A stretch of DNA of 64,000 bases from a virus (taxonomy: Duplodnaviria; Heunggongvirae; Uroviricota; Caudoviricetes). This document shows, one piece after another, positions 1 through 64,000 of the stretch. The notes below the pieces were generated by a model. That model saw only the letters and a list, made by a program, of their open reading frames with translations. It was not told where the DNA came from and made no database searches. Position numbers and translations under genes: made by a program. The first letter of the stretch is position 1. Each line of letters begins with the position of its first letter. The stretch lies in IMG/VR virus record IMGVR_UViG_2671180724_000008; one strand, given 5' to 3'.

Positions 1-1473
1 TCTGAACACTTCTTCTTTGATCTGCCCTCTTTCAGCGAAATGTTGCAGGCATGGACCCGCAGCGGTGCGTTGCAGGAGCAGGTGGCAAACAAAATGCAGG
101 AGTGGTTTGAATCTGGTCTGCAACAGTGGGATATCTCCCGCGACGCACCTTACTTCGGTTTTGAAATTCCGAACGCGCCGGGTAAATATTTCTACGTCTG
201 GCTGGACGCACCGATTGGCTACATGGGTTCCTTCAAGAATCTGTGCGACAAGCGCGGCGACACTACCAGCTTTGATGAATACTGGAAGAAAGACTCCACC
301 GCCGAGCTGTACCACTTCATCGGTAAAGATATCGTTTACTTCCACAGCCTGTTCTGGCCTGCCATGCTGGAAGGCAGCAACTTCCGCAAGCCGACCAACC
401 TGTTTGTTCACGGCTATGTGACGGTGAACGGCGCGAAGATGTCCAAGTCTCGCGGCACCTTTATTAAAGCCAGCACCTGGTTGAATCATTTTGACGCTGA
501 CAGCCTGCGTTACTACTACACCGCCAAACTGTCTTCGCGCATTGATGATATCGATCTCAACCTGGAAGATTTCGTTCAGCGCGTGAATGCCGATATCGTG
601 AACAAAGTGGTTAACCTGGCCTCCCGTAATGCGGGCTTTATCAACAAACGTTTTGACGGCGTGCTGGCAAGCGAACTGGCTGACCCGCAACTGTACAAAA
701 CCTTTACTGATGCCGCTGAAGTGATTGGCGAAGCATGGGAAAGCCGCGAATTTGGTAAAGCTATCCGTGAAATCATGGCATTGGCTGACCTAGCTAACCG
801 CTATGTCGATGAACAGGCTCCGTGGGTGGTGGCGAAGCAGGAAGGACGCGATGCCGATCTGCAGGCGATTTGCTCTATGGGCATTAACCTGTTCCGCGTG
901 CTGATGACTTACCTGAAACCGGTACTGCCGAAACTGACAGAACGTGCGGAAGCATTCCTCAATACGGAACTGACTTGGGATGGCATCCAGCAACCGCTGC
1001 TGGGCCATAAAGTGAATCCGTTCAAAGCACTGTATAACCGTATCGACATGAAACAGGTGGAAGCATTGGTGGAAGCGTCTAAAGAAGAAGTGAAAGCTAC
1101 TGCCGCGCCAGTTACTGGCCCGCTGGCAGACGACCCGATTCAGGAAACCATCACCTTTGACGACTTTGCCAAAGTTGACCTGCGCGTGGCGCTGATCGAA
1201 AACGCAGAGTTTGTTGAAGGTTCTGACAAACTGCTGCGCCTGACGCTGGATCTCGGCGGTGAAAAACGCAATGTCTTCTCAGGCATCCGTTCCGCTTATC
1301 CAGACCCACAGGCACTGATTGGCCGTCACACCATTATGGTGGCTAACCTGGCTCCGCGTAAAATGCGTTTCGGTATCTCCGAAGGCATGGTGATGGCTGC
1401 TGGCCCCGGCGGGAAAGACATCTTCCTGTTAAGCCCGGATGCTGGTGCTAAACCTGGCCACCAGGTTAAGTAA
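1..1473 (+). CDS. metG: Methionyl-tRNA synthetase, C-terminal ~477 aa (5' end lies upstream of the window)
   Basis: Translation is recognisable as E. coli-type MetG (KMSKS motif present as KMSKSRGT; C-terminal tRNA-binding domain); the frame is open from base 1, so the gene is truncated by the window edge. Confidence 0.93.
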
Positions 1474-1493
1474 TTAAGCAACCATTCTTCACA

Positions 1494-1521
1494 ATGCCCG
1501 GCAATACGCTGGGCATTTTCA
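1494..1521 (+). terminator. Rho-independent terminator of metG
   Basis: GC hairpin atgccc...gggcat followed by a T-run, 20 bp after the metG stop. Confidence 0.6.
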
Positions 1522-1556
1522 TATAGACACAATCCCTTCTGACTTTAACAAACCCT

Positions 1557-1622
1557 AAAACAATTTGTTTTCTGCCTTTTGTTGATTGAGATAATAAGCC
1601 ACATAAGAAAACAAATTGTTTC
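1557..1622 (+). promoter_or_regulatory. Early promoter with paired inverted operator palindromes (aaaacaatttgttttc at 1557-1572 and gaaaacaaattgtttc at 1607-1622) flanking a gataat -10 element
   Basis: Near-perfect palindromes read directly; the same motif recurs at 4241, 4725, 5633/5681, 6165, 15280/15306, 45383 and 48314. Confidence 0.55.
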
Positions 1623-1634
1623 GGAGTGGTTGAA

Positions 1635-1934
1635 ATGTTGAACATTACCCAAGCCTACCAGGTGGCATTGATCAGTTCATCTCATACATCAGAGGAAGAT
1701 GCTCGCCGATTCATGATCGCAAGCAATGAGCTGGATTGGGTTTCGCAAATTGACGGCGGTTGTATTGTCCACGCCGGGTTACAGGATGATGTCTGGAAAG
1801 ACGACTTGCGTCGATATGGTATATCCGAAGGCGCGATTGCTAACATTCAGAAAGTACTTGATGTAGGCTTTGACTCTGTACATTTTGATTGTGGTGCGCC
1901 GGTCGTTGAAGGGCTTGAGTGCTGGAACTGGTAA
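1635..1934 (+). CDS. Hypothetical early protein
   Basis: ORF with ggag RBS 8 nt upstream of ATG 1635; operator promoter upstream; no recognisable motif. Confidence 0.55.
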   Translation: MLNITQAYQVALISSSHTSEEDARRFMIASNELDWVSQIDGGCIVHAGLQDDVWKDDLRRYGISEGAIANIQKVLDVGFDSVHFDCGAPVVEGLECWNW

Positions 1935-1979
1935 CAGATATTAAAGCACTGGTAGTTTGTTTTTAGGATTATCAAAGAA

Positions 1980-2714
1980 ATGAAAAAGTTGAAAAGTTTA
2001 GAAATCCCTGGGACTGGTTATAAATTCTTTATGGACAACGCGGAGTGTGCACCTAACGCGTTGGAAAAAATACAAAGTCTTATCAACAGCCTTACTGAAG
2101 AAGCGAAAGAACTGAAGAGCGAGGCGACAAAGGACAATACAGCTAAAATCCAATGCTTAAATCTCGTTTCTTATTGTTTATATCAAGTGTCCAAAACACT
2201 GATTAAAGGCAATATCTATTACGACGATGAAGACACCTCGACACCTGAAGAAAAAGATAGCGATGAAGAACTCTATGAAGATATCTCTACTAGTGCGGGT
2301 CACGCTGCCTTCGATGCTATGGGTAAATCGTCAGGCATCAGATCATTTGTTGAACAGAACAATTCGACAATAATGATTGAGTACTGTGAACAAACAAGCT
2401 CCAAGGCCATACATGTTCTTCACGATGTTGCTGCAGGGGTTCGCTGTGAGGCTGAAGCGGTCAGAAAAGATGTATTTGGTGCAGACAGTAATACCGTGAA
2501 AGCGTTCATCAACAGTGCTCTGCTAAATTCTTACTCAAACCTTATCGTCAATGCGGCACTATGCGCAAATTCTGGTGAAGAACACATTGTCATAACCGAA
2601 ACCAAATATGAGCATCAACAGTCACCAACCATAGAAGAGGTAACTGCATTGGCTATCAAACAGGCGAGTGAAATTAGTGATGAAATTCTCTCTCTGCTAA
2701 ACAAAACTAAGTAA
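1980..2714 (+). CDS. Hypothetical protein (low GC, acidic)
   Basis: 244-aa ORF, AT-rich codon usage distinct from neighbours; no recognisable motif. Confidence 0.55.
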   Translation: MKKLKSLEIPGTGYKFFMDNAECAPNALEKIQSLINSLTEEAKELKSEATKDNTAKIQCLNLVSYCLYQVSKTLIKGNIYYDDEDTSTPEEKDSDEELYEDISTSAGHAAFDAMGKSSGIRSFVEQNNSTIMIEYCEQTSSKAIHVLHDVAAGVRCEAEAVRKDVFGADSNTVKAFINSALLNSYSNLIVNAALCANSGEEHIVITETKYEHQQSPTIEEVTALAIKQASEISDEILSLLNKTK

Positions 2715-2819
2715 AACATTGATAATGGCGGTCACAATTTGATTCTTTTCTATAAGAATCCGTTGATCGCCACTACTCCCCTTCCATACCTGCAATCACA
2801 TCCTTAAATATCAATAGGT

Positions 2820-3620
2820 TATAGTTGTTTACACAAACAAGAAAACAACTGAATAACAGATCAACGAAACGTCAACGCTTTCACCCGATTTGGTCTAAAA
2901 AATTGACGTTTTCACACATCACTTCTTATACCCGTAATCCTACGCAGCAGACAGCTCCACAGCGTCCAATTTTCACCACAGACGACTCAACACACTACCA
3001 ACAAAAACACATGCTCAAAATCGCTCCCGTTGCGTTACACAACCATATAAACAACTTATTTTCAGGTATAACAAAACAACTAAATAACACATATGCCATT
3101 ACCCAAAACAACCAACCTCTTTATGGCAGGCTACCGAAAAGACCCACCTCTTCTTCCCAGGCTACCGGACAACCAACCTAACTTTCACAGGCAATCCGAA
3201 AACATTCACACGCGCGATACCCACGACACGCCATTACCCAAACAGCGAAGAAACACCTGAACCACTGAAACCCCAACGAAGTCTGTAACCGCAAGGATTC
3301 TCTCAATCCCAAAAGACACGAAACAGAACAATCACGGGAAACGCCATTACCCAATACACGAATAACTACAAAAGCCCTTCACACACTCAGACAAACAACT
3401 CAAACACAATAACGAAAGCAATCGCCCACCTGCCATTACTCCATATACGGAGAAGAACAATCACCAAAACGACGAGAACACCCCATAGAAGAACCACCGC
3501 AAAACGAACGAAACCACATACACCGACAGAGAAAACAACACACCTAATCCACCAACAGAAATAGTCGCCGTATAGAACGTTCTGGTAGGAGTGAGCATTA
3601 ACGCCTATAGAGAGGTTGAG
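2820..3620. repeat. Strand-asymmetric C+A-rich non-coding stretch with four iteron-like direct repeats GCCATTAC(C/T)C(A)A (3095, 3229, 3342, 3432)
   Basis: Top strand almost devoid of G/T over about 800 bp; repeats read directly; ORFs here are low-complexity compositional artefacts. Confidence 0.6.
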
Positions 3621-3773
3621 ACAGATAAAACACGAAGAAAACACAACATGCATAGCGAAGAAGCCAGGTATGTATAAGTGGGGAGGGAAGGAGGGGGGTC
3701 GCCTCCTTTTTCGTATTTATTCAACTCCTGATTTTATCCCCCGTAACACCCCTGCGGTCAGCCTTCGGTCCAT

Positions 3774-3912
3774 ACAGGGAAAAGGCTGCATCCCGCTACA
3801 GAAACGGCTGGGTTGCCTTCGGGGGACGGCTGGAGGTTTTCAGGGAAACGGTCGAGTTGCCTGTGTGGGTTTCGGGAAAAGGCTCGATGCCGGTTCAGGA
3901 ACGGTGGCGTAC
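3774..3912. repeat. Cluster of five direct repeats with core GGGAAA(A/C)GG (cagggaaaaggctgcatccc, cagaaacggctgggttgcc, cagggaaacggtcgagttgcc, cgggaaaaggctcgatgcc, caggaacggtggcgtacc)
   Basis: Read directly; 19-21 bp units spaced 25-35 bp apart in G-rich non-coding DNA. Confidence 0.6.
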
Positions 3913-4220
3913 CGGTATAGCGTGAGAGAGAGTTGCGGCTGCCCACCTGTAATGTGCGGGAAGAAGAGAGGCGCTCACGTGCAGGCGAACTTACTTCCCG
4001 CTGGATTCCCTCTGAATGCCCAGCTACAGCGTAATTGTGCCAGACAGCCAGCGGGTCACAATCGATTTTAGTAGGTTTTCGGGTAGAGGATTATTCTGCC
4101 CACCAGCCACTTTCGGCCACTAAATCAGAATAATGTAAAAAGTGTACTCGGTACTAAACCTGAAAACTCACTGCCAAAACCACATTCACCGGAATAAAAT
4201 CCTTTTTCGCCTATGTGTTA

Positions 4221-4257
4221 TTACGATAATAACACCAATAAGAAAACACGTTGTTTA
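4221..4257 (+). promoter_or_regulatory. Early promoter (-10 gataat) with operator agaaaacacgttgttta
   Basis: Motif family member immediately upstream of CDS 4269. Confidence 0.5.
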
Positions 4258-4268
4258 AGGATTGCTTT

Positions 4269-4598
4269 ATGTTTGCACATATCGACATCAACCAAATCAA
4301 GAAATTAACTCAAAAAGAGTTTGATCAGTTTTATGAGTTAGAAGGTTGGTCTTCCACTCTGATCAATTCGCGGTGGGTGCTTGAGCTGATGACTCGTGAT
4401 GACGCACCTGCTTTGATGATTTGCGACATGGGTGAAGATGCTGACTTTATGGATATGAGCGAATTTTGTGTGGACACATACAACCGCAGCCAGAAGTACT
4501 ACTTCACATGCGATAGCGAGAATGACGTGATTTCTAAGGTCTATCTTCACCTTGTCCAGCATTGGGACGTTCAGGAGTTTCTTGAAGTATTCGCGTAA
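4269..4598 (+). CDS. Hypothetical early protein
   Basis: ORF; ATG 4269 chosen over the upstream TTG that lies inside the operator. Confidence 0.6.
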   Translation: MFAHIDINQIKKLTQKEFDQFYELEGWSSTLINSRWVLELMTRDDAPALMICDMGEDADFMDMSEFCVDTYNRSQKYYFTCDSENDVISKVYLHLVQHWDVQEFLEVFA

Positions 4599-4706
4599 TC
4601 CCAACCAAAGCCAGCAATGCTGGCTTAACTTCATCTGTAGCCGCAGGGAAGAACCTGCATATCGCTCATGCGCCTGATCAATATGCTTTGTAGCCGTTTT
4701 CTTACT

Positions 4707-4743
4707 GGTATTATTTACGCCATTGAGAAAACAAGTTGTTTAC
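4707..4743 (+). promoter_or_regulatory. Early promoter (-10 tattat) with operator gagaaaacaagttgtttac
   Basis: Motif family member upstream of CDS 4753. Confidence 0.5.
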
Positions 4744-4752
4744 GGAGTTGTG

Positions 4753-5064
4753 ATGAAAAAATCATTGGTTCTTGGTCTGGACAAAGACCAGAAGAGAAAA
4801 GAGAAGCCTGCGCTGGTTGCTCAATTAACTTTGCTGGACATCGTTGCCAATGGAACCTCTATTCGTCTGTTCCGTGAAACAGCGGTGTCTTTCGATAAAA
4901 ACACCTTTACTCGTTATGTAATGAATGTTCGTCGCCAGCGTGGAAAAGGCTGGGTGGCATTTCAAAGAATGTGGCCGGAACATCAGCTCGAACTGGCTTT
5001 GATGGAAGTTAACCGCGTGGCCCAGCAAGAGATTCAGAGAGCATCAGTGATGGCAATAGCCTGA
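4753..5064 (+). CDS. Hypothetical early protein (basic)
   Basis: ORF with acggag RBS 5 nt upstream of ATG 4753. Confidence 0.6.
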   Translation: MKKSLVLGLDKDQKRKEKPALVAQLTLLDIVANGTSIRLFRETAVSFDKNTFTRYVMNVRRQRGKGWVAFQRMWPEHQLELALMEVNRVAQQEIQRASVMAIA

Positions 5065-5099
5065 TAATGTGCAAGTGGTAATTAGTCGACAGTACGACA

Positions 5100-5126
5100 G
5101 CCCCGCCATCCTTACGGGGCTTTTTT
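5100..5126 (+). terminator. Rho-independent terminator
   Basis: gccccg...cggggc hairpin plus tttttt. Confidence 0.65.
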
Positions 5127-5190
5127 GTATTGTAAGTACATACTTACGGCTATAAAATAGAAAAATAACCAAGACACTACGGAGAGTGAA

Positions 5191-5586
5191 ATGACCGTTA
5201 AACGCGAAAAACTGACAGTTGATGTTTACTATGCCTCTGAAACCGCCGAAGGTAAGAATGTGGCAAAAATCACCGTTGTTACGTACAACACCGAAACTGG
5301 TGCCGAAGTACAGGCCAGTACGATCGTGCGTAAAGGTGATGCCTCCGGCGGCGAGTACGCGACTCAATACCAGTCCATTCTCGATGCAACTGACCCGCTG
5401 CTGCTGAAAATCGAGAACTACTTCCGCCAGGTTGATGAAGAGGTGTTTGAAACCATGATGAGTATGGTTAATTCCGTATTCACCTCCAGCCTGAACACCA
5501 GCACCACCTGGATTGGCCAGTATGGTCTGCGCATTACCTCCGGCATTCCTGCTGACACCTTAATCCCTGAAAGCGTATTCGCTTAA
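5191..5586 (+). CDS. Hypothetical protein
   Basis: 131-aa ORF between two terminators; TAAGTA-type palindrome gtaagtacatacttac at 5132-5147 upstream. Confidence 0.6.
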   Translation: MTVKREKLTVDVYYASETAEGKNVAKITVVTYNTETGAEVQASTIVRKGDASGGEYATQYQSILDATDPLLLKIENYFRQVDEEVFETMMSMVNSVFTSSLNTSTTWIGQYGLRITSGIPADTLIPESVFA

Positions 5587-5596
5587 TCCTCTTTAA

Positions 5597-5622
5597 ATGG
5601 CGCGTAAACCGCGCCATTTTCT
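5597..5622 (+). terminator. Rho-independent terminator
   Basis: atggcgcg...cgcgccat hairpin plus T-run. Confidence 0.6.
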
Positions 5623-5632
5623 TATGCCCGAT

Positions 5633-5697
5633 AACAATTTGTTTTCTGCCTTATCTGCACTGCGATAATTACAACAACAAGAAAACAACATGTTTAC
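5633..5697 (+). promoter_or_regulatory. Early promoter with paired operators (aacaatttgttttc 5633-5646; gaaaacaacatgtttac 5681-5697) flanking -10 gataat
   Basis: Same architecture as 1557-1622. Confidence 0.55.
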
Positions 5698-5714
5698 GCA
5701 GTGAGGATATGCTC

Positions 5715-5996
5715 ATGACTGATTTCACCATTACCACCAAAGCACAAAATGTATTCCTCGAATCATGGCTGGACTTGCCGGAAACAGAACAGCAAGAAAT
5801 GGATCATGTGGAATATGACGAGCAGGTAAGCACGCGATTCTTCCACTTTGAGGGATGCGTTTACGACATTGCCGACTTCATGCGAGATGACCGCTTCCCT
5901 GAATGGCACGCAAGCTATCCACTAAACGCCTTTGCCATGCTGATGATCCGTGTGGATGATTCAGGGGATACCATCGACATCGGTCTGCTCCACTGA
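5715..5996 (+). CDS. Hypothetical early protein
   Basis: ORF; gtgagga RBS 7 nt upstream of ATG 5715. Confidence 0.6.
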   Translation: MTDFTITTKAQNVFLESWLDLPETEQQEMDHVEYDEQVSTRFFHFEGCVYDIADFMRDDRFPEWHASYPLNAFAMLMIRVDDSGDTIDIGLLH

Positions 5997-6126
5997 AGAA
6001 TAAGGTCACCAATGCTGGTGGCCTTAAATGACCATCCTGCTTCCCTCAGGCTAAAAACACCAACCTCTTACCTCCAGGCAACCGACAAACCCACCTGTTC
6101 CCGTCCGGCTACCGCAACTTTCCACT

Positions 6127-6180
6127 TTGACGCCTTATTCGTACAACGATAATTAACACAAACAAGAAAACAATTTGTTA
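6127..6180 (+). promoter_or_regulatory. Sigma70-like promoter (ttgacg -35, about 16-17 bp spacer, AT-rich -10) with operator agaaaacaatttgtta
   Basis: Read directly; preceded by CAGGC(T)A...CCG...CCAACC repeats at 6040-6110. Confidence 0.55.
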
Positions 6181-6200
6181 TTTACGATAAGGAATTAATC

Positions 6201-6683
6201 ATGAATTTTATCGCTACTGTAAACGCACCCGCACATGGCAATATCGCTGTAACGTTCTCTGACATTGAAAAACGAGTACTTGGTGCATGGCGCGACAATG
6301 AGACGGTAGAACTGTCAGCACAAGAAAAATGCATTATTGCACGCGACATCATTGGCAATCGTCGTTACTCGCGGGTATTTGAGAAAGCGTATGTGGTAAA
6401 TTCTGGATTCGGAACGTTCGTCTTTCCGGTGCGCTCCGGGCGATTCTGCCAGTCCAAGCTGATTGAGTTCGCTACGCAGATTTCTTTCTGGATTAAAACT
6501 CAATCGTCGTTCAAATTTTCCGACGATGAAGCAGTATCGCAGGGGATGCGGATCGCCAACAATGCGATTAAATGCAAAAACATTACGTATACCGCTGGCG
6601 TTGACACATGGAAACTGTTTTGCGCTAACTTTATGCTGAATGTATACGCAAGCAACCGCATCCACATCCTTGATGGCGTGTAA
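6201..6683 (+). CDS. Hypothetical protein
   Basis: 160-aa ORF; no recognisable motif. Confidence 0.6.
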   Translation: MNFIATVNAPAHGNIAVTFSDIEKRVLGAWRDNETVELSAQEKCIIARDIIGNRRYSRVFEKAYVVNSGFGTFVFPVRSGRFCQSKLIEFATQISFWIKTQSSFKFSDDEAVSQGMRIANNAIKCKNITYTAGVDTWKLFCANFMLNVYASNRIHILDGV

Positions 6684-6691
6684 CTGAGAAG

Positions 6692-6715
6692 AGGGCCAGA
6701 AACGGCCCTTTATCT
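6692..6715 (+). terminator. Rho-independent terminator
   Basis: agggcc...ggccct hairpin plus tttatct. Confidence 0.5.
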
Positions 6716-6731
6716 ATAGCCACCAGCTGCC

Positions 6732-6819
6732 GCAGGGAAATTTTCAGAAACGGCGAGGAAAGCATTCATGAGCCGACGGGAAACGGCCAGGATTTTTTCG
6801 GGAAACGGCTGCATTCGCC
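6732..6819. repeat. Second cluster of GGGAAA(A/C)GG repeats (cagggaaattttcagaaacggcgagg, cgggaaacggccagg, cgggaaacggctgcattcgcc)
   Basis: Same core as the 3774-3912 cluster, in non-coding DNA. Confidence 0.55.
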
Positions 6820-7269
6820 TTTATGTAGAAAAAACATCGGGAAGCTGGTGGAATCCAACCAGCGGTTGTCGGACAGGTGAGCGGGGAAAATTATGATGAC
6901 TTTCGTCGCCTGAGACATCCAGATTTCTTTCGTAGCATAATCACATACGTGATTAAGTGGTGTGATTATGTGAAAAATCACGCGCACATAATACGCGAGC
7001 GGATACGGAACAAAACAAAATGCCGATCCGCGCCGACAAATAAACGCGGATCATAAAGCAAGACTAAAAGCCAATGATTAACCATACTCTATAGCGCAAT
7101 ATAACGCGTTTTAAGCGCGTTAATGTGTTAAGTAATGGGTATGTACTGGTAAGGATATAAAAGCGCGTCTATGGCGTTATTTTGGCGCTTATTTTTATGT
7201 TGTTGGAGTGAGTTAAAGACAATAAAAAACGCGCTAATGATGGCGCGTTATGGTGGGAGTATTGGAAAC

Positions 7270-7294
7270 GAAAAAAGCGCCCATAGTGGGCGCT
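7270..7294 (-). terminator. Terminator of the minus-strand block (probably bidirectional)
   Basis: gcgccc atagt gggcgc hairpin flanked by A-run on plus and T-run on minus; same hairpin recurs inverted at 7777-7795. Confidence 0.6.
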
Positions 7295-7299
7295 CGATT

Positions 7300-7530
7300 T
7301 TATTTGTGTAAACTGATTTTAAATCCCATTTCTACAAACGCTTTTAACATTAAAAATATATCAGCGTCGTTCACGTCTGCTTTTTTTCGCTCCTGGTCGC
7401 TCAATAAGTCAATTTTGCGCGTCGTTTCATCTATAAGCTCGACTGCGCGCCCAGCGTAACCAGCGATCCCAGCGATGCGATTAACATAATATTCATTATG
7501 GACGTTAACGCCAGCGATAAGAACAAACAT
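7300..7530 (-). CDS. Hypothetical small protein
   Basis: 76-aa ORF in AT-rich minus-strand block. Confidence 0.45.
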   Translation of the reverse strand: MFVLIAGVNVHNEYYVNRIAGIAGYAGRAVELIDETTRKIDLLSDQERKKADVNDADIFLMLKAFVEMGFKISLHK

Positions 7531-7549
7531 GATTAAGCTCCTTAAAAAA

Positions 7550-7798
7550 TTAAATAGAATTTTGAAGTTTTCCGATTAATGCGCTTAAACGTAAGTATTC
7601 ACGTTTGCGCTTGCAATCTCGCTTGCTGTTAAGCAAATCAGAAAACGTAAAATTTAATTGGTCGCGTTGCGCGATCAAATCATCGATTAATTCCAGTTTA
7701 TAAGCGCGATACTTTGCGCGATATTCCGCGCGGATCTTGTCATAGCTGACCATCTTTAAAGCTCCTTTAAAGCGCCCACTATGGGCGCTTGATTCCAT
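7550..7798 (-). CDS. Hypothetical small basic protein
   Basis: 82-aa ORF, Arg/Lys-rich C-terminal half. Confidence 0.45.
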   Translation of the reverse strand: MESSAHSGRFKGALKMVSYDKIRAEYRAKYRAYKLELIDDLIAQRDQLNFTFSDLLNSKRDCKRKREYLRLSALIGKLQNSI

Positions 7799-7801
7799 TA
7801 A

Positions 7802-8452
7802 TTACGCTTTGAAAGCATCAGCTAAATAATTGTAGAAATCATTTTTAATGAAGCGATATTGCTGAGTACCAGCTTTCGCGCTCCCAGCTCCTTTGACTTT
7901 TTCAACAAGTCCAAGACGTTCGCAAAGATTGATCAACTGGTTGGCTTGAGTATAGCCAGCGTCCAATTTAATTTCACACGCTTTTTTAGCTTCATTCATT
8001 AAATCGAAAACAGCGCCATTGGTGAACGTGTCGATCTCGTCGTTAATCATATCGATTAAAGCAAATACACGAGATCCTGACATATCAGCGATGGAATAAA
8101 CGCATTTACCAGATTTAATTGATTTAACCAGATAAACCAGTTTTTCCAGAGAATAACTATTAGTCATTGCATCACGGAAAAATACTTCTGGCGCTTGTTT
8201 GCTTGCTTTAATCGCATAGTAGAAAACAGAGCATAATTTTTCGTCTTCTACTGCGTTTACGACGTTGTTGATGAAGTAAGCAAGTTTAGTGGTCGCAGCT
8301 TGCATATTTGCTTTGTCTGCTTTAGTGTGCGTACCATTTTTATAATGTTCGTTATATGTTTGAGTTGCCAGATCTGCTTTTTCGCGCAGTTCATCGGATA
8401 CAATGGAAGCAGCTTCAATGATGGATTTTTTAGAAATGATAATGTTAGCCAT
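7802..8452 (-). CDS. Hypothetical protein, possible winged-helix C-terminus
   Basis: 216-aa ORF; AT-rich; C-terminal segment LINLCERLGLVEKVKG resembles a wHTH recognition element (weak). Confidence 0.5.
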   Translation of the reverse strand: MANIIISKKSIIEAASIVSDELREKADLATQTYNEHYKNGTHTKADKANMQAATTKLAYFINNVVNAVEDEKLCSVFYYAIKASKQAPEVFFRDAMTNSYSLEKLVYLVKSIKSGKCVYSIADMSGSRVFALIDMINDEIDTFTNGAVFDLMNEAKKACEIKLDAGYTQANQLINLCERLGLVEKVKGAGSAKAGTQQYRFIKNDFYNYLADAFKA

Positions 8453-8689
8453 GATAATTTTTCCTTATGTAAATTTAAAATTTATTGTCGTTAGCGTCTT
8501 CGCTTTCGACGAGTTCAATTATCGATACGCGAAAAAAGATTGCAAGTGTTTTTTTAAAATTTTTTGCAGGGATGAAAGTCCTAGAAATAAAAGCGAGATC
8601 GTCGAAGGTGTTCCCTAAATAAATAATCGATTGCGGCTTTAGACCTTATATATATTTAGGTTATTTGATTTGTAGATATAAAGAAGTGA

Positions 8690-8722
8690 TGTGAAAAATA
8701 ATAACCGGACTTAGCCGGTTAT
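8690..8722 (-). terminator. Terminator for the 8736-9044 gene
   Basis: aataaccgg...ccggttatt hairpin followed by T-run on the minus strand. Confidence 0.55.
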
Positions 8723-8735
8723 TAACCTTATAGAT

Positions 8736-9044
8736 TTATTGAACAGACTCTACAGCCTTACGATTGGTGTCAAATAGCGCATCAACGAACTGTGCCGATG
8801 ACTCGCTAGATTCGCAATCCAACATTGCCCTTTCTTCATTTGCCACTTTCTTACACAGTTCCACATTCTCACCTATCGCTTTTCCTGCTTTTACGGCTGC
8901 CGAAAATTGATACATGCAAACTGATACATTCTGAGACGTTGAGCACACGTCATTCATCAGCGACTGAATGACAGGCTTATAGTCCATTGCATTTGCCGCA
9001 ACTGAGCAAAGTAAAAATAATGGTGGTAACAATATCGATTTCAT
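8736..9044 (-). CDS. Secreted small protein (N-terminal signal peptide)
   Basis: Hydrophobic leader ending in AANA; several Cys residues. Confidence 0.55.
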   Translation of the reverse strand: MKSILLPPLFLLCSVAANAMDYKPVIQSLMNDVCSTSQNVSVCMYQFSAAVKAGKAIGENVELCKKVANEERAMLDCESSESSAQFVDALFDTNRKAVESVQ

Positions 9045-9047
9045 AAC

Positions 9048-9650
9048 TCAAAAAGGCAAAATTCGTTCAACCCAATCGAACAAAACAACTATTTTTCTAC
9101 CGTTCTCGACACGTAGTGTAACCTGACAAGCATCTGCGCCTGCTGACACCCCCTCAATTTCACGGCCATCCGCCATGTACACCCTTATAGATTTGTTTGC
9201 TTTGTAGGCTTGGTTGCAAATTGCAAAAAAATCGCGGCGTGATGGCCGATTATCGACATAATCAGGGTGAACTGTTAGTCGACCTTTGAAATCGTGAGCG
9301 ATACTGTCAACCACACCTGATTCAATTGTACTAATGCGTTCAAGTGGGAGCCTTATACGATTTTCTTTGTCAAAAGGGGCTGGGCAAAGGTCAACTTTGT
9401 TACGAGATGGCATGAGGCCATAAACGTACATGCAAAACGCCTGGCCATCTTCGAGAGTGACCCTTACAGGAATTTGTTCTCTGCGCCAGAACATCAGTAG
9501 TTTTTCAACGTTAGTGTAATCTCGCGGCCAGAGTTCAGCTTGGATACCGTAGGTAATATCTTTGGTTGTCATGTCATCACAGAGTTGTTGGCAGAATGTC
9601 GATGTCACCAGAATTGCTGGTGAACACCCTGAACGCTTTTGTGTCTCCAT
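9048..9650 (-). CDS. Hypothetical protein (start uncertain; alternative ATG at 9572)
   Basis: 200-aa ORF; overlaps the upstream lipoprotein ORF by 74 nt if the 9650 start is used. Confidence 0.5.
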   Translation of the reverse strand: METQKRSGCSPAILVTSTFCQQLCDDMTTKDITYGIQAELWPRDYTNVEKLLMFWRREQIPVRVTLEDGQAFCMYVYGLMPSRNKVDLCPAPFDKENRIRLPLERISTIESGVVDSIAHDFKGRLTVHPDYVDNRPSRRDFFAICNQAYKANKSIRVYMADGREIEGVSAGADACQVTLRVENGRKIVVLFDWVERILPF

Positions 9651-9999
9651 TCTTCAGAGTCGTTTCTCGCTCTTGACGAGCGGGGTTTAGAGCACATAAA
9701 CCTGCACCTTCAAGAGATGCACCCACAATTAATTCTCCGGCATTTAAATGGAAAGTCGCTTTTTCGCCTGTAGCCAGTTTTGCGACAGTTTCGCCGTTGA
9801 TGAAAATGGAAGCATCACATCCAGCTCCTACAAAACCTGTGTCTCTCATTACCACCAACGTAGCTGGCGCTGCGCTTTGATACTTGAACACTTTGGCCTG
9901 CGGTGCTGGTTTGGCGTCATGGATTGATATTGGGCGTGATTGGCACGCGGTAAGCATCAACACTGGTAACGTTAGTAGAGGGAGAAGCGAGTATTTCAT
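9577..9999 (-). CDS. Lipoprotein
   Basis: Signal peptide with lipobox LTAC when started at MKYSLLPLL (9999). Confidence 0.55.
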   Translation of the reverse strand: MKYSLLPLLTLPVLMLTACQSRPISIHDAKPAPQAKVFKYQSAAPATLVVMRDTGFVGAGCDASIFINGETVAKLATGEKATFHLNAGELIVGASLEGAGLCALNPARQERETTLKNGDTKAFRVFTSNSGDIDILPTTL

Positions 10000-10067
10000 G
10001 ATAGTTTTAGAACAGAAAGTGAACAGTATGGGAGACTTCATCTTTGTCTCCCTAATTGATAGCGTGA

Positions 10068-10346
10068 TTATTTTAATCTGCTTAATAGCGTTTCGAGATC
10101 TTCCTTTGTCATATTAGAGTTCTCATAGATACGCATGATTTTCTCACGAGTCTTAGCGGAAGCCCCGACAGAAGATATAACCTTGTCAAAGTCGGCCATT
10201 GTCAATTGTTCCAGAATGGTATTTATGACTTCAGCCTTAGACATTTTGATATTTTTTTCTTTTAGTTTCACTTGAAACTTTCCAAGTTTGTCATTGGCCT
10301 TATCAGACAATGCTACCTGACAATAAGTTGTTTTCTTTTCGCTCAT
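10068..10346 (-). CDS. Hypothetical small protein
   Basis: 92-aa Lys-rich ORF directly upstream (in transcription order) of the 8736-9999 genes. Confidence 0.5.
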   Translation of the reverse strand: MSEKKTTYCQVALSDKANDKLGKFQVKLKEKNIKMSKAEVINTILEQLTMADFDKVISSVGASAKTREKIMRIYENSNMTKEDLETLLSRLK

Positions 10347-10348
10347 AA

Positions 10349-11908
10349 CTAATCTCGTTTCAGAACTCCAAAATCGAATGCTCCATCAATAGGCAATACA
10401 CCTTCTGCAAAGCCAGGTGTGGTGTCGATGATGTGTTTTCGCTCATAAGAGTGAGACAACAGGTATTTGTTGCTAATGTCAATGAAATCAGTGATAAAAC
10501 ACACGTTTGCCTGATTTTTTTTGGCTCGTAAGCCACGACCGACACGCTGCCTCATTTCAACTTCTGCTTTCCCACCACCAGCAAGAATGACCGCACCAAC
10601 GCTTGGCACATCAACACCGACATCCAGAATAGTCGAGCCTATTAAAACATCTATTTCTCCAGACGCTAAACTGTTCAGCTTTGCTTGCCTTGTCGCCTGG
10701 TTAGATTCCCCATAGATGAAGTCAACTCTAAGGCCGGACTCTTTCATCATTTCCATCAGGATTTGCCCGTGGCGTTTAAGACGAACCAGAGTCATACAAT
10801 TGAGAGAATGTTGCTTATAGAGCAATGCTTCGCGAACAATGGCCTCGTTACGTCCCAAATTATACACGATCCCCAACTGATAAGCCTTTTGGTAGGCGGT
10901 GCTCATACCAACTCTAAAATTGAGGTGTTTGTTGGCAAGTTCGGCCTTGATTCTGGCCTCGTCTGGCTTGTAGGCAACTTTATGATAAAGGAAGTACGGC
11001 TTTGCCAGAATGCCTCGATCAATCAGGTACTTTTCTGTGACTTTAATTTCAATTCGCCCGGCCACCGCCATCAGGCGCATGTTGGCTTCCGTCGAATCCT
11101 TCATGAACGGCGTGGCTGTAAGCGCCAGACGATAGTCTGCGTTCACACATAATCTGGCGATGTCATAGAAATTTGAGCCTGAAGACTCATGCGCCTCTTC
11201 CAGAATAAGAAGAGAGACACTTGAAAGGAAGCGTTTCACCAACTCCCGACGTTTGAGGTGGTAGCTTTTCTTATCTGGTGTTGCATCGCGTGGTGGTTCT
11301 TCGAGGAAACTTGCAAGAGTTTGAACTGTAGCGACGTTGATATGTCGTGATACCTGGAACTCACCCGAGCCAATGACTCCAACCTTTTGGTCTTTTAACC
11401 ACGGTTCGCCATTTTCGGCGCGGTAGTCGATGGATCTCTGGAAGTTTTCGGCCATTTGAAACATCAGAACAGAGCGGGTTGTTAAAAATAATGTCATTCG
11501 ACCGATACGTGCAGCTGCTTTGCAGGCAACGTTAGATTTCCCGCCACCAGTAGCGATCTGCGCAATCATCATTCCCTCTCGAACCAGTGTTTCCACAGTC
11601 TGATCCTGATACGCATAATCAGGATTGTATGGGAATGGGTTAACCGCCGGATTTGGTTTACCAAGCGCCGGGGCTTTGTCTTTGCGGATATGAACACATT
11701 TGATGCCCGCCTTGTTCAAGTTCGCCGCTACAGGCTTGGCAAAGCCAGCAGGGAACGAGTTTTTACTCCAGTTGAACATCGTGCTTGTGCCCTTCCAGTC
11801 GCCAGTCTCGACTTCGTAGCTCAACATTTGCTGCACCAGTTGCTTTACCTTGTCATCTGCGCCAGAAATAAGCGCATTTACTGCGTTAGATACAATCCGA
11901 ACAGTCAT
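10349..11908 (-). CDS. Superfamily-2 DEAD/DEAH-type DNA helicase
   Basis: Walker A ATGGGKS, DEAH-like LILEEAHE, LTATP motif III, C-terminal helicase domain with arginine-finger motif QRVGRGLR. Confidence 0.8.
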   Translation of the reverse strand: MTVRIVSNAVNALISGADDKVKQLVQQMLSYEVETGDWKGTSTMFNWSKNSFPAGFAKPVAANLNKAGIKCVHIRKDKAPALGKPNPAVNPFPYNPDYAYQDQTVETLVREGMMIAQIATGGGKSNVACKAAARIGRMTLFLTTRSVLMFQMAENFQRSIDYRAENGEPWLKDQKVGVIGSGEFQVSRHINVATVQTLASFLEEPPRDATPDKKSYHLKRRELVKRFLSSVSLLILEEAHESSGSNFYDIARLCVNADYRLALTATPFMKDSTEANMRLMAVAGRIEIKVTEKYLIDRGILAKPYFLYHKVAYKPDEARIKAELANKHLNFRVGMSTAYQKAYQLGIVYNLGRNEAIVREALLYKQHSLNCMTLVRLKRHGQILMEMMKESGLRVDFIYGESNQATRQAKLNSLASGEIDVLIGSTILDVGVDVPSVGAVILAGGGKAEVEMRQRVGRGLRAKKNQANVCFITDFIDISNKYLLSHSYERKHIIDTTPGFAEGVLPIDGAFDFGVLKRD

Positions 11909-11954
11909 AAACCTCTTTCCTTAGTGCCTTTTGTATGTTATTTGGCTATTATAA

Positions 11955-11972
11955 TAAGTAAGTGATTACTTA
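11955..11972. promoter_or_regulatory. TAAGTA-N6-TACTTA palindrome in divergent promoter region
   Basis: taagtaagtgattactta between the minus-strand helicase start and the plus-strand ParB-like gene. Confidence 0.5.
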
Positions 11973-11990
11973 GTGGATTGTAGCAATAAA

Positions 11991-12671
11991 ATGGATGTAA
12001 AAATCACGATTTTGCAGGTTGATGTTGCCAACCTTCGCCCGAATACCTGGAACACCAATTCGGTTGGTGCGCAGAATTTTGAAAAACTGAAAGGTTCTAT
12101 CGAAAAATTGGGCTTTTTTAAGCCAATTTTGGCTCGTGAACTTGAAGATGGATTTTTTGAAATCCTCGGCGGCGAACATCGCTGGCGTGCTGCTATTGAG
12201 CAAGGAATTTCAACGGTTCCGGTGCTTTCTGTGGGCAAAATTAGCGATGTCGTAGCTAAACAGATGTCACTGGTGGACAACGAGCGATACGGTGAAGACG
12301 ACCAAATCGCATTGCAACGCTTCATTGAAGAAATTCAGTCAGAACTTGACTATCAACTGTCTGAAATCGCCCCGTATGACGACGAAATCTCGATGGTTTT
12401 AGCAAAAGAGGCGGCAATCGACCTTGAAGCACTGGAGGCGTTGTCTCGTGGTAGTGATGAGCCTGTCGATACCGACAAACGAGAGAAAACCGAACGTGTG
12501 GGTGCGGAACATCAGACCATGCGCTTCAAAGTAACTTTCGATGCGTCAGATCGTGTTGCAGAAACCATAAAAAACATCATCAAAGAGCAGGCTATTAACA
12601 CCGGTAATGAAATGGAGAACGCTGGTGAGGCTCTGGTGTGGCTGGTCGACTACTACAAGGAGCGTATGTAA
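11991..12671 (+). CDS. ParB-like nuclease domain protein 1
   Basis: ParB N-terminal domain signature ILGGEHRWRAA; acidic C-terminus; alternative GTG start at 11973. Confidence 0.7.
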   Translation: MDVKITILQVDVANLRPNTWNTNSVGAQNFEKLKGSIEKLGFFKPILARELEDGFFEILGGEHRWRAAIEQGISTVPVLSVGKISDVVAKQMSLVDNERYGEDDQIALQRFIEEIQSELDYQLSEIAPYDDEISMVLAKEAAIDLEALEALSRGSDEPVDTDKREKTERVGAEHQTMRFKVTFDASDRVAETIKNIIKEQAINTGNEMENAGEALVWLVDYYKERM

Positions 12672-13339
12672 TGACCAAAAAGTTTGAAATCGTATATCGC
12701 GACCCGGCAGATCTTATTCCCTATGAGATGAATGCCAAAAAGCATGATGAACAGCAGATCCGAGATCTAGCCGCAGCCATTAAAAAGCGCGGATTTGACC
12801 AGCCAATTACGGTCGATAAGAACGACGTAATTATTACTGGCCACGGCCGCCGTGAGGCTGCAATTTTTGCTGGACTTGAGCGCGTACCGGTTATTGTTCG
12901 CGATGATCTCAGTGATGACGAGGTTCGTGCGAAGCGCCTTGAAGATAACCGACTTGCCAGCATTGATTACGATGCAATTAAGCTACAGAAAGAGCTTGAG
13001 TCGCTTGTTCTGGACGATATCGAGGTTTTCGGCTTTGAAGAGCGTGAGTTGAATGTTCTCGTTGGCAGTATGACAGAAGAAATGGACACCGACTCGCTAG
13101 TTATCGATCTTGGCGAAGAAACTAAACGACAGAAGGATGAACACACCGAGATCAGTCGTGAAGTTGCAGCGGAAGAAGTACGTGTTGTCGACGTATTGGG
13201 CTTTAAAACGCTCCCTGCTGGCTCTGCCATTGTTGTTGGTGATTTGCTTGCCCACATGGAAGAAATGACGGGAGAAAGCGGGGTAGACGCATTTGTGGCA
13301 TATGCGGAGAAGATCTCTTCCGGGGAGATGGCTGCATGA
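12671..13339 (+). CDS. ParB-like nuclease domain protein 2
   Basis: ITGHGRREAA motif; aaggag RBS; ATG overlaps upstream stop (taATG). Confidence 0.7.
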   Translation: MTKKFEIVYRDPADLIPYEMNAKKHDEQQIRDLAAAIKKRGFDQPITVDKNDVIITGHGRREAAIFAGLERVPVIVRDDLSDDEVRAKRLEDNRLASIDYDAIKLQKELESLVLDDIEVFGFEERELNVLVGSMTEEMDTDSLVIDLGEETKRQKDEHTEISREVAAEEVRVVDVLGFKTLPAGSAIVVGDLLAHMEEMTGESGVDAFVAYAEKISSGEMAA

Positions 13340-14001
13340 GCAAATACATCATCAACGTATCGTTTCAGACACGCGTAAATAAAACCACGCGCACGTTGGA
13401 AATCGCTGAGTCGTTCGGGCTTGGCCTGGACGAAAAAGAGTGGACGCTTTACGACAATCTGGAGCTGGAAGTGAAGCAGGGCGATGTGGTGTACATCACC
13501 GGCCAATCCGGTTCCGGCAAATCCGTTGTGCTGCGCGAGTTGCAACGACAGATGAAGGATGAAGGGCTGTCTGTAGCCTCCATCGATGATTTTACCTTCG
13601 ATAATGAGGTTAACGTCATCGATCAGTTGGGCAAAACGACCAGTGATGCGCTTGGGTTGTTATCTATGGCTGGTCTGAACGATGCATATCTGTTTGTTCG
13701 CAAGCCTTCTGAAATGTCAGACGGCCAGAAATATCGTCTCAAGATTGCCAAACTGATTGAGTCAGGCGCTAAAGTGTGGGCTGCTGACGAGTTCGGCGCT
13801 GTTCTCGACCGTGTAACCGCTCAGGTTGTGGCGTCTAACCTCCAGCGTGCCGCTCGAAAGGTTGGTGCGACGGTAATGGTGGCGACGACTCACGAAGACC
13901 TGAAGAACGCGCTGCGCCCGGATATGCAGATCACCAAGCACTACAAAGAACGCGTGAAGGTGGAATATCACAATGGTAGTCACGATGAGGTCCATTCATG
14001 A
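13336..14001 (+). CDS. Small ABC-type/P-loop ATPase
   Basis: Walker A GQSGSGKS, signature-like SDGQKYRLKIA, Walker B VWAADEFG; ATGA overlap with upstream gene. Confidence 0.65.
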   Translation: MSKYIINVSFQTRVNKTTRTLEIAESFGLGLDEKEWTLYDNLELEVKQGDVVYITGQSGSGKSVVLRELQRQMKDEGLSVASIDDFTFDNEVNVIDQLGKTTSDALGLLSMAGLNDAYLFVRKPSEMSDGQKYRLKIAKLIESGAKVWAADEFGAVLDRVTAQVVASNLQRAARKVGATVMVATTHEDLKNALRPDMQITKHYKERVKVEYHNGSHDEVHS

Positions 14002-14888
14002 CGGACATCATCATTAAACGCTACCGCCCTGAAGAGTTTCCGCGTCATCTGGACTTTCTGGAGCGAATGACTGTTACAAAGGGAACTGTAGAGGACTGGC
14101 ACGCTCTTAAGTCGCTTCACTACAAAACAGACGGCAAACCTTTCGCGCCAACTTACTATCGCTGCGAACTTGATGACCGTCTGGTGGGCGTCGTGGTTAT
14201 GGCTTACCCGAAACTACTGTTGGCACCTCGCCACCGCATGTTTCCTAAGTTGAAACCAACCACTAATACCACCGTGGCTAACCAGTACTGGGGTCGGTAC
14301 GTGAATAACAACTTTGCGGTGATCAGTCGCTCAGTTGTGGATACTCAGTATCGTGGCGTAGGCGTCTCTTATCGAATGATTAACCTGGTTAGCAGGATGC
14401 ATGACCGGCCAATCATTGAGATCCAGTCCTCGATGAGCAAATACAATCCCTTCGCCATGAAAGCAGGGTTTAAGTTCATCCGCCCTGAGCGACCGAAGAG
14501 CTATGAAAGTGCACTGCGTGTATTCCAGCGCCATTTCCGTTCCGACCCGGGTGATAACGAGGCGATCGTCAAAGAGTTGTTCGCAATGAGCGAGTCTCGT
14601 CGTCGCCGTGCACTGCGTGATCTGGTGGCGGACTACCACAAGAACAGTTCCCTGGCAAAAGCTGGGCGGAATCGTGGCACGACGATTCAGGACATTGCCG
14701 ACAGTCTGGTGGACGAGGCCAGCATTGTGAAGTTGCTCAAGGACATTCACAACCTGAGCTTTACGTCTCCGTTGTATGGGGTGTATCGAAACCCTGACTT
14801 TGGTCGTCGACTGCCTGACACGCTGCCACTGCTGGCATTCGACAAACAACCTTTGGATAAACCGTTAGAAATTGCTTTACCGGCATAA
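13998..14888 (+). CDS. GNAT-like (acetyltransferase-fold) protein with basic C-terminal extension
   Basis: YRGVGVSYRMINLV resembles the GNAT acetyl-CoA-binding motif; ATGA overlap with upstream ATPase. Confidence 0.45.
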   Translation: MTDIIIKRYRPEEFPRHLDFLERMTVTKGTVEDWHALKSLHYKTDGKPFAPTYYRCELDDRLVGVVVMAYPKLLLAPRHRMFPKLKPTTNTTVANQYWGRYVNNNFAVISRSVVDTQYRGVGVSYRMINLVSRMHDRPIIEIQSSMSKYNPFAMKAGFKFIRPERPKSYESALRVFQRHFRSDPGDNEAIVKELFAMSESRRRRALRDLVADYHKNSSLAKAGRNRGTTIQDIADSLVDEASIVKLLKDIHNLSFTSPLYGVYRNPDFGRRLPDTLPLLAFDKQPLDKPLEIALPA

Positions 14889-14897
14889 GGATTTGCC

Positions 14898-15164
14898 ATG
14901 ACGTTAACCGATAAACAAAAGGACATCATCAAAACGCTCAATCTCGGTTATGAGCGAGGTCATCTACTTGATCTGGACGAATTGCTTGAAGTTTTGCCGT
15001 ACAAGACAACCAAGCAAAGTATCCAGTTCTCAATTCGCGCTCTGATAAAAAAGGGGCTTGTGGAGAAAGGGCATACGCGCCAACGCAGTGACAATCGCTA
15101 TCACCGCCGAACTCTTGGGTTAACCACTTTAGGTCGAGCCAAAGCGAAGTTACTGGTGATGTAA
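14898..15164 (+). CDS. Small winged-helix DNA-binding protein
   Basis: 88 aa; ALIKKGLVEK-type wHTH segment; basic C-terminus. Confidence 0.5.
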   Translation: MTLTDKQKDIIKTLNLGYERGHLLDLDELLEVLPYKTTKQSIQFSIRALIKKGLVEKGHTRQRSDNRYHRRTLGLTTLGRAKAKLLVM

Positions 15165-15188
15165 TCGGTCTGGGAGCTTATTTAAAGA

Positions 15189-15243
15189 CCTGCTTCTGTA
15201 TATATAAATAATAAGTAACTTATTAAATATATACGGAAGCAGG
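15189..15243. repeat. 55-bp composite palindrome, copy 1 (17-bp GC-anchored arms cctgcttcYgtatatat around an AT-rich core containing aataagtaacttatt)
   Basis: Read directly; second copy at 47394-47448 in inverted orientation judged by flank match gtcttt(t)aaa. Confidence 0.85.
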
Positions 15244-15279
15244 CTTAATAAGACATGCCCAGACCTAATTAAACAACCC

Positions 15280-15322
15280 AGAAAACAAGTTGGTTAGAAA
15301 ATGCAGTAAACAAGTTGTTTTA
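15280..15322 (+). promoter_or_regulatory. Two operator motifs (agaaaacaagttggtta; gtaaacaagttgtttta) upstream of the terminase operon
   Basis: Members of the GAAAACAA..TTGTTT family. Confidence 0.5.
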
Positions 15323-15360
15323 GAGCGCATGGACGCGCTCTGTGTGTTTTAGAGGGATCT

Positions 15361-15993
15361 ATGACGGTCGAAAAAGACGAGGTAAAAACTCGCCTGACAC
15401 CAGCGGAGTGGGCCGAAGCTGAAGCCAAATGGACGTCAGGCGAATATACACTCTCAAAGCTGGAGGAAGAGTACGGCATTCGTCGTGAAACACTCTCCAG
15501 ACATTTCAAAAAGCGAGGATTAGAGAAAGGCGCGGACTCTGTTGGGAAGATGGTTCGTGAGTCTCTTAAATCTGACGCAGAGCTTCGCGCTAAAGCCCGT
15601 GCGGAAAAGATAGAAGAACGTCGTACACGTTATGACGGCTGGGCGTATGCGTTGGGGCAGATGGTGATGGTCGAAGTCACTACGGCCAAACGTGAGGGTA
15701 AGCCTTTAGGGGCGATTGAGGATTCTCTCAAGAGCTTACAGAGAGCCAGTAATACCCTTGCAAAATGCTTTGAAGTTTCGTCCAAAGCATTGGGCATGGA
15801 TCATGCGGAAAATGACGAGGAAGAAATTCCGAACCTGGTATTTGGTGAGCTTACGCCTTCCCAGGTGGCGAAATTACGTCAGGAAGACGACGAGCCTGAA
15901 ATCATCGATGACGAATTGCTTGAGACGTTGGAAGAAGAAGCTCTAAGCGAATTTGATGCGACAGATGATGGAAGTGAAGGGGAGGACGAATAA
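15361..15993 (+). CDS. Terminase small subunit (putative)
   Basis: Position directly upstream of large terminase; basic N-terminal half, highly acidic C-terminus. Confidence 0.6.
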   Translation: MTVEKDEVKTRLTPAEWAEAEAKWTSGEYTLSKLEEEYGIRRETLSRHFKKRGLEKGADSVGKMVRESLKSDAELRAKARAEKIEERRTRYDGWAYALGQMVMVEVTTAKREGKPLGAIEDSLKSLQRASNTLAKCFEVSSKALGMDHAENDEEEIPNLVFGELTPSQVAKLRQEDDEPEIIDDELLETLEEEALSEFDATDDGSEGEDE

Positions 15994-17249
15994 TGGCAAT
16001 CCCGTCCTCGCTCAGTCTTGTGCAACTGCATTCTGGACAGATGAAAGTCTTCCAGTCTCCGCATCGATTTAAAGTTGTTTGTGCTGGTCGACGCTGGGGA
16101 AAATCCCGGTTGTCGATCTCCACTATTATTCGTGCGGCGGCAAAGGAAAAAAAGCAAAGGGTCTGGTATGTCGCTCCTACTTACCAGATGGCTCGCCAGA
16201 TTTTGTGGGACGATCTACAGGAAGTTCTGCCTCGTAAGTGGGTTAGGAAAAAGAACGACACCACGATGACAATCGTGTTGAAGAACGGTTCGGAGATCGC
16301 CCTCAAAGGTGCTGATAAGCCTGACACTCTGCGCGGCGTAGCGTTGCATTTTGTAGTGCTTGATGAATTTCAGGATATGAAGGCTGACACCTGGTACAAG
16401 GTGTTACGACCTACTCTTTCATCGACACGCGGCGGTGCACTTATCATTGGTACGCCAAAAGGTTTCTCGGAATTTCACAAACTGTGGACTATAGGCCAGA
16501 ACGTAGAGCTGCAAAGAAAGGGACAGTGGAAGAGCTGGCAGTTTGTAACTGCCGATTCTCCGTTTGTGCCTACGGCGGAAATTGAAGCTGCTAAGAACGA
16601 TATGGACCCGAAATCGTTCGCTCAGGAGTACCTGGCGAGCTTTGAGAACATGTCCGGGCGCGTTTACTACCCGTTCGATCGTAACGTGCATGTAAAACCG
16701 CTTCAGTTCAACCCTCGGTTGCCTATATGGGTAGGGCAGGACTTCAACATTGACCCGATGTCTTCAGTAATTTTGCAACCTCAGCCAAATGGTGAGCTAT
16801 GGGCAATTGATGAATTGGTGCTCTTTTCCTCTAACACGGCAGAGGTTTGTGATGAGCTTGAGAGACGCTTCTGGCGCTGGAAATCACAGATAACGGTATT
16901 TCCAGATCCGGCAGGTGCTTATCGCCAACATGCTCGCGGGGAGTCTGACGTCGACATATTCAAAGAGAAGGGATTCTTACGTGTCGATTATTCGAAAAAG
17001 CACCCGCCAATTGCGGATCGTGTTAATGCTGTTAACCGAATGCTGATGACCGCATCTGGAGATATCCGGTTGTATATCGATCCGAAGTGCAAGCATTTGA
17101 TTGATTCACTGGAAAAAGTCATCTACAAGCCTGGAACACGAGATATGGATAAGACAGGTGGCATTGAGCATAGTGCAGACGCATTGGGCTATCCAGTACA
17201 TCGTAGGTATCCAGTCAAAAACCGTGTTATTCTTGGTGGTTCTCGATAG
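15993..17249 (+). CDS. Terminase large subunit
   Basis: Walker A CAGRRWGKS, Walker B VVLDEF, C-terminal nuclease-type acidic residues; ATGG overlap with TerS stop. Confidence 0.85.
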   Translation: MAIPSSLSLVQLHSGQMKVFQSPHRFKVVCAGRRWGKSRLSISTIIRAAAKEKKQRVWYVAPTYQMARQILWDDLQEVLPRKWVRKKNDTTMTIVLKNGSEIALKGADKPDTLRGVALHFVVLDEFQDMKADTWYKVLRPTLSSTRGGALIIGTPKGFSEFHKLWTIGQNVELQRKGQWKSWQFVTADSPFVPTAEIEAAKNDMDPKSFAQEYLASFENMSGRVYYPFDRNVHVKPLQFNPRLPIWVGQDFNIDPMSSVILQPQPNGELWAIDELVLFSSNTAEVCDELERRFWRWKSQITVFPDPAGAYRQHARGESDVDIFKEKGFLRVDYSKKHPPIADRVNAVNRMLMTASGDIRLYIDPKCKHLIDSLEKVIYKPGTRDMDKTGGIEHSADALGYPVHRRYPVKNRVILGGSR

Positions 17250-17275
17250 GTAAGTAATTATCTAAGGTTATTCAA

Positions 17276-18850
17276 ATGGAATTGAACGACAAACAAATTA
17301 AGGATCTGGTGGCGCGACGCCACCCGGAATACGAAAAGAAAAAAGAACATTGGGACTTCCTCGCCAGCACTTACGCTGGCGGGCGTGGTTGGTTTACAGA
17401 CAATATCTTTCGTTACTTTAAAGAGGGAGATCAGGAGTTTAAGGAGCGAGTTGAGCGTGCTTATCGCTTCAACCACACTCGTGAGGTGGTAAACCTCATC
17501 AACAAATATCTCTTTAAAGAAGACATTCATAGAAATATCGAAGAGGCACCAGAGCAGATCCGCAATTTCTGGAAACGTGCGACTCGCCAGAATGCCTCTA
17601 TTGACTCATTTATGGCCGCTATTGATTTGCAGTCGTCTATTTACGGTCGCATATGGGTTGTTGTCGATAGCACGATGAGTGGTGATGTTGAGTCAGTAGC
17701 TGACGAGAAAAAGAAAGATGCTCGCGCCTACGCCTACTGGATTTCACCTCAGCAAATGCTGGATGTGGCATGGGACGACGACGGGAATATGTTGTGGGCG
17801 TTAATTGTGGAAGTCGCTCGTGATGACGCAGATCCTTTTACTTCTACAGGTCAGGAATACCAACGTTATCGTCTGTGGACACAAAACGAGTGGTATCTGT
17901 TCCGTGAGGAAGTGAAGAAGGGCGCTGGTGGAGCAGGTCGCCGTCAGGCAAAAGTTATTTTAGAGGATAGCGGTGAGCATAATCTCGGCGTAGTTCCTGT
18001 GTTTCCTGTTGATTGTATTGGAGAAAGTGAATCACCGTATTTCAGCCCATCGTTGATCGATGATATCGCTTATCTTGATCGTGCGGTTGCAAACTATCTG
18101 TCAAACCTTGATGCCATTATTCAGGATCAGACATTTAGCCAGTTGGCTATACCGGTACAGTCGCTTTTACCTGGTGATGAAAACCACACTAAAGTGCTTG
18201 AAATGGGCACAAAGCGAGTCTTCACCTACGATTCTGAAGGTGGAAACCAGCCGTTTTATTTGTCACCAGACCCGAAACAAGCTCAGATGATCATCACTAC
18301 GATTAAGACGGTGATTAACGAAATCTACCATTCAGTTGGTGTCGCTGGTGAGCGAACGAAGCAGGACAACGCACAGGGAATTGATAACTCATCTGGTGCC
18401 GCAAAAATGTATGACTTCCAGCGTGTAAATAGCTTGCTTGTCACAAAAGCAGAGCGTCTGGAAAGGGCTGAACGCCAAATCATGCTACTGGTTGCGAAAT
18501 GGATGGGGGTAGATCTGGACGAAGACCACTCTTTAATTGCGTATCCAGAAAGTTTCGATATTCGTGGCCTTACAGATGAATTTTCTGTTGCCGAGAAACT
18601 GTCATTACTTCAGGCACCGGACTCTGTACGTCGTCACCAGATGGAAATGCTTATTGAGAAGATTTTCCCGAACATTACTGAGGCGATGAAAAAGGAATTT
18701 GATAAAGATCTCTTGAATTTTCCGCCAAAAAATGATCTAAATACCCTTGAAAATAAGTCAGTACTTACTTATGATCGTGGTGCAGCCCAAGAAAGCGGGC
18801 AAGATCAACCCCGAGGGAATGGGGACTCATCTACTCAAGAGAACGAGTGA
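17276..18850 (+). CDS. Portal protein
   Basis: 524 aa, immediately after terminase; size and position typical. Confidence 0.75.
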   Translation: MELNDKQIKDLVARRHPEYEKKKEHWDFLASTYAGGRGWFTDNIFRYFKEGDQEFKERVERAYRFNHTREVVNLINKYLFKEDIHRNIEEAPEQIRNFWKRATRQNASIDSFMAAIDLQSSIYGRIWVVVDSTMSGDVESVADEKKKDARAYAYWISPQQMLDVAWDDDGNMLWALIVEVARDDADPFTSTGQEYQRYRLWTQNEWYLFREEVKKGAGGAGRRQAKVILEDSGEHNLGVVPVFPVDCIGESESPYFSPSLIDDIAYLDRAVANYLSNLDAIIQDQTFSQLAIPVQSLLPGDENHTKVLEMGTKRVFTYDSEGGNQPFYLSPDPKQAQMIITTIKTVINEIYHSVGVAGERTKQDNAQGIDNSSGAAKMYDFQRVNSLLVTKAERLERAERQIMLLVAKWMGVDLDEDHSLIAYPESFDIRGLTDEFSVAEKLSLLQAPDSVRRHQMEMLIEKIFPNITEAMKKEFDKDLLNFPPKNDLNTLENKSVLTYDRGAAQESGQDQPRGNGDSSTQENE

Positions 18851-18871
18851 TAAGTAACAAAGGGAATTTTT

Positions 18872-19759
18872 ATGAAACTGTGGCAAATGCTTTTGGCCCG
18901 TCGTGGTCTGATGGATGTTGCTGAAGCGCATGAGCGTGGGGGCGCTGGCGGTGTAGCTGCTGATAATGAGCAGAGTACACAAGATCCTGACAAGCAGGGT
19001 GAACAAAAAGAGCAGCCGAAGGGTGATGACGAATACGCTGGCATGACTCATGAAGAGTTACTGGCCGAACTTCGCAAAACCAAGAAAGCTGGTGCTGAAC
19101 TGCTGAAAGAGAACATGAAGCGCAAAGAGAAAGAGCGCACATTGGCCGATCAGCTTGCTCAGTACGGTGAAATCGACCCGGCGCGTGCTCGCCAGCTTTT
19201 AGAAGCTGAACAGGCCGCAGAAAACGCACGTCGTGAGGCGGAGCAAGCTGAACTGGAGCGTCGTGGTGAGTTCGATGCTGTTAAAAAACAGATGATCGAA
19301 GCACACCAGGCAGAGCTGGCACAGCGTGACGAACGTTATGCAGCACTGGAAAGTGAAAACGCATCACTGAAATCTCAATTAGTCGAGATGACCGTGGGCG
19401 CTTCCTTCAGTAACTCTCTCTTCCTACGTGACAAAGTTCTGATGACTCCGGCAAAAGCCCGCGTGATCTACGGTTCTCATTTTGAAGTGGGTGAAGACGG
19501 TAGCGTAGTGGGTTATGACAAACCGGCAGGTCATAAAGAACGAGCTGTTCTGGTTGACGGTGAAGGTAAGCCGTTGCCGTTTGAATCCGCGATTGAACGC
19601 ATTGTGCGGGCAGATCCGGAAGCTGACGCATTGATGCGTAGCGAAGCCAAGCAGGGTGTAGGCTCACATTCCAAATCGACCTACACAATATCCCAACCGA
19701 AGAACAAGTCGACTATGGATAAGTTGGCCTCCGGTCTGGGGAAAATTGGACTTAAGTAA
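18872..19759 (+). CDS. Scaffolding protein
   Basis: Ala/Glu/Arg-rich coiled-coil protein between portal and capsid. Confidence 0.6.
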   Translation: MKLWQMLLARRGLMDVAEAHERGGAGGVAADNEQSTQDPDKQGEQKEQPKGDDEYAGMTHEELLAELRKTKKAGAELLKENMKRKEKERTLADQLAQYGEIDPARARQLLEAEQAAENARREAEQAELERRGEFDAVKKQMIEAHQAELAQRDERYAALESENASLKSQLVEMTVGASFSNSLFLRDKVLMTPAKARVIYGSHFEVGEDGSVVGYDKPAGHKERAVLVDGEGKPLPFESAIERIVRADPEADALMRSEAKQGVGSHSKSTYTISQPKNKSTMDKLASGLGKIGLK

Positions 19760-19784
19760 CATCTAAATCAAAGGGAATTGATAG

Positions 19785-20660
19785 ATGCCATTACTGCGTG
19801 AAGAAGCTGAAAAGCTGTCTAACAACGAACTTGAACAGGGCGTGATTGAAACCATCATCGATCGCGATGACCTGTTTGCCATCCTGCCTTTTATGAAAAT
19901 TACTTCAAAGGCATATCTGTACAACCGTGAAAAAACGCTGAGTGAAGCTACCTTCATCGACGTTAACGACACCATCCCGGAAGGTGCAGCAACCTTCGAA
20001 GAATGCGTTGCGAAACTGCGTATTCTGGCTGGTGACGTAGACGTTGATAAATTCCTGGCAACCACTATGGCCGACACCAATAACCAGTTGGCTATTCAGG
20101 TTCGTCAGAAAGTTAAAGGTCTGGCTCGTGCGTTCCGTCGCAATCTGATTTTGGGTGACTCCAGCACCAACAACAAAGCGTTTGACGGCATTCCACGCCT
20201 GATGCACGCAGATCAGAAGATCGATATCGCCGGTGCATCTATGACTTTCTCTATGTTCGACGAACTGGTCGATGCGGTGAAAGATCTTGGTGCTGACTGC
20301 ATCATGATGCGTTCAGAGCACCTTCGTGCTTACCGTGCGCTGCTGCGTACAGTAAACGTAGGTCCGTCTGAAATCATGATGGAGAACTTCGGTCGTCCGA
20401 TGCTGTGTCATAACGGCGTTCCGTTCATCATCAACGACTTCATCCCGACTGATTCTGGCAAAGCAAGCATCTACTGCTTGCATCTGTCAGAAGAGAACGG
20501 CGTTACTGGTCTGTATGGCGGCGATAACGCAGGTATCGTTGTTGAAAACATTGGTACTGTACAGAACAAAGACGCAGTACGTACCCGTGTGAAGTGGTAC
20601 TGCTCTCTGGCGAATAAGCACGATAAGGCTATCGCTGCACTGACCAATGTAAAAATTTAA
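19785..20660 (+). CDS. Major capsid protein
   Basis: 291 aa, follows scaffold; followed by a strong terminator. Confidence 0.7.
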   Translation: MPLLREEAEKLSNNELEQGVIETIIDRDDLFAILPFMKITSKAYLYNREKTLSEATFIDVNDTIPEGAATFEECVAKLRILAGDVDVDKFLATTMADTNNQLAIQVRQKVKGLARAFRRNLILGDSSTNNKAFDGIPRLMHADQKIDIAGASMTFSMFDELVDAVKDLGADCIMMRSEHLRAYRALLRTVNVGPSEIMMENFGRPMLCHNGVPFIINDFIPTDSGKASIYCLHLSEENGVTGLYGGDNAGIVVENIGTVQNKDAVRTRVKWYCSLANKHDKAIAALTNVKI

Positions 20661-20694
20661 TCAGTATAGTAGATAAGTAGTTATCTATGTTAAA

Positions 20695-20721
20695 GGGTGG
20701 GCTATACGCCCACCCTTTTTG
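20695..20721 (+). terminator. Rho-independent terminator after capsid gene
   Basis: agggtgggc tatac gcccaccct hairpin plus tttt. Confidence 0.75.
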
Positions 20722-20733
20722 TAGGAGCGAGAA

Positions 20734-21654
20734 ATGCCAGAACAAAAGATGAAGATTACGGAAGAGGCATTTTCGGATTTTACGGGGCATATGTGCCGTG
20801 CCGGATTTACCAATTCTATCTCCGATGAACCTTTAACCGAGCGGCAACAAAGTCAGCTATCTGCTTGTTTGCAGGCGGTTCCCCTCTCCCAATCCGTAAA
20901 CATAACCCCGGCTTCACCGTCAGTTTTGGTTGGGAAAACTGTTCAACTTAGTGCAGGTATTAGTATGGGTAAGAGTGCCAGTTCATTCACCTGGAAGTCA
21001 GCCAATGACCAAATTGCAACCGTTAACGGCACTGGATTAGTAACTGGCGTAGCACCAGGCAAAGTAAAAATTACTGCAACTGATCAGGAAACCCAGCTTT
21101 CCGCTTCAGTGGAAGTCACCGTAAATCCGGTAGCCGTTCAATCCGTAACGGTAACGCCAGAATCAACGTCTGTTGAGAAAGGGAAATCAGTCAGTCTGAA
21201 AGCGAATGTTCAGCCGTCAAATGCGACGAATAAGGCTGTTACCTGGTCTTCCAAAAATGAAGATAAGGCAACGGTAGACCAGAGCGGGAACGTTACTGGT
21301 GTAGAAGTTGGCACTGCGACGATTGAGATCGTTTCCCAAGATGGCAGCAAAAAGGCAACTGCAACGGTGGAAGTAACTGCGCCTGTTGTGGCTGTTACCG
21401 GCGTCGAAATCGACCCAAATAGCACAACCGTTGAGGCAAACAAAACTGTTCAGCTGACAGCAAATGTCGAGCCGGCAGGAGCCACAAATAAAACCGTTAC
21501 TTGGGAATCCAAAAATACCGAGTTTGCAACGGTTGACAGCGAAACCGGTGTTGTAACTGGTGTTGCGGCTGGTACTGCCACAATCGAGGTTACTACCCAA
21601 GATGGTAGCCACAAAGCGACAGCAACTGTAGAAGTTACTGCCGCACAGGAATAA
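20734..21654 (+). CDS. Ig-like (Big_2-type) domain protein, probable capsid decoration or head fibre
   Basis: Three repeats of the VTGV..G.ATIE(V/I)...DGS.KATATVEVT pattern. Confidence 0.7.
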   Translation: MPEQKMKITEEAFSDFTGHMCRAGFTNSISDEPLTERQQSQLSACLQAVPLSQSVNITPASPSVLVGKTVQLSAGISMGKSASSFTWKSANDQIATVNGTGLVTGVAPGKVKITATDQETQLSASVEVTVNPVAVQSVTVTPESTSVEKGKSVSLKANVQPSNATNKAVTWSSKNEDKATVDQSGNVTGVEVGTATIEIVSQDGSKKATATVEVTAPVVAVTGVEIDPNSTTVEANKTVQLTANVEPAGATNKTVTWESKNTEFATVDSETGVVTGVAAGTATIEVTTQDGSHKATATVEVTAAQE

Positions 21655-21698
21655 CCGATATTGGGCGGCTTTCGCCGCCCAAGTGGAGAGAAAGCGTT

Positions 21699-22133
21699 AT
21701 GAAACCAGCAAAAATTGTTTTATTAGAACCGCAATTTTCCGGTTATTCGGGAATGCTGTGTGGCGTTCAGTTCGAGAACGGGGTATCCGTAGCGGAGTTG
21801 CCTTTTATCGATCAGCAGAGGATTTGTGCTTCAATGCGAGCGTCAACAGTAGAGGGCAAAAATGTTTCTCCGTCTGCCGCATACAGTGATCGTGGTGAAT
21901 TGACAGCAGACCTGATTACCGAGCCAGCAGCGCCTGACATTGTGCCAATGAAACGTGGGACACCAGATGAACCGGCCAAACAGATCCAGACTTTCACACG
22001 AGAAGAGCTGGAGTCAATTGCAGACAACGAAGGTATTGCCGGTCTACGAGTTATTGGTAATCAGGTTGGTGTCAAAGCGAAAGGAATTGTCGAAATGATT
22101 GACGGCATCCTGAAAGCACAAGGCGGTGAGTAA
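21699..22133 (+). CDS. Hypothetical head-associated protein
   Basis: ORF in head-completion position. Confidence 0.5.
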   Translation: MKPAKIVLLEPQFSGYSGMLCGVQFENGVSVAELPFIDQQRICASMRASTVEGKNVSPSAAYSDRGELTADLITEPAAPDIVPMKRGTPDEPAKQIQTFTREELESIADNEGIAGLRVIGNQVGVKAKGIVEMIDGILKAQGGE

Positions 22134-22966
22134 TGGCGCAGATCGACTCGTATCGTAGCGGTGAAGCTGTTTCTCTTTCATTTGCCTTCAACGTGCTGGA
22201 TATCGAATCTGCCACCTACACAGTAAAGGACAGCACCGGGGCTATTCTCGTTGATGGCGAGCCGCTAGAAATTACCAGCGGTCAAATGTCGATTCCGGTT
22301 GTCGTGTCGGCTGAATATAACCAGCTCTCTGAGAAAGAGCGAGATCTGCGGTACGTCATTGTGAAGGCTGTTGCATCGGGTCTGACGCATGAAGAGCGGC
22401 AAATGTATGTTCTGCTGAATAGTTTTGAACTGTCGATACCAGAACAGTCGTTTGCAACTGTCGCTGATGCTCAAATGCAGGCGATCGATATGCTGAATGG
22501 GGACACTTTGCTGTCGGATGGTGAAGGCTTAATGCGCAAGCGTCTCATTGAGGCTACCAGACGAATTAAAACTTTACCGTTCTCAATCCGCAAAATTCTA
22601 CGTATCGACTTTGACCGATACGATCGCCCTCAAAATATGCTGAATGTGTATGACATTCCGTGGGGAGCAGATGGAGCGTACCGGCATGATTTAGTCGATT
22701 GGGAAAAGATGACGCAGGAGAAGTTTGAAGAGTTCCCTGACTACTTCAAAGAAGCGTTGATGCTTGCCGTTGTCAACGAAGCGTGTGAGATCGCAAATGG
22801 CAATGATGTAGCCGCAGCACGAGAGGATGGCATTTTGTCAGAGTCCATCGGTGAAACAACCAACATGTACCGTACCGGTAAAGCTGCAAACGTGCATGTG
22901 GCTCGTAGTACCTGGCGCTTGCTGGTCAGTTACATCAACAACCGTATGATTGTTCGCCGTGCGTAA
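22133..22966 (+). CDS. Hypothetical structural protein (head-tail connector region)
   Basis: 277-aa ORF; ATGG overlap with upstream gene. Confidence 0.5.
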   Translation: MAQIDSYRSGEAVSLSFAFNVLDIESATYTVKDSTGAILVDGEPLEITSGQMSIPVVVSAEYNQLSEKERDLRYVIVKAVASGLTHEERQMYVLLNSFELSIPEQSFATVADAQMQAIDMLNGDTLLSDGEGLMRKRLIEATRRIKTLPFSIRKILRIDFDRYDRPQNMLNVYDIPWGADGAYRHDLVDWEKMTQEKFEEFPDYFKEALMLAVVNEACEIANGNDVAAAREDGILSESIGETTNMYRTGKAANVHVARSTWRLLVSYINNRMIVRRA

Positions 22967-23045
22967 CGCCAGTCGCATTATTTACTTTTGGTCGAAAGGT
23001 TTTTTGGCCAGTAATGAGAGCGACCGACAACAACAGGGAGAGAGC

Positions 23046-23390
23046 ATGAATATTTCATGGCAAACAGAAATTGCGATCTACCGCTTTGGCGCAAAGAACG
23101 TTTACGGTGAGGCGCAATTACAATTCGTCAGGAAGACGAATGTCGGCGTGGTTAAGTTCGAACAGAGTAATGAGAAATCGTCAGTTCGTGCTGATAGCTC
23201 TGGTAGTCGTGGTAAGGCGAGTCTGGAGCTGTTTGATGCTGTGTTAGTTGTCCCTTTAGAAGCGGCTGTACAACTTGATGATGTACTGATCCTTGAAGGT
23301 CAAAAATTAAAGGTGTCCAGTGTTCATCGCCGCTGGGGGCTACGAGGAAGACCTGGGCATCTTGAAGTAGGGGCGAATATATGGGTCTGA
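23046..23390 (+). CDS. Head-tail connector/closure protein (putative)
   Basis: Start moved to ATG 23046 with gggagag RBS; position between head and tail genes. Confidence 0.5.
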   Translation: MNISWQTEIAIYRFGAKNVYGEAQLQFVRKTNVGVVKFEQSNEKSSVRADSSGSRGKASLELFDAVLVVPLEAAVQLDDVLILEGQKLKVSSVHRRWGLRGRPGHLEVGANIWV

Positions 23391-23854
23391 AATACGATGC
23401 GCATCAGTTCAAACGTGCGGGGAATAGACTCAACAACAGCCAGAAAGCATTTAAGCGATATCTTATTCGGGACATGGAAAAGCTGGCGCGTTTGGTTGAG
23501 CGCCTCAGCCGTGCAATGGCCCCGCTGGAAACCGGATCTCTGGAGACAGCCATCTTTGCCAGGGTGATTAAAGAAGGTTATTCAGGGCTGCGTATTGAGC
23601 TTTCTGTGTCTGGAGCAAAACCACGTCAGGGGCATCCGGGCGTAGAAGTAGGTGACTATGCTAAGTACATGGAGCTGGGTAAATACCGACTCGGTTATCT
23701 TTCTCGAATGAAGAACGTGACAAACCCACCAATTGCCGGTGTTAAACCCCGTGTTGGGCCACACTTTCTGGAAAGAGCGGTGGAAATTAGCGAGAAGCAG
23801 TTCTCAGAAGCGATTCTTGAGGCTGCCAGAAAAGCCGGATTTACGAGAGGTTAA
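23381..23854 (+). CDS. Neck/tail-completion protein (putative)
   Basis: 157-aa ORF; position. Confidence 0.5.
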   Translation: MGLKYDAHQFKRAGNRLNNSQKAFKRYLIRDMEKLARLVERLSRAMAPLETGSLETAIFARVIKEGYSGLRIELSVSGAKPRQGHPGVEVGDYAKYMELGKYRLGYLSRMKNVTNPPIAGVKPRVGPHFLERAVEISEKQFSEAILEAARKAGFTRG

Positions 23855-23855
23855 T

Positions 23856-24239
23856 GTGTTTATTGAAGCGTTTGCAAGTTTGATGCAGAAGGCAAAGATT
23901 GGCACGGTCGGGACTGACATTTTCTGTCACTACTTGCCTGCCAATGTGAAATCTGGCGTCCTGCTTATTAACCCAAATACCGGTATCAGCATCGATCATG
24001 AGCTACAGGGCTTTTATCACGAATCATTCACAATCATTGTGCGTGGTTCGTCAATTACTACGACGGTTGAGAAAGCCAATAAAATCATTGAGATGTTTCC
24101 AGTAGAGGAAACGGAATCTGGTGGTGTTTATTTTCGACTGGTACGACCGATTGCGATGCCAATCATTTATCCCAAAAATGATGGAGCATTAATAGAAGCA
24201 GGCATTCCTGTTGAATTTGCTGGCTATTTATTGAATTAA
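23856..24239 (+). CDS. Tail completion/terminator protein (putative; GTG start)
   Basis: GTG 23856 with gagagg RBS 5 nt upstream, directly after the upstream stop; the ATG at 23733 would overlap 122 nt. Confidence 0.45.
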   Translation: MFIEAFASLMQKAKIGTVGTDIFCHYLPANVKSGVLLINPNTGISIDHELQGFYHESFTIIVRGSSITTTVEKANKIIEMFPVEETESGGVYFRLVRPIAMPIIYPKNDGALIEAGIPVEFAGYLLN

Positions 24240-24313
24240 GTTAATCGGTAAGTATATACTTACTATTAGCGCAATGAATGCGTAGAATTAACGGAAAAAG
24301 GAGTTTTCCATCA

Positions 24314-25060
24314 ATGTCTAATACCCATGTAAAAAACATCAAACTTGGTGCCTGTAAGGTGTCGTTTGGTGGTGTGGATTTGGGTTACACCAAAGGTGGT
24401 GTTCAGGTTGAAGTAGCCACTGAAACGCTGAAAGTCACTGTCGACCAGCACGGGCAGACAATTATGTCCGAGCTGGTGCAGGGTCGTAACATTACCATTA
24501 CTGCGCCGCTGGCCGAGTCTGTGTTGAAAAATATGGTCGATCTGATGCCGGGGTCTACTCTGAACGAAGACGACAACGCTGTGACCATCACTTCCGCACA
24601 GGGTGTCAACCTGATCGACGTAGCCAAAGAGCTGGTTCTGACTCCGCAGGACACTACCGACTACGTTCTGACCATCCCGAAAGCTGCGACCGCAGGTAAC
24701 TTCACCATGACTTACCAGTCTGATGATGTTCGTGTGTTCTCTGTTCAGTTCAGTGCGTACCCTGATGACGAAGGCGTTCTGGGAAGAATGAGCGGCCCTA
24801 AACCGGTAAAAACCGTGTCGATCAAACCGGAATCTCCAACCGTAAAAGCTGGAGAAACTGTGCAACTGACAGCCGAAATCACTCCAGCTGATGCCGCAGA
24901 CAAAACCGGTGTTTGGGAATCCGAAGACCAGGAAAAGGCCACGGTAGATCAAACGGGTCTTGTGCGCGGTGTGGCGCAGGGTACTGCAAACATCTCCTTC
25001 ACCAGCAATAGCGGTTCTAAGAAGGCTACTAAGTCAGTAACGATTAACTCCGCAGATTAA
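24314..25060 (+). CDS. Major tail protein with C-terminal Ig-like domain
   Basis: aaaaaggag RBS; C-terminal Big_2-like segment as in lambda gpV; position before chaperone genes. Confidence 0.7.
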   Translation: MSNTHVKNIKLGACKVSFGGVDLGYTKGGVQVEVATETLKVTVDQHGQTIMSELVQGRNITITAPLAESVLKNMVDLMPGSTLNEDDNAVTITSAQGVNLIDVAKELVLTPQDTTDYVLTIPKAATAGNFTMTYQSDDVRVFSVQFSAYPDDEGVLGRMSGPKPVKTVSIKPESPTVKAGETVQLTAEITPADAADKTGVWESEDQEKATVDQTGLVRGVAQGTANISFTSNSGSKKATKSVTINSAD

Positions 25061-25073
25061 TCAGTAACTAAGC

Positions 25074-25099
25074 AGAGGCTCAGGATGAGCCTCTCTTTT
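25074..25099 (+). terminator. Rho-independent terminator/attenuator after major tail gene
   Basis: gaggctca...tgagcctc hairpin plus tctttt. Confidence 0.6.
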
Positions 25100-25115
25100 A
25101 AAAGGATTTAAACCA

Positions 25116-25433
25116 ATGACCAAATTACTCGATCTCGATTCCATTCTGCCTCCGAAGAAAAGCATCAAATTTGGCGGTCAGGAATATCCCATCGTTGAAA
25201 TGACGGTAGGTTTGTTCGTTTCCATCAAGCAGATGGAAGGCAAAGATCTCATGAACATGTCTCCTGTTGAGCAAGTGACAGCTTATGCAGATCTGGTTCG
25301 TAAGGTTATCCCTTCAGTGCCTGATGAAGTTCTTGAAAAACTGACTGTTCCGCAACTCCAGCAGATCTTCACCTTCGCTATGGAAGTGATTGATGAAGAA
25401 AACGAAAAAGCGGCTGGCGAAGGGGCAAAGTAA
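25116..25433 (+). CDS. Tail assembly chaperone (gpG-like)
   Basis: 105-aa acidic protein directly upstream of tape measure. Confidence 0.7.
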   Translation: MTKLLDLDSILPPKKSIKFGGQEYPIVEMTVGLFVSIKQMEGKDLMNMSPVEQVTAYADLVRKVIPSVPDEVLEKLTVPQLQQIFTFAMEVIDEENEKAAGEGAK

Positions 25434-25783
25434 TTTCCCGCGATGAATCCGGGACAAGGACCGTCTCAATAGATCTCGGATTCTATTTCAGTCGTGTAGT
25501 TGCTCACTACGCCGTGTCGCCATTAGAGCTACTGAACGTTCCTCTCACGATGTTCTGGATGCTCAGTCGCAATATAGACCGTCTGCGTGCGGAAGAGGAT
25601 GTCCGCAACTTACAAGTCGCTCGTGCGTCCCAGGCGGATGGCGAGGCTGTGAAGGCGTTCATGGAGGGTTTGCAACTCAGGATTGGAAGACCAGTCGTAA
25701 CAGATAAAGTCTACGATCCAAGCCAGGATAAGGCAGACCCTGACGCCAAAGAGCAACTGATGCAAATATTTGGCAGAGGATGA
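25397..25783 (+). CDS. Tail assembly chaperone T-frame segment (expected as G-T fusion via -1 frameshift)
   Basis: The -1 frame is open from 25397, overlapping the last 34 nt of the G frame; A-rich run gaaaaag at 25404-25410; overlaps tape measure start. Confidence 0.5.
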   Translation, partial: RKRKSGWRRGKVISRDESGTRTVSIDLGFYFSRVVAHYAVSPLELLNVPLTMFWMLSRNIDRLRAEEDVRNLQVARASQADGEAVKAFMEGLQLRIGRPVVTDKVYDPSQDKADPDAKEQLMQIFGRG

Positions 25784-28700
25784 CAAGGGAATGTCACAAA
25801 ACGTAGAGTTTATCCTGTCGCTGGAAGACAAACAGTTTACAGCGTCAATCGATCGTGCGGGGAAACTGCTTACTCGATTTGGTGAGCAGGTAACAAAGCC
25901 TGCTCAAAAAATCCAAACCTTTGAACGCTCTTTGGGTTCGGTCGCCCGTATCATTGGCGTTCTGGAAAGCAAGCTCGATTCTACGGCAGATAAACTACAG
26001 GATGTAGCTGCCGGTTTTGAGCTTGCTTCAGATGCTACGCGTAAAATGCGTGGCAACATCACCAGCCTCAATTCTGGTCTTAAAGCCCTGATTGAGCGCG
26101 TCGATACGACAACTTCTTCAGTAGATAAACTCACCGCGTCATTACGTAAAGTGCAATCAGAGCTAAATGATTTCTCTGATTGGGCGACCTATGCAAGCAA
26201 AAGCGCAAGCCGCTTTGGTACGGAGGTCAAAGAAGCCTCTGCGTCCGTGAGTGGCATGAATACGCGCCTTAATACCACGACGAAGCGACTCAGTAATTGG
26301 GGTGTCACAACGAGTCAGGCTGCCGAGGGACTGAAAAAGGTTCGTGAGCAGATGGACGAAGTTATCGGACGTCAGCAACTGATTAGCAAGCCGGTACGCG
26401 TTCGTACATCTGGAAGTGGCGATGGTGGTAGCGGGCGGCGTAGCGGCGCTTCTGGCCATAGCGGTAAAAGTAACGAAGGAGGTATGTTCTCTGGCCTTCG
26501 TGGCAACATTTTCCTGCTTGGCGAGATCGGAGATGCAGCCAGAACGGTTACTGACATCATGTTTGGGTGGCAGAAGCCTATTGTTGAAGCTGCGGCCGAA
26601 ATGGAACGTATGCGGGTGATGCTTCGAGGGTTGAATAAGGAGAAGTCCAACCCTGGCCAGGCTGCCGCTGATGATATGAAGTACATCGTAGACATGGCGC
26701 AAAATGCGCCGTTCGCGATGCAGGCGTTAACAGATTCCTTCGTGAAGTTTCGTTCTGCTGGCTTAGATCCAACCGATGGTTCTCTGAAGGCGCTGGTGGA
26801 CTCCGTTGCTCGTTTTGGTGGTGATAGTGAGCTGTTGAAACGTGCGGCTGTGGCCGTTCAGCAGATGTCCGGTAAGGGCGTTGTGTCAATGGAAGAGCTA
26901 CGTCAGCAATTAGGTGAAGCCGTTCCTAACGCGATGCAGGCAATGGCAGACGCCGCAGGCATCACTATGGGGGAACTGACTAAAGCCGTTGCCAGCGGTA
27001 CGGTTGAGGCAAAACAGGCGTTGTCTCTGATGTTTGTTGGTCTGCGTGCGGAGAATGAGAACGCAGCGAAAGACATGATGCAAACCTACACAGGTGCGCT
27101 GGCGCAACTTCAGACGTCATTCACGTTATTTGCTGATCGGGTTGGTCAGGCCGGATATCTGGATTCTCTATCGAAGGGGATGAAAGAACTGGCTTCAATC
27201 ATGAATAGCGCCGAAGGGATTTCGTTTGCCAATTCTTTAGGCTCGGGGTTAACGACGGCAATTGATGGGTTGCGTCAGCTTGCTCAATGGTTAGCAAAGA
27301 ACCAAGAGCTGGTAATTAATCTCGGTAAGGTCGTGGCCGCGATGGTTGCGTTCAAACTGATGCGAGCAGGGATCATGGGGGTAGTTGGCGCAGGCAGCCA
27401 GATGGTTAGCACCTTTGCCACGATGGCGACCGCCATACAGACTCCATTTAACCTCGGCGCTACAGCAGTAACCCGATTCAATCGTGCGGCACGTATGGGG
27501 CTGGCTCCGATCCCCTCTCTTATTTTCGCCATCCGTGGGGCGATTACGGGGCTTAAAGGCGCTTTTGCTGGATTAACGGCGTTCATTGCAGCAAACCCTA
27601 TAGGGGCAGCATTTACAGTTGCCACTGTAGCTGTTGCTGGCCTAATCACGTACATGACCATGCTCCGCAGCGAAACTTCAAAGGTCGTTGACGAGATTAG
27701 GAAAATACCAGAGGCGATGACGGCGGCCAAACGTGCACAAATGGCCGACCGCGCAGAAAAGCTCGAAAAGCAGATTCTTGCTGATCAACGAGCATTAAAA
27801 ACTGGTGAGGGTGTTAATTACGTATCTAACTCTGCCGGTGTTATTACTCACAAAGAGTCGAAGGCTGACATCGAAGCACGCCTGAAAAAAAATCAGGAAG
27901 AGTATCAAAAGATAACCGGCACGATAGCTCTTGGTGACGGCGCTGTAGCAAAGCGTTTGGCTAAAGAGGCTGCCGAATCTCAGATTGAGAAAATTCGAGC
28001 GGAAAACCAGATTTTCGCGGCAACATTCGTGAAAGCCCGGCAGGAGGCTCTGGATAAGATCCAGAAAATCAATGATGACGGTTCACTTTCAGATGACGAA
28101 AAGAACAAGCTATTGGCACCGTTACGTGAAACGGTAAACAAAAGCTATCTGGAGCCTGCGCAAAAACTGGTTGATTCACTTTCTTCTCGTAAGAATGCGA
28201 CCGAGAAGCAAATCGCGACTCTTAATGATCAGCTTGAAAAAGCCAAAAAGGATGGCAATACCGAGCAAATCCAGAAACTGCAAGGCAGTATTCGTGGTTA
28301 TCAGGAGCATTTGGAAGCCGTTGCTCAGGAACTTACTCAGGCAGAGTTCGAGAGAGATAACGCGGCCAAAACTGGTAAGGGCGTAATGTCAAACCAGGGG
28401 ACTGTTCTTGGGTTAGGTACAACTGATAAAGCTGCTCAGAAGGCGTTGGCGCAATATATGCGAAACCAGATGGATTCTGCGACTTATCAGCGTACTTTGC
28501 CTGACGGCACTCCGATGATGGACTTCGAAGGTAAGCCGATTATTGGGCCTAAACAACTCAAGACGCAGCTTAATTTGCAGAAAGCATCCAGCGCCAGCTC
28601 TCTGGAGAAAATGAGCGATGAAGAGCGTGCCGCAGCCATTGCTGCACTAACTAAAGCTCGTGAACAGGATGCAGCAGCTGCCGAGAAAGCAGCCCAACGA

Positions 28701-30362
28701 TCAGCTAACGCCTCGCAGCGTACGGCCAAGAAGGAACAGGCAGCGCAACAGAAACTGGCAGCCGGATACCAGAAGGCTCTGGACAAAGCCGATCAGCTTA
28801 TGGGGCAAATGGGTGAAAGCTCTAAGGCTACGGTATCGTTTGATCAGTCTCTTCGCGATACAACGAAATCGCTGACAGATTTGGCTAATGCGGTTCCTAA
28901 CGAGTTCATCACTCAAGAGATGATCGACAAGGCGAAAAAACGTCTTGAAGACCTCAAAAATGCGACACCTGAATATCGTGAGATGTTTAATCGCCGCAAT
29001 GTTGAGCAGATGATCTCCACTTGGGCACCGGAGGCGGATTCCATTATTAGTGCTGGCTATACGCCGTCTCGCGAAGAGAAAGTTGCTGATTTCGAAGACA
29101 CCTACAACCGCAATCTCAAAGCGTTGATAGAACTTCGTGATAAGGCGTCTGATCCTAAAGTTGTGGCGCTTTATACAAAGAAAATCAATCAACTGATTGC
29201 TGCTGGCAATACCGCGCTTATTAAAGAGACGGGGACTGCGACGCAGAAGTTGGCACTGGAATACGAAAACTTGGCAGAGCAGATCGAAAGCACCTGGACT
29301 GATTTGTTTAGTGGCTTAACTGATGTCCTGACTGATTTCGTTATTAACGGGAAGATGAGCTTCTCCAGCCTATCTCAGTCCATTTTGAAAGATATCACCA
29401 ATATGGTCGTGAAGTCGCAAATCACGCTGCCTCTAATGAACATGTTGGGGATGGGAACCACCGCAGCTGGTAGTTCACAGAGTGGCAATTTGCTCACTGG
29501 AGTTGCTTCTGCCGTTGCCAATCAAGGTGTACGAATGGGCAACACTGTTAATGGCGACAAGTCGGTAGGAGAAGCCACGAAGGAGACGTCCAGTTCGGTA
29601 ACTGGATTGGGGCAAACAACACAGCAGACCACCAGCGCAATTGGCACAGCAACAAATGCGATTGGTAGCTGGGTATCGGGGCTATTTGATAGCACCGAAG
29701 CCAAAGATGCTGAGACAAAAGCAGTGAAGGACTCCATCTTCTCGATGCAGAACCTCAGCTCTGTTACCGGCGCTCTGTCTGCCGCGTTTGCAATGCTTGG
29801 AGCTAATGCTTCCGGCTCTGGTAATAAGTGGTTGAATTTCGGCGCGACAGTTGCATCTGGTTTGGTTTCAGTATGGGCTGGTGGTGGATTCGATGGATTG
29901 ATGTCCGGTTCTTCTGGCTCAACTTCCGGGTTCAACAATCTGACCAGTTCTGCTGCCGATGGCACGAATGGTATTCCTGCAATTCCGAAGTTTGCAAATG
30001 GTGGCATATTCGGAAAAGACGGCGTGATCCCGCTCCGGGCATACCAGAAAGGCGGTATCGCCAACTCACCTCAATTGGCGTTGTTTGGGGAAGGCGATAT
30101 GAATGAGGCGTATGTTCCATTGCCTGATGGTCGAACAATCCCTGTAACGCTCAGTACCGATGGTATGAGTGGAGGAGGAAATGTTCTTTCTCCGGTATCA
30201 ATTGAGATCAACGTCCATAGTGACGGTAGCACAACTGAATCCGGCGATACAGAAAGCATATGGAACAATGCCGCTCAACGGATGAAAGCAATCGCGCTTG
30301 AGACTATCGCTCAAGAGAAACGCCCTGGCGGATCACTCAACCCAAACACTCAACGTAACTAA
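25770..30362 (+). CDS. Tail tape measure protein
   Basis: 1530 aa, coiled-coil and Gly/Ala-rich hydrophobic segments, position. Confidence 0.9.
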   Translation: MAEDDKGMSQNVEFILSLEDKQFTASIDRAGKLLTRFGEQVTKPAQKIQTFERSLGSVARIIGVLESKLDSTADKLQDVAAGFELASDATRKMRGNITSLNSGLKALIERVDTTTSSVDKLTASLRKVQSELNDFSDWATYASKSASRFGTEVKEASASVSGMNTRLNTTTKRLSNWGVTTSQAAEGLKKVREQMDEVIGRQQLISKPVRVRTSGSGDGGSGRRSGASGHSGKSNEGGMFSGLRGNIFLLGEIGDAARTVTDIMFGWQKPIVEAAAEMERMRVMLRGLNKEKSNPGQAAADDMKYIVDMAQNAPFAMQALTDSFVKFRSAGLDPTDGSLKALVDSVARFGGDSELLKRAAVAVQQMSGKGVVSMEELRQQLGEAVPNAMQAMADAAGITMGELTKAVASGTVEAKQALSLMFVGLRAENENAAKDMMQTYTGALAQLQTSFTLFADRVGQAGYLDSLSKGMKELASIMNSAEGISFANSLGSGLTTAIDGLRQLAQWLAKNQELVINLGKVVAAMVAFKLMRAGIMGVVGAGSQMVSTFATMATAIQTPFNLGATAVTRFNRAARMGLAPIPSLIFAIRGAITGLKGAFAGLTAFIAANPIGAAFTVATVAVAGLITYMTMLRSETSKVVDEIRKIPEAMTAAKRAQMADRAEKLEKQILADQRALKTGEGVNYVSNSAGVITHKESKADIEARLKKNQEEYQKITGTIALGDGAVAKRLAKEAAESQIEKIRAENQIFAATFVKARQEALDKIQKINDDGSLSDDEKNKLLAPLRETVNKSYLEPAQKLVDSLSSRKNATEKQIATLNDQLEKAKKDGNTEQIQKLQGSIRGYQEHLEAVAQELTQAEFERDNAAKTGKGVMSNQGTVLGLGTTDKAAQKALAQYMRNQMDSATYQRTLPDGTPMMDFEGKPIIGPKQLKTQLNLQKASSASSLEKMSDEERAAAIAALTKAREQDAAAAEKAAQRSANASQRTAKKEQAAQQKLAAGYQKALDKADQLMGQMGESSKATVSFDQSLRDTTKSLTDLANAVPNEFITQEMIDKAKKRLEDLKNATPEYREMFNRRNVEQMISTWAPEADSIISAGYTPSREEKVADFEDTYNRNLKALIELRDKASDPKVVALYTKKINQLIAAGNTALIKETGTATQKLALEYENLAEQIESTWTDLFSGLTDVLTDFVINGKMSFSSLSQSILKDITNMVVKSQITLPLMNMLGMGTTAAGSSQSGNLLTGVASAVANQGVRMGNTVNGDKSVGEATKETSSSVTGLGQTTQQTTSAIGTATNAIGSWVSGLFDSTEAKDAETKAVKDSIFSMQNLSSVTGALSAAFAMLGANASGSGNKWLNFGATVASGLVSVWAGGGFDGLMSGSSGSTSGFNNLTSSAADGTNGIPAIPKFANGGIFGKDGVIPLRAYQKGGIANSPQLALFGEGDMNEAYVPLPDGRTIPVTLSTDGMSGGGNVLSPVSIEINVHSDGSTTESGDTESIWNNAAQRMKAIALETIAQEKRPGGSLNPNTQRN

Positions 30363-30404
30363 CTATCGACTGCCCCGACCGGGGCAGTCTCACAAGGATG
30401 TGAG

Positions 30405-30740
30405 ATGGAAAGACAAACGTTTAATTGGTATCCAGATTACGAATCTGAAAAAAGCGTAAAACCGAATGTAACGGTACTTAATTTTGGTGATGACTACGAG
30501 CAGCGACAGGCTCAAGGTCTTAATCGTATTAAAGAAGAATGGTCGTTAACCTTTACCAGATCATACAACGAAATTAATGCAATCGATGACTTCCTGACTG
30601 AGCGAGCAGGCGTTGAGTCGTTCTATTGGGTTAATCCAAGAGGAAAACGGATTGTAGTTGTATGTGACAGTCATACGGTCAAGCGATATCAGGGGTACGC
30701 AGTATTAACCGCTCCATTCAGACAAGTATTTGAGGCTTAA
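30405..30740 (+). CDS. Minor tail protein (lambda gpM-like)
   Basis: 111 aa, first gene after tape measure in an M-L-K-I-J order. Confidence 0.7.
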   Translation: MERQTFNWYPDYESEKSVKPNVTVLNFGDDYEQRQAQGLNRIKEEWSLTFTRSYNEINAIDDFLTERAGVESFYWVNPRGKRIVVVCDSHTVKRYQGYAVLTAPFRQVFEA

Positions 30741-30822
30741 GTATCTGGATAAGTAAGTACTAATTTACTATCATTGTGGCGCTGACAGGATGTTAGCGCC
30801 TACTTATTTCAAGGATGAAACA

Positions 30823-31521
30823 ATGGGAATTAAAGCTGATATTCAGAGCTTATCTCCCTCTGCACTCATTGAGTTGTTCGTACTGGATATGTCGAACACA
30901 ACTTCAGGGGGGAAGCTATTCTTCCACGCCGGAACAAACGAACTGATGCAACCGGTCGTCTGGCAAGGAGTGACATACGAGCCGTGGCCAATCAAAGCAT
31001 CAGGCTTTGACAAAACTGGCCAGGGAACGTTGCCACGTCCAAAAATTCAGGTATCGAACTTTGCCGGAACCGTCTCTGCGGAAGTTCAGGCAAACGACGA
31101 TCTTGTTGGCTGCCGCATTATTCGCAAGATGACGCTGGCTCGCTTCCTCGATGCCGTTAATTTTAAAGACGGCAACCCAACAGCAGATCCAAACCAACAT
31201 TTCCCGGATGAAATGTGGTTTATCGAACAGAAAACTCTCGAAACTCATCAGGTTGTCGAGTTTGAATTGTCCAGTGTGTTCGATTTGATGGGGGTGCAAC
31301 TGCCGTATCGTCAGATCATTAAAAACACCTGCCCGTGGAAATACCGAGGGCCAGAATGCGGCTATACCGGTCCATATTTCGACAAAAATAACCAGCAGAC
31401 GTCTATGTCTGGTGCGGATTACTGCACAAAACGTTATGACGCCTGTAATGCGCGTCGGAATTATTTTGCCGACGGTGTGATCCATTTTGGCGGATTTATT
31501 GGAGCTACGCGGTATGGGTAA
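30823..31521 (+). CDS. Minor tail protein (lambda gpL-like)
   Basis: C-terminal Cys cluster CPWKYRGPECGY...C...C as in gpL; aagga RBS. Confidence 0.75.
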   Translation: MGIKADIQSLSPSALIELFVLDMSNTTSGGKLFFHAGTNELMQPVVWQGVTYEPWPIKASGFDKTGQGTLPRPKIQVSNFAGTVSAEVQANDDLVGCRIIRKMTLARFLDAVNFKDGNPTADPNQHFPDEMWFIEQKTLETHQVVEFELSSVFDLMGVQLPYRQIIKNTCPWKYRGPECGYTGPYFDKNNQQTSMSGADYCTKRYDACNARRNYFADGVIHFGGFIGATRYG

Positions 31522-32311
31522 TAAAGCAATCCCTGAGCTTGGCTCTGACGTTATGCAGCAAATCTATCTCTGCGCCATAAATCGCTACCCTAATGAAGCG
31601 TGTGGCTTTCTGGTTAGAACTAATGGCGACAAATATCGCTTTATGGAAGCGCGGAATGTTTCGGAGAACCCGCAGAACACTTTTGTAATGCACGTTGACG
31701 ACATTATGGCGGCAGAGGATGCGGGTGATGTTATCGCAATCTGGCATTCACATACTGATGAATCAGCAGAAGCATCTGATGCCGATCGTGCAGGCTGCGA
31801 AGCGACGGAAGTTCCGTGGATGATTCTGGCTATTCGCAAGAATGTTGAGGGAGATGCCCCTTTCCATTTTAGCGAGATGAATGTGATCACTCCTGATGGT
31901 TTCGAAATGCCATACCTGGGCAGACCGTATGTATTTGGCGTATTCGATTGCTGGATGTTGTGTCGGGACTATTTGAAGCGTGAGTTTAACGTCGAACTAA
32001 ACCCGAACGCACACCTGCATATTCCATCATGGTACACCGGCGATAACGACATTCTCGACCAGAACTACCGAAACGAAGGATTGGTACGGCTTGCACCCGG
32101 AACAGAGCCTCAACGTGGGGACATCTTCTTTATCCAATACGGGAAAATGCCTGACCACTGCGCGGTTTATATCGGTGATGGAATGATTCTTCATCACCAG
32201 ATCGACCGCCTTAGTTGTCGTGCTTATTACGGCGGGATGTATCAGAAACATACGACGCATCACTTGCGTCACAAAGACTTGCTCAAGGGAGATGAGACGT
32301 GTCTGAGTTAG
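31514..32311 (+). CDS. Tail assembly protein (lambda gpK-like; JAB/MPN + NlpC/P60)
   Basis: JAMM motif HSHTDESAEASDAD and NlpC/P60-type Cys in FDCWMLCRDY. Confidence 0.85.
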   Translation: MGNKAIPELGSDVMQQIYLCAINRYPNEACGFLVRTNGDKYRFMEARNVSENPQNTFVMHVDDIMAAEDAGDVIAIWHSHTDESAEASDADRAGCEATEVPWMILAIRKNVEGDAPFHFSEMNVITPDGFEMPYLGRPYVFGVFDCWMLCRDYLKREFNVELNPNAHLHIPSWYTGDNDILDQNYRNEGLVRLAPGTEPQRGDIFFIQYGKMPDHCAVYIGDGMILHHQIDRLSCRAYYGGMYQKHTTHHLRHKDLLKGDETCLS

Positions 32312-32889
32312 TTCATGTGCAGCTTGGCGGCCCTATGGCCAAACATTTTGGCCGCCACTGGCATCTAAAGGTGCGCAATACAAAACAGGCTCTGGATTTA
32401 ATTGAGGCCAACAAGCCTGGGTTTAAAGCATGGATGAAGCGCAATATCAAAACCTATGACAGATACCACATCCAGATCACCAATAAACAGGGCCACAAGT
32501 GGTCTGTGGACGAGAGTGAATATCAGATGATGGGGCAGTCTGACAATATTGCAAAAATCCGCATTACCCCTGTTCCGCGAGGAAGTGGTGGATCTGCTTT
32601 TGGATGGTTTCAGACGGTTGTTGGAGCAGTATTAATGGTTGCCTCGATATGGGTGCCCGCTCTTGCGCCTCTCGGTTTGTCACTGATGATGGGCGGTATA
32701 GCGCAAATCATATCTCCGCAAGCCACTAACGAAAGTGTGAGGCAGGCGGATAACTCGAACTCTTATTACTTTGATGGACCTCAAAACACAACAAACCAGG
32801 GGAACCCTGTACAGCTTATCTATGGCGAGGAAATTTTAGTTGGCTCACAGGTCGTGAGTTCTTCTATCACCATCGACCAGCTTATGTAA
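32299..32889 (+). CDS. Tail assembly protein (lambda gpI-like)
   Basis: 196 aa, hydrophobic Gly-rich central segment, position before J. Confidence 0.7.
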   Translation: MSELVHVQLGGPMAKHFGRHWHLKVRNTKQALDLIEANKPGFKAWMKRNIKTYDRYHIQITNKQGHKWSVDESEYQMMGQSDNIAKIRITPVPRGSGGSAFGWFQTVVGAVLMVASIWVPALAPLGLSLMMGGIAQIISPQATNESVRQADNSNSYYFDGPQNTTNQGNPVQLIYGEEILVGSQVVSSSITIDQLM

Positions 32890-32900
32890 TCAAGGATTTT

Positions 32901-35900
32901 TTGGACATGGAACAGTTCAAGAAGAAAAAATTACCGCTTCTTATTGCCGGTGCTGGTGGCAAGAAAAGTAAAAGCTCCAGCCGTACACCGGTTGAAGCTG
33001 ATGATACTGTCAATTCTCGTGCTATGGCAGCCATCCTCGACCTTCTTGGCGAGGGGGTTATCGGTGGCCTGGTAAATGGCGCAAAGTCGATCTTCATCGA
33101 CGATTTACCGATCTTGAATGAAGATGGCTCTTCCAACTTCAGCGGTATTACATGGGATTTTCGTGACGGCTCACAAGACCAGACGCCAATGGCTGGTTTT
33201 GATTTTGTTGAAACGCCTAAGTCCGTAAATATTCAGCTTAAAAAAACACACGACGTTACGGTTTCAATCGATAACGATGAAGCTGATCGCGTTCGTGTCA
33301 TCATGAAATTCCCCTCTTTACGTAGCGTTGATAAAAGCTCTGGCGATACAAATGGCACTACGGTGAAGTACAAATTCCAGATCGCCAACGGAGACGCAAC
33401 ATTTTCTGATGTAGTGGCAGAAGGTGAGAAAAGCGTTGATATCACGCTAACGGCAAAGAAAACCGGCGTGTATTACCGTAGCTATGAGCTGAAACTGCCT
33501 AAGCCTGGTCGTGCATACAAGGTTAGGGTAATTCGTCTTACAGATGATAACAGTAGCCAGTACCTCTACAACGACACATGGGTTGATTCCATAGGTGAGA
33601 TTGTAGATACACCCATGAACTACCCTAATTCTGCACTTGTTGGCTTAAAGGTCAATTCAGAGCAGTTTGGTAGCACAATGCCTTCCCGTTCGTATTTGGT
33701 GCGCGGTATCAAAATTCGAGTACCGTCAAACTACAACGAATACACCAATACTTATGTCGGCGTATGGGACGGTACTTTTAAGCTGTTGTCTTCTTCAAAC
33801 CCTGCGTGGATTCTCTACGATTTGCTTACCAATACTCGGTATGGTCTTGGGCAATTTGTGTCGGAATCCATGATTGACCTCGGCCAGCTCTACCAGATTG
33901 GTCGATATTGTGACGAAGAGGTCGATGATGGCTTTGGGGGTAAAGAGAAACGCTTTGCAATCAATACGCAGATCACTAGTCGACAAGACGCATACCGATT
34001 AATTCAGGATATTGCCGGTGCATTCCGCGGCATGGTGTTTTGGGCTGGTGGCATGGTTAACATCATGCAGGATAGCCCATCAGATCCGGTAATGATGTTT
34101 ACCAACTCCAACGTCAAAGATGGGCTGTTTACCTATAAAGGTTCTGCGCGTAAAGATCGCCCATCCGTTGCGCTCGTAACCTACAACAACAAGGAGGACG
34201 GTTATAAGCAAAACATCGAGTACGTTGAAGATCAGGACGCAATGCGCCGTTATGGTGAGCGTAAAACAGAAGTCGTAGCATTTGGATGTACAAGCCGAGG
34301 CCAGGCTCACCGAGTTGGTTTGTGGCTTTTGTATACCGCCAGAATGGAGTCGGATGTAATTACATTTACTGCCGGCTTAGACGCCTCATTTCTGATGCCC
34401 GGTGAAACCGTTCTGATTCAGAACAAATATCGTGCAGGTAAACGTAACTCCGGTCGAATTGTGGAGTTTACCAAAAACAGCATCACTCTCGATGCGCCTG
34501 TGTCGTTAGCTAAAAGCGGCAGCTTTATTCGGATATTGAATCAGGAAGGCAAAATCGTTGAACGCGATGTTCTTGAAACTGGCGAAAACATAACAAAGGT
34601 TACGTTTTCAAAAGCCCTGTCGTCAGCGGAAACGCCTGTTTTGAACGGTGTCTGGACAATTACAGAACCAGATCTCGAACCTATGCGCGTTCGCATCGTT
34701 AACATCGCGCAGGGGGAAACGCCGGGTAGCTTTGACATCACCGCTGTTGAGAACAATCCGTCTAAATATGAGGCAATCGACAATGGTGCAACGCTTATCC
34801 CGCAGAATACGACGGTATTGGACCCGACTTACTCCAAGCCATCTAATTTGCAAATCACTGAAGGGACTTATCTCTCAAGCCCGGGAAACCTGTCAGTAAA
34901 ACTGACTGCAACATGGGAAGGGAAATCTCCAGAGTATTGGATCAGTTGGCGACGTTCTGATGAAAACAATGTATCGAACTGGCAATCGGCGCGTGTAACC
35001 GAAGAGCAATACGAAATCGTTAATGTCGCGGAGAATGGACGCTACGACTTCCAACTGTATGCGGTTTCATTCAACGGTAAAAAAACAGAAATTATCAGTA
35101 CCGTTTATCAGGTGCTGGGCACAATGACACCGCCGGATGCACCAACGTCATTAACGGCCGTTGGAGACTATCGTAATGTGATACTAAATTGGGTTAATCC
35201 AGATTCGGTAGACCTTGATCACATTAATGTTTACGCATCCCAGACCAACAATCTGGATACGGCGAAACTGATCGCGGAGTCTGCAAGCACCACCTTTACA
35301 CATGCTGGTCTTGGGGATAGTGAAACGTGGTATTACTGGGTTCGAGCATCGAACAAGCGCGGCATGTTAAGTCCTCCGAACTCAAACTTGGGTACAGAGG
35401 CGACAACTCGCGATGTACTGTCGTTCCTGGAAGGTAAGATTACATCGTCTGAGCTTGGTCAGGCTCTGCTTGAGGACATCCACAGCAAAGCCTCTCAAGA
35501 AGCAGTTGACGAGTTAAATGAGCATATCAACCAGAGCGTCGAATCTTTGGAGGGGGCGGTAAACGACGTTAAGGAAGATATAGCTGAATTAGATAAGCAG
35601 TTCAGCGATAACCTCGCGGATTTTGAAATAAAATTCAACGAGCGTAGCGATGCTTTGGAGAACGCACAAACCGAGCTTAAAGGTGAGGTTTCGGCAACGA
35701 TCGACAAGGTCAATGAAGCGTTTGAAAAAATTGGTGCTACTGATGCTGCAATTGTTGAAATCGAAAACACCGTATCTGAACACGATAAAGCTCTCGCTAA
35801 TACAGTCGAGGCAATAAAGGCTGCAAGAGATGAAGCAGCAGCTCTTATTGCTAAGGAAAGCGAGGCTCGTGTTGAAGGCGATGCTGCAAACGCTAAACAA

Positions 35901-37631
35901 CTGGAAGTGTTGCAGTCAACGGTAGAGGAAAGCTCCGCTGCCGTTGAAGAAATGAAAAAGACGGTTGCAGAGGTCGATCGTGCCAGTGCAGAACTGACTA
36001 CGAACATTGAGGCGTTAGCCAAAACAAATATTGACCTGGCTCTTCGTCAAGATGAAGACCAGCGCAAGCAGATGGTCAATAACGCGAAGATCGCAACAAC
36101 ACAGAAAACCTTTGCTGATGATATGTCTGCAATGGCCACGAAGGTTGAGGAAATTCGCGTAGAAATTGGCGAAGACATTAAGGCCAGTATTCTGGAAGAG
36201 TCCACCGCTCGTGCCGATGGCGATGAAGCGTTGGCAAAGCGTGTCACTCAGCTGCAATCTAAGTTTGAAGGAGATATCAGCGCGGCGATTAGTACAGAGC
36301 AGGAGGCTCGTACATCTGCCGATGAAGCTCTGACGACACAGATCACTCAGCTTGAGTCGAAAGTAAGCAACGATATCGTCGCAGCTATTAAGGAAGAGCA
36401 AGAAGCCCGAGCAACGGAAGATTCGGCTCTGGCAAGCCAGATCACCCAACTTCAGGCAAAGGTTGATGATGATATTTCTGCTGCAATACGTAGTGAGCAG
36501 GAGGCTCGAGCAAGCGGGGACTCTGCATTAGCCAAACAAATAAACCAGCTTCAGTCAAAGGTTGACGGTGATATATCCGCTGCCATCACTCAGGAGCAGG
36601 AGGCCAGGGCAAGTGCTGACCAGGCGCTCTCACGAGAAATTAACAGCCTGCGAGCACAGACCGGAACTGATATTGCCGCAGCGGTTGCTGTAGAGACAAA
36701 GGCAAGGACTGATGCCGATAGTGCATTGTCCACTCAGATTACGTCTCTTACAGCAAAAGCTAATGATCTCGAGGCATCTCTTGCCAGAGAAACAACGGCT
36801 CGTGCAGATGGTGATACCGCTTTAACAAAAGAGGTTTCAAGTTTAAAAGCACAGACTGCGAAAGATATTAGTGCGGCCGTTGCAGTTGAAACGCAGGCTC
36901 GAACTGATGCTGACTCGGCGTTGTCATCTCAGATCACCAAGCTGACCTCTCAATACAAAGAGGATATTAAAGCGGCTGTAGCAACCGAAACGAAAACGCG
37001 TACAGAGCAAGATGCGGCACTGGCGACTCAAATCACAAACTTAGAGTCTCAAACAGCAGCCAACATTTCTGCGGCGGTCACAACTGAAACGACAGCGAGA
37101 ACGCAGGCAGATAATGCTCTAAGTGGGCGAATCGATACTCTGAAAGCAGAGGTGGATGGAAATACCGCGACAATTCAACAGCAGGCAACGGCCATTGCTG
37201 ATACCAACAAAAAAGTCTCAACCGCGTGGACGTTGAAAATGGAGACTTCAACGAGCGGAGGGCAGAAGTATGTTGCCGGTATTGCGCTTGGTATCGACAC
37301 CACCGGTCTTTCTCAGTTTTTGGTGCAGGCGGACAGATTTGGTTTGGTCAACTCTGTTAACGGGAAGATCACCACGCCATTTGTTATCGAAAACAGTATC
37401 GCCTATATGAATGGTGCGTATATCAAGGATGGCACAATCACCAATGCAAAAGTAGGCGATCTGCAATCTACCAATTTTGTTAGCGGTAGATCTGGATGGC
37501 GGTTCGGCAAAAATGGAACGCTTGAGATCAACGGTAATAGCGGAGGTAATGGGCGACTGGTCATAAATGGTCAGCGGATTGACGTTTATGACGATAACAA
37601 CGTCCTACGAGTAAGAATTGGCCTTCTGTAA
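32901..37631 (+). CDS. Tail tip/host specificity protein (lambda gpJ-like) with C-terminal tandem coiled-coil repeats
   Basis: 1576 aa; after a ~850-aa N-terminal region, about 12 tandem copies of a ~31-aa unit (DISAAI..EQEAR..AD.AL..QIT.L..KV) span ~35500-37150. Confidence 0.85.
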   Translation: MDMEQFKKKKLPLLIAGAGGKKSKSSSRTPVEADDTVNSRAMAAILDLLGEGVIGGLVNGAKSIFIDDLPILNEDGSSNFSGITWDFRDGSQDQTPMAGFDFVETPKSVNIQLKKTHDVTVSIDNDEADRVRVIMKFPSLRSVDKSSGDTNGTTVKYKFQIANGDATFSDVVAEGEKSVDITLTAKKTGVYYRSYELKLPKPGRAYKVRVIRLTDDNSSQYLYNDTWVDSIGEIVDTPMNYPNSALVGLKVNSEQFGSTMPSRSYLVRGIKIRVPSNYNEYTNTYVGVWDGTFKLLSSSNPAWILYDLLTNTRYGLGQFVSESMIDLGQLYQIGRYCDEEVDDGFGGKEKRFAINTQITSRQDAYRLIQDIAGAFRGMVFWAGGMVNIMQDSPSDPVMMFTNSNVKDGLFTYKGSARKDRPSVALVTYNNKEDGYKQNIEYVEDQDAMRRYGERKTEVVAFGCTSRGQAHRVGLWLLYTARMESDVITFTAGLDASFLMPGETVLIQNKYRAGKRNSGRIVEFTKNSITLDAPVSLAKSGSFIRILNQEGKIVERDVLETGENITKVTFSKALSSAETPVLNGVWTITEPDLEPMRVRIVNIAQGETPGSFDITAVENNPSKYEAIDNGATLIPQNTTVLDPTYSKPSNLQITEGTYLSSPGNLSVKLTATWEGKSPEYWISWRRSDENNVSNWQSARVTEEQYEIVNVAENGRYDFQLYAVSFNGKKTEIISTVYQVLGTMTPPDAPTSLTAVGDYRNVILNWVNPDSVDLDHINVYASQTNNLDTAKLIAESASTTFTHAGLGDSETWYYWVRASNKRGMLSPPNSNLGTEATTRDVLSFLEGKITSSELGQALLEDIHSKASQEAVDELNEHINQSVESLEGAVNDVKEDIAELDKQFSDNLADFEIKFNERSDALENAQTELKGEVSATIDKVNEAFEKIGATDAAIVEIENTVSEHDKALANTVEAIKAARDEAAALIAKESEARVEGDAANAKQLEVLQSTVEESSAAVEEMKKTVAEVDRASAELTTNIEALAKTNIDLALRQDEDQRKQMVNNAKIATTQKTFADDMSAMATKVEEIRVEIGEDIKASILEESTARADGDEALAKRVTQLQSKFEGDISAAISTEQEARTSADEALTTQITQLESKVSNDIVAAIKEEQEARATEDSALASQITQLQAKVDDDISAAIRSEQEARASGDSALAKQINQLQSKVDGDISAAITQEQEARASADQALSREINSLRAQTGTDIAAAVAVETKARTDADSALSTQITSLTAKANDLEASLARETTARADGDTALTKEVSSLKAQTAKDISAAVAVETQARTDADSALSSQITKLTSQYKEDIKAAVATETKTRTEQDAALATQITNLESQTAANISAAVTTETTARTQADNALSGRIDTLKAEVDGNTATIQQQATAIADTNKKVSTAWTLKMETSTSGGQKYVAGIALGIDTTGLSQFLVQADRFGLVNSVNGKITTPFVIENSIAYMNGAYIKDGTITNAKVGDLQSTNFVSGRSGWRFGKNGTLEINGNSGGNGRLVINGQRIDVYDDNNVLRVRIGLL

Positions 37632-37723
37632 TGTAGAAAAAAATATTTACATCGGTAAAAATAAGTATGTACTTACTTAATGGCGGGCAAGGATAGCCCG
37701 CCAAATCAAGGAGCATATTCAAC

Positions 37724-40700
37724 ATGTGGTACAGGGAAGGTACTATCACATTTACACAGGGTAGCAATACTCTGGTTGGGGTTGGGACAGCCTGGAACGT
37801 AACAGCTAATGGTGTGTTGCCGGGGATGATCGTCATTGGCCCCGACAATAAGCTGTATGAGATCAAGCGCGTAACAAGCGATACGAATATTGTTCTCTCA
37901 GAACCTTATACCGGCGAAACTCAGTCTGAAGTTCCGTGCCGAATCATTACGACCTATGAAGGCGACTTAACACAGTTTAGCGCGCGCTTTACTGCGCTAA
38001 TGTCGCGTATGTCGGCTGATTCCAAGTCCATGCGCAGTTGGTTGACTGCTCTTGATGAGGTGACAATCGAGCGTGAAGACGGTACAGAAGTTACCGTTAA
38101 GCCGCTGATGCAGATCGTCAACGAGCACAACGAAAACGTTGAGTGGTATAAAAATAACACCGACGCGATTGACGCTGCTGGCGACAAAGCTCGTGAGGCG
38201 GCGGCCAGTGCTGCCGCAGCAGCAGAAAGCGCCAATACCGCTGGAGAAAAAGCCTCTCAAGCGTCTCAAAGTGCATCCGCTGCGGAATCCTCACAAAGTG
38301 CTGCAAGTGCGAGTGCAACTGCTGCGAAAAAATCTGAAACGAACGCAGAATCAGCATATGTCGCGGCAGCAGAATCAGCATCTGTAGCGTCGACTAAAGC
38401 ATCGGAGGCGGCCACATCTGCGTCCAGTGCCTCTGCATCTAAGGATGCGGCTAAAGCATCAGAGGCTAACGCTTCATCGAGTGCAAACGCGGCGGCATCA
38501 TTTGCAACAGAAGCTGAAAATTCGTCTAAGGCAGCAAAAGCGTCAGAGACAAACGCAAAAGCATCTGAAACGGCAGCCGGGCAGAGTGCATCGTCTGCAA
38601 ACAGTTCGAAATCTGCGGCAGAAGCGTCAGCAAGCGCAGCCTCAGCAAGTGCGGATAGTGCTTCATCAAGTGCAACTGCGGCAGGAAAATCTGCGGAAAG
38701 CGCGTCGTCATCAGCGGCAACAGCTACCGCAAAAGCGACTGAGGCGACGAATCAGGCTACAGCCGCTAAAAATTCAGCATCAGCAGCGAAAACCTCTGAA
38801 ACAAATGCAAAGTCTTCAGAAGACAATGCCGCTTCCTCTAAGACTGCGGCTGCTGAATCTGCAAGTTCTGCGTCAGCATCAGCCACCTCGGCGTCTGCTT
38901 CAAAGGATGAGGCGACCAAGCAGGCATCAGCTGCGAAGGGTAGTGCTTCAACGGCATCCACGAAAGCAACAGAGGCGGCAGGCAGTGCGACGGCTGCATC
39001 TCAGAGCAAAACTGCTGCTGAATCCGCTGCGACTCGTGCAGAAGCTGCCGCTGATCGTGCTGAAGAGATTGCCGGTGCAGTTGCGATGGAAGACGCAAGC
39101 CTTACAACTAAAGGTGTTGTGAAACTTAGCAGTGCTGTCGATAGCACCAGCGAATCACTGGCTGCAACTCCAAAGGCAGTTAAAGCTGCGAATGACAATG
39201 CGAATAGCCGATTGGCGAAGAACCAGAATGGTGCTGATATACCAGGTAAGGATACCTTCACGAAAAATATTGGCGCTGGGCGAGCATTTGGAGGCTCTGT
39301 AAGTACAACAGCAGGAAACTGGACTACGGCACAGTTTGTCGAATGGTTGGACTCTCAAGGGGCGTTTAATCATCCGTACTGGATGTGTAAAGGCTCATGG
39401 TCGTATGGCAACAACAAAATCATTACTGATACTGGTTGTGGCAATATTCATCTTGCCGGGGCAGTAATTGAGGTAATGGGGATAAAGTCAGCAATGACGA
39501 TCCGCGTTACCACACCAACAACATCTAGCGGTGGTGGTACTGCTAACGCTCAATTTACTTATATTAACCACGGGACAGATTATTCTCCAGGCTGGCGACG
39601 AGACTACAATACAAAATACAAACCTACGCCATCGGATATAGGTGCATTATCAACATCAGGAGGGACGGTTTCAGGTCCGTTGTCTGTTACTGGTGGATTA
39701 ACTGGTTCATTGAATGGCAATGCGAGTACCGCCACGAAATTGCAGACTGCAAGAACTATCGGCGGCGTGGCCTTCGATGGATCTGCGAACATAAATTTGC
39801 CTGGTGTAAACACGGCAGGTAATCAGAGCACTACTGGTAATGCCGCAACCGCTACAAAACTTCAAACGGCAAGAACGATTGGTGGCGTTTCATTTAACGG
39901 AACTGCCAACATCGACTTGCCCGGAGTTAACAAAGCTGGCAACCAAAGCACCACAGGTAATGCTGCTACAGCTACTAAATTGCAGACAGCAAGAACCATC
40001 GGTGGTGTAAGCTTCGATGGCACTGCGAATATTAATTTGCCTGGTGTTAATGCTGCCGGTAATCAGAACACTACCGGTAACGCGGCCACAGCGACCAAGT
40101 TGCAAACTGCTAGAACTATTAACGGGGTGTCGTTTAACGGCTCTGCGAATATTTCAATACCAACAATTACGTCCAGAGGACGCGTTACTGCGCTCACCGG
40201 TACAACACAAGGTGCTGCGACTGGATTGCAGATGTACGAGGCATATAACAATGGCTACCCTTCGACTTACGGGAATGTGCTTCATCTTAAGGGCGCAACG
40301 GCCGTTGGTGAAGGTGAGTTGTTCATAGGTTGGAGCGGTACAAGTGGTGCTCATGCGCCTGTACATGTACGTTCGCGACGAGATACGGATACATCCAGTT
40401 GGTCTGAATGGGCGCAAGTTTATACGTCCAAAGACTCTATTCCAGGTGTCAATGCCACCGGTAATCAGAACACTACTGGCAACGCAGCCTCTGCAACGAA
40501 GTTGCAGACAGCCAGAACAATTGGAGGTGTGTCGTTTAATGGTACCGCCAATATTAACTTGCCGGGTGTTAATATAGCGGGTAATCAGAATACGACTGGT
40601 AACGCAGCTTCAGCCACGAAGTTACAAACGGCTCGTACCATCGGTGGTGTTAGTTTTAACGGTACAGCCAATATTAACTTACCTGGTGTGAATACGACCG

Positions 40701-41251
40701 GTAATCAGAACACTACTGGTAATGCTGCAACCGCCACAAAATTGCAGACAGCAAGGAAAATTGCTGGTGTTGCGTTTGATGGCTCTGCCGATATAACTTT
40801 GACTGCGGCTAACCTTAATGCTTATACGAAAACAGAGGTAACAAACCTTCTAAGTTCCTATGTGAAGAGCAGTGCTCTTCCAAGCATGACTGTGCGAACT
40901 TCCTCTGTATCAGGTGGGGATATGGGCATGAGTTTGTCTGCGTTCATTAGCCACCTTAAATCAAATGGAGCGTTTAGCAAAAGTTATTGGATTGGCTTTG
41001 GCGATGCTATGGGATTCAATGCTGGTAGTATCAACAATATAACGGGATTTGGTGCTGTAGAATTAGCAGAATCTATAATCGAAGTTTTTAATCTACCTAA
41101 CGGTGATTATACAATTCGTTTAACAACATCACATAAAGCTGACTACGGTGGAGTTACAAACGCAATCCTCGTTTATCACTACCGTAGTAATAGAAGTCCG
41201 TCAGGTCAATGGCTGAAATTTGCCGGTACTGTTGGGGCAACAAGCAACTGA
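37724..41251 (+). CDS. Tail fibre protein
   Basis: 1175 aa; Ala/Ser-rich low-complexity segment (~38150-39100), then about 8 tandem ~35-aa repeats GNQ(N/S)TTGNAA(T/S)ATKLQTARTIGGV(S/A)F(N/D)G(T/S)ANI.LPGVN, distinct C-terminal domain. Confidence 0.85.
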   Translation: MWYREGTITFTQGSNTLVGVGTAWNVTANGVLPGMIVIGPDNKLYEIKRVTSDTNIVLSEPYTGETQSEVPCRIITTYEGDLTQFSARFTALMSRMSADSKSMRSWLTALDEVTIEREDGTEVTVKPLMQIVNEHNENVEWYKNNTDAIDAAGDKAREAAASAAAAAESANTAGEKASQASQSASAAESSQSAASASATAAKKSETNAESAYVAAAESASVASTKASEAATSASSASASKDAAKASEANASSSANAAASFATEAENSSKAAKASETNAKASETAAGQSASSANSSKSAAEASASAASASADSASSSATAAGKSAESASSSAATATAKATEATNQATAAKNSASAAKTSETNAKSSEDNAASSKTAAAESASSASASATSASASKDEATKQASAAKGSASTASTKATEAAGSATAASQSKTAAESAATRAEAAADRAEEIAGAVAMEDASLTTKGVVKLSSAVDSTSESLAATPKAVKAANDNANSRLAKNQNGADIPGKDTFTKNIGAGRAFGGSVSTTAGNWTTAQFVEWLDSQGAFNHPYWMCKGSWSYGNNKIITDTGCGNIHLAGAVIEVMGIKSAMTIRVTTPTTSSGGGTANAQFTYINHGTDYSPGWRRDYNTKYKPTPSDIGALSTSGGTVSGPLSVTGGLTGSLNGNASTATKLQTARTIGGVAFDGSANINLPGVNTAGNQSTTGNAATATKLQTARTIGGVSFNGTANIDLPGVNKAGNQSTTGNAATATKLQTARTIGGVSFDGTANINLPGVNAAGNQNTTGNAATATKLQTARTINGVSFNGSANISIPTITSRGRVTALTGTTQGAATGLQMYEAYNNGYPSTYGNVLHLKGATAVGEGELFIGWSGTSGAHAPVHVRSRRDTDTSSWSEWAQVYTSKDSIPGVNATGNQNTTGNAASATKLQTARTIGGVSFNGTANINLPGVNIAGNQNTTGNAASATKLQTARTIGGVSFNGTANINLPGVNTTGNQNTTGNAATATKLQTARKIAGVAFDGSADITLTAANLNAYTKTEVTNLLSSYVKSSALPSMTVRTSSVSGGDMGMSLSAFISHLKSNGAFSKSYWIGFGDAMGFNAGSINNITGFGAVELAESIIEVFNLPNGDYTIRLTTSHKADYGGVTNAILVYHYRSNRSPSGQWLKFAGTVGATSN

Positions 41252-41341
41252 TTTAGACATTATTTCTAATAAGGATAATTTATAAGATGGTTGTGAGGTC
41301 GATAAATATGGCCTCACAACCGCAGTTATAAGGATATATTT

Positions 41342-41596
41342 ATGAGCTATGGTGCACAGGTTTGGTCGCCATCAAGACAGGAGATGGTCGATGCGTTGGC
41401 CCCTGTTTATTACCTCGATTATTTTACTCCCTCTGGTTCTGGAAGTAGAACATATGATGTTGAGGCGGGATTGGGAATCGACTATTACATAATGGACGTA
41501 ACCAATGGGAAATACACAAGTCTTACGGTTTCTGGAAATACCATTTCATGGTCTGGAGCTAGTGGTAATTTAAACATATTGGTTTTTCAAAAATAA
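41342..41596 (+). CDS. Hypothetical protein (post-fibre, low GC)
   Basis: 84-aa ORF; AT-rich. Confidence 0.45.
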   Translation: MSYGAQVWSPSRQEMVDALAPVYYLDYFTPSGSGSRTYDVEAGLGIDYYIMDVTNGKYTSLTVSGNTISWSGASGNLNILVFQK

Positions 41597-42204
41597 TGTA
41601 CGGAAGCAAGATATATCGATCTGACGGGAAGGTCTGGATGTCTCCTTCTTTGTCTCCTATCGTTTTTCAGAGAAAGCAGGTTGTTTCTTTATCCGGCGGG
41701 ACAGAGTTTAACACCCAAATATCTCCAGATCGTTCACCGATGATTTTTGTTGCCTATTCGAAAGCTGTTTCATTAATAGCCAACAGAATAGTGCGTAACA
41801 ACCAGGTGATTTACAGTTTCGGAGGTCAGGGTAGCGACTCTAGTGCCACGATATACGTATTTTCGAAAGGTATAGCCAAAAAAGAAACTTGGGGCATGAG
41901 TTTTTTCAATGCACAAGGGGAGGAAATCTATAATACGGCAAATATCCCACTTTCATTTACCTTTCTTAATAATACGGAGTGGAACAGCTCTGGAGGGCAT
42001 GTTTTTGATTACCCACCAGCGATAATCCCAACGTATGCGAATGTGTTCGCTGTTCCAGTACCGGGCGGAGCCATGACAATGGTTTATGGATATGCGGCAT
42101 ATGGAAATACTGTTAGCTCGATATTCGTAAACCAACTTAATGGCGGCCATAGTTTTAGCGTAAATGGCAGAGTACCGGTAATAAATAGAAATCTGTATAA
42201 CTGA
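41596..42204 (+). CDS. Hypothetical protein (post-fibre, low GC)
   Basis: 202-aa ORF; ATGT overlap with upstream gene. Confidence 0.5.
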   Translation: MYGSKIYRSDGKVWMSPSLSPIVFQRKQVVSLSGGTEFNTQISPDRSPMIFVAYSKAVSLIANRIVRNNQVIYSFGGQGSDSSATIYVFSKGIAKKETWGMSFFNAQGEEIYNTANIPLSFTFLNNTEWNSSGGHVFDYPPAIIPTYANVFAVPVPGGAMTMVYGYAAYGNTVSSIFVNQLNGGHSFSVNGRVPVINRNLYN

Positions 42205-42211
42205 TGAGTAA

Positions 42212-42445
42212 ATGATGAAAAGATTATTTCTAACAATAGCTGTTGTTCTCTCTCTTACTGGCTGCCAGAAATTGCCGACACCTATATGTTATGGTGAGGC
42301 TATCATTGGTGGACAGGAGACTGTCATACCTATATATGCTGTTAAAAAAGTGAACGACTATACCTTATACAAAGCGGGTAGCATCTATAACTGGCGATGG
42401 GTTGGAGTAGGTGCTTTCTCATCAGTCCGTTGCAATGCTGAATGA
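42212..42445 (+). CDS. Small lipoprotein (candidate superinfection-exclusion protein)
   Basis: Signal peptide with lipobox LTGC; location immediately downstream of receptor-binding genes. Confidence 0.55.
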   Translation: MMKRLFLTIAVVLSLTGCQKLPTPICYGEAIIGGQETVIPIYAVKKVNDYTLYKAGSIYNWRWVGVGAFSSVRCNAE

Positions 42446-42514
42446 TAGGTAAGTACACACCTACAACAAAAGGGTGAAATGTGATATAAATCCGCCATCC
42501 CGATTTGACTTTTC

Positions 42515-42850
42515 ATGGAGGAAAACATGTCGAACGAGATGGCGGGCGTTACAACAGAGCAAGTTGAGCGTATTGCCGCGATCGTTGCTCGGGAGGTTGT
42601 TGGCAAATTAGGTAAAGAGCTACGTGAAGAAATTGGCCAGGAGGTCAATGATCAGCTGAAAACCTACTTTGGTGATATGACCCCGGCGCAACATAGTATT
42701 CAACACTCCAATCTGGACAAACTCCTTAACCGGTTAGATTCCATCTCAAGTGGGTTCTTTGGCGGCATTGTTTCTAAAATAACGTCGTTCATTATTACCG
42801 CACTGCTTTTGGGGTTAGCCGCGTATGGCGTAAAAAATGGACTGCAATAA
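42515..42850 (+). CDS. Tail-anchored membrane protein (possible holin or lysis regulator)
   Basis: Soluble N-terminal part and single C-terminal transmembrane helix; precedes the endolysin-like gene. Confidence 0.35.
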   Translation: MEENMSNEMAGVTTEQVERIAAIVAREVVGKLGKELREEIGQEVNDQLKTYFGDMTPAQHSIQHSNLDKLLNRLDSISSGFFGGIVSKITSFIITALLLGLAAYGVKNGLQ

Positions 42851-42863
42851 CAGGAGATCAAGG

Positions 42864-43556
42864 ATGAAGACTCCGAGAGGCATTCGTAATAATAACCCCG
42901 GTAATCTTGATAAAGGATCACCGTGGCAAGGTCTGGTTGTGAATCCAGACGAACCGCGCTTTTGCACGTTTAAAGACCCTGTTTGGGGGATTCGTGCGCT
43001 GGCGGTGACTCTAATTACCTACCACGACAAACGTCGCGCAAAAGACGGCTCAAGTATCGATACCATTCGTGAAGTTATTGAACGTTGGGCACCGCCGAAT
43101 GAAAACAACACTGACGCCTACATTAATGAGGTGTCTAAAGCCGTTGGTGTAACCGCAGACATGATCATCGATCTGCATGATTACGACATCCTTCGACCTT
43201 TGGTTGAGGCAATCATTCGCCACGAGAATGGTCGAGGTCCACTAAAAACGCTGAATACCTGGTATGCGGCAGAAGTTATTGAGGAAGGTCTGCGTCGAGC
43301 TGGCGTCGTTAAGCCGGTGAAAACCGTGAAGGCTGTTCCTGTAACTAAAGAAACAGCAGGCGCAACTGTCACAGCAGGTATTGGTCTGGCGCAGCTTGCC
43401 GATGTTATGCCGCAGGTTTCCGCTGCTATGGATAAGGCACAAGGTCATATCTCTAGCGGGGATACAGTACGCATCATCTTCGGTATTGCCACTATTGTTG
43501 TGGCAGGATTCATTGCCTGGTCGCAGGTAAGAAAACACCAGAAAGGGATGGTCTAA
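42864..43556 (+). CDS. Putative endolysin/peptidoglycan hydrolase with C-terminal hydrophobic segment
   Basis: N-terminal RNNNPGN-type motif (recalled from phage muramidase-like proteins, unverified); position immediately upstream of spanins; caggag RBS. Confidence 0.5.
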   Translation: MKTPRGIRNNNPGNLDKGSPWQGLVVNPDEPRFCTFKDPVWGIRALAVTLITYHDKRRAKDGSSIDTIREVIERWAPPNENNTDAYINEVSKAVGVTADMIIDLHDYDILRPLVEAIIRHENGRGPLKTLNTWYAAEVIEEGLRRAGVVKPVKTVKAVPVTKETAGATVTAGIGLAQLADVMPQVSAAMDKAQGHISSGDTVRIIFGIATIVVAGFIAWSQVRKHQKGMV

Positions 43557-43557
43557 T

Positions 43558-43809
43558 ATGCTAGGCAGCCTGATGACAAAGCTAAAAGTTGCTTTGATTA
43601 CGCTGGCTGCCGTTCTTTTCGTTCTGGTCGGCGCTTACACGATGGGCGGAAATGCGGCGCGACGAGCAATGGAAGAGAAGGCAAAACAGGAAGACAGGAA
43701 ACGACTTCAAAGCACATTGGACGTCAAAAATGAAACACTTGATGAGTTACGGAGCAAGGATGCTTCTACTGTTCATCATGAGTTGCACAATAAGTGGTTG
43801 CGTGATTAA
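43558..43809 (+). CDS. i-spanin (Rz-like)
   Basis: N-terminal transmembrane helix followed by charged coiled-coil periplasmic domain. Confidence 0.6.
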   Translation: MLGSLMTKLKVALITLAAVLFVLVGAYTMGGNAARRAMEEKAKQEDRKRLQSTLDVKNETLDELRSKDASTVHHELHNKWLRD

Positions 43810-43960
43810 GCCTCAACCCGCTGGTGTGCTTTTCTGCGATGCGGCTACACCGCTATACATCAGCCGTGATGATCTCATGACCGAAGAGACTGAAAGAGAG
43901 GTGCTTTTTCACAATATGATAGGGGAGCGATTGTGTGGATGGGGCAGAAAAGTACCCTAA
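43730..43960 (+). CDS. o-spanin (Rz1-like lipoprotein), overlapping Rz in the +1 frame
   Basis: Signal peptide with lipobox ISGC; gene starts inside the Rz-like gene in a different frame. Confidence 0.55.
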   Translation: MKHLMSYGARMLLLFIMSCTISGCVIKPQPAGVLFCDAATPLYISRDDLMTEETEREVLFHNMIGERLCGWGRKVP

Positions 43961-44137
43961 CAGAAGAGGAGTTTTCTAACATAAAATTTGCATATTATTA
44001 GAGCACAAGGTAGATTTGGCACATGGATGTCAAGTAAATCATCCCTTGCATTAATGCTGCGACGCATACTCGTAGCCTCTAAACCCTGACAAGGGTCGCC
44101 GCTATGACATTAAGTTAATACCGGCTAAGGTGGACAC

Positions 44138-44521
44138 ATGCTGAACGAAAAACGTTCTATACAAACAATTCGCGATTGCACGAGTGTTATCGCAACTCAT
44201 GTGCTGAATAAGCGCAAACTTGAGGTGCGTAAACTTAACAACGATGCGACTGCGCCAAAAGACACTCGCTTCATCGTAACTTTCAAAGACGATGTTGAGA
44301 ATGCTGGTGCCAGTGTAAAACCGTTGGCTGAAGCGATTTTCCTGAACGATCGTGTTCGTTTCATTGTGAAGCCAGCAAAACAATACCCTGAATTAGCACG
44401 GTTTAGTGACCAATTCTCTGAAATTATTGAGAGTGCAATTCGCCGCTTTCTTAATACTCATGGTAGCATTGTCAGCAATACAACTGCTGATGGTACTGCT
44501 CTAAGATGGCACCTACACTAG
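44138..44521 (+). CDS. Hypothetical protein
   Basis: 127-aa ORF after lysis cassette. Confidence 0.5.
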   Translation: MLNEKRSIQTIRDCTSVIATHVLNKRKLEVRKLNNDATAPKDTRFIVTFKDDVENAGASVKPLAEAIFLNDRVRFIVKPAKQYPELARFSDQFSEIIESAIRRFLNTHGSIVSNTTADGTALRWHLH

Positions 44522-45258
44522 AACGCACATACTCTAAAAATCTTTATGAGTTTCCTCACCGTGGGGAAACTCGCGTTTCACGTTTTGGCTACCTCATCAA
44601 CGAAGCATCGCTTTTCAAAATATCTGAAATAACCATTATCGAGCCTGATGATGATATCTGTCTGTATATCCTGATGGAGAAAGTTGGAGCACGAGATCAG
44701 GGTGAACTGATGGACTTCATTCTGGACAGAGGCGAAGATGGAATGTCTGATTCGGACATTATTCAAGCAATTCTGCGTTCCGACATGCTCGATCAGAGCA
44801 GAAACACGATAGCAGGCAGAATTGCATTGCGTGAATACACATTCATCGAGGATGGGGTAGAGATTGACTGCTATCAGATTGCAGGTGTTGAAACAGAAAG
44901 AGCAATAAGGCAAAGGGGACTGTGCAACCTCACGTATCGCTTCCTCCTTCATTGGTACGAACATCTTGTCTGTGATTACAATCAGACCATTCCTGGCGCA
45001 AAAATCTGGGCCGGTCCATTAATGCGAACAGGTGATGTAAGAATTTACAACGCAAAAACTGAGACGTTCGAGGATGTGTTAGGCGAATATGGGATGGGAA
45101 AAGAAACCGGCTTTTTGCCGTGGAACAGAGGATTGTTACTTGATCCAGAATTAAGCTCTTGGTTTCCAAATAAGGTGCAAGTTAACGTTGAGAAATTTAT
45201 CGTACTTATCATCTCCCGCAAAACAAGAACCCCAGTTGGTTTATATCTAAAAGATTAA
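44506..45258 (+). CDS. Hypothetical protein
   Basis: 250-aa ORF; no recognisable motif. Confidence 0.5.
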   Translation: MAPTLERTYSKNLYEFPHRGETRVSRFGYLINEASLFKISEITIIEPDDDICLYILMEKVGARDQGELMDFILDRGEDGMSDSDIIQAILRSDMLDQSRNTIAGRIALREYTFIEDGVEIDCYQIAGVETERAIRQRGLCNLTYRFLLHWYEHLVCDYNQTIPGAKIWAGPLMRTGDVRIYNAKTETFEDVLGEYGMGKETGFLPWNRGLLLDPELSSWFPNKVQVNVEKFIVLIISRKTRTPVGLYLKD

Positions 45259-45382
45259 CAATTAGGCGACTTCTGTCGCCTTTTTTGTTAACAGCCATTG
45301 ATTCTCGCCTAAAAATTCTAAGGCAGCACCTACCATTTAACCTTTACACAGCAGCCGTAGGCATTTAGGCTATATCACATAT

Positions 45383-45399
45383 AAGAAAACAAGTTGTTT
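45383..45399 (+). promoter_or_regulatory. Operator motif agaaaacaagttgtttc upstream of parA-like gene
   Basis: Member of the early operator family. Confidence 0.5.
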
Positions 45400-45434
45400 C
45401 AGACAATAATAATAGACGCAAAGGGAACTCTCCA

Positions 45435-46103
45435 ATGACCAAGATCTTTGTGGTTGGCGGCACAAAGGGCGGGCCTGGCAAATCCACTGTTGCCCAGCAA
45501 ATTGCCGTTTGCCTGAAAGTCAAAAAGAAGAAGAAGGTTTATATCACTGATATAGATATTCAGCGCACGACAACAAGCTGGTGTGAAGACCGTCGACAGA
45601 ACGAAGACCTTGAGCTGATTCCTTTTGCCTACGTTCAGGATGACATCATTAAGCACCTAAAATCGCTTCAGGGTAGAGCTGAGTTTGTAGTGGTAGATGC
45701 TGGTGGCTTTGACTCCGAAATTCAGCGACAAGCGATGCTGATGGCCGACGTTATCATTATCCCGCTGCGTCCTAAGCGTCGTGATTTGAAATCTCTGCGT
45801 GACATCGATCCTATTATCGACAATGTTCGTAATGTAAACGATAAAGTGAAGGTCCGCGCGGTCATGAACCAGTGCCCGGCTTTGCCATCACAAGTGTCTC
45901 GCATTCTGGCGGCTAAAGAGATTGTCGAGACGTTTGGCATCGAGTCTGCGCCAGTCAATCTATATAACCGCAACGTCTACGATGATGCGGAAGAGTCTGG
46001 TCGTTCTATCTTCGAAATGACCGGTAGCGAGCGCGACAAAAAGGCTGAAGCCGAGTTTGAAGAATTTGTAGATTATCTGTTGAGTCTGGAGGAAGAAGAA
46101 TAA
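45435..46103 (+). CDS. ParA/MinD-family partition ATPase
   Basis: Deviant Walker A GGTKGGPGKST; small ParA size typical of type Ib partition systems. Confidence 0.8.
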   Translation: MTKIFVVGGTKGGPGKSTVAQQIAVCLKVKKKKKVYITDIDIQRTTTSWCEDRRQNEDLELIPFAYVQDDIIKHLKSLQGRAEFVVVDAGGFDSEIQRQAMLMADVIIIPLRPKRRDLKSLRDIDPIIDNVRNVNDKVKVRAVMNQCPALPSQVSRILAAKEIVETFGIESAPVNLYNRNVYDDAEESGRSIFEMTGSERDKKAEAEFEEFVDYLLSLEEEE

Positions 46104-46462
46104 TGTCCATGAAAATGGGTGACCTAGCAAAGCGCAAAGAGCCTGATGCACCGGCTAAGAACACAACTCCTTTGCGCCAACCAGTCAGACCACAGGGACG
46201 CCCGACTCGTGGCAAAGAGAAAATTAAGAGCCGCACGATGTCACTGGAGGACGAATACTTCGAACTGCTGGAGATGATGAAGTTCATCCCTCGTTTCGAG
46301 AAATTCACCCGTTCAGACGTGATTCGCGCAGCCATTTTCCATCTGGCAGAGAAGTCACCGCAGGAAATCGAGGACATCGTGAAACTTAACGAGGCGATCA
46401 CAGCTGCCGATGTCACGATGCGTACCGATGAAATCAAACGAGAGTTGATGAAAAAAGGTTAA
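46103..46462 (+). CDS. Ribbon-helix-helix centromere-binding partner (ParG-like)
   Basis: Basic disordered N-terminus, C-terminal RHH-like segment; ATGT overlap with parA-like stop. Confidence 0.55.
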   Translation: MSMKMGDLAKRKEPDAPAKNTTPLRQPVRPQGRPTRGKEKIKSRTMSLEDEYFELLEMMKFIPRFEKFTRSDVIRAAIFHLAEKSPQEIEDIVKLNEAITAADVTMRTDEIKRELMKKG

Positions 46463-46466
46463 AAAT

Positions 46467-46500
46467 CATGCATTGGCGCAATGTACGCGCCAATGCATGA
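46467..46500. repeat. Perfect 14-bp inverted repeat tcatgcattggcgc / gcgccaatgcatga (7-nt loop) between convergent genes
   Basis: Read directly; A-run upstream makes it a plausible terminator for the minus-strand gene. Confidence 0.7.
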
Positions 46501-46514
46501 CTACAGTGTCAGCT

Positions 46515-47282
46515 TTATGCCGCGCTAACACTATGTTCAGTCCTAACCACCCCAACCTTCACAAAAGGGCTACCGTAGCTTGGTGGCTTCTTGATTAATT
46601 TGCCTACATACAGTTTTCTAATATGCTCATCGGCTATTCTGCCAACAAATTCATAACGTTTTGTGTCGGGGCCAAGAGCTATATCCCTTGTAAAGTACTG
46701 CTGAGAACCGGCTTTGACCCAGCATTCAATCCGATAAACTTCCATTATCAGCCCACCATATGTAGCGTAGGCATATTTGAGATTCTCGTCTCTTGGAACC
46801 TTTGCCCATACGCCACGCGTAGCTTCATATAATGCCAGAGCGGACATTCCTGACTTGTAGGTGCTGTTTAGCAGGAAGGCAAGACCGGCGTGCTCAGGAG
46901 CAATTTCAGTTTCCTCTTGCAGCACTAAGTGATGGTAGGCGTCCAGTGATATTCTGCCCATCATGGAACCACTTCCTCGTACCTTATTCGTAAGCTCTCC
47001 GACCCCCATAAGGTCGATGCATGTCGCCTCAACAAGTTTGGCTGTGGTTTCATCCATACCATGACGAAGTATATCTATGCCTAATTTTTTATTAGCCAAA
47101 AGTTCTTTGATCCGCATGGATTTGGGAGAGTCATCGGGATACTTGATGTGATCGAGACAACGAGTCGATTTGCCTTTTCCTATGTAAAACGGTCTTTTCA
47201 TCTTGTCTTCTGTATCATAGAGACAGTAAACATAGTATTTAGCCTTATCCAATGATCTCGCGTATACCGATAAATCGTCCAT
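46515..47282 (-). CDS. GIY-YIG nuclease family protein
   Basis: N-terminal YYVYCLYD...FYIGKGKSTR matches the GIY-YIG motif; only minus-strand gene within ~35 kb of plus-strand genes. Confidence 0.65.
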   Translation of the reverse strand: MDDLSVYARSLDKAKYYVYCLYDTEDKMKRPFYIGKGKSTRCLDHIKYPDDSPKSMRIKELLANKKLGIDILRHGMDETTAKLVEATCIDLMGVGELTNKVRGSGSMMGRISLDAYHHLVLQEETEIAPEHAGLAFLLNSTYKSGMSALALYEATRGVWAKVPRDENLKYAYATYGGLIMEVYRIECWVKAGSQQYFTRDIALGPDTKRYEFVGRIADEHIRKLYVGKLIKKPPSYGSPFVKVGVVRTEHSVSAA

Positions 47283-47393
47283 TATTGCATCTCTTAGCTA
47301 CTGACTAATGCGTTCTATTTTACACATAAGTTTTTAATCAATTTAACAGGCTCAAAGTGTAGAGCTTCTGGGCGTCTAAGACGACAAGTTATG

Positions 47394-47448
47394 CCTGCTT
47401 CCGTATATATAAATAATAAGTAACTTATTAAATATATACAGAAGCAGG
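47394..47448. repeat. 55-bp composite palindrome, copy 2
   Basis: cctgcttccgtatatataaataataagtaacttattaaatatatacagaagcagg followed by tcttttaaaag; matches copy 1 at 15189-15243. Confidence 0.85.
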
Positions 47449-47555
47449 TCTTTTAAAAGACACCACCAGAACAACTCCCTTCCGTTTCCACTTCCAAAAA
47501 CTGCCACCAGTCGCTATCATCCGCCCATTGTGATAAGTAAGTAACTACCTACCAG

Positions 47556-48305
47556 GTGAGCCACATGAGCCAAATCTTTTTCGACACCATCGACAACGAC
47601 CAGTACGACTTCATGACAGAGTGGAATACCGCTGTTATGGATAAGTGGGTTGCTGAAAACATTGGTTTGTCGCGTTGCAAAGACGAGGCTGAACTCTTCG
47701 ATACGAAGTGGTTTGATTACCGCGACATGCATCCTCTTATGGCCACCTGTCTGTTTACAGAGGCATACAAACGTCAGTACTCAAATATCATGCTGACGCA
47801 CGGTCGAGAACACTTTGAAACAGCTCCGTTCACCACCGGGTTAAAACGCCTGCCTTATCAGGAGTTGTCGACTGCCAATAAAACGTCGCTATGGAAAGCA
47901 CGCCAGTTTGCTGACCGCTATTGCTGCTCATACGACTACTTTATTTCCACCGTTCTTTCCGCAGCTGCACGACGACTGTGGGACAAGCTGCCGCGTCCGC
48001 AGCATTTGTGGCAGCCAGAACTGATTGAGATATTCGAAGATAAATTAGCCAGACGCGCAACAACCCGTCTGGATGACTCTCTGGTTAGCTTTAAGCATAT
48101 GGGAGACATGCAGTTCAACCCGATTCAGGAAAGCTATTTTGAGTGGATTCTGGAGCGTTTACGCGCCATCCCCCGCAGCAAGCGCATACGCGCAATTTTC
48201 TCCGCTATCTGGCTAATGGAAATCGTTCCAGAGCGCCTTATTTCCGCCCACTTTCCAGAAGAACTGGAAGAAGCACGGCGGTTTATTGATCCCCTATCTA
48301 ATTAA
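47556..48305 (+). CDS. Hypothetical protein
   Basis: 249-aa ORF at the head of the replication module. Confidence 0.5.
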   Translation: MSHMSQIFFDTIDNDQYDFMTEWNTAVMDKWVAENIGLSRCKDEAELFDTKWFDYRDMHPLMATCLFTEAYKRQYSNIMLTHGREHFETAPFTTGLKRLPYQELSTANKTSLWKARQFADRYCCSYDYFISTVLSAAARRLWDKLPRPQHLWQPELIEIFEDKLARRATTRLDDSLVSFKHMGDMQFNPIQESYFEWILERLRAIPRSKRIRAIFSAIWLMEIVPERLISAHFPEELEEARRFIDPLSN

Positions 48306-48313
48306 CTAATACT

Positions 48314-48330
48314 AGAAAACAATTTGTTTA
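48314..48330 (+). promoter_or_regulatory. Operator motif agaaaacaatttgttta upstream of helicase gene
   Basis: Member of the early operator family. Confidence 0.5.
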
Positions 48331-48348
48331 AAAAACAAAGGAAAGCAC

Positions 48349-49689
48349 ATGACCGAACTTTGCCATACAGGACGCGGGCTGTCCGAAGAGTTTGATGAAG
48401 ATTTCCAGAACAGACTGACGGCATATTTTTGTCGTGATCACGAGTTTCTTACTCGTGCGGGAGATCTGGTTGTGCCTAGCCAATTTGCCAATGCGGCCAA
48501 TGCCATATTGGTTAATATGGTTTCGGGCTATTACCGTATGTACAAGAGCGCGCCCTCTTCATCTGCAATTCTGGATATGCTTAAGCGTGCGAAACGCGAT
48601 AAGACTATCCGTGAGGAACTATTCGCCGATGTTGTTGCTGCGTTTAAGCGCATCCTTGCAGAAAAATTGTCCGATACCTCGTACATGGTTGACCAGGTAT
48701 CAACCTTCGCAAAAAGCGTAGCGTTTGATGATGCTCTGATTAAGGCTGCTGAACTGAAAGAGAAGGGCGACTTTCAGGGGGCGATGGCAATCATGGCCAA
48801 GGTTCAGCAGATTGGATCGAATGAAGCGACCGGAATCTATGACTACTACACCTCCGCAAGTGAGCGATTGAAAGCGCGTGAATATGAGGCTTCAGAGGAG
48901 TATGTACCAAACAGTATTACAACTGGACTCCCTCTTCTCGATAGGTTGCTGTACCAAAAAGGCTGGGCAAAGCGCGAAATGGTGCTCTTCATGGGGTTCG
49001 CTAAATCCGGTAAATCGACCGCAATGGGTGAGTTTTCCATAAACGCAACGCTTGCCGGCTACAATGTTCTGTATCTCTCGCTGGAGGTTCACACCAACAT
49101 TTTGTCCGACCGCTTTGATGCAAGATTGTCGGAGACGGAAATGTCCAAGCTGGTGGAACGGCGCGATGAAGTTCATCGTAAGTTGGCAGAGTTGGGAGCC
49201 ACGAAGGGGATTGGTAGTTTGTGGGTTGTTGAGCGTCCGTCAGGAAGTATGTCACCGGCCGATCTGGACCGTATGCTTAACAGTATGAAAGCCAATGGCA
49301 TGGTGCCTGACATGGTTGTTGTCGACTACGCAGATTTGATGCGTGCCAGTTATGACCTTCGTGATGATCGCGCCAATATTCGTAGTATCTACACCGATTT
49401 ACGTGCTCTTTATGACAAACATAACGTTGCTGGGATCACGGCATCGCAGACAAACCGTGAAGGTGGCGCGTCAGAAGTTGCCACAATGATGCACGCTGCC
49501 GACAACATCGAAAAAGTACGTATTGCTGACCTGGTAATAACGATCAACAAAACCGAAGAAGAAGAAGCGAAAGGAGAGGCTCGTCTCTACTTTGCTGGTT
49601 CGCGTAACCAGCAGGGAGGGATCAGCATTCGCGTTAAACAAAACCTCGAACAAATGCGCTTCATTGAGCGAATCTTAGACGTTACCTAA
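48349..49689 (+). CDS. DnaB-like replicative helicase (RecA-fold ATPase)
   Basis: Walker A GFAKSGKST, Walker B-like VVVDYADL, size 446 aa. Confidence 0.75.
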   Translation: MTELCHTGRGLSEEFDEDFQNRLTAYFCRDHEFLTRAGDLVVPSQFANAANAILVNMVSGYYRMYKSAPSSSAILDMLKRAKRDKTIREELFADVVAAFKRILAEKLSDTSYMVDQVSTFAKSVAFDDALIKAAELKEKGDFQGAMAIMAKVQQIGSNEATGIYDYYTSASERLKAREYEASEEYVPNSITTGLPLLDRLLYQKGWAKREMVLFMGFAKSGKSTAMGEFSINATLAGYNVLYLSLEVHTNILSDRFDARLSETEMSKLVERRDEVHRKLAELGATKGIGSLWVVERPSGSMSPADLDRMLNSMKANGMVPDMVVVDYADLMRASYDLRDDRANIRSIYTDLRALYDKHNVAGITASQTNREGGASEVATMMHAADNIEKVRIADLVITINKTEEEEAKGEARLYFAGSRNQQGGISIRVKQNLEQMRFIERILDVT

Positions 49690-49770
49690 AAAATAAGCGT
49701 GGAGAACACCTCCACGCTTGATTCATTGGTGAAACAACTTTTCTTTTGCCAAACCACAAAAGAAAAACAC

Positions 49771-50952
49771 ATGAGCCTTTATGTTATATCAACATTTAGG
49801 TTGGTCACAATATTGCCTGTTAAAAGTGGAATTATCGTGAGCGAGCTGAAAGAGCTAATTACCGAATTAGATTTTGAACAATGGTTGGACACTGAAGGTA
49901 TCGTTTATCGACGTGGAGGTGTGAGTGCTCGCGGTCGTGAAGTGAATATCAAGGAGTGTCCGGTATGCGGCAGCTCCAACTGGAAGGTATATTTCAATCT
50001 GACCAGTGGCGTCGGCAAATGCTTCGCTGGTGATCATCCCGAAGAGATTCAGTTCAATAAGCTGGTCTTCCTCAAGCACTACAGCGGTAAATCACGACGA
50101 CAGTTCGAGGAATATGTGCAGAACGCTCTTCTTTCCCAGGGGTGGGCACCAAAGAAAGAAGAGATAGTGCTTGCAAGCACAGTCGAGTTAGAGGGACCAC
50201 TTGCACTCCCTCGTCATTACGAGCTTCCTATAGATGGCCGTCTTCCAGACTATCTGGTTGAACGAAACATATCACCTGAAATGGCAAAGTATTTTGACCT
50301 ACGATACTGCGTCGAAGGCAAGCACGCTTATGTAGATCCGTATACAGATCAGGTAAAAGGACAGATATTCGATATGCGAGTACTGATACCGGTTTACGAT
50401 CTGGATGGGGTAATGAAGACATTTCAGGGACGAGACATTACCGGTACAGCAGACCGCCGCTACCTCTTTCCTATGCAGCTTCCAGCTTCAGGTAAGTTTC
50501 TCTACAACGGCCATAATGCGGTCGGCAAACAGACTGTAGTTGTCTGTGAGGGGGCGTTCGATGTTATGGGGGTTAAACGAGCTATTTTTGATGAAGAAAC
50601 ATTACGTGATTACGTGGAACCGATAGGAACGTTCGGGATGCATCTATCTGGTAACACCACTCAGGATGCAGAAGATCAGTTAGGCGCGTTCCTGACGCTC
50701 AAGGCGCGTGGGTTACGTAATGTGATCATGATGTGGGATAGTGAAAAGCAAGCTATACGCAACACTATGGCCGCAGCCAGGCGACTGACCAGTATCGGTC
50801 TTAATGTCAAAGTTGCGTGTTTGGGTGAGGAAGGACTCGACCCAGGCGGTGCAACGCCAGAACAAATTATCAAAGCCTATTATCGGGCAAAACCGTATAC
50901 CAAACAGTTGGAGTTGCAAAGCAAGGTTTTGGGCATTAAGGCTCTATCGTAA
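49771..50952 (+). CDS. DNA primase (zinc-finger + TOPRIM)
   Basis: CPVCGSSNWKV...C zinc-binding motif and TOPRIM-like VVVCEGAFD; start set at ATG 49771 because the 49699 start lies inside a hairpin. Confidence 0.75.
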   Translation: MSLYVISTFRLVTILPVKSGIIVSELKELITELDFEQWLDTEGIVYRRGGVSARGREVNIKECPVCGSSNWKVYFNLTSGVGKCFAGDHPEEIQFNKLVFLKHYSGKSRRQFEEYVQNALLSQGWAPKKEEIVLASTVELEGPLALPRHYELPIDGRLPDYLVERNISPEMAKYFDLRYCVEGKHAYVDPYTDQVKGQIFDMRVLIPVYDLDGVMKTFQGRDITGTADRRYLFPMQLPASGKFLYNGHNAVGKQTVVVCEGAFDVMGVKRAIFDEETLRDYVEPIGTFGMHLSGNTTQDAEDQLGAFLTLKARGLRNVIMMWDSEKQAIRNTMAAARRLTSIGLNVKVACLGEEGLDPGGATPEQIIKAYYRAKPYTKQLELQSKVLGIKALS

Positions 50953-51027
50953 CAAACGCCGTTAAAATAAGTAGATGATTACTTATCTTTCTGTAAGAAT
51001 ACTTTCATCTGTTAGCTAGGAGTTGGT

Positions 51028-51810
51028 ATGAAAGACGAAATTCAGAAATTAGCCTGCGACATCATTGATAAAACTGGTTTAGAAATCAGCGAGAGCAATC
51101 GACTAGACATCATTGAAAAAGCGGTAAAAACAGCAATGGATCATATCGCCACTCGTTTGGTTGAGATCCCGCTACCAGGGCTACCTTATCTGAAGGTTGA
51201 GTTACACGTATGGGGTGAACCTTCTTGTGCACGGCGTTCTGCATTAGTTGTTTTTATTAGCAAAGAAAACCCGCTCAGTCTTAAAGTGCAGGTTGGTGCA
51301 TGGATGGATGGAAAAGTGATCTACACAAATACCGTTTTTTGTGCGCCAAACGACAGTATTATTGAAGAGGCTATTCAGGAATCACTTCTAACTATGCATA
51401 GCTTAGTTTTGCTGGAAGACAAGCAAAACTACGAAGAGTACTTACGGTCGATAAAAGGTGAGAGAACATTGTCACTTAAAGCCGATTTTGTTACCCCGAC
51501 AAACCTGTTGGAAGTCTTGCTTAATAAAGGGGCTAATGATGCCGTAAATGTAATCAGAGAGAGTGAGTATGCGTCTCTTTGCGACATGTGCAAAAGCCAG
51601 TTGGATCTGGTGCATATCGTTATTGATGCTGGGAAGGCATGTGATGGCGTAATGGCGGAATTTGCTGGGAAGATGGTCAGGATTGCTAACGAATTACCGA
51701 TGATAGAGCAAGAGGCTAAATCATACGCCACCAATCATGTCACAGAGCTTCTTGTCCCCTATCGCTTAGAAAGCAATCAGCGCAAGATGGTTAGCTGGGG
51801 AAGTTGGTAA
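51028..51810 (+). CDS. Hypothetical protein
   Basis: 260-aa ORF. Confidence 0.5.
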   Translation: MKDEIQKLACDIIDKTGLEISESNRLDIIEKAVKTAMDHIATRLVEIPLPGLPYLKVELHVWGEPSCARRSALVVFISKENPLSLKVQVGAWMDGKVIYTNTVFCAPNDSIIEEAIQESLLTMHSLVLLEDKQNYEEYLRSIKGERTLSLKADFVTPTNLLEVLLNKGANDAVNVIRESEYASLCDMCKSQLDLVHIVIDAGKACDGVMAEFAGKMVRIANELPMIEQEAKSYATNHVTELLVPYRLESNQRKMVSWGSW

Positions 51811-51865
51811 TCTCTCCGCGCGTCGTTTTTTACGCAAATAACGATAGGTAAGTACAAGATTATTT

Positions 51866-52348
51866 ATGGCGGTAGTTGTGAAAGCTGATTTGTCAAAAAT
51901 CCCCTCTATTTCAGGAAATAATGGTTATTCACTTCGTTGTGAGGAAGTAAAGATAAACGGTGAGTCGGCATATTGCAGCTACTCCGTTTGCCAGCACACC
52001 ATTCTTGCCTTCAAAGAAAACCGTCTTCCTCGAACTTCATTCCAGTCGTGCGCAACCACTATCAAAGCAGGCAAATGCAAGGCGTTAAAAATGATGGTTG
52101 AAGAGATTCGTAAAGGAGAATCTCTGTATTTCGAAGATATGACCGCGCTCATTAAGGAGGTTGAAGAACGGAATAAACAAGCCAGAACTATAAAACGAAA
52201 ACGTGACAGTGTAACGATTAATAGCATGGTTAAGAAGAGCACCACATCACAAACAGCGATCACTGACGTGTATGCGGCGTTGCTTGAAGAAACAACAAAA
52301 GAAACACATGAGCAAATCGATCAACATATGGAGGCAAAACAACAATGA
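51866..52348 (+). CDS. Hypothetical protein (Cys-containing, basic)
   Basis: 160-aa ORF. Confidence 0.5.
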   Translation: MAVVVKADLSKIPSISGNNGYSLRCEEVKINGESAYCSYSVCQHTILAFKENRLPRTSFQSCATTIKAGKCKALKMMVEEIRKGESLYFEDMTALIKEVEERNKQARTIKRKRDSVTINSMVKKSTTSQTAITDVYAALLEETTKETHEQIDQHMEAKQQ

Positions 52349-53667
52349 AAAAGTTGATCGCACTTAAGCATAAGCTGGACGAAATGAAAGCTATGGGAAC
52401 CAATGCAAAAAAAGAGGCATTGGCCAACATGGATGACTTCGAGCAAAGCATGGTTTCATTGATGCTCAACCCTTTCATCCGTTTTGGGGTAAAGAAATAC
52501 AAAGTGGCAGAGCCGCTTAGTGAGTCCGTCCCAAGTGACGAAAAAGCCATTGATATACTGAATAAGCTGGCCTCTCGCGAGCTGACGGGGAACGCAGCAA
52601 TAGCTGCTGTTGAGTCTATCGTGGCGTCAATGTGCGCCGATGGGCAGGACGTGTTCCGTCGTTTCCTCTTAAAAGATCCGAAAGCTGGCGTTGGGATTAG
52701 CCTATGCAACAAGGTTTTTGAAAATCCCATTCCGAAATTCGAGGTGCAGCTGGCGTCACCGTATAAAGAAAAAGGCGACAAATACCCCTTCAAGCCAAAT
52801 CCTAAAGCAAAATGGCCGATGATTGGCAGCCTTAAGCTCGATGGTTTGCGAGTAATTTGCGAGGTTATTGTTGACGAGGAAGAGGTGAACTTCCTTTCTC
52901 GTACTGGTAATCCAATCACGTCTCTCGATCACCTAAAGCCAGCCATGCTCGAATTAGGCAAACTTTCAGGCCACAAACACATCTTCTTCGATGGTGAAGG
53001 AACAGCCGGTTCATTTAACAAGTCCGTATCTGCATTGCGCAAAAAGAACGTGCAGGCAATTGGCGCTATTTATCATGTTTTCGACTTCTTCCTACCGGAA
53101 TGGCGGGCACAGGCTAAATCCAAAGAGTATGCAAAGACAGGTATGAAGCTGAAAGAGCGCCTGGCTATTCTCGTGGCGTTGTTCAAAAACGATCGCAGTG
53201 AAGACTACGCGCAAGACATTCACCTACATCCGTTCTACATCATCCATAGCCACGAAGACTTCATCGAACGCTTCATGAAACGCCTGGACGATAACGAAGA
53301 AGGGGAGATGGGCAAAGATCCGAACTCTGTTTACGAGTTTAAACGTACCCGCAGCTGGTGGAAGTTAAAAGACGAAGATTCAGAAGATGGTGAAATTATC
53401 GACTTTGAGCCGGGCGACCCGGACTCTGGTTTTGCCAACACACTTGGAAAAATTGTTATTCGTCTTGAAAACGGCGTCATCGTTCGTGCGAGCGGCATTA
53501 AGCATAAATATCTGGACGAGATCTGGAACAACAAAGAGAAGTACCGTGGTCGTATTGTCGAGGTTCATTGTCACGAGAAAACACCGGACGGCAGCTTACG
53601 CCACCCACGACTGAAATGGCCGCGTTGCTTACGCGATACAGAAGATCGAATCGGAGATAAAGAATGA
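52345..53667 (+). CDS. ATP-dependent DNA ligase
   Basis: Adenylation motif GSLKLDGLR (KxDG), size 440 aa. Confidence 0.8.
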   Translation: MKKLIALKHKLDEMKAMGTNAKKEALANMDDFEQSMVSLMLNPFIRFGVKKYKVAEPLSESVPSDEKAIDILNKLASRELTGNAAIAAVESIVASMCADGQDVFRRFLLKDPKAGVGISLCNKVFENPIPKFEVQLASPYKEKGDKYPFKPNPKAKWPMIGSLKLDGLRVICEVIVDEEEVNFLSRTGNPITSLDHLKPAMLELGKLSGHKHIFFDGEGTAGSFNKSVSALRKKNVQAIGAIYHVFDFFLPEWRAQAKSKEYAKTGMKLKERLAILVALFKNDRSEDYAQDIHLHPFYIIHSHEDFIERFMKRLDDNEEGEMGKDPNSVYEFKRTRSWWKLKDEDSEDGEIIDFEPGDPDSGFANTLGKIVIRLENGVIVRASGIKHKYLDEIWNNKEKYRGRIVEVHCHEKTPDGSLRHPRLKWPRCLRDTEDRIGDKE

Positions 53668-53843
53668 TGCTCGGCTGGATGATTGCATTTTTAGCGGTTG
53701 GTTTTTTAATCGGTATTGTGGTGATGTCCAGTTGCATCAATGACTACATTAAAAGCGGTGTTATAGAACGACGCGGTCGTATTTATCGCATTGTAGAAAT
53801 AACCCACACAGTGAAGGAGATTAAGGATGATCGTATTAAGTAA
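53664..53843 (+). CDS. Small membrane protein (59 aa)
   Basis: Below the ORF-track cutoff; transmembrane helix plus RIYRIVEITH motif shared with the 54039 paralogue; ATGA overlap with ligase. Confidence 0.4.
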   Translation: MMLGWMIAFLAVGFLIGIVVMSSCINDYIKSGVIERRGRIYRIVEITHTVKEIKDDRIK

Positions 53844-54042
53844 GCGGGAGAAGGAAACGCTTCATGAAATCAGTAAGTGGCCGGAGTTCCCTGAGTACTG
53901 GAAGCCTAAAACGCGGGCTAAGTTAGAGCGGTTAGGGTTGGTTGCAAACGTTTCTGAAACGTGGTGTTCGGCCAACTACCAGTTAACTGATAAAGGGAAA
54001 GTATTGCTACAGCAATTAGTAGAATCAGGAGCGTTCAAATGA
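53827..54042 (+). CDS. Hypothetical small protein
   Basis: 71-aa ORF; ATGA overlap with next gene. Confidence 0.45.
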   Translation: MIVLSKREKETLHEISKWPEFPEYWKPKTRAKLERLGLVANVSETWCSANYQLTDKGKVLLQQLVESGAFK

Positions 54043-54191
54043 TTCCATACATCTCATTAGCTTTTATGGGTGGCTTCCTTATTGGCTTCGGCATCTGTCG
54101 TGATTTAATTAAGCAGGAACTTAAAACCAAAACACTGTGCATCGGAAAGCGTGTGTATCGGGTAGTTCATGAAACAAAGGTGAAAAAATGA
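54039..54191 (+). CDS. Small membrane protein (50 aa), paralogue of 53664-53843
   Basis: MIPYISLAFMGGFLIGF... single transmembrane helix; RVYRVVHETKV motif; ATGA overlaps on both sides. Confidence 0.4.
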   Translation: MIPYISLAFMGGFLIGFGICRDLIKQELKTKTLCIGKRVYRVVHETKVKK

Positions 54192-54478
54192 GCAATTTAA
54201 CTTCTTGGGAATGGTGGTTGGCCACCTATTTCTTAGCGGCCGGAGTCGCATTCGCCTTTTACGTAGGTCAGTTAGTCGTAAAACTGTTGCTGATTAAATT
54301 TGCTAGTCATAAACGTATCGATGATGGTCTGTGGCGTCTTGGCACCCTGGTGGAAACTCGCTACGGGCAACTTAAGGAGAACGAAACCATTACTATCCAA
54401 GCGAAACGATTCACTGCCACCATCACAAGAACACCTAGTCGTAGAGTGGCATTGATCAAAAAAGTCACAACCGAATAA
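54188..54478 (+). CDS. Small membrane protein (96 aa)
   Basis: N-terminal transmembrane helix; basic C-terminus. Confidence 0.5.
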   Translation: MSNLTSWEWWLATYFLAAGVAFAFYVGQLVVKLLLIKFASHKRIDDGLWRLGTLVETRYGQLKENETITIQAKRFTATITRTPSRRVALIKKVTTE

Positions 54479-54868
54479 AAACATATTGATAAGTATTTAC
54501 TTACTTATCTTTTGTGTATAAGATGACTTTGTTTTCGTTGAGACGCGACTGTTTGAACTTAAATACAAGTGCAAACGAAGAAGTCTATCTGGCAGTAGCC
54601 TAATAAGCCAAACACCAGCGAGGTCAGTTTCCAGCCTCGTTACCGAAATGGGACACACTGAGCGAGTGTGATTGCAGAACGCAGGAGGGAACATTCATGT
54701 TCCCTCCGATGAAGTAACAGAATGGGCGGTTGGTATATTTTCAACTCCATATGACTCCCGGATTCTTAGCCACTGACCGCCCATCCTGTTACGTCATTTT
54801 GTTCAATTATGTCGTTTATACTGGGTTAAAAAGCGGCGACGTAGCCCGGCTGGTATGGTTAGCCAGCA

Positions 54869-54990
54869 CACAACGTTGAGGCCATTACATTTTTATCAAT
54901 TCTAAGGTTCTATTCACAGAGATACCGGCGAGCGTTGATATGTAACATGTTGGGCAAACATTCAATCGGAGTAGTGGCCTCAACGTTGTG
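54869..54990. repeat. Long-range inverted repeat (20-bp arms cacaacgttgaggccattac / gtagtggcctcaacgttgtg, ~80-nt loop)
   Basis: Read directly; one of five large hairpins in the tRNA region. Confidence 0.6.
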
Positions 54991-55255
54991 AAGACGGGAT
55001 TGTTGTGTAGGTTTAACCACTGTTGCCATTGGTGCCTGTTTTCACAACAAATGATTCCATACATCACATTGTATAAATTACAAAGTAGGTGCTGTCCTCA
55101 GAAACATCATCTACTTAAAGATTTTGCCTTCTACTATTGAGCGAAGTCGAAAGCGTCTGGCACTAACGAAAAGTGCAAGTAGCGGTGCGTTTCCTGGCAG
55201 AAACTAAACCGTCGCGATTGGCACTGTTGAGTAATAAATACTGGCAGTGCTGAAT

Positions 55256-55331
55256 TGATGGTGTAGCTCAGCGGTAGAGCAGTTGGCTGTTAACCAACTG
55301 GTCGGTGGTTCGAATCCACCCACCATCGCCA
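55256..55331 (+). tRNA. tRNA-Asn (anticodon GTT), phage-type
   Basis: Manual cloverleaf fold: acceptor GATGGTG/CACCATC, anticodon loop CTGTTAA, T-loop GGTTCGAATCC, encoded CCA; differs from E. coli tRNA-Asn. Confidence 0.85.
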
Positions 55332-55336
55332 ATTTA

Positions 55337-55423
55337 GGGGAGTTAGTCCGTAGAGGTAGCGGTGTAGACTGTAAATCTACTGTCATTGCGACTCGGGTGG
55401 TTCGACTCCATCACTCCCCACCA
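55337..55423 (+). tRNA. tRNA-Tyr (anticodon GTA) with long variable arm
   Basis: Acceptor GGGGAGT/ACTCCCC, anticodon loop CTGTAAA, T-loop GGTTCGACTCC, encoded CCA. Confidence 0.8.
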
Positions 55424-55427
55424 AATT

Positions 55428-55503
55428 GCCGGTTTAGCTCAGTTGGTAGAGCGCCTGCCTTGTAAGCAGGATGTCAGCGGTTCGTGTCCGTTAACCGGCA
55501 CCA
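55428..55503 (+). tRNA. tRNA-Thr (anticodon TGT)
   Basis: Acceptor GCCGGTT/AACCGGC, anticodon loop CTTGTAA, T-loop GGTTCGTGTCC, encoded CCA. Confidence 0.8.
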
Positions 55504-55507
55504 ACAT

Positions 55508-55595
55508 AATATTGAGAACATTGGCGTAACGGGGTCATATCCCAATCTATGAATAAATGTTACGTTGCCGCGTGACAACCAGTGTTCTCAACATT
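55508..55595. repeat. Nested inverted repeat immediately 3' of tRNA-Thr (aatattgagaacattgg / ccagtgttctcaacatt with inner cgtaac/gttacg)
   Basis: Read directly; candidate processing element or small structured RNA. Confidence 0.55.
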
Positions 55596-56170
55596 GTGGT
55601 GAATGCACAGGCTGATGTGCCGCAACTACAGTAGTGCGCGCTTTGCGGGGCTTGCTACAACCCTGTGTCGGAGATCAGCGCCGACCATCACAATTTGGCT
55701 CTCTTGCAACAGCATAACGCTGAAATATGTCCAACCTGGTGCGGCCTGTTCACCCGCCGTTAGCTCCACGAAACGGAGCGCACAACAGATAAGAGAACTT
55801 CCCATATGGGGCTTGGCTTAAATGCATCGAGTTCTCTTATCGCTGTGTCACAGACAAATTTCCGACAGCCCTGTTTATCATCGGACGCAACCTAAAAGGT
55901 CGAGGCAAAGCCAGGTAATAGCGGAGGGAGTGACACAGCACACAACAGGTAAGAGCATTTGTAGAGTTCGACTCTCTACCGTGGGCTTTTTCCCGCGATG
56001 CGAGCCATAAATGCTCTTTCCGTTGTGGTGGATTCGCAGACTGATGCGATAGCTTTCTTGGATGTTAGGGAAATGCGGCCGCAAATCTTCCCTTTCGCGA
56101 GCGGTGATCGTCCGTAGTCCTAATTGGCTGCACCGTATGCCGGAGATTCAGTACCGGCCACCACAACGGC

Positions 56171-56257
56171 CGGAGAGTAGGGAGCATGGTGCTCAAGCGG
56201 TCTTGAAAACCGTCCCATTGTGCAAACGATGATGGTTCGATTCCATTACTCTCCGCC
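56171..56257 (+). tRNA. tRNA-Ser (anticodon TGA) with long variable arm
   Basis: Acceptor GGAGAGT/ACTCTCC, anticodon loop CTTGAAA, T-loop GGTTCGATTCC, encoded CCA. Confidence 0.8.
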
Positions 56258-56260
56258 AGA

Positions 56261-56336
56261 CACAGCGTTGAGCGGTTTGGCCTTTTAATCAACTCGATTA
56301 AGACTCCGCTAACATAAACCAGACCGCTCAACGCTG
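56261..56336. repeat. 19-bp-arm inverted repeat immediately 3' of tRNA-Ser (acagcgttgagcggtttgg / ccagaccgctcaacgctgt)
   Basis: Read directly; one mismatch, 38-nt loop. Confidence 0.6.
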
Positions 56337-56414
56337 TGATAGACAATTACGGCAGACGTTCTTAACCATAGCTTGCTAACATCCTAGCAACACTTTTTTT
56401 CAGCGCAAAATTCA

Positions 56415-56436
56415 AAGGGGCTTCGGCCCCTTTTTT
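56415..56436. terminator. Bidirectional rho-independent terminator
   Basis: ggggc ttcg gcccc hairpin with A-run upstream and tttttt downstream; sits between the tRNA region and the end of the minus-strand gene. Confidence 0.7.
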
Positions 56437-56453
56437 GAAAGCAATGGGCAAGT

Positions 56454-57788
56454 TCATGCCAAATTATCCAGATTTCTTTTCTTTTTTTCAATTATATTTC
56501 TCGCGCCAGAAAAAATTTTACTCAAAATAATTGATTTGCTTGCTCTATTATTAAGATGTAACAACGCGCTATAAAATACATAGTTATCTATTTTACTATT
56601 TAAAGTATTCCCAAGCTTCCCGTTATATGTGCTATTAATAGTATTAAAATATACATGTTCAGGACCTATATTACAAATACCCCTATCAACTCGCTTTAAA
56701 TAATGTTTAACTAAAGAAATAGCATCTTCCTTATCATTAATAACATAAAGTCCTGAGCGTTTACCTAGCTTGCTGTCCGAGAATAATTTATAACCAACAA
56801 GTTCATTTAACGTATTATCCACTTTTGTCAACTCTTTGTTGGCAATCTCCAAATAATACTCAATCTCTTTCTCCATATTACTTATTAAAGAGTTAAATTC
56901 TGCTCGTAACAAATCACCACCAGGTGATTTATAACTCCATAAAATTGAATTGGTAATACGTACTACGTCAGATACTTCTGGTTTCTCTGAATAGTTTTTG
57001 TATCTAGTGCAAATAATGCTGTGCTTTATATATTCTCTAACTAATGATCGATAATCCCTTTCGAAAAGGTTTTTGACATCTAGTCTTCCATTGCTTGTTG
57101 TTATTAAGGTGGTGTTTAAAACTGGGTCGCCTTCAAAAAAATTATATTTATTTAGTAATCGTTTTAGCTTGTGTGAATTATGTGATGTTTCGCCATAATA
57201 ATTTATCCCAAAAATAGCAATTATTAGCATAACATCAGGAGTGATGAAATGTCGTAATTGCTCGGCATAAACTTTTTTATCTTCGATTTTCGAAGATGGA
57301 GAGTAAAAACCTTTGTCTATATATTCTAATATTGAAACAATATTACTAACATAACGTATAAAAACTTGATTCATTACAACGGAATCATAAACCTGATGCA
57401 AATAATCTACTCTCAAGTTGTTTTTTATTTTTTCCCCTGTACTAGATGATAACTCTTCTTTTACCTGCCCAAGTAGCTTTTCGTGGTGCTCCAGCAATGT
57501 TTTAAACCATTGTTCAAATGATGATTTTCTTGCCTCAGTTAATGAATCTGATGTTATCTGGACAGCTTTCATAGCTGCTTTCGCACTTTTCTTTGCTTCA
57601 TAAGCGTTCCATGCTGAAGCACAAAAAGCTGCCGCCGTGATGCAACTGGTAAAAATAGAAATCCTATCTGCAACATTCAAGCTCCAGAACCAATCAGACG
57701 ATGAAATCAAAACCACAGATATTACGGGAACAATGAAAATCAAAACAGGCATGTATGTACTCGCTCTAATAGTTATTAGTCGAGGCAA
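56454..57788 (-). CDS. Low-GC 444-aa membrane-anchored protein of unknown function (candidate abortive-infection or defence cargo)
   Basis: Two N-terminal transmembrane segments then a large Lys/Asn/Tyr/Ile-rich soluble domain; strongly AT-rich codon usage unlike the rest of the element; own promoter and terminator. Confidence 0.6.
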   Translation of the reverse strand: MPRLITIRASTYMPVLIFIVPVISVVLISSSDWFWSLNVADRISIFTSCITAAAFCASAWNAYEAKKSAKAAMKAVQITSDSLTEARKSSFEQWFKTLLEHHEKLLGQVKEELSSSTGEKIKNNLRVDYLHQVYDSVVMNQVFIRYVSNIVSILEYIDKGFYSPSSKIEDKKVYAEQLRHFITPDVMLIIAIFGINYYGETSHNSHKLKRLLNKYNFFEGDPVLNTTLITTSNGRLDVKNLFERDYRSLVREYIKHSIICTRYKNYSEKPEVSDVVRITNSILWSYKSPGGDLLRAEFNSLISNMEKEIEYYLEIANKELTKVDNTLNELVGYKLFSDSKLGKRSGLYVINDKEDAISLVKHYLKRVDRGICNIGPEHVYFNTINSTYNGKLGNTLNSKIDNYVFYSALLHLNNRASKSIILSKIFSGARNIIEKKKRNLDNLA

Positions 57789-57845
57789 ATATTATATAAA
57801 TCTCGTTATGATTTACAGACATGTATACGTATTGCTAATTATCAC

Positions 57846-57883
57846 CAACAAATGATAGGTGTGTACATATCTATCATTTGTTG
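57846..57883. promoter_or_regulatory. Perfect 13-bp inverted repeat caacaaatgatag / ctatcatttgttg in the divergent promoter region
   Basis: Read directly; lies between the start of the minus-strand 444-aa gene and the plus-strand glutaredoxin gene. Confidence 0.55.
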
Positions 57884-57930
57884 TAAAATTAATGTATACG
57901 CTATGAATACACTAATAATATGAGGTAATC

Positions 57931-58176
57931 ATGACTATCGTTATCTACGGACGAGATAACTGTTCATACTGCAAACGTGCGGTCGAGCTGGCGAAGCAAC
58001 TAAAGGGACATGGCTACGGTGATTATGAGTACATCGACATCACTACTACCGGTATCGATAAGGAAAAACTTAGCGAAATTGTTGGTAAACCGGTAGAGAC
58101 TATACCCCAGGTACTGATCGATGGCCAGCCGATTGGCGGATACACAGAACTGGCTGCATACGTCAGCACCCTCTGA
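57931..58176 (+). CDS. Glutaredoxin (NrdH/Grx-like)
   Basis: 81 aa with CSYC active-site motif near the N-terminus and thioredoxin-fold length. Confidence 0.75.
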   Translation: MTIVIYGRDNCSYCKRAVELAKQLKGHGYGDYEYIDITTTGIDKEKLSEIVGKPVETIPQVLIDGQPIGGYTELAAYVSTL

Positions 58177-58180
58177 TTTT

Positions 58181-58206
58181 AACGGCTCACAGGAGCCGTT
58201 TTTATT
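58181..58206 (+). terminator. Rho-independent terminator after glutaredoxin gene
   Basis: aacggctc acag gagccgtt hairpin plus ttta. Confidence 0.6.
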
Positions 58207-58254
58207 CCCACCAAACTCACTCCCGTTTCCCTTAAAATTCAAAAAACAACGTCA

Positions 58255-58288
58255 AAATGATTCCATACCTACTATGTATGGAATCATT
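58255..58288. promoter_or_regulatory. 13-bp inverted repeat aatgattccatac / gtatggaatcatt (7-nt spacer) upstream of integrase
   Basis: Read directly; the half-site aaatgattccatac also occurs at 54031-54050 and 55046-55063. Confidence 0.55.
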
Positions 58289-58386
58289 CGTGAAAATGAG
58301 TTACTTTTACTCTTGATCCTATAAGAATCTATGCCTAATATACTGTTTACTTATACAGTGAATCGGCGTAACTCGGTGATTGTCAT

Positions 58387-59490
58387 ATGAAAAATAGCTT
58401 TGACAGAGCACGCGCTGCGGAGAACACCTCAAAAGAGGCGATTGAGTATCTCGAAAGAGCATCTCAAATGCAGGCCGTTATGATCTCGCAGGTTAGCAAT
58501 GACATGAGATTCTCGGACGCATTCATGTTATTCACTCGCTTATCTCTGCTTATAACCAGACGTCGGCCAGAGATCGCTGTTCATTGTATTTTGATACATG
58601 TTTTGCCGCACATTGCTGATGTAAAAGTAAGTGACATTAATAGGTTCATGGTGAACCAACTGGTAAACCCACTAATACTGGATGGCAAAATTGTTATGGG
58701 CCGCCGCGTTTTCTCTCTGATGAAGCAGTTCCTTAGCTGGTGCGCCTTCCAGGGGATGATAGACGTGTCACCGTTAAACGATATGTCACTAAACAAAGTT
58801 GCCGGTGGCGCAAAGCCCACACCTCGCGAGCGGAAGCTGACCGACGCAGAGGTATGGGTGTTCTGGAATATATGGGACTACTTCAATGTGTGCGCTGGTA
58901 CAAAATGGGCGGCCAGGCTGTGTCTTGTATCAGCAAGACGACCTGACGAAGTACTGCGGGCTAAAAAAAGTGAGTTCAATCTTAAGCGTGGGGTTTGGAA
59001 TCAAGGCAAGAGAAACAAGTCAGCACGTGAGCATTCGCTGCCTTTAAGCACATTAATGCGCACATGCATTGAAGAGTTGTTCGAATACGGTAAAGACAGC
59101 CAGTGGCTCGTGCCTTCGAATAAAAAAATCGGGAAAGACCTTCCTATGTCTAAAGTGGCAATAGCCCAGGCATTACGTCGTATTCTGGAACGACCAGAAC
59201 TGATGGAGCTTGAGCCATTTACACCCCGAGATTTGCGCCGTACTGCGCGTAGTTACTTCCCAGCATTAGGCATAAGCCAGGAGGTATCACGCAAAATCAT
59301 GAACCACAGTCTTGAGGGGATAGATCGGGTCTACGACCGGCACGATTATATGGACGAGATGCGAGACGCCTTAGAAAGTTTCTCGACGTACATCGCATCA
59401 ATCGTAGAGCAACCGGATTTAGACGAAATTGACCACAAATTCAAGGGAGATCGTCTATCAACAGAGCTTATTCGTGTAAATTTTTCATAG
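58387..59490 (+). CDS. Tyrosine integrase (site-specific recombinase)
   Basis: C-terminal catalytic pattern: Arg in RRPDEV, HSLEGIDRVYDRHDY region with His/Arg and terminal Tyr; 367 aa. Confidence 0.85.
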   Translation: MKNSFDRARAAENTSKEAIEYLERASQMQAVMISQVSNDMRFSDAFMLFTRLSLLITRRRPEIAVHCILIHVLPHIADVKVSDINRFMVNQLVNPLILDGKIVMGRRVFSLMKQFLSWCAFQGMIDVSPLNDMSLNKVAGGAKPTPRERKLTDAEVWVFWNIWDYFNVCAGTKWAARLCLVSARRPDEVLRAKKSEFNLKRGVWNQGKRNKSAREHSLPLSTLMRTCIEELFEYGKDSQWLVPSNKKIGKDLPMSKVAIAQALRRILERPELMELEPFTPRDLRRTARSYFPALGISQEVSRKIMNHSLEGIDRVYDRHDYMDEMRDALESFSTYIASIVEQPDLDEIDHKFKGDRLSTELIRVNFS

Positions 59491-59871
59491 AGACTTTATG
59501 GCCTCAACAACCTTTTGTGATGCGCCTTTCTCTTTACCGAATCGCTCGTTATATGCAGCAAGAACCTGTTTTTCGTCCTCGTTAAGAGGAGCGGTGCCTT
59601 CTTTGTATAAAAATGCTGCGAGTTCAGGTTGGCGTTCTTCCAGCACCATCATCATAAGACGACTTGGCTCAATACCCAGCGCCAGCGCCAGCGGACGAAC
59701 CTTATCGATAGGCAAAGGAATTTTGCCACTTTTAATTAAAGAAAGGTTGTTGGCATTTTTATAACCAATAAGTCTGGCTATTTGGGCCTGACTCATAGGT
59801 GAGGATTCAATCAGCCCTGCGATAAAAGCAGCATAGCGACTTTCTATAAATTCAATCTTGTTGTCAGACAT
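59485..59871 (-). CDS. XRE-family helix-turn-helix transcriptional regulator (CI/Cro-like repressor)
   Basis: HTH segment SQAQIARLIGYKNANNLSLIKSG; convergent with integrase, 6-nt overlap. Confidence 0.75.
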   Translation of the reverse strand: MSDNKIEFIESRYAAFIAGLIESSPMSQAQIARLIGYKNANNLSLIKSGKIPLPIDKVRPLALALGIEPSRLMMMVLEERQPELAAFLYKEGTAPLNEDEKQVLAAYNERFGKEKGASQKVVEAIKSL

Positions 59872-60122
59872 TGTTACAACCTTTGCGCGTTTAATTCTCT
59901 CTGGTAAGTGCTTACCGATATTACATCAAAGGTTAGGGTTGTAAAGCTATTATCATTTTTTTCGGCAGGCACTTGTAAGACCGAGCAAAGGTCCATGCAT
60001 GGAGAAAAACTAGCCCAAAATAGGTAAGAAAATTAACTTGCATCTGATATAGATGTATTCAGTATTGATACAAATTTTAGTAGTATTCCTTACCATAGTA
60101 TAAGTTAGAATGGATTGATTGA

Positions 60123-60335
60123 ATGAAAACCACTATTTCCAGCCTAATCGCTCTTGAGATCGGACACGTACAGAAATTAGCTGATGAGTGTGTAGCTGAC
60201 ATCCTCACCGATCTACCGAATGAGCAGATTCAGGTTGGTGTGAATGACACAACTGGCTTTATATTCGAACTTAACAACAAACGCTTCACGCTTCTCAATA
60301 CCGGCTCCGGGTCTTTAGCCGTCAGAATCTGTTAA
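60123..60335 (+). CDS. Hypothetical small protein
   Basis: 70-aa ORF divergent from the repressor gene. Confidence 0.4.
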   Translation: MKTTISSLIALEIGHVQKLADECVADILTDLPNEQIQVGVNDTTGFIFELNNKRFTLLNTGSGSLAVRIC

Positions 60336-60433
60336 CCCCTCTTCTCCCTGCGCGAATGGCTTAGTTCCCTGTTCGCGCAGTGCTACATTAAACACACTAG
60401 TAAATAATTTGTTTTCATAACAAAGGATTAGCC

Positions 60434-62542
60434 ATGTCTAAAAAACGTTCCATCAAAGAGGTTCAGGACTTCCGTGACAGTGTAAAACGAGTAGTCGCTC
60501 TCCTTTCAGGTAAAAACATCCCTGTTGCAGAACGAGGGGACGACGCTTATGTACGCTATAACGATGATGGAGAGCCAATTCTCGTAAACATCCCATCAAT
60601 CCCGGATAACGCAACACCGGCATTGATGAATGCTGTGCGCGGATTTCTCGATCATGAGGTTGCTCACATTTTGTTTACCGATATTCGTGTGTCCAACAAA
60701 ATGAGAGAAAAAGGACGCGTTCCTTCCTGGTCGCTATGGAATGCCTTAGAAGACGTGTTCATCGAGCGAAAAATGGGGCAGGTCTTTAACGGAACAAGAC
60801 GTAATCTGATGGCAACTCAGCGCCTTATAATCGAAAAAGTCTTTAAACCAAAGGCTTCAGAGGCTATTGCTTATTGTGGCAAAGATCAGCGCGCGCTTTT
60901 TCTAAACTTCTTTCTCTGTCCGGTTGTAAGAGCCTGGGATGGCCAAGCACCGTTCGTAGATTTCATGGATGAATACTGGCCTGTCATTGAGAAACCAATT
61001 TCATTATTAAAAGAACATGGTATCGATGTGGCCGTGCGTAACATGTCTTGCACCGAGGATTGTGTAAAGGTGGCTGCGACCATAGCTAAGATCCTCAAAG
61101 ACACTGAAAGTGAAAGCAAAGGTAAGGAGTCAGCTCCGGGAAAAACTTCCGATCCTTCAGACGCTGACCAGACGGATGCCTCTGGAGAAAACAATGAAGA
61201 CAACGAAGATCATGAGACACCCTCAGCGTTAGATAATCACAAATCTATCGAATCAGAATCACACAGTAAGCACAAACATGATAATAACGACAGTGATGAT
61301 TCAGATAATTCTGAATCATCAGAAACAATATTCGATGATACAGAAAATGATAAAGAGGTATCAGATTCTGATGCTTCTGATAACGCGGCGTCAGAATCAT
61401 TAACCGCTGGCCACGAAAAAAGAAAAACGACAGAAGACGGCTCTTCAGATATTCCAACTCCGTCAAAAATGAGTCTGGAAGAGGCTTTAGAGGAGCTGGA
61501 TAGCATAGAAGATGAAGTCGGAGGCATGACAGAAGATGCTCTATCCGAAACGATTAAAAGCGAGTTAACAGAAAGCTCGAAAAGCGAATACAGGCCATAC
61601 AATCGCTCATACGACTTCATCGGCTCGATTGATCAGGCAGAAGCCCATATCAAACGGCTTATTAAAACATTCTCCGATATTGATTTAGGAGGATATCCAA
61701 TCAGCCGCTATCGCATCGTTCCTGAAGGCAACCAGCTCTTCGACAAATATATTGAAAAGCATCTTTCGTCAGGTGTTTCGTCGACGCTGGCAAAAGACCT
61801 GGAGCGAGCAATAGCAAGCAGAAACAGAGTTCAGTTTATACCGGGCCAGCGTCGGGGGCGCATTCATGGTTCTAGTATCTACAGATTAGCAATGAATGAT
61901 GATCGCGTGTTTCGTAAAAAAGAAGAATCTAAAGCCGTTAACGCCTGTGTTCAACAAGTGATTGATTTATCAGGTTCAATGAGTGGCGAAACGATAAAAC
62001 TAGCTCTTGCAAGTGCATATACCATCGCCGATGCTCTTGATCGAATAAATGTTCCCAACATTATCACCGGCTTCACTACATTTGGCAGTCATCTGGCAGC
62101 GATAGAACTTAAGGCTATCAAGTATGAGTTCTCTCGCTTTGAATCTTTAATGCTACCTATCATCAAAAATTGGAATGAAAAAGCAAATTCTCGCGAAGTT
62201 CGCTCACGTATGGGGTGCGTAGGCTACACATTCCCACTTCTTAATAACGTGGATGGTGAAAGCATAGCCAGCCTTGCATCGTTATTTTCCGGTCGCATGG
62301 AGGACAGGAAGATCATGCTTGTTCTGAGCGATGGCGAGCCGCTGGCTGTTGGGAGAGGTTTTGACGCTCATTTGCGTTCGGTTGCGAAGCAAATTGAAAC
62401 GCAGACTGACATTGATTTGATGGCAATTGGCATCATGACTGACGCACCGGAGAGATTTTACGCAAATCATGCCCTGGTAACGAGCGTTGATAGTCTTGGT
62501 TCATCTGTAGTTACTGAACTATCTCGTATCATTTTGAAGTGA
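60434..62542 (+). CDS. von Willebrand factor A (vWA) domain protein with acidic Ser/Asp-rich linker (CobT-like)
   Basis: C-terminal MIDAS motif DLSGSMSGE; long acidic low-complexity linker around residues 230-330; 702 aa. Confidence 0.7.
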   Translation: MSKKRSIKEVQDFRDSVKRVVALLSGKNIPVAERGDDAYVRYNDDGEPILVNIPSIPDNATPALMNAVRGFLDHEVAHILFTDIRVSNKMREKGRVPSWSLWNALEDVFIERKMGQVFNGTRRNLMATQRLIIEKVFKPKASEAIAYCGKDQRALFLNFFLCPVVRAWDGQAPFVDFMDEYWPVIEKPISLLKEHGIDVAVRNMSCTEDCVKVAATIAKILKDTESESKGKESAPGKTSDPSDADQTDASGENNEDNEDHETPSALDNHKSIESESHSKHKHDNNDSDDSDNSESSETIFDDTENDKEVSDSDASDNAASESLTAGHEKRKTTEDGSSDIPTPSKMSLEEALEELDSIEDEVGGMTEDALSETIKSELTESSKSEYRPYNRSYDFIGSIDQAEAHIKRLIKTFSDIDLGGYPISRYRIVPEGNQLFDKYIEKHLSSGVSSTLAKDLERAIASRNRVQFIPGQRRGRIHGSSIYRLAMNDDRVFRKKEESKAVNACVQQVIDLSGSMSGETIKLALASAYTIADALDRINVPNIITGFTTFGSHLAAIELKAIKYEFSRFESLMLPIIKNWNEKANSREVRSRMGCVGYTFPLLNNVDGESIASLASLFSGRMEDRKIMLVLSDGEPLAVGRGFDAHLRSVAKQIETQTDIDLMAIGIMTDAPERFYANHALVTSVDSLGSSVVTELSRIILK

Positions 62543-62637
62543 TTAAAACAGCCTTAACGATAAGTAACTACTTATGATAGTTAATGATATATTTATATAA
62601 GAAGTTGAACGCTCATTAGAGAACAAAGGAAAAACGC

Positions 62638-63873
62638 ATGACTACTACTGCACTGCAAAATGAAAAAAATCCTTCTGATTACCTTGTTTGCAAGTGGTGC
62701 GGAAAATCATTTCACTATTTTAAGTCCCATGTAGCCTATGGTAATTGCGAGGGCATTCCTGAGTCGGTAAAAGATGCCGATCCTGACACCGTACTGAAAA
62801 TGTACACAACGCAGTTTCCAGATGAACCAACGCTATCGAAAAAGGCACTTGATGCAATTCAAGCTAAACGTGCCGAGCAAAAAAGCGAAATGGCCAAATC
62901 TTCTGGTGTGACCAGTAGCCCAGGCTACATAGGCACAGTTGAGTACAAGACAGATCTGGTCGCAGCTCACGAACTGCTAGACGTAACGGTGGAAGAACTC
63001 GGAACAAAACGTGGGACGCCGCTCATGGTTAGCGTCAACGTCAATACGCCGTTTCCAGAGTTCGTTCCTGAAGTGAAGAAGGGCTACGTATATGGCGACT
63101 TCGAACTGATCAAAGACATTTTCATGATGCTTGAACTTGGCATACCAGGCTATTTGTGGGGACATGCAGGAACAGGCAAATCGTCATTGCCTACACAGCT
63201 ATGTGCTTTGCTCAATCGTCCGTTGATCCGTGCCCAACATACAGCATCAATGGAAGAAGCTCATGTTACGGGTCAAATTCTGGCGCGTGATGGCTCTACG
63301 TATTTCGAGCCAGGCTTGCTTGCGCTCGCAATGAAGCATGGCTGGGTTTACCTCGCGGATGAATACGACTTTGCGTTTCCACAAATTCTTGGCGTGTATC
63401 AGCCAGTGCTGGAAGGTGAAGCGTTGGTCATCAAAGAGGCGACACCAGAATGGCGTCGCATTACTCCGCATAAACGGTTTGCTTTTATTGGCACTGGCAA
63501 CACGAACGGATCTGGTGATGAAACCGGCTTGTACCAGGGTACAAACATCCAGAACGCCGCGAACTTTTCGCGTTTTGGCATCGTTTCGAATGTGAAATAC
63601 ATGAGCAAAGAGGCAGAGATCAACATGTTGATAAATGCCGGCATTGTGGATGAGTACGCTGAAAAGATGGTTAAGTTTGCCGGTATCGTTCGCGATGGTT
63701 ACGAAGAACACAATATCAGCCAACCGATTGGGCCTCGTGAGCTTTTGTTGTCGGCCAAGATTGGAATGATGCGAGGCGACTTTGTGACAGGTATTGAGCG
63801 TTCTTTCATTAACAAACTCCCTTCAGCTTCTGCACAAGCGGCTCGTGAAGTTGTTCAAAAAATATTTGGTTGA
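62638..63873 (+). CDS. AAA+ ATPase (MoxR/CobS-like)
   Basis: Walker A GHAGTGKSS, Walker B VYLADEYD; N-terminal CxxC...C segment; directly downstream of the vWA gene. Confidence 0.75.
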   Translation: MTTTALQNEKNPSDYLVCKWCGKSFHYFKSHVAYGNCEGIPESVKDADPDTVLKMYTTQFPDEPTLSKKALDAIQAKRAEQKSEMAKSSGVTSSPGYIGTVEYKTDLVAAHELLDVTVEELGTKRGTPLMVSVNVNTPFPEFVPEVKKGYVYGDFELIKDIFMMLELGIPGYLWGHAGTGKSSLPTQLCALLNRPLIRAQHTASMEEAHVTGQILARDGSTYFEPGLLALAMKHGWVYLADEYDFAFPQILGVYQPVLEGEALVIKEATPEWRRITPHKRFAFIGTGNTNGSGDETGLYQGTNIQNAANFSRFGIVSNVKYMSKEAEINMLINAGIVDEYAEKMVKFAGIVRDGYEEHNISQPIGPRELLLSAKIGMMRGDFVTGIERSFINKLPSASAQAAREVVQKIFG

Positions 63874-63882
63874 TCGTGCGTA

Positions 63883-64000
63883 AAGGATGTTTCGGCTCTC
63901 TTATCGCTGCTTCTGAAACTGGTAAGGCTTGTCTGGTGTGTCCAGACAAGCCCGATTGTCACCAATCAGCAAAAGAAGTTGCGATTTCGATGCACGGGAA
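63883..64000 (+). CDS. Partial Cys-rich ORF running off the window (GTG start, uncertain)
   Basis: Open frame with C..C...C..C pattern to the last base; too short to classify. Confidence 0.25.

Follow-up and report, generated by a model that had tools for sequence, protein, structure and literature searches.

T5 Llp, the lytic conversion lipoprotein (PDB 7QJF, and 8A60 with FhuA), is a close known system for the locus described here. It binds the periplasmic face of the receptor FhuA, and a similar action is expected of the phage exclusion lipoprotein Cor, which is about 20% identical to it (PMC9586334). The cor cassette accompanies FhuA use in T1, phi80, N15, HK022 and ES18 (PMC13164509, section 2.5, citing Wietzorrek 2006), and the cassette of N15, HK022, HK75, mEp167-type phages, phi80 and T1 is made up of the same three protein families as the genes discussed below (NF047972/PHROG 1119, PHROG 557 and PHROG 425). 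The genes found downstream of gpJ have been treated as true receptor-binding proteins (RBPs) that have exclusion proteins to match (BASEL; PMC8594841; preprint 10.64898/2026.04.02.716166), a treatment backed by AF3 models with the receptor (preprint 10.64898/2026.04.02.716166). The authors describing KanT1 took another view: going by the annotation of both as membrane proteins, they guessed at a helper role in exclusion for the two (PMC13164509, section 2.5).

The window, meaning the whole stretch of 64,000 nucleotides that was analysed, is a portion of an E. coli SSU5-like phage-plasmid, and its + strand carries a lambda-type tail module made up of the tape measure, L/K/I homologues, J and a side tail fibre. 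The three genes that follow the side tail fibre gene are read here, with a probability of roughly 75%, as the SSU5-lineage version of the cor cassette, serving host recognition and superinfection exclusion, likely via FhuA. The relevant features are listed below.

32901-37631, + strand: J, 1576 aa, matching NF049904 (lambda_TipJ)
37017-37631, + strand: C-terminal ~200 residues of J, the presumed docking site of p84 and p202
37724-41251, + strand: side tail fibre, 1175 aa, a 3.5-kb gene between J and the trio
41342-41596, + strand: p84, 84 aa, N15 gp22 family, PHROG 557
41596-42204, + strand: p202, 202 aa, N15 gp23 family, PHROG 425
41596-41886 and 41887-42201, + strand: the two halves of p202, each starting with [YW]G..[IVF][WY]...G
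42212-42445, + strand: cor, 77 aa, predicted Cor-family outer-membrane lipoprotein
42212-42265, + strand: lipoprotein signal peptide (residues 1-17) and lipidated Cys18, lipobox LTGC, as read from the sequence
42263-42442, + strand: mature Cor domain, modelled as a small five-stranded beta protein, with Cys26, Cys74 and the motif YKAG..YNWRWVG
42515-42850, downstream of cor: holin
42837-43556, downstream of the holin: endolysin
43558-43809 and about 43730-43960: Rz-like i-spanin and an embedded +1-frame lipoprotein (lipobox ISGC), the Rz1 o-spanin

An earlier note on this DNA had placed three same-strand open reading frames after the tail fibre gene, and their coordinates stand exactly as given there. 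All three have strong family matches and are therefore genuine genes rather than chance reading frames. The stop codon of p84 and the start of p202 overlap by 1 nt (...AAATAATG), the ATG of p84 is preceded by an SD-like AAGGA 6 nt away, and the start of p202 at 41596 is supported because the N-terminus it yields is conserved in N15, tonn and JenP2. The note had also described the genes as low in GC. The trio is indeed below the window mean (41.7% against 46.2%, SD 3.5; 9th percentile among 1.1-kb windows), but the difference is modest and the final 600 nt of the tail fibre gene, at 42.0%, are as low. There is no second copy of the trio inside the 64-kb window. Downstream, the endolysin gene is followed by Rz with its embedded Rz1 and then by ParA; Rz1, a small lipoprotein as well, is encoded 1.3 kb from cor and is distinct from Cor. 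The lowest-GC island of the window lies elsewhere, at 56200-57900 (about 31% GC), where a 444-aa reading frame (56454-57788, - strand) has a borderline match to the Pfam family putAbiC, a putative abortive-infection protein (21.7 bits, cutoff 22). The gap from the tail fibre stop to the start of p84 contains a very stable hairpin (41288-41322) with a 14-bp stem and no U-tract (-23.7 kcal/mol over 41280-41335, z -6.3). The SSU5-like element Cyrano has a hairpin at the equivalent spot, in which the loop differs and a stem change is compensated. This hairpin may be a transcript-end or processing signal.

Judged by its sequence, the 77-aa lipoprotein is a clear member of the Cor family. It matches the NCBIfam equivalog NF047972 ('phage exclusion lipoprotein Cor') at 80.7 bits, against a cutoff of 31, over residues 2-75 of 77, and PHROG 1119 with an E value of 2.3e-30. 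Searching with Cor by tblastn returned 193 phage records, each with at least 80% of the protein covered, at identities of 59% to the 'Cor-like' protein of SSU5, 58% to Stx phages, 47% to HK75 and mEp-type lambdoid phages, 42% to gene 24 of N15, and about 30-34% to Dhillonvirus and T1-like phages. Identity to the Cor proteins of the FhuA phages N15 and HK75 is 42-49%. The earlier note had argued for receptor-blocking exclusion from gene position and protein type, and the Cor family match (NF047972, PHROG 1119) supports that reading by supplying the homology it lacked. The feature is of a known kind and already annotated publicly, Cor cassettes having been known since N15, phi80 and T1; RefSeq/PGAP names the identical DNA 'cor: phage exclusion lipoprotein Cor'. 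A 100% match lies on a 110-kb plasmid of E. coli S87, and the trio is found in 68 of 5426 complete E. coli genomes, plasmid-borne in every case. None of the three proteins is covered by a Pfam model, the only matches being a weak one to LPAM_1 for Cor and a sub-threshold one to CAS_C for p202, and PADLOC returned zero family matches for all three.

The 77-aa product with its LTGC lipobox, also claimed in the note, is present in the sequence. Its N-terminus (MMKRLFLTIAVVLSLTG, then CQ) is made up of a positive n-region, a hydrophobic core and the lipobox L-T-G-C, and the signal region has a weak PF08139 match (17.3 bits). The +2 residue is Gln and not the inner-membrane retention residue Asp, which fits outer-membrane sorting. 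Cys18, Cys26 and Cys74 are invariant in an alignment of 9 Cor-like sequences, in which the YNWRWVG motif is shared, and a Cys26-Cys74 disulfide is probable. The AF2 model of Cor, a five-stranded beta protein, has a pLDDT of 76 overall and 80-89 in the mature part. Foldseek found no significant match to this model in the PDB; in BFVD, exclusion proteins and lipoproteins from T1-like and T5-like phages rank highest. As modelled, the Cor fold is Llp-like. A homology search for Llp with the single Cor sequence gave no match, and a Cor profile reaches Llp (8a60_B) with an E value of 0.017, chiefly over the signal peptide. The alignments used for structure were shallow because searches of a collection of 5.8 billion proteins gave only 4-6 close relatives for each protein, and a fused p84, p202 and Cor alignment query was swamped by nonspecific word matches.

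In the preferred reading, p84 and p202 would be late proteins of cytoplasmic origin that are built into the virion where the central fibre J, a trimer, has its tip. They would recognise a receptor protein of the outer membrane, for which the ferrichrome transporter FhuA is the likeliest candidate. Cor would be exported, lipidated at Cys18 and Lol-sorted to the inner leaflet of the outer membrane. There, like T5 Llp on FhuA, it would engage this receptor from the periplasmic side and leave the receptor surface loops in a form that phages cannot use. The outcome would be a block to secondary infection, with progeny not wasted on the debris of lysed cells.

p84 matches PHROG 557 ('outer membrane protein') with an E value of 1.7e-24 and is 69% identical to SSU5_023 and 28-38% identical to N15 gp22, tonn gp66 and JenP2 gp22. 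p202 matches PHROG 425 ('membrane associated protein') over its full length (E 4.5e-49), with identities of 75% to SSU5_024 read from an upstream ATG, 29% to tonn gp67 and 23% to N15 gp23. Neither protein has a signal peptide or a transmembrane segment, and the maximum 19-residue hydropathy (KD19) is 0.54 for p84 and 1.24 for p202, compared with 2.02 for the holin. The last ~50 residues of p202 do not align with proteins of the Cyrano or JenP2 type, whereas the N-termini are conserved. No structural homologue of p202 was found with its family profile in the PDB, and its AF2 model, with a pLDDT of 43, was unusable. Internal repetition is evident in the pair. In profile-profile comparison, p84 and the N-terminal half of p202 are paralogous (hhalign 90.5%, P 1.3e-6, 74 columns), and the ~30-residue motif [YW]G..[IVF][WY]...G recurs at the start of the C-terminal half (hhalign P 2.4e-5); the two scores are 37.6 and 32.0, against 18 or less in reversed and column-shuffled controls. 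The paralogy of p84 and the motif in the second half of p202 together make three copies of one module in the pair.

We propose that p84 and p202 form a tail-tip receptor-binding complex, in which p84 would be a small subunit or adaptor and p202 the RBP, with a virion location deduced from the evidence that follows. This reading is drawn from the lack of a signal peptide or transmembrane helix, from the occurrence of the pair without Cor, and from its placement at one of two loci. Taken with the conserved N-termini and allele-specific C-termini, the evidence fits a required virion function better than an exclusion accessory. The presumed partner is J, whose C-terminal 200 aa are 32% identical to the C-terminus of N15 gp21 (E 1.7e-18) and whose last 30 residues differ by at most 1 residue in SSU5, Cyrano and PhiR41_1. 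J is ~500 residues longer than N15 gp21, and between the lambda-TipJ core and the C-terminal tip has a long insert (residues ~980-1370) of tandem coiled-coil-like repeats (...DISAAI..EQEAR.S.D.AL...I.QL..K...). From three module copies and a trimeric fibre tip one may speculate that the modules form a pseudo-threefold cap. A fuller version of this idea is tentative and rather doubtful: the three modules would cap the trimeric tip of J asymmetrically, with pseudo-threefold symmetry, and turn a single binding face to a monomeric receptor, and the pair would be exchanged as one of two alleles at two loci, one of them Cor-linked, so that either/or replacement would switch the receptor and bring gain or loss of self-exclusion.

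The placement of the pair in SSU5-like phage-plasmids follows an either/or pattern. Homologous pairs without Cor occur in the Nonagvirus JenP2 and in the SSU5-like Cyrano and PhiR41_1. Cyrano (pLF82) has a J 97.7% identical to that of the window and the same C-terminal end of the fibre, and the trio is absent; a divergent pair, CYRAN_88/89, lies about 55 kb from its fibre-holin junction. This second locus is flanked by a 570-bp ORF and a DUF4942 gene, and the pair found there is divergent and without Cor. PhiR41_1, whose host is K-12 MG1655 per its GenBank record, is arranged as Cyrano is; plasmid p009_B, with a trio 99.7% identical to that of the window, has an empty second locus.

L006:5001-5899: second-locus pair of Cyrano, CYRAN_88/89
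L013:17283-18184: second-locus pair of PhiR41_1
L009:12281-12421: empty second locus of p009_B

In PLSDB, the trio is found in 73 records, the Cyrano-type pair at the second locus in 119, and a concatenated query of the two in 186, so that only 6 records hold both; there are about 184 E. coli-type SSU5-like backbones, counted by holin and endolysin at 90% identity or more. At the fibre-holin junction of Cyrano (L003:10100-10175), the sequence GTGAGTTACTAG (M-S-Y-stop) stands where p84 of the window starts ATGAGCTATGGT, and this remnant of the p84 start looks like the scar of a trio deletion. Cyrano was considered as proof that the pair is dispensable and rejected as such, a second divergent pair being present in both Cyrano and PhiR41_1; the infectivity of Cyrano virions has not been demonstrated (PMC9928086). 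Part of the either/or pattern may stem from clade ancestry rather than from selection.

FhuA is favoured as the target, with moderate confidence. The published association of the cassette with FhuA use speaks for it. Scores against NF047972 fall from the Cor of the window (80.7 bits) to that of Dhillonvirus YD-2008.s (60.7 bits) and to the Warwickvirus tonn lipoprotein (19.2 bits, below the cutoff), and it is from homology and this ranking that Cor is predicted to inactivate FhuA and exclude FhuA-dependent phages. Counting against FhuA is the closeness of p202 to Warwickvirus proteins rather than to N15 gp23, set out below. Pairs of PHROGs 425 and 557 also occur in short-tailed Stx phages, and the type phage SSU5, which carries this trio too, is reportedly LPS-core-specific. 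No paper that names the receptor of an E. coli SSU5-like phage turned up in the literature search. The same mechanism could also be directed at BtuB or another TonB-dependent transporter instead of FhuA, a reading that we hold to be unlikely. It draws on the nearest relatives of p202 in phage records, the SSU5 group aside, which are Warwickvirus proteins (29-32% identity, 100% coverage); JLBYU07 and JLBYU19, among these matches, are reported to be FhuA-independent, as are the BYU-lab Warwickvirus JLBYU01-26 in general, a set that does not include tonn (PMC10373560). Cor-like lipoproteins are also present in BtuB-using T5-like phages (PMC13164509), and lipoproteins of T5-like phages such as DT571/2 are among the BFVD fold matches. 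However, Cor lies well inside the equivalog and close to the N15 and HK75 proteins at the identities given above, the tonn lipoprotein falls short of the cutoff, and no T5-like Llp or BtuB-type match is among the matches listed in the tblastn search (193 records). A published criterion for assigning FhuA was more than 30% identity at a coverage above 99% to RBPs of proven FhuA phages (preprint 10.64898/2026.04.02.716166), and p202 reaches only 23% identity to gp23 of the FhuA phage N15. Since p202 is closest to Warwickvirus, the pair and Cor point slightly different ways. Upstream and not downstream of its pair, tonn encodes a Cor-like lipoprotein (gp65; L007:1951-2220) with an LTGC lipobox and the same three Cys, a possible exclusion protein directed at another receptor.

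Two further readings give p84 and p202 another role than the one preferred here. In one, which is improbable, they are membrane or accessory factors that aid exclusion by Cor. It is favoured by what the proteins are called in PHROG and in N15 annotation ('outer membrane protein', 'membrane associated protein'), by the conserved linkage of the pair to cor and by the assumption made in PMC13164509 (section 2.5). Against it, the proteins have no signal peptide or hydrophobic helix, JenP2, Cyrano and PhiR41_1 carry pairs without Cor, an SSU5-like plasmid has essentially a single pair, at whichever locus, and in N15 and HK75 translation of the pair is coupled to that of J. The published treatment as RBPs, with AF3 receptor models, is also against it (preprint 10.64898/2026.04.02.716166). 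The other reading makes p84 and p202 side tail fibre chaperones or adhesins, and the lipoprotein an unrelated moron or a lysis-cassette o-spanin. Its appeal lies in the position of the trio, which directly follows the side tail fibre gene and precedes the holin. The earlier note had suggested a search of the two upstream proteins for fibre-assembly or chaperone folds. That search turned up the gp22 and gp23 families instead, with no match to tail fibre assembly families in Pfam, PHROG or NCBIfam. Moreover, Cyrano has the same fibre C-terminus without the trio, the pair precedes the side fibre gene in N15 and HK75, a separate Rz with embedded Rz1 follows the endolysin, and the lipoprotein matches Cor and not a spanin, all of which leaves this reading very far from probable.

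Expression of cor appears to be organised differently from that of the classic cassettes. The cor genes of N15 and HK75 (regions L001:5857-6425 and L010:1361-1773) lie ~110 nt past gene 23. They are organised as morons, with a promoter-like site where gene 23 ends and an intrinsic terminator directly behind cor. In the window, by contrast, 7 nt separate the p202 stop from the cor start (42204-42212), and consensus scans called no promoter-like or terminator-like site flanking cor, although promoter scans of this kind return consensus matches at chance frequency and are weak evidence. By these scans, the autonomous-moron organisation, with its own promoter and terminator, is absent at the cor of the window. 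The short gap and the lack of such sites mean that cor is probably made with the late genes and not as an autonomous prophage moron. This suggests that cor is co-expressed with the late tail and lysis genes, in the manner of T5 lytic conversion, rather than constitutively from the plasmid prophage, the timing being deduced from gene arrangement.

The finding mainly confirms existing annotation, as PGAP already names the gene cor. If the cassette reading is right, about 1% of complete E. coli genomes (68/5426) are predicted to encode a factor able to make cells refractory to FhuA-dependent phages, and the predicted effect of Cor would extend to uptake of ferrichrome, albomycin and colicin M, at any rate after the late genes have been switched on. 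It would also name the likely terminal receptor for a widespread group of phage-plasmids, whose host range matters as relatives carry resistance genes. Leads on how locus-encoded RBPs attach to J-type tail tips come from the mutually exclusive alternative loci of the pair, from its repeat of three modules and from cor being fused into the late operon.

Compared with the known cassettes, the trio keeps the gene order of N15 genes 22-23-24 and HK75 genes 21-22-23, that is, a small protein, a ~200-aa protein and a ~77-aa lipoprotein. The Cor of N15 and HK75 type has the three Cys positions and an FNW(R/Q)WV motif in common with that of the window, and the classic cassette likewise lies in the host-recognition region of a siphovirus tail module. 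There are also differences. The pair abuts J in N15 and HK75, whereas the trio of the window follows the side tail fibre gene and not gpJ, and the pair itself, 23-28% identical to N15 gp22/gp23, is closer to the tonn/JenP2 type. The host element, a ~110-kb phage-plasmid, is unlike the classic cor-cassette phages. In the short-tailed Stx phage phi367, a Cor 58% identical to that of the window lies beside a tail fibre adhesin (L005:5986-6213) and a separate gp22/gp23-like pair lies next to lom (L005:9454-10355), so parts of the cassette travel separately.

The orthologous trio is that of SSU5, SSU5_023-025 (SSU5_025 being 'Cor-like'), which occupies the same place between the tail fibre genes and the holin at identities of 69%, 75% and 59%, and differs in having an extra adhesin gene, SSU5_022, before the trio. 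SSU5_024 (L002:8381-8989) is annotated as 188 aa from an internal Met, 14 codons too short; the conserved N-terminus MYGSKI... places the true start 14 codons further upstream, where it overlaps the SSU5_023 stop just as p202 overlaps p84 in the window. Beyond FhuA, the LptD module of the Rtp/Bas18 type has the same design, an RBP and a cognate periplasmic exclusion lipoprotein encoded at one locus. Its lipoprotein binds LptD at the periplasmic face, and the RBP families, four in number and each specific to a receptor, are described there as unrelated (preprint 10.64898/2026.04.02.716166).

Follow-up and report, generated by a model that had tools for sequence, protein, structure and literature searches.

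The window analysed here, a 64-kb stretch of DNA, is part of an SSU5-like phage-plasmid of ~108 kb in total and shares 95.7% nucleotide identity with PhiR41_1, 94.2% with Cyrano (both Escherichia phages) and 81.7% with SSU5. Four open reading frames (ORFs) occupy the + strand at 42515-43960, as the first-pass annotation described, and are listed with their features in Table 1. They are regarded as real genes rather than chance reading frames because of their PHROG E-values (7e-69, 2e-87, 1e-22 and 2e-22, in gene order) and their conservation across phage and plasmid records, the cassette being kept in 12 of the former and 394 of the latter. The orthologous cassettes of SSU5 (gp26-gp30) and Cyrano (CYRAN_22-25) show 82-94% nucleotide identity, and their gene 1 and endolysin products are 94-100% identical to those encoded here. 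Both records annotate holin, endolysin and Rz/Rz1, with the gene 1 ortholog labelled 'putative holin'; these labels rest solely on gene position and sequence similarity, and no experiment on the genes concerned was found. The annotations, together with the homologies described below, support the lysis cassette first proposed from the DNA letters. A scan of 41.2-44.6 kb for promoter and terminator consensus sequences gave no enrichment relative to shuffled sequences. A conserved sequence ahead of gene 1, CCCGATTTGAC, was considered as a repeated late-promoter motif and rejected, being present in a single copy in the window, which does not exceed chance.

Table 1. Genes and features of the cassette, in window positions
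Feature	Position	Strand	Description
Gene 1	42527..42850	+	107 aa, tail-anchored (predicted); phrog_5093, E=7e-69; no Pfam match
Gene 1 core motif	42665..42754	+	Residues 47-76, YFGDMTPAQHSIQHSNLDKLLNRLDSISSG
Gene 1 C-terminal membrane helix	42779..42832	+	Residues 85-102, ITSFIITALLLGLAAYGV; Kyte-Doolittle maximum 2.02
Endolysin	42864..43556	+	230 aa, Enc34/M4Lys type; PHA02564-type catalytic domain and C-terminal membrane domain
Endolysin catalytic domain	42864..43316	+	Residues 1-151; 7Q47 alignment spans 3-151
Endolysin proximal Ala/Gly/Thr-rich helix	43353..43433	+	Residues ~164-190; mean Eisenberg hydrophobicity 0.4-0.5
Endolysin distal membrane helix	43464..43529	+	Residues ~201-222; hydropathy maximum 2.07; Eisenberg H 0.62-0.78
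Endolysin basic tail	43530-43553	+	RKHQKGMV, after the distal helix
i-spanin	43558..43809	+	83 aa; N-terminal membrane helix ~9-29, short periplasmic domain; phrog_1026
o-spanin	43730..43960	+	76 aa, +1 frame; lipoprotein signal peptide; phrog_1275, E=2e-22

The last two genes are shown by homology to encode an overlapped i-spanin/o-spanin pair of the Chi family. The i-spanin matches phrog_1026, 'Rz-like spanin' (E=1e-22), and its C-terminus is weakly similar to Enc34 ORF40. In the o-spanin, the predicted signal MKHLMSYGARMLLLFIMSCTISG is followed by Cys24 (nt 43799-43801), and the lipobox TISG-C aligns with AVSG-C of Enc34 and SPN19. The protein is 50% identical to Enc34 ORF41 and 42% identical to the SPN19 o-spanin, with the lipobox and a C-terminal GERLCGW conserved. 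Its gene starts inside the i-spanin gene, overlaps it by 80 nt and extends 151 nt beyond the i-spanin stop codon; the pair is therefore classed as overlapped and not as embedded. An Rz-like i-spanin with an Rz1-like lipoprotein beginning inside it in the +1 frame, as the first-pass annotation had it, is thus what the coordinates, lipobox and PHROG matches show. The o-spanin of SSU5 was placed in the 'Chi' family by Kongari 2018 (PMC6139136). In the Cyrano record, Rz1 is given as 39 aa with a start beyond the i-spanin, and these coordinates seem mistaken when set against the lipobox-containing 76-aa ORF.

An Enc34-type endolysin with its own C-terminal membrane domain

The endolysin start at 42864 is preceded by AGGAG 7 nt upstream and gives the 230-aa length that the SSU5 and Cyrano records also carry; translation from the in-frame ATG at 42837 is unlikely. 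The first-pass annotation called this product endolysin-like and made that reading hinge on a muralytic fold, and a domain search found such a fold, that of the Enc34 endolysin catalytic domain (PDB 7Q47, E=7.7e-54). The protein also matches phrog_873, 'endolysin' (E=2e-87), and is 54-59% identical to Enc34 ORF39 and SPN19 gp36 along its whole length. Residues W75, Y86 and E121 correspond to Enc34 Trp79, Tyr95 and Glu131 and do not vary across alignment A2, which also includes Enc34, SPN19 and SSU5; in Enc34, Glu131 is catalytic and Trp79 and Tyr95 have supporting roles (PMC8943055). By homology, the protein belongs to the Enc34 family of glycosidase-type wall hydrolases and possesses its own C-terminal membrane domain.

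The hydrophobic C-terminus of this protein was originally described as ~25 residues. A membrane anchor is indeed present, but the region is larger and consists of two hydrophobic segments and a basic end. The proximal helix falls below the Eisenberg hydrophobicity cut-off of 0.6 applied to membrane helices and is the counterpart of the first helix in the 'two-helix TMD' of Enc34 and Siskin. Twelve of its residues (T164, A167, T168, G172, G174, A176, Q177, L178, D180, V185, A188 and M189) are invariant in comparison with the Chi/Enc34 orthologs, and the C-terminal membrane region as a whole has ~30 invariant positions in common with Enc34 and SPN19. No N-terminal SAR domain is found in the endolysin; its N-terminus (MKTPRGIRNNNPGN) is hydrophilic and all hydrophobic segments are C-terminal, so hydropathy agrees with the proposal of a C-terminal anchor in place of the N-terminal SAR arrangement. 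The C-terminal domain was also considered as a fused holin akin to the 2-helix proteins encoded after Peptidase_M15_3 endolysins. This reading is unsupported: no profile family is shared, and the only similarity found is an 8-residue match (IVVAGFIA/IMIAGFIA) with E=0.02 for one single comparison.

The endolysins of Enc34 (ORF39), BSPM4 (M4Lys), Siskin and Chi share with the present enzyme the catalytic domain with its Glu, Trp and Tyr residues, the linker, the two-helix C-terminal membrane region and the basic end, and in Enc34/Chi-type cassettes the endolysin likewise precedes homologous overlapped spanins. The present enzyme differs from the Enc34 type in being shorter by two small insertions in the catalytic domain, its upstream gene is unrelated, and the host element is a ~108-kb phage-plasmid rather than a ~60-kb Chi-like siphovirus.

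A virion-associated or entry lysin, in place of an endolysin, was weighed as the identity of the 230-aa protein. About 600 of 793 phage matches span the catalytic domain only and lie inside genes for internal virion, tape-measure, head or structural proteins; 'tail injection transglycosylase' is among the PHROG neighbours, and the 1295-aa chain of Gp29 (PDB 9vvp) has the catalytic domain at its N-terminus. The present protein, however, stands alone at 230 aa; its gene lies between one in holin position and the spanin genes, and the junctions are tight or overlap. M4Lys and Enc34 ORF39, to which it is orthologous over the full length, have been assigned and tested as the endolysins of their phages, and no second endolysin candidate is annotated in SSU5 at 23.5-33.0 kb and 47-92 kb. 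A virion lysin is accordingly most improbable. Matches covering at least 80% of the endolysin occur in 182 phage records.

The C-terminal anchor was implied to be novel in the first-pass annotation, which does not hold, as this architecture was published between 2019 and 2022. It was reported for phage Siskin (PMC6498227) in 2019, tested for M4Lys in 2020 (PMC7143992) and studied structurally in Enc34 ORF39 in 2022 (PMC8943055), and in the same year was tested in LysAP of phage AP1, an unrelated GH24 enzyme (PMC8879335). M4Lys alone lyses E. coli, and azide does not bar this lysis; removal of its last 13 residues abolishes lysis, co-expression of ORF_37 with M4Lys truncated for the membrane domain gives none, and the Chi-type first gene delays rather than speeds up lysis when co-expressed with M4Lys (PMC7143992). 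Full-length Enc34 ORF39 is toxic and its catalytic domain by itself is an active muralytic enzyme; the holin-independent lysis by orthologs was observed on overexpression and may differ from that in infection (PMC8943055). LysAP was found to act as a 'C-terminal SAR endolysin' with a pinholin (PMC8879335). Predicted topologies are in conflict, being N-in/C-in with two helices for Siskin (PMC6498227) and N-out/C-in with one for M4Lys (PMC7143992).

Gene 1 and the phrog_5093 family

Gene 1 was initially read as a 111-aa protein starting at 42515 with a single C-terminal membrane helix. The helix is retained here; the start is most likely at 42527, giving 107 aa, because the ATG at 42515 sits within the Shine-Dalgarno sequence ATGGAGG and is lost in relatives (L028 reads ACGGAGG, and an intervening stop codon is found in L029), and because GGAGG together with an MSN or MAN start is conserved. 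A dual-start motif (M1/M5/M9) was rejected on the same grounds, M5 also not being conserved. The predicted protein consists of an acidic helical N-terminal domain of ~84 aa, one membrane helix and the 5-residue tail KNGLQ, and its stop codon lies 13 nt upstream of the endolysin start. In the core motif, G49, H56 and H60 are invariant and D71 nearly so in three alignments (A4, A7 and A8) of 33-51 family members with identities down to 18-30%. AlphaFold2 with a 47-sequence alignment gave a model of pLDDT 86.5 with two long helices (10-48 and 53-103); a shallow 12-sequence alignment gave a pLDDT of just 47 and was uninformative. A Foldseek search with the former model returned only noise from PDB and BFVD, and gene 1 has no match in Pfam, among NCBI-style names or among solved structures.

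Among 1.84 billion representative proteins, a profile search identified 56 relatives of gene 1. Members of phrog_5093 are ~95-150 aa long, and all 51 that were analysed possess an acidic N-domain and a single membrane helix at the C-terminal end, with a median tail length of 5 residues. A Pfam scan of 33 members gave no match, the sole consistent PHROG is phrog_5093 ('unknown function'), and literature searches found no experiment on any member. Locus searches with narrower family alignments retrieved SSU5-like loci for the most part, and tblastn of distant members against isolated phages gave the SSU5 group and two weak matches, in Caulobacter and Brevundimonas phages.

Gene 1 is always retained with the Enc34-type endolysin in the SSU5-like lineages sampled, which range from Kluyvera to Xenorhabdus and Morganella. 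Thirteen contexts outside the SSU5 group were compared, and in every one the phrog_5093 gene heads the lysis region, in several directly after tail-fibre genes. A wall hydrolase lies one or two genes downstream in 12 of them: phrog_669, SLT, Peptidase_M15_3 (plus one weak M15-like match), Amidase_2 or GH108, which with the SSU5 type makes six unrelated hydrolase types. The family is considered to be linked to lysis because of this first position and the hydrolase close downstream, and the new point of the present analysis is that phrog_5093 appears to be an uncharacterised family dedicated to lysis cassettes.

An additional small membrane gene, holin-like, is present in at least 6 of the 13 contexts, in four with family-level support and in two by hydropathy (two helices). 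The family-level support comes from Holin_2-3 (PF13272) in L044, phrog_8226 in L017 and L035, and a 3-helix protein like that of L017 in L005. In the Peptidase_M15_3 cassettes L033 and L038, the endolysin is followed by a protein with two helices, 83 or 73 aa long; the equivalent protein in L041 and L046 shows one clear hydrophobic peak only.

The first gene of Chi, Siskin and Enc34 (M4 ORF_37, Enc34 ORF38), a proposed 'class IV' holin, occupies the same position as gene 1. At 112-114 aa, it likewise combines one helix with a ~70-85-aa charged helical domain beside the same endolysin type, but its helix is N-terminal (~23-43) instead of C-terminal and it does not have the FGDMT..QH..QH motif. 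Homology or circular permutation between the two was rejected, as BLASTP gave no alignment at E<=100.

Role of gene 1 and a possible route to lysis

As an overall explanation, 42527-43960 is read as the late-gene lysis cassette of an SSU5-like phage-plasmid and a variant of the Chi/Enc34-type, with a probability of roughly 0.8; its identity as a lysis cassette, taken jointly with the class of its endolysin, is hardly in doubt. The order membrane protein, endolysin, spanins is common to lambda (S/R/Rz/Rz1) and P2 (Y/K/lysA/lysB/lysC), the latter also with overlapped spanins. The cassette differs from both in having no 2- or 3-helix holin and in an endolysin that is not soluble and bears no N-terminal SAR anchor.

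The statement in the first-pass annotation that no classic multi-pass holin is evident, which a canonical holin elsewhere would overturn, agrees with the searches in the window and in the rest of the SSU5 genome. A hydropathy scan of all window ORFs of at least 40 aa, with a subsequent PHROG scan of the small membrane ORFs, identified no holin family, and no holin is annotated in SSU5 outside the window (47-92 kb). That lysis really depends on a canonical multi-pass holin encoded at another site of the phage-plasmid, gene 1 being incidental, is nonetheless conceivable in that the window holds only 64 kb of the ~108-kb element, small membrane ORFs at 53664-53843, 54039-54191 and 54188-54478 match phrog_4381, phrog_6302 and phrog_4507, and SSU5_061 is annotated 'membrane protein'. 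None of these small membrane ORFs matches a holin family, however, and the remainder of SSU5 is without an annotated holin; the genes inserted in the cassettes of Photorhabdus, Xenorhabdus and Morganella relatives are Cor-like or receptor-blocking-like and none is a holin. With the linkage of gene 1 and endolysin maintained in all SSU5-like lineages sampled, a distant holin is judged improbable.

Gene 1 itself very probably has some role in lysis, and two modes may be envisaged, neither favoured beyond a tentative level: it may be the actual hole-former, or it may act in a regulatory or accessory capacity. It resembles holins in being a small membrane protein (107 aa, one helix) encoded beside the endolysin gene. 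It belongs to no recognised holin family in Pfam or PHROG, and has neither a dual start nor a charged hydrophilic C-terminal tail, its tail being 5 residues. A long charged C-terminal tail is typical of holins, and a soluble domain with invariant histidines is unusual among them.

As a regulator, gene 1 would be antiholin-like or of another kind and would hold back the endolysin, or in other phages the true holin, until lysis is due; the membrane-crossing or membrane-damaging function would come from the C-terminal membrane domain of the SSU5-like endolysin itself. This possibility is in keeping with the independent holin-like genes that accompany phrog_5093 in at least 6 of 13 cassettes outside the SSU5 group, with the ability of M4Lys to lyse unaided and its slowing by the non-homologous Chi-type first gene, and with the bacteriostatic effect of the endolysin membrane domain alone in the M4Lys and Enc34 orthologs. 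The His/His/Asp stripe of the soluble domain suggests binding or sensing rather than pore lining. On the other hand, L031 (Amidase_2), L037 (GH108) and L034, whose contig ends early, possess a soluble endolysin and no better adjoining holin candidate, and soluble enzymes need a hole-former. The family member stands first and directly upstream of the endolysin, which is the classical holin position, and the single-helix first gene of AP1 accelerated lysis.

The AP1 system of Acidovorax offers a further comparison. LysAP likewise ends in a C-terminal helix followed by basic residues, the helix being required for lysis, and HolAP is likewise a small single-helix first gene with an endolysin partner and is not lytic alone. 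The LysAP catalytic domain is unrelated (GH24), however, and HolAP belongs to Holin_2-3 with an N-terminal helix. Export of LysAP was described as Sec-dependent by its authors, whereas lysis by M4Lys persists under azide.

A route to lysis may be drawn from the experiments on the orthologs M4Lys and Enc34 and, by analogy, on LysAP of AP1. The endolysin would be tethered to the inner membrane via its C-terminal domain and not released as a soluble cytoplasmic enzyme; this domain would be required for lysis, and the enzyme may be able to lyse cells without a large-hole holin. Gene 1, its acidic two-helix domain predicted to be most likely cytoplasmic and its C-terminal helix in the inner membrane, would most likely set or trigger the timing of endolysin action, either as a small-lesion, pinholin-like holin or as an antiholin-like regulator of the membrane-tethered enzyme. 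The spanins would next disrupt the outer membrane.

The anchored endolysin class and the SSU5 and Cyrano gene annotations are already known, and to these the cassette as such adds little. A tentative suggestion is that phrog_5093 constitutes an unrecognised class of tail-anchored lysis-timing proteins that work on the cytoplasmic side of the inner membrane by way of a conserved Gly-His-His-Asp helix stripe and that partner or regulate diverse holin/endolysin pairs. If so, gene 1 of SSU5-like elements would be the sole partner of a self-inserting, C-terminally anchored endolysin, and lysis would proceed without a canonical holin. As a candidate for a new class of holins or lysis regulators, the family is accessible to study and so far uncharacterised. 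With the same endolysin and spanins and a wholly different first gene, the SSU5 lineage provides a natural comparison that bears on how Enc34-type enzymes reach the cell wall. SSU5-like phage-plasmids may carry resistance genes, such as CTX-M-15 (PMC5427194). At least 394 plasmid records from enterobacteria contain the cassette, with its genes named only 'hypothetical' or 'membrane' protein, and knowing the genes that control lysis would make it easier to judge whether such 'plasmids' still burst cells and spread as phages.

The lysis cassette of an SSU5-like phage-plasmid

Over the 1.9 kb around the cassette, the window shares 95.7% nucleotide identity with Escherichia phage PhiR41_1; the figure is 94.2% for phage Cyrano and 81.7% for Salmonella phage SSU5. 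A 1.5-kb cassette query matches 394 records of a plasmid collection. Most are replicons of Escherichia, Enterobacter or Salmonella, about 110 kb in size and classed by prediction as non-mobilizable, and the cassette genes in these records are labelled only 'hypothetical protein' or 'membrane protein'. Together with a ParA partition gene just downstream of the cassette, these matches identify the window, by sequence, as an SSU5-like phage-plasmid. The SSU5 and Cyrano records already carry annotations for the orthologs, namely (putative) holin, endolysin, Rz and Rz1.

The four ORFs taken for a lysis cassette in the first-pass annotation are all present on the plus strand, and are clearly genes by their PHROG E-values (7e-69 for the first gene, 2e-87 for the endolysin, 1e-22 for the i-spanin and 2e-22 for the o-spanin). 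The first gene had been read from 42515 as 111 aa. This extent was corrected because the ATG at 42515 falls within the ribosome-binding sequence ATGGAGG and is not conserved, being lost in one relative (L028, ACGGAGG) and separated from the start by a stop codon in another (L029), and because all database homologs start at the Met encoded at 42527; both the GGAGG and the MSN/MAN start are kept across relatives. The endolysin start has AGGAG 7 nt upstream and agrees with 230-aa annotations. A motif, CCCGATTTGAC, situated 7 nt upstream of the ribosome-binding site of the first gene, occurs once in the window and is kept with small changes in SSU5-like elements from E. coli to Xenorhabdus.

Coordinates of the cassette, its surroundings and related features
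Feature	Record	Position	Strand	Details
Tail-fibre ORF	window	37724-41251		1175 aa
120-nt (40-aa) repeat arrays in tail fibre	window	39737-40116; 40445-40771		two arrays
Three small genes, tail fibre to cassette	window	41342-42445		phrog_557, phrog_425, phrog_1119
Conserved motif	window	42499-42509		CCCGATTTGAC
First gene	window	42527-42850	+	107 aa; conserved GGAGG and MSN/MAN start
Endolysin	window	42864-43556	+	230 aa
i-spanin	window	43558-43809	+	phrog_1026 match
o-spanin	window	43730-43960	+	start MKHLMSYGARMLLLFIMSCTISG/C, aligned with starts and lipoboxes of Enc34 and SPN19 o-spanins
Two genes, cassette to parA	window	44138-45258		phrog_2594, phrog_3307
Small predicted membrane proteins	window	53664-54478		59, 50 and 96 aa; phrog_4381, phrog_6302, phrog_4507
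CYRAN_25 'Rz1 spanin'	L001 (Cyrano)	5383-5502		39 aa
Cor-like/membrane-associated inserts	L025; L026; L029; L016	3368-4335; 4016-4992; 4048-5410; 4580-5842
Endolysins with N-terminal hydrophobic segment	L044; L005; L035	1114-1830; 4158-4784; 1730-2344
Weak matches of P0050, a distant phrog_5093 member	Caulobacter phage Cd1 GU393987.1; Brevundimonas phage Babayka ON529868.1	33802-34047; 20047-20292		tblastn

In the tail-fibre ORF upstream, about aa 150-470 form a long tract of low complexity rich in Ala and Ser, and the repeat units resemble NQxTTGNAATATKLQTARTIGGVSFNGTANINLPGVN. The three small genes that follow are labelled 'outer membrane protein' (phrog_557), 'membrane associated protein' (phrog_425) and Cor-like superinfection-exclusion lipoprotein (phrog_1119). 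Judged by eye from the sequences, similar-looking genes lie within the cassettes of Photorhabdus, Xenorhabdus and Morganella relatives, where they separate either the first gene from the endolysin or the endolysin from the spanins. Downstream, where the window has the phrog_2594 and phrog_3307 genes, of unknown function, Cyrano encodes on the other strand a toxin-antitoxin pair whose toxin is a KacT acetyltransferase, which points to a variable cargo slot.

An endolysin with a C-terminal membrane region, and overlapped spanins

The endolysin is assigned by homology to the published class of Enc34, M4Lys and Siskin, with 54-59% identity over its whole length to Enc34 ORF39 and Chi-like SPN19 gp36. 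In an alignment that took in Enc34 ORF39, SPN19 gp36 and SSU5 gp27, identity to the first two is 58-59%. The residues E121, W75 and Y86, invariant in this alignment, correspond to Glu131, Trp79 and Tyr95, named as catalytically important in Enc34 (PMC8943055). The region behind the catalytic part is conserved as well (about 30 invariant positions). Its first helix (about 164-190) is rich in Ala, Gly and Thr and only weakly hydrophobic, its second (about 201-222) is strongly hydrophobic, and the C-terminus is basic. A match over at least 80% of the endolysin is found in 182 phage records, those listed being Chi-like, Enc34-like or of the SSU5 group; the other roughly 600 phage matches cover the catalytic domain only, in genes annotated as internal virion, tail and other structural proteins.

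The proposal that the enzyme is anchored at its C-terminus, and not through a SAR domain at the N-terminus, was therefore correct, but the arrangement is not new, as Siskin, M4Lys, Enc34 ORF39 and LysAP have already been described. The Siskin endolysin has two predicted C-terminal membrane helices in an N-in/C-in topology, and its authors proposed a 'new class of endolysins' and a 'class IV' holin (PMC6498227). M4Lys of phage BSPM4 by itself lysed E. coli, and azide had no preventive effect; truncation of the membrane domain, or of the last 13 residues alone, abolished lysis, and the membrane domain on its own had a bacteriostatic effect. Cells were not lysed by the neighbouring ORF_37, which also failed to release the truncated enzyme and slowed lysis when co-expressed (PMC7143992). 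Full-length Enc34 ORF39 was toxic and its catalytic domain is an active muralytic enzyme, its route to the periplasm being stated by the authors to be unknown (PMC8943055). LysAP of Acidovorax phage AP1, termed a 'C-terminal SAR endolysin', has been described as acting together with a pinholin (PMC8879335); it shares the C-terminal helix, whereas its catalytic type (GH24) is unrelated.

The first 80 nt of the o-spanin gene lie within the i-spanin gene and a further 151 nt lie beyond it, so that the pair has the 'overlapped' architecture known from P2 and Enc34 rather than an 'embedded' one. The o-spanin shares 50% identity with Enc34 ORF41 and 42% with its SPN19 counterpart, with the lipobox and a C-terminal GERLCGW kept. 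Between the i-spanins of Chi/Enc34-like phages and SSU5-like elements there is only weak resemblance, here C-terminal and to Enc34 ORF40. A spanin census by Kongari et al. (PMC6139136) assigned the SSU5 o-spanin to the 'Chi' family, while the SSU5 i-spanin appears there, among overlapped pairs, as a singleton. From the likeness of o-spanin and endolysin, both genes are common to Chi/Enc34-like phages and SSU5-like phage-plasmids. In Cyrano, CYRAN_25 starts after the i-spanin stop and apparently misses the lipobox-containing N-terminus; the 76-aa equivalent of the o-spanin gene in the window is the more plausible call.

The phrog_5093 family and its genomic contexts

The first gene matches phrog_5093 alone ('unknown function'); no Pfam family was matched, and no description of the family was found in the literature. 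Unlike the first gene of Enc34/Chi (112-114 aa, N-terminal membrane helix at about residues 23-43), to which no sequence similarity was found, it has a single helix at its extreme C-terminus (residues 85-102) followed by KNGLQ. Isolated phages with the gene comprise only the 12 SSU5-group records. A word-indexed search of 5.8 billion proteins returned only close relatives, and a profile search of 1.84 billion representative proteins gave 56, many only 20-35% identical. The 51 aligned members are all built alike. Their N-terminal domain is acidic (median 90 aa, mean net charge -2.5); the core motif reads YFGDMTPxQHxIQHxRxDKLLxxxDxxSxNFWG, in which G49, H56 and H60 never vary and D71 hardly does; a single membrane helix stands at the C-terminus, and the tail behind it has a median of 5 residues, the first nearly always Lys or Arg. 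AlphaFold2 on the deeper alignment gave a confident model (pLDDT 86.5), with two long helices predicted at 10-48 and 53-103, a hinge at the invariant G49-D-M-T, and the second helix extending without a break into the membrane segment. With a single helical turn between H56 and H60, and D71 placed 15 residues past H56, the three should by helical periodicity occupy roughly one face of helix 2. Foldseek with this model against PDB and BFVD returned nothing meaningful. P0050 has weak tblastn matches (E=6e-3, 36% over 82 aa) in genes annotated as internal virion protein and peptidoglycan transglycosylase, which may be helix-composition noise or a real shared module.

The gene is linked to an Enc34-type endolysin in every SSU5-like locus retrieved, from IMG/VR, from genomes assigned to Kluyvera, Buttiauxella, Photorhabdus, Xenorhabdus and Morganella, and from two metagenome-assembled genomes labelled Bacillota and Candidatus Fimivivens. 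Extra genes inside these cassettes appear to be homologs of the Cor-like and membrane-associated genes upstream in the window, not holins. In all 13 non-SSU5 contexts the family gene opens the lysis region, in several directly after tail-fibre genes. It is followed in L005, L017-L020 and L035 by a three-helix protein of about 101-107 aa (phrog_8226 'holin' in L017 and L035), a phrog_669 endolysin with a hydrophobic N-terminus, and spanins; in L044 and L045 by a Pfam Holin_2-3 protein, an SLT transglycosylase whose membrane helix is N-terminal, an i-spanin-like protein of 182 aa, likewise with an N-terminal helix, and a protein of 86 aa without lipobox. A Peptidase_M15_3 endolysin follows in L033 and L038/39 (then a two-helix protein of 83 or 73 aa and an i-spanin-like protein), in L041/42 and L046 (then a membrane protein of 72 or 84 aa, showing one clear peak of hydrophobicity, and an i-spanin-like protein) and in L034, where the contig ends. 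The remaining partners are Amidase_2 (L031), GH108 with PG_binding_3 (L037), a truncated protein of weak M15-like similarity (L043), and a two-helix protein plus lipoprotein with no recognisable hydrolase (L036). A wall hydrolase thus lies one or two genes downstream in 12 of the 13, and the mosaic pairing with six unrelated hydrolase types, the SSU5 type included, is strong guilt-by-association evidence for a lysis function.

Partner endolysins in the retrieved contexts are membrane-anchored or soluble. Where a separate holin-like gene accompanies a distant family member (L044, L005, L035), the endolysin is hydrophobic near its N-terminus: the SLT enzyme has a clear membrane helix there, and the phrog_669 enzymes begin with a weakly hydrophobic, SAR-like stretch.

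Possible roles of the first gene

Separate small membrane genes occur in at least 6 of the 13 contexts (four are supported as holins at the family level, and hydropathy predicts two helices in the other two), so phrog_5093 is not obviously 'the' holin. A canonical holin might instead have been missed elsewhere in the phage-plasmid, and a hydropathy scan of all window ORFs of at least 40 aa did find a few small membrane ORFs outside the cassette; however, none matches a holin family, and SSU5 47-92 kb, roughly the element beyond the window, has no annotated holin, which makes such a gene very improbable. The earlier remark that no classic multi-pass holin is evident thus held. A cluster of three small predicted membrane proteins further downstream has no lysis context.

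Homology shows the endolysin class, the catalytic residues, the C-terminal membrane region and the spanin pair. Judging from the ortholog experiments, the endolysin would be tethered to the membrane through its C-terminal domain, which would be essential for lysis; a large-hole holin would not be strictly required, and the wall would be degraded before the spanins disrupt the outer membrane. The first gene product is probably tail-anchored and most likely acts on lysis timing. Its acidic helical domain is most likely cytoplasmic, since a 5-residue tail crosses the membrane far more easily than an 84-residue charged domain; the nearly balanced flanking charges leave some room for the reverse orientation. 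It could be a pinholin-like holin making small lesions, depolarisation then activating or releasing the tethered enzyme as in the AP1 model, a reading to which we give somewhat less than an even chance. Equally likely is an antiholin-like regulator, a role hinted at by M4 ORF_37 and by how often the family occurs together with separate holin-like genes.

The first-pass observation is confirmed and its interpretation supported in part, the endolysin class being already published and partly tested; with orthologs annotated in SSU5 and Cyrano, the cassette is already known in kind. The phrog_5093 family is a compact and experimentally easy target, whose members may turn out to form a topologically new class of holin or a novel type of lysis regulator.

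What the first reader, a model, noticed from the sequence alone, without database searches (positions are those of the whole stretch)
45435..46500. ParA/RHH partition pair inside an element that also carries an integrase: phage-plasmid lifestyle signal
A small ParA with a deviant Walker box and a ribbon-helix-helix partner form a type Ib-like partition module, with an early-type operator upstream at 45383. Together with DnaB-like helicase, primase, ligase and iteron-like repeats this suggests extrachromosomal maintenance. Yet the element abuts chromosomal metG and encodes a tyrosine integrase at 58.4 kb, so it may be an integrated phage-plasmid or a composite of two elements.
Basis: partly seen in the sequence, partly recalled or inferred. 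Interest (0 to 1): 0.5.

Follow-up and report, generated by a model that had tools for sequence, protein, structure and literature searches.

The report
Partition genes of SSU5-type phage-plasmid
This is the plasmid-partition cassette (a small ParA ATPase plus an unannotated 119-residue partner) of a well-known SSU5/pHCM2-type phage that lives as a free ~110 kb plasmid; it is not integrated next to a chromosomal metG, because the metG copy is carried by the plasmid itself.

Summary
The two genes exist as described. 45435-46103 encodes a 222-aa ParA with the deviant Walker A box KGGPGKS; its best solved relative is ParF of TP228 (type Ib). 46103-46462 overlaps its stop codon and encodes a 119-aa protein with no annotation (phrog_5111).

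The ribbon-helix-helix fold is plausible but unproven. Only sub-threshold RHH family matches support it, and three fold searches found nothing.

The whole 64 kb window is colinear with closed circular ~110 kb E. coli plasmids of the SSU5/pHCM2 phage-plasmid family. In 5,426 complete E. coli genomes the par cassette (319 places) and the integrase segment (255 places) lie only on plasmids. metG is plasmid-borne: about 98% identical to the plasmid copies, 90-95% to chromosomal metG.

So "phage-plasmid" is right and already known. "Integrated" or "composite" is wrong.

The "operator at 45383" is real. It is one of at least 11 copies of a 16-bp palindrome at early promoters. It persists in pMT1, which lacks this par pair, so another regulator probably binds it.

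A 77-nt block upstream of parA is 91-99% conserved where synonymous sites are only 51-61% conserved. It is the best centromere/promoter candidate. Modest new point: the true ParA partner is this overlooked ORF, not the distant "parB".

The parts
45329..45405 (+). Conserved non-coding block upstream of parA. It holds the promoter region, a TAGGC-N3-TAGGC direct repeat (45358-45370) and the shared palindromic operator. It is the best candidate for the par operator/centromere.
   Evidence: The block is 70-76 of 77 nt identical in eight relatives whose parA third-codon positions are only 51-61% identical (94% in the near-identical p009_B) (alignment A2). Homology of many plasmids to the window begins exactly here, at query position 79-80, which equals window 45328-45329. 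The part upstream of the operator has no other copy in the window.
45385..45400 (.). 16-bp palindromic operator GAAAACAAGTTGTTTC. It is one copy of a motif shared by at least 11 promoter-proximal sites in the window.
   Evidence: The pattern GAAAACA-N3-TGTTTY with at most 1 mismatch gives 15 matches, against 0.44 expected from shuffles. The sites lie just downstream of -10-like GATAAT hexamers and a few to ~50 nt before start codons of + strand genes; two promoters carry pairs 51 bp apart. The motif is kept upstream of parA in relatives down to 67% ParA identity.
45435..46103 (+). parA: a 222-aa type Ib-like Walker ATPase with the deviant Walker A box KGGPGKS at residues 11-17.
   Evidence: ParF of TP228 matches at E 1.2e-10 over residues 9-199.
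46103..46462 (+). Partner gene (119 aa; an alternative start at 46109 gives 117 aa). It has a conserved N-terminal MGDLAKR/K peptide, a disordered basic linker, a predicted strand-helix-helix core (residues ~43-84) and two further helices. It is the proposed centromere-binding protein and ParA activator.
   Evidence: It overlaps the parA stop codon. parA-partner synteny holds in all 14 related loci, down to 52% ParA identity, and in outgroup ParA relatives at 42-46% identity. The P. syringae partner is homologous (E 2e-7). Invariant and near-invariant residues are L8, K10, I41, R44, S47, R70, D72 and R75. Sub-threshold RHH matches appear. The AlphaFold model of residues 38-119 has pLDDT 81.7.
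46466..46500 (-). Perfect 14-nt inverted repeat with a 7-nt loop, followed by TTTTT on the minus strand. It is the probable terminator of the convergent GIY-YIG gene (46515-47282) and is not part of the conserved par cassette.
   Evidence: It is not conserved in relatives that lack the GIY-YIG gene.
58387..59490 (+). Tyrosine recombinase of the phage-plasmid backbone, probably a multimer resolvase.
   Evidence: Pfam Phage_integrase matches at E 4.7e-10. All 255 places in complete E. coli genomes are on plasmids. The gene is conserved in pMT1.
58256..58288 (.). Candidate recombination site: 13-7-13 perfect palindrome AATGATTCCATAC-CTACTAT-GTATGGAATCATT.
   Evidence: The arms are identical in p009_B and in Y. 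pestis pMT1, at the same distance upstream of the integrase.
1..1473 (+). Plasmid-borne metG, with its 5' end cut by the window edge. It is not a chromosomal junction.
   Evidence: Pfam tRNA-synt_1g matches at E 7e-74. The gene is annotated as metG inside closed ~110 kb plasmids that match window 4-20000 at about 98%; chromosomal copies match at 90-95%.

Best explanation
The window is part of an SSU5/pHCM2-type phage-plasmid that is kept as a free, low-copy, circular ~110 kb plasmid. Positions 45329-46462 form its partition cassette, which is of type Ib design.

Proposed mechanism:
- ParA (222 aa, ParF-like) binds the nucleoid as an ATP dimer.
- The 119-aa product of the overlapping downstream gene binds as a dimer, most likely through a ribbon-helix-helix core (residues ~43-84). 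Its target is a site in or next to the 77-nt conserved block upstream of parA.
- The partner's conserved N-terminal peptide (MGDLAKR/K) on a disordered basic tail stimulates ParA ATP hydrolysis. This moves sister plasmids apart.
- The operon is transcribed from a promoter inside the conserved block. That promoter also carries one copy of a 16-bp palindromic operator shared with at least 10 other early promoters, including the replicative helicase gene. A different, element-wide regulator probably binds this operator.
- The tyrosine recombinase at 58.4 kb is a backbone gene. It most likely resolves plasmid multimers at the nearby 13-7-13 site, as Cre/lox does for P1.

Shown here: ParA family and motif; the operon structure; conserved synteny; constraint on the upstream block; plasmid-only distribution; plasmid-borne metG.

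Inferred: the RHH fold; the centromere location; ATPase stimulation by the N-terminal peptide; the resolvase role.
For: ParA identity.

The partner is coupled to ParA:
- one-base overlap of stop and start codons;
- invariant synteny in 14 loci down to 52% ParA identity;
- the same arrangement next to outgroup ParAs in P. syringae, Pseudoalteromonas and Agarivorans, with the P. syringae partner homologous at E 2e-7;
- the cassette behaves as a unit, since homology in many plasmids starts at 45328/9 and ends at the partner's stop codon.

Partner architecture:
- N-terminal leucine invariant in all 11 sequences aligned, K10 near-invariant within the family, with an MG(D/L)xLxK(K/R) peptide;
- residues 1-47 have no predicted secondary structure, and pLDDT is below 50 for residues 1-25;
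- helices at 48-59 and 70-82 follow the conserved IKSRTMS stretch;
- sub-threshold hits to RHH families, all in the same register: aCcr1_fam E 2.3e-4 (an RHH family according to PMC9976878), RHH_1 E 0.005 and 0.11, RHH_3 E 0.0087.

Cis element: the 77-nt block is 91-99% identical where synonymous positions are 51-61% identical.

Extrachromosomal state.

The operator is not par-specific: it has at least 11 sites. pMT1 has no SSU5-type ParA or partner (best tblastn E 0.73) yet keeps four operator sites, including a 51-52 bp pair.
Against: - The monomer model has a longer helix1-helix2 loop (about 10 residues) than classic RHH proteins.
- No array of short repeats, such as type Ib centromeres usually show, is evident upstream or downstream. 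Only two perfect TAGGC boxes lie inside the conserved block.
- The distant Morganella/Photorhabdus/Xenorhabdus relatives have a quite different upstream sequence.
- No experiment on this pair was found in the searched literature.
Confidence: 0.7

Rival explanations
1. ParA works with the ParB-N-domain proteins encoded 33 kb away (11973-12671 and 12638-13339). These are the genes that published annotations of these plasmids call 'parB'. On this view the 119-aa ORF is unrelated to partition.
For: Two tandem ParB_N proteins are present (Pfam E 3.3e-13 and 1.5e-8; phrog_723, 'ParB-like partition protein'). Papers list 'parA, parB' for pECOH89 and pAvM_E1373_29.
Against: - ParB-HTH partners go with type Ia ParAs, which have an N-terminal extension. 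This ParA aligns to ParF from residue 9 and has no such extension.
- The ParB_N genes sit with an ABC-type ATPase directly before the terminase.
- The same trio is kept in pMT1, which lacks this ParA and uses a separate large ParA/ParB pair.
- TIGR00180 parB_part scores below its cut-off (43.3 against 58.45 bits).
- The 119-aa gene is translationally coupled to parA and is syntenic with it everywhere.
Confidence: 0.07
2. The 119-aa protein is only a transcriptional autoregulator, or has some other role. ParA would then be an orphan positioning ATPase (MipZ/McdA-like) with no dedicated centromere, perhaps acting in the lytic cycle.
For: The top Pfam hit is MipZ, and PGAP sometimes names the protein MipZ. 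No repeat-array centromere was found. An Agarivorans homologue pair sits in a chromosome between pilZ and hslVU.
Against: - The best full-length solved match is the partition ATPase ParF.
- The cassette is found only on plasmids in E. coli and next to replication genes in P. syringae plasmids.
- The conserved N-terminal basic peptide on a disordered tail is the hallmark of ParA-activating partners (the hallmark itself is established knowledge of ParG, omega and ParB).
Confidence: 0.12
3. The 119-aa protein is an omega-like global regulator (as in pSM19035). It would bind the 16-bp palindromes at all early promoters, and these dispersed sites together would serve as the centromere.
For: The par promoter carries the same palindrome as at least 10 other promoters. 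In pSM19035 (established knowledge) the RHH protein omega is both global repressor and centromere-binding protein.
Against: - pMT1 has neither this ParA nor the 119-aa protein (best tblastn E 0.73) but retains four copies of the palindrome at homologous promoters, including a pair 51-52 bp apart.
- The distant relatives keep the conserved SRTxS strand of the partner but lack the palindrome upstream of parA.
Confidence: 0.05
4. One reading: the element is integrated in the chromosome next to metG through its integrase, or is a composite of an integrative phage and a plasmid.
For: A tyrosine integrase gene and a metG fragment at the window edge are present.
Against: metG, par, the integrase and all structural genes are colinear on closed circular ~110 kb plasmids. 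None of 319 par places and none of 255 integrase places is chromosomal in 5,426 complete E. coli genomes. The window's metG matches the plasmid copies at about 98%, against 90-95% for chromosomal copies.
Confidence: 0.03

Closest known systems
SSU5 / pHCM2-type phage-plasmids (SSU5 supergroup; Pfeifer et al. 2021, PMC7969092)
   Same: The par region is 84% identical to phage SSU5 and 92-99% identical to hundreds of E. coli plasmids. The whole window is colinear with ~110 kb circular plasmids. SSU5_033 is annotated 'ParA-like partition protein', followed by the hypothetical SSU5_034.
   Different: Nothing essential differs; this is a member of the group. Local differences are a GIY-YIG gene inserted after the cassette (present in only some relatives) and variable sequence upstream of 45329.
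ParF-ParG-parH of plasmid TP228 (type Ib partition)
   Same: ParA is small, has the KGGxxK[ST] box and no N-terminal HTH, and matches ParF at E 1.2e-10 over nearly its full length. The small partner gene lies directly downstream. The partner has a disordered N-terminal tail and a predicted strand-helix-helix core.
   Different: The partner shows no detectable similarity to ParG (hhalign probability 0.1%). It is 119 aa rather than 76 aa, with two extra C-terminal helices. No array of tetramer boxes like parH was seen.
delta-omega of pSM19035 (type Ib; the RHH protein doubles as global regulator)
   Same: It is a small ParA with a small partner carrying a basic N-terminal tail. The par promoter shares an operator with many other promoters of the element.
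   Different: The shared operator is a single 16-bp palindrome, not heptad arrays. It persists in pMT1 without the partner, so another protein probably binds it.
Phage P1 plasmid prophage: ParA-ParB-parS plus Cre/lox
   Same: The lifestyle logic is the same: a tailed phage kept as a low-copy plasmid, with an active partition system and a tyrosine recombinase next to a 13-n-13 palindromic site.
   Different: P1 uses a type Ia ParA with a ParB-HTH partner. Here the system is type Ib. Recombinase function at the 13-7-13 site is inferred, not shown.

Membership tests
Type Ib plasmid partition system | Small Walker-type ParA (about 190-310 aa) with the deviant Walker A box KGGxxK[ST] and no N-terminal HTH extension | tested here: met
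   The protein is 222 aa with KGGPGKS at residues 11-17. It aligns to ParF from residue 9 of the query to residue 8 of ParF.
Type Ib plasmid partition system | A small centromere-binding partner encoded directly downstream in the same operon | tested here: met
   The 119-aa ORF overlaps the parA stop codon. Synteny holds in 14 related loci and 3 outgroup loci. This test covers gene arrangement only; DNA binding was not tested.
Type Ib plasmid partition system | The partner is a dimeric ribbon-helix-helix DNA-binding protein | tested here: inconclusive
   There are sub-threshold RHH family matches in one register (aCcr1_fam E 2.3e-4, RHH_1 E 0.005 and 0.11, RHH_3 E 0.0087). No structural or PDB sequence match was found. 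A dimer prediction could not be run.
Type Ib plasmid partition system | A cis-acting centromere of repeated partner-binding sites next to the operon | tested here: inconclusive
   A strongly constrained 77-nt block lies upstream, but no clear repeat array is present. Binding was not tested.
Type Ib plasmid partition system | Stabilises an otherwise unstable replicon; the partner stimulates ParA ATPase | not testable with these tools
   This needs plasmid-loss and ATPase assays.
ParG family (TP228) | Sequence homology of the partner to ParG | tested here: not met
   hhalign of the family profile against ParG (sequence verified identical to 1p94_A) gives probability 0.1%.
SSU5/pHCM2 phage-plasmid group | Gene content and order shared with SSU5/pHCM2-like circular plasmids that carry a siphovirus structural module | tested here: met
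   All three thirds of the window align colinearly at 96-98% to single ~110 kb circular plasmids. The par region matches phage SSU5 at 84%. Terminase, tape measure and tail genes are present.
SSU5/pHCM2 phage-plasmid group | Extrachromosomal maintenance | tested here: met
   This holds at the family level: 319 of 319 par places and 255 of 255 integrase places are on plasmids in complete E. coli genomes. The state in the source isolate itself cannot be read from the window.
Integrated prophage at metG | A junction between element DNA and chromosomal DNA | tested here: not met
   The metG in the window is the plasmid-borne copy (about 98% to plasmids, 90-95% to chromosomes) and is colinear with plasmid genes.

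The most novel reading that the evidence does not exclude
The 119-aa protein founds an undescribed family of type Ib centromere-binding proteins: an N-terminal MGxLxK(K/R) ParA-activating peptide, an RHH-like core and a C-terminal helical hairpin. The family is paired with one ParF-like ParA clade in Enterobacterales phage-plasmids and P. syringae plasmids, and similarly built small partners accompany the related ParAs of marine gammaproteobacteria. In the SSU5 group its operon is placed under the phage's element-wide early operator, so partition-gene expression would be coupled to the phage's global regulatory switch.
Probability: 0.35. Interest if true: 0.4.

Novelty: new member of a known kind. 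Interest (0 to 1): 0.2.

Why it matters
The element and its lifestyle are already well documented, so the headline claim of a phage-plasmid adds nothing new. The suspicion of integration is an artefact of seeing a plasmid-borne metG at the window edge.

What is useful:
- SSU5/pHCM2-like plasmids are widespread in clinical Enterobacteriaceae and can carry ESBL genes. Even so, their partition system is annotated only as a lone 'ParA/AAA ATPase/MipZ' plus a distant 'parB'.
- Recognising the overlapping 119-aa ORF as the likely partner, and the 77-nt conserved block as the likely cis site, gives a defined 1.1 kb cassette to test for stability and incompatibility.
- The finding that the par promoter shares an operator with the early and replication promoters gives a concrete handle on how these elements coordinate plasmid maintenance with phage gene control.

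Tried and rejected
Fold of the partner:
- Foldseek against PDB with a full-length model (pLDDT 63) found nothing.
- The afdb50 library was unavailable.

Sequence-level RHH tests:
- Pfam on 12 close members gave no RHH hit.
- PDB profile searches with three alignments were empty.
- hhalign against ParG gave nothing.
- A full HMMER search of 1.8 billion representatives found only 18 relatives, so the family is narrow.

Repeats and nearby elements:
- Tandem Repeats Finder and the direct-repeat search found no iterons in 41-64 kb.
- The perfect inverted repeat at 46466-46500 was considered as a downstream centromere. It was rejected because it is absent from relatives without the GIY-YIG gene and reads as a minus-strand terminator.

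Hypothesis tested and disfavoured: the idea that the partner binds the shared palindrome (an omega-like role) was checked against pMT1 and disfavoured.

Literature: one search ('SSU5-like', 'metG') returned only irrelevant papers. No paper characterising this par pair was found.
Full report
**What is at the coordinates.** ORF 45435-46103 (+) encodes a 222-aa protein that begins MTKIFVVGGTKGGPGKST, which is the deviant Walker A box KGGxxK[ST]. It matches Pfam MipZ, AAA_31 and CbiA and PHROG 164, 'ParA-like partition protein', at E 4e-51. It also matches NCBIfam ParA_partition at 115.7 bits, below the equivalog cut-off of 180. Among solved structures the best match is ParF of TP228 (4dzz; 5u1g), E 1.2e-10. 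The alignment runs from residue 9 to 199 of the query against 8-189 of ParF. There is therefore no N-terminal HTH extension, and the A', Walker B and C-terminal regions are in register. This is a type Ib-like ParA.

The next ORF, 46103-46462 (+, 119 aa), starts with the A of the parA TAA stop codon (TAATG). RefSeq starts it two codons later, at the equivalent of 46109. It has no Pfam family and belongs to phrog_5111, 'unknown function'.

**What the element is.** The par region matches the phages PhiR41_1, CMS-2020a and Cyrano at 97-98% and Salmonella phage SSU5 at 84%. It also matches 704 plasmid records from Klebsiella, Escherichia, Enterobacter, Salmonella and others, 670 of them non-mobilizable. 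Window 1-20000, 20000-44000 and 40000-64000 each align colinearly, at 96-98%, to the same kind of closed circular ~110 kb E. coli plasmid. For example, NZ_CP048306.1 (110,182 bp, circular) covers 20000-64000 in one orientation. NZ_CP116406.1 covers both 4-20000 and 41328-64000. These are the SSU5/pHCM2-type phage-plasmids described by Pfeifer et al. (PMC7969092) and others.

**The metG and integrase argument.** The metG fragment at 40-1473 is annotated as metG inside about 200 such plasmids, which match the window at about 98%. All 5,424 chromosomal matches fall in the 90-95% band. So metG is cargo of the plasmid, and the 'junction' is only the window edge.

The tyrosine recombinase (58387-59490) and its divergent neighbour (59485-59871, which RefSeq annotates as an HTH regulator on related plasmids) occur at 255 places in 252 complete E. 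coli genomes, all on plasmids. The par cassette occurs at 319 places in 264 genomes, all on plasmids. The recombinase is also a backbone gene of Y. pestis pMT1.

About 100 bp upstream of the recombinase lies a perfect 13-7-13 palindrome, AATGATTCCATAC-CTACTAT-GTATGGAATCATT (58256-58288). Its arms are identical in p009_B and in pMT1. This is the geometry of lox and FRT (and, with shorter arms, dif). It suggests, by inference only, multimer resolution rather than chromosomal integration.

**Is the 119-aa protein the ParA partner?**
- In all 14 related loci fetched, parA is followed directly by a homologue of this ORF. These loci come from E. coli, SSU5, Klebsiella phages, Kluyvera, Buttiauxella, metagenome bins, Morganella, Photorhabdus and Xenorhabdus. 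ParA identity falls to 52% and partner identity to about 35%.
- ParA relatives outside the group, at 42-46% identity, also have a small overlapping downstream ORF of 117, 88 or 107 aa. They come from a P. syringae plasmid next to a replicase gene, from Pseudoalteromonas and from an Agarivorans chromosome.
- The P. syringae partner is homologous to the window protein (BLASTP E 2e-7, covering both the N-terminus and the core).
- In many plasmids homology to the window begins at 45328/9 and ends at the partner's stop codon, so the cassette moves as a unit.
- By contrast, the ParB-N-domain genes that published annotations call 'parB' lie 33 kb away, at 11973-13339, with an ABC-type ATPase in front of the terminase. 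The same trio is retained in pMT1, which has its own large ParA/ParB pair.

**Architecture and fold of the partner.**
- Alignments show an N-terminal peptide MG(D/L)xLxK(K/R). L8 is invariant in all 11 sequences aligned and K10 is near-invariant within the family.
- A variable basic linker follows. Residues 1-47 have no predicted secondary structure, and pLDDT is below 50 for residues 1-25.
- Next comes the nearly invariant stretch IKSRTMSxEDE, then helix 48-59, a loop, the motif TRSDVIRAA that opens helix 70-82, and two more helices.
- This is the pattern expected of an RHH protein with a ParA-activating tail, as known for ParG and omega (established knowledge). The direct tests were weak, however.
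- The positive evidence is entirely sub-threshold, though all in the same register: aCcr1_fam, E 2.3e-4, for the window protein (aCcr1 is an RHH family, PMC9976878); RHH_1, E 0.005 and 0.11, for two distant members; and RHH_3, E 0.0087, for the Agarivorans partner.
I rate the RHH fold as probable but unproven.

**Cis elements.** Upstream of parA, after the terminator of the preceding gene (45264-45281), lies a 77-nt block (45329-45405). It is 70-76 of 77 nt identical in eight relatives whose parA third-codon positions are only 51-61% identical (94% in the near-identical p009_B). That makes it about as constrained as first and second codon positions (alignment). It contains:
- -35/-10-like hexamers (TTTACA-N17-TAGGCT or TAGGCA-N16-TATAAG, not resolved);
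- a TAGGC-N3-TAGGC direct repeat (45358-45370);
- the palindrome GAAAACAAGTTGTTTC (45385-45400).

GAAAACA-N3-TGTTTY with at most one mismatch gives 15 matches in the window against 0.44 expected. These correspond to at least 11 sites (1556, 1607, 4242, 4727, 5630, 5681, 6166, 15306, 45385, 48315 and a weaker one near 60400). Each site lies a few to about 50 nt before the start of a + strand gene, most of them 9-10 nt after a GATAAT-type -10 hexamer. Two promoters have a second copy 51 bp upstream. The helicase gene carries one, and both the parA and helicase copies are conserved in relatives.

To ask whether the partner binds this palindrome, as omega does in pSM19035, I examined pMT1. It has no SSU5-type ParA or partner (best tblastn E 0.73). 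Yet it keeps the palindrome at four sites, including a 51-52 bp pair and the site before the cobT-like gene. The binder is therefore most likely another regulator common to the supergroup. The par-specific site should be sought in 45329-45384, which has no other copy in the window.

No repeat array typical of type Ib centromeres was found, so the centromere remains unidentified. The perfect inverted repeat at 46466-46500 is absent from relatives that lack the adjacent GIY-YIG gene. It is followed by TTTTT on the minus strand, so it is read as that gene's terminator.

**Other parts of the finding.** The helicase, the ligase and the primase-like gene are confirmed, although both Pfam hits for the primase-like gene fall below their gathering cut-offs. 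No iteron-like repeats were found between 41 and 64 kb.

**Verdict.**
- The 'phage-plasmid' reading is right but already known.
- The 'integrated or composite' reading is wrong.
- The RHH label is plausible but unverified.
- The modest new content has three parts: the overlooked 119-aa ORF, not the annotated 'parB', is the likely ParA partner; a sharply bounded and strongly constrained 77-nt upstream block is the candidate cis site; and the par promoter belongs to an element-wide operator network.
- No paper characterising this pair was found in the searchable library.

Noticed in passing
window 1556, 1607, 4242, 4727, 5630, 5681, 6166, 15306, 45385, 48315, ~60400: A 16-bp palindrome GAAAACA-N3-TGTTTY sits at at least 11 promoter-proximal sites, against 0.44 expected by chance. 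Most sites lie just after a GATAAT -10 hexamer, and two promoters have pairs 51 bp apart. It is also kept at four sites in Y. pestis pMT1. It looks like the operator of an element-wide regulator whose identity is unknown.
   Followed up: partly
window 1-1473: The phage-plasmid carries its own metG (methionyl-tRNA synthetase). It is about 98% identical among ~200 plasmids but only 90-95% identical to chromosomal E. coli metG.
   Followed up: partly
window 58256-58288: A perfect 13-7-13 palindrome lies ~100 bp upstream of the tyrosine recombinase gene. Its arms are identical in E. coli p009_B and Y. pestis pMT1. It is a lox/FRT-like candidate site for multimer resolution.
   Followed up: partly
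window 11973-14001: Two tandem ParB-N-domain proteins and an ABC-type ATPase lie directly before the terminase genes, and the trio is conserved in pMT1. Papers annotate these as 'parB', but they are unlikely to be the partition partner. Their function is unknown.
   Followed up: partly
window 9048-9650 (-): This gene encodes a full-length homologue of FljA, the repressor of phase-1 flagellin (Pfam Flag1_repress, E 2.5e-84). A phage-plasmid that may interfere with host flagellin expression is notable.
   Followed up: no
window 46515-47282 (-) and 46466-46500: A LEM-3-like GIY-YIG nuclease gene is inserted right after the par cassette in only some relatives. The 14-nt perfect inverted repeat next to it, followed by TTTTT on the minus strand, looks like its terminator.
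   Followed up: partly
window 55257-56258: A cluster of four tRNA genes (Asn-GTT, Tyr-GTA, Thr-TGT, Ser-TGA) lies on the phage-plasmid.
   Followed up: no
window 57846-57883: A 38-bp near-perfect palindrome (19-nt arms, no spacer) lies upstream of a glutaredoxin-like ORF.
   Followed up: no
window 39737-40116 and 40445-40771: Two arrays of ~120-bp tandem repeats (about 3 copies each, 71-75% matches) lie inside the 1175-aa tail fibre gene.
   Followed up: no
window 60434-63873: A CobT-like VWA protein (702 aa) and an AAA_5 (CobS/MoxR-like) ATPase (411 aa) form a pair that is conserved in the family and in pMT1. Their role is unknown.
   Followed up: no
L017 2501-3498; L018 141-1054; L019 2501-3479: ParA relatives at 42-46% identity occur in a P. 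syringae plasmid, in Pseudoalteromonas and in an Agarivorans chromosome (between pilZ and hslVU). All have an overlapping small partner that starts M(G/S)LxxLxK(K/R). The same ParA/partner design therefore extends well beyond phage-plasmids.
   Followed up: partly
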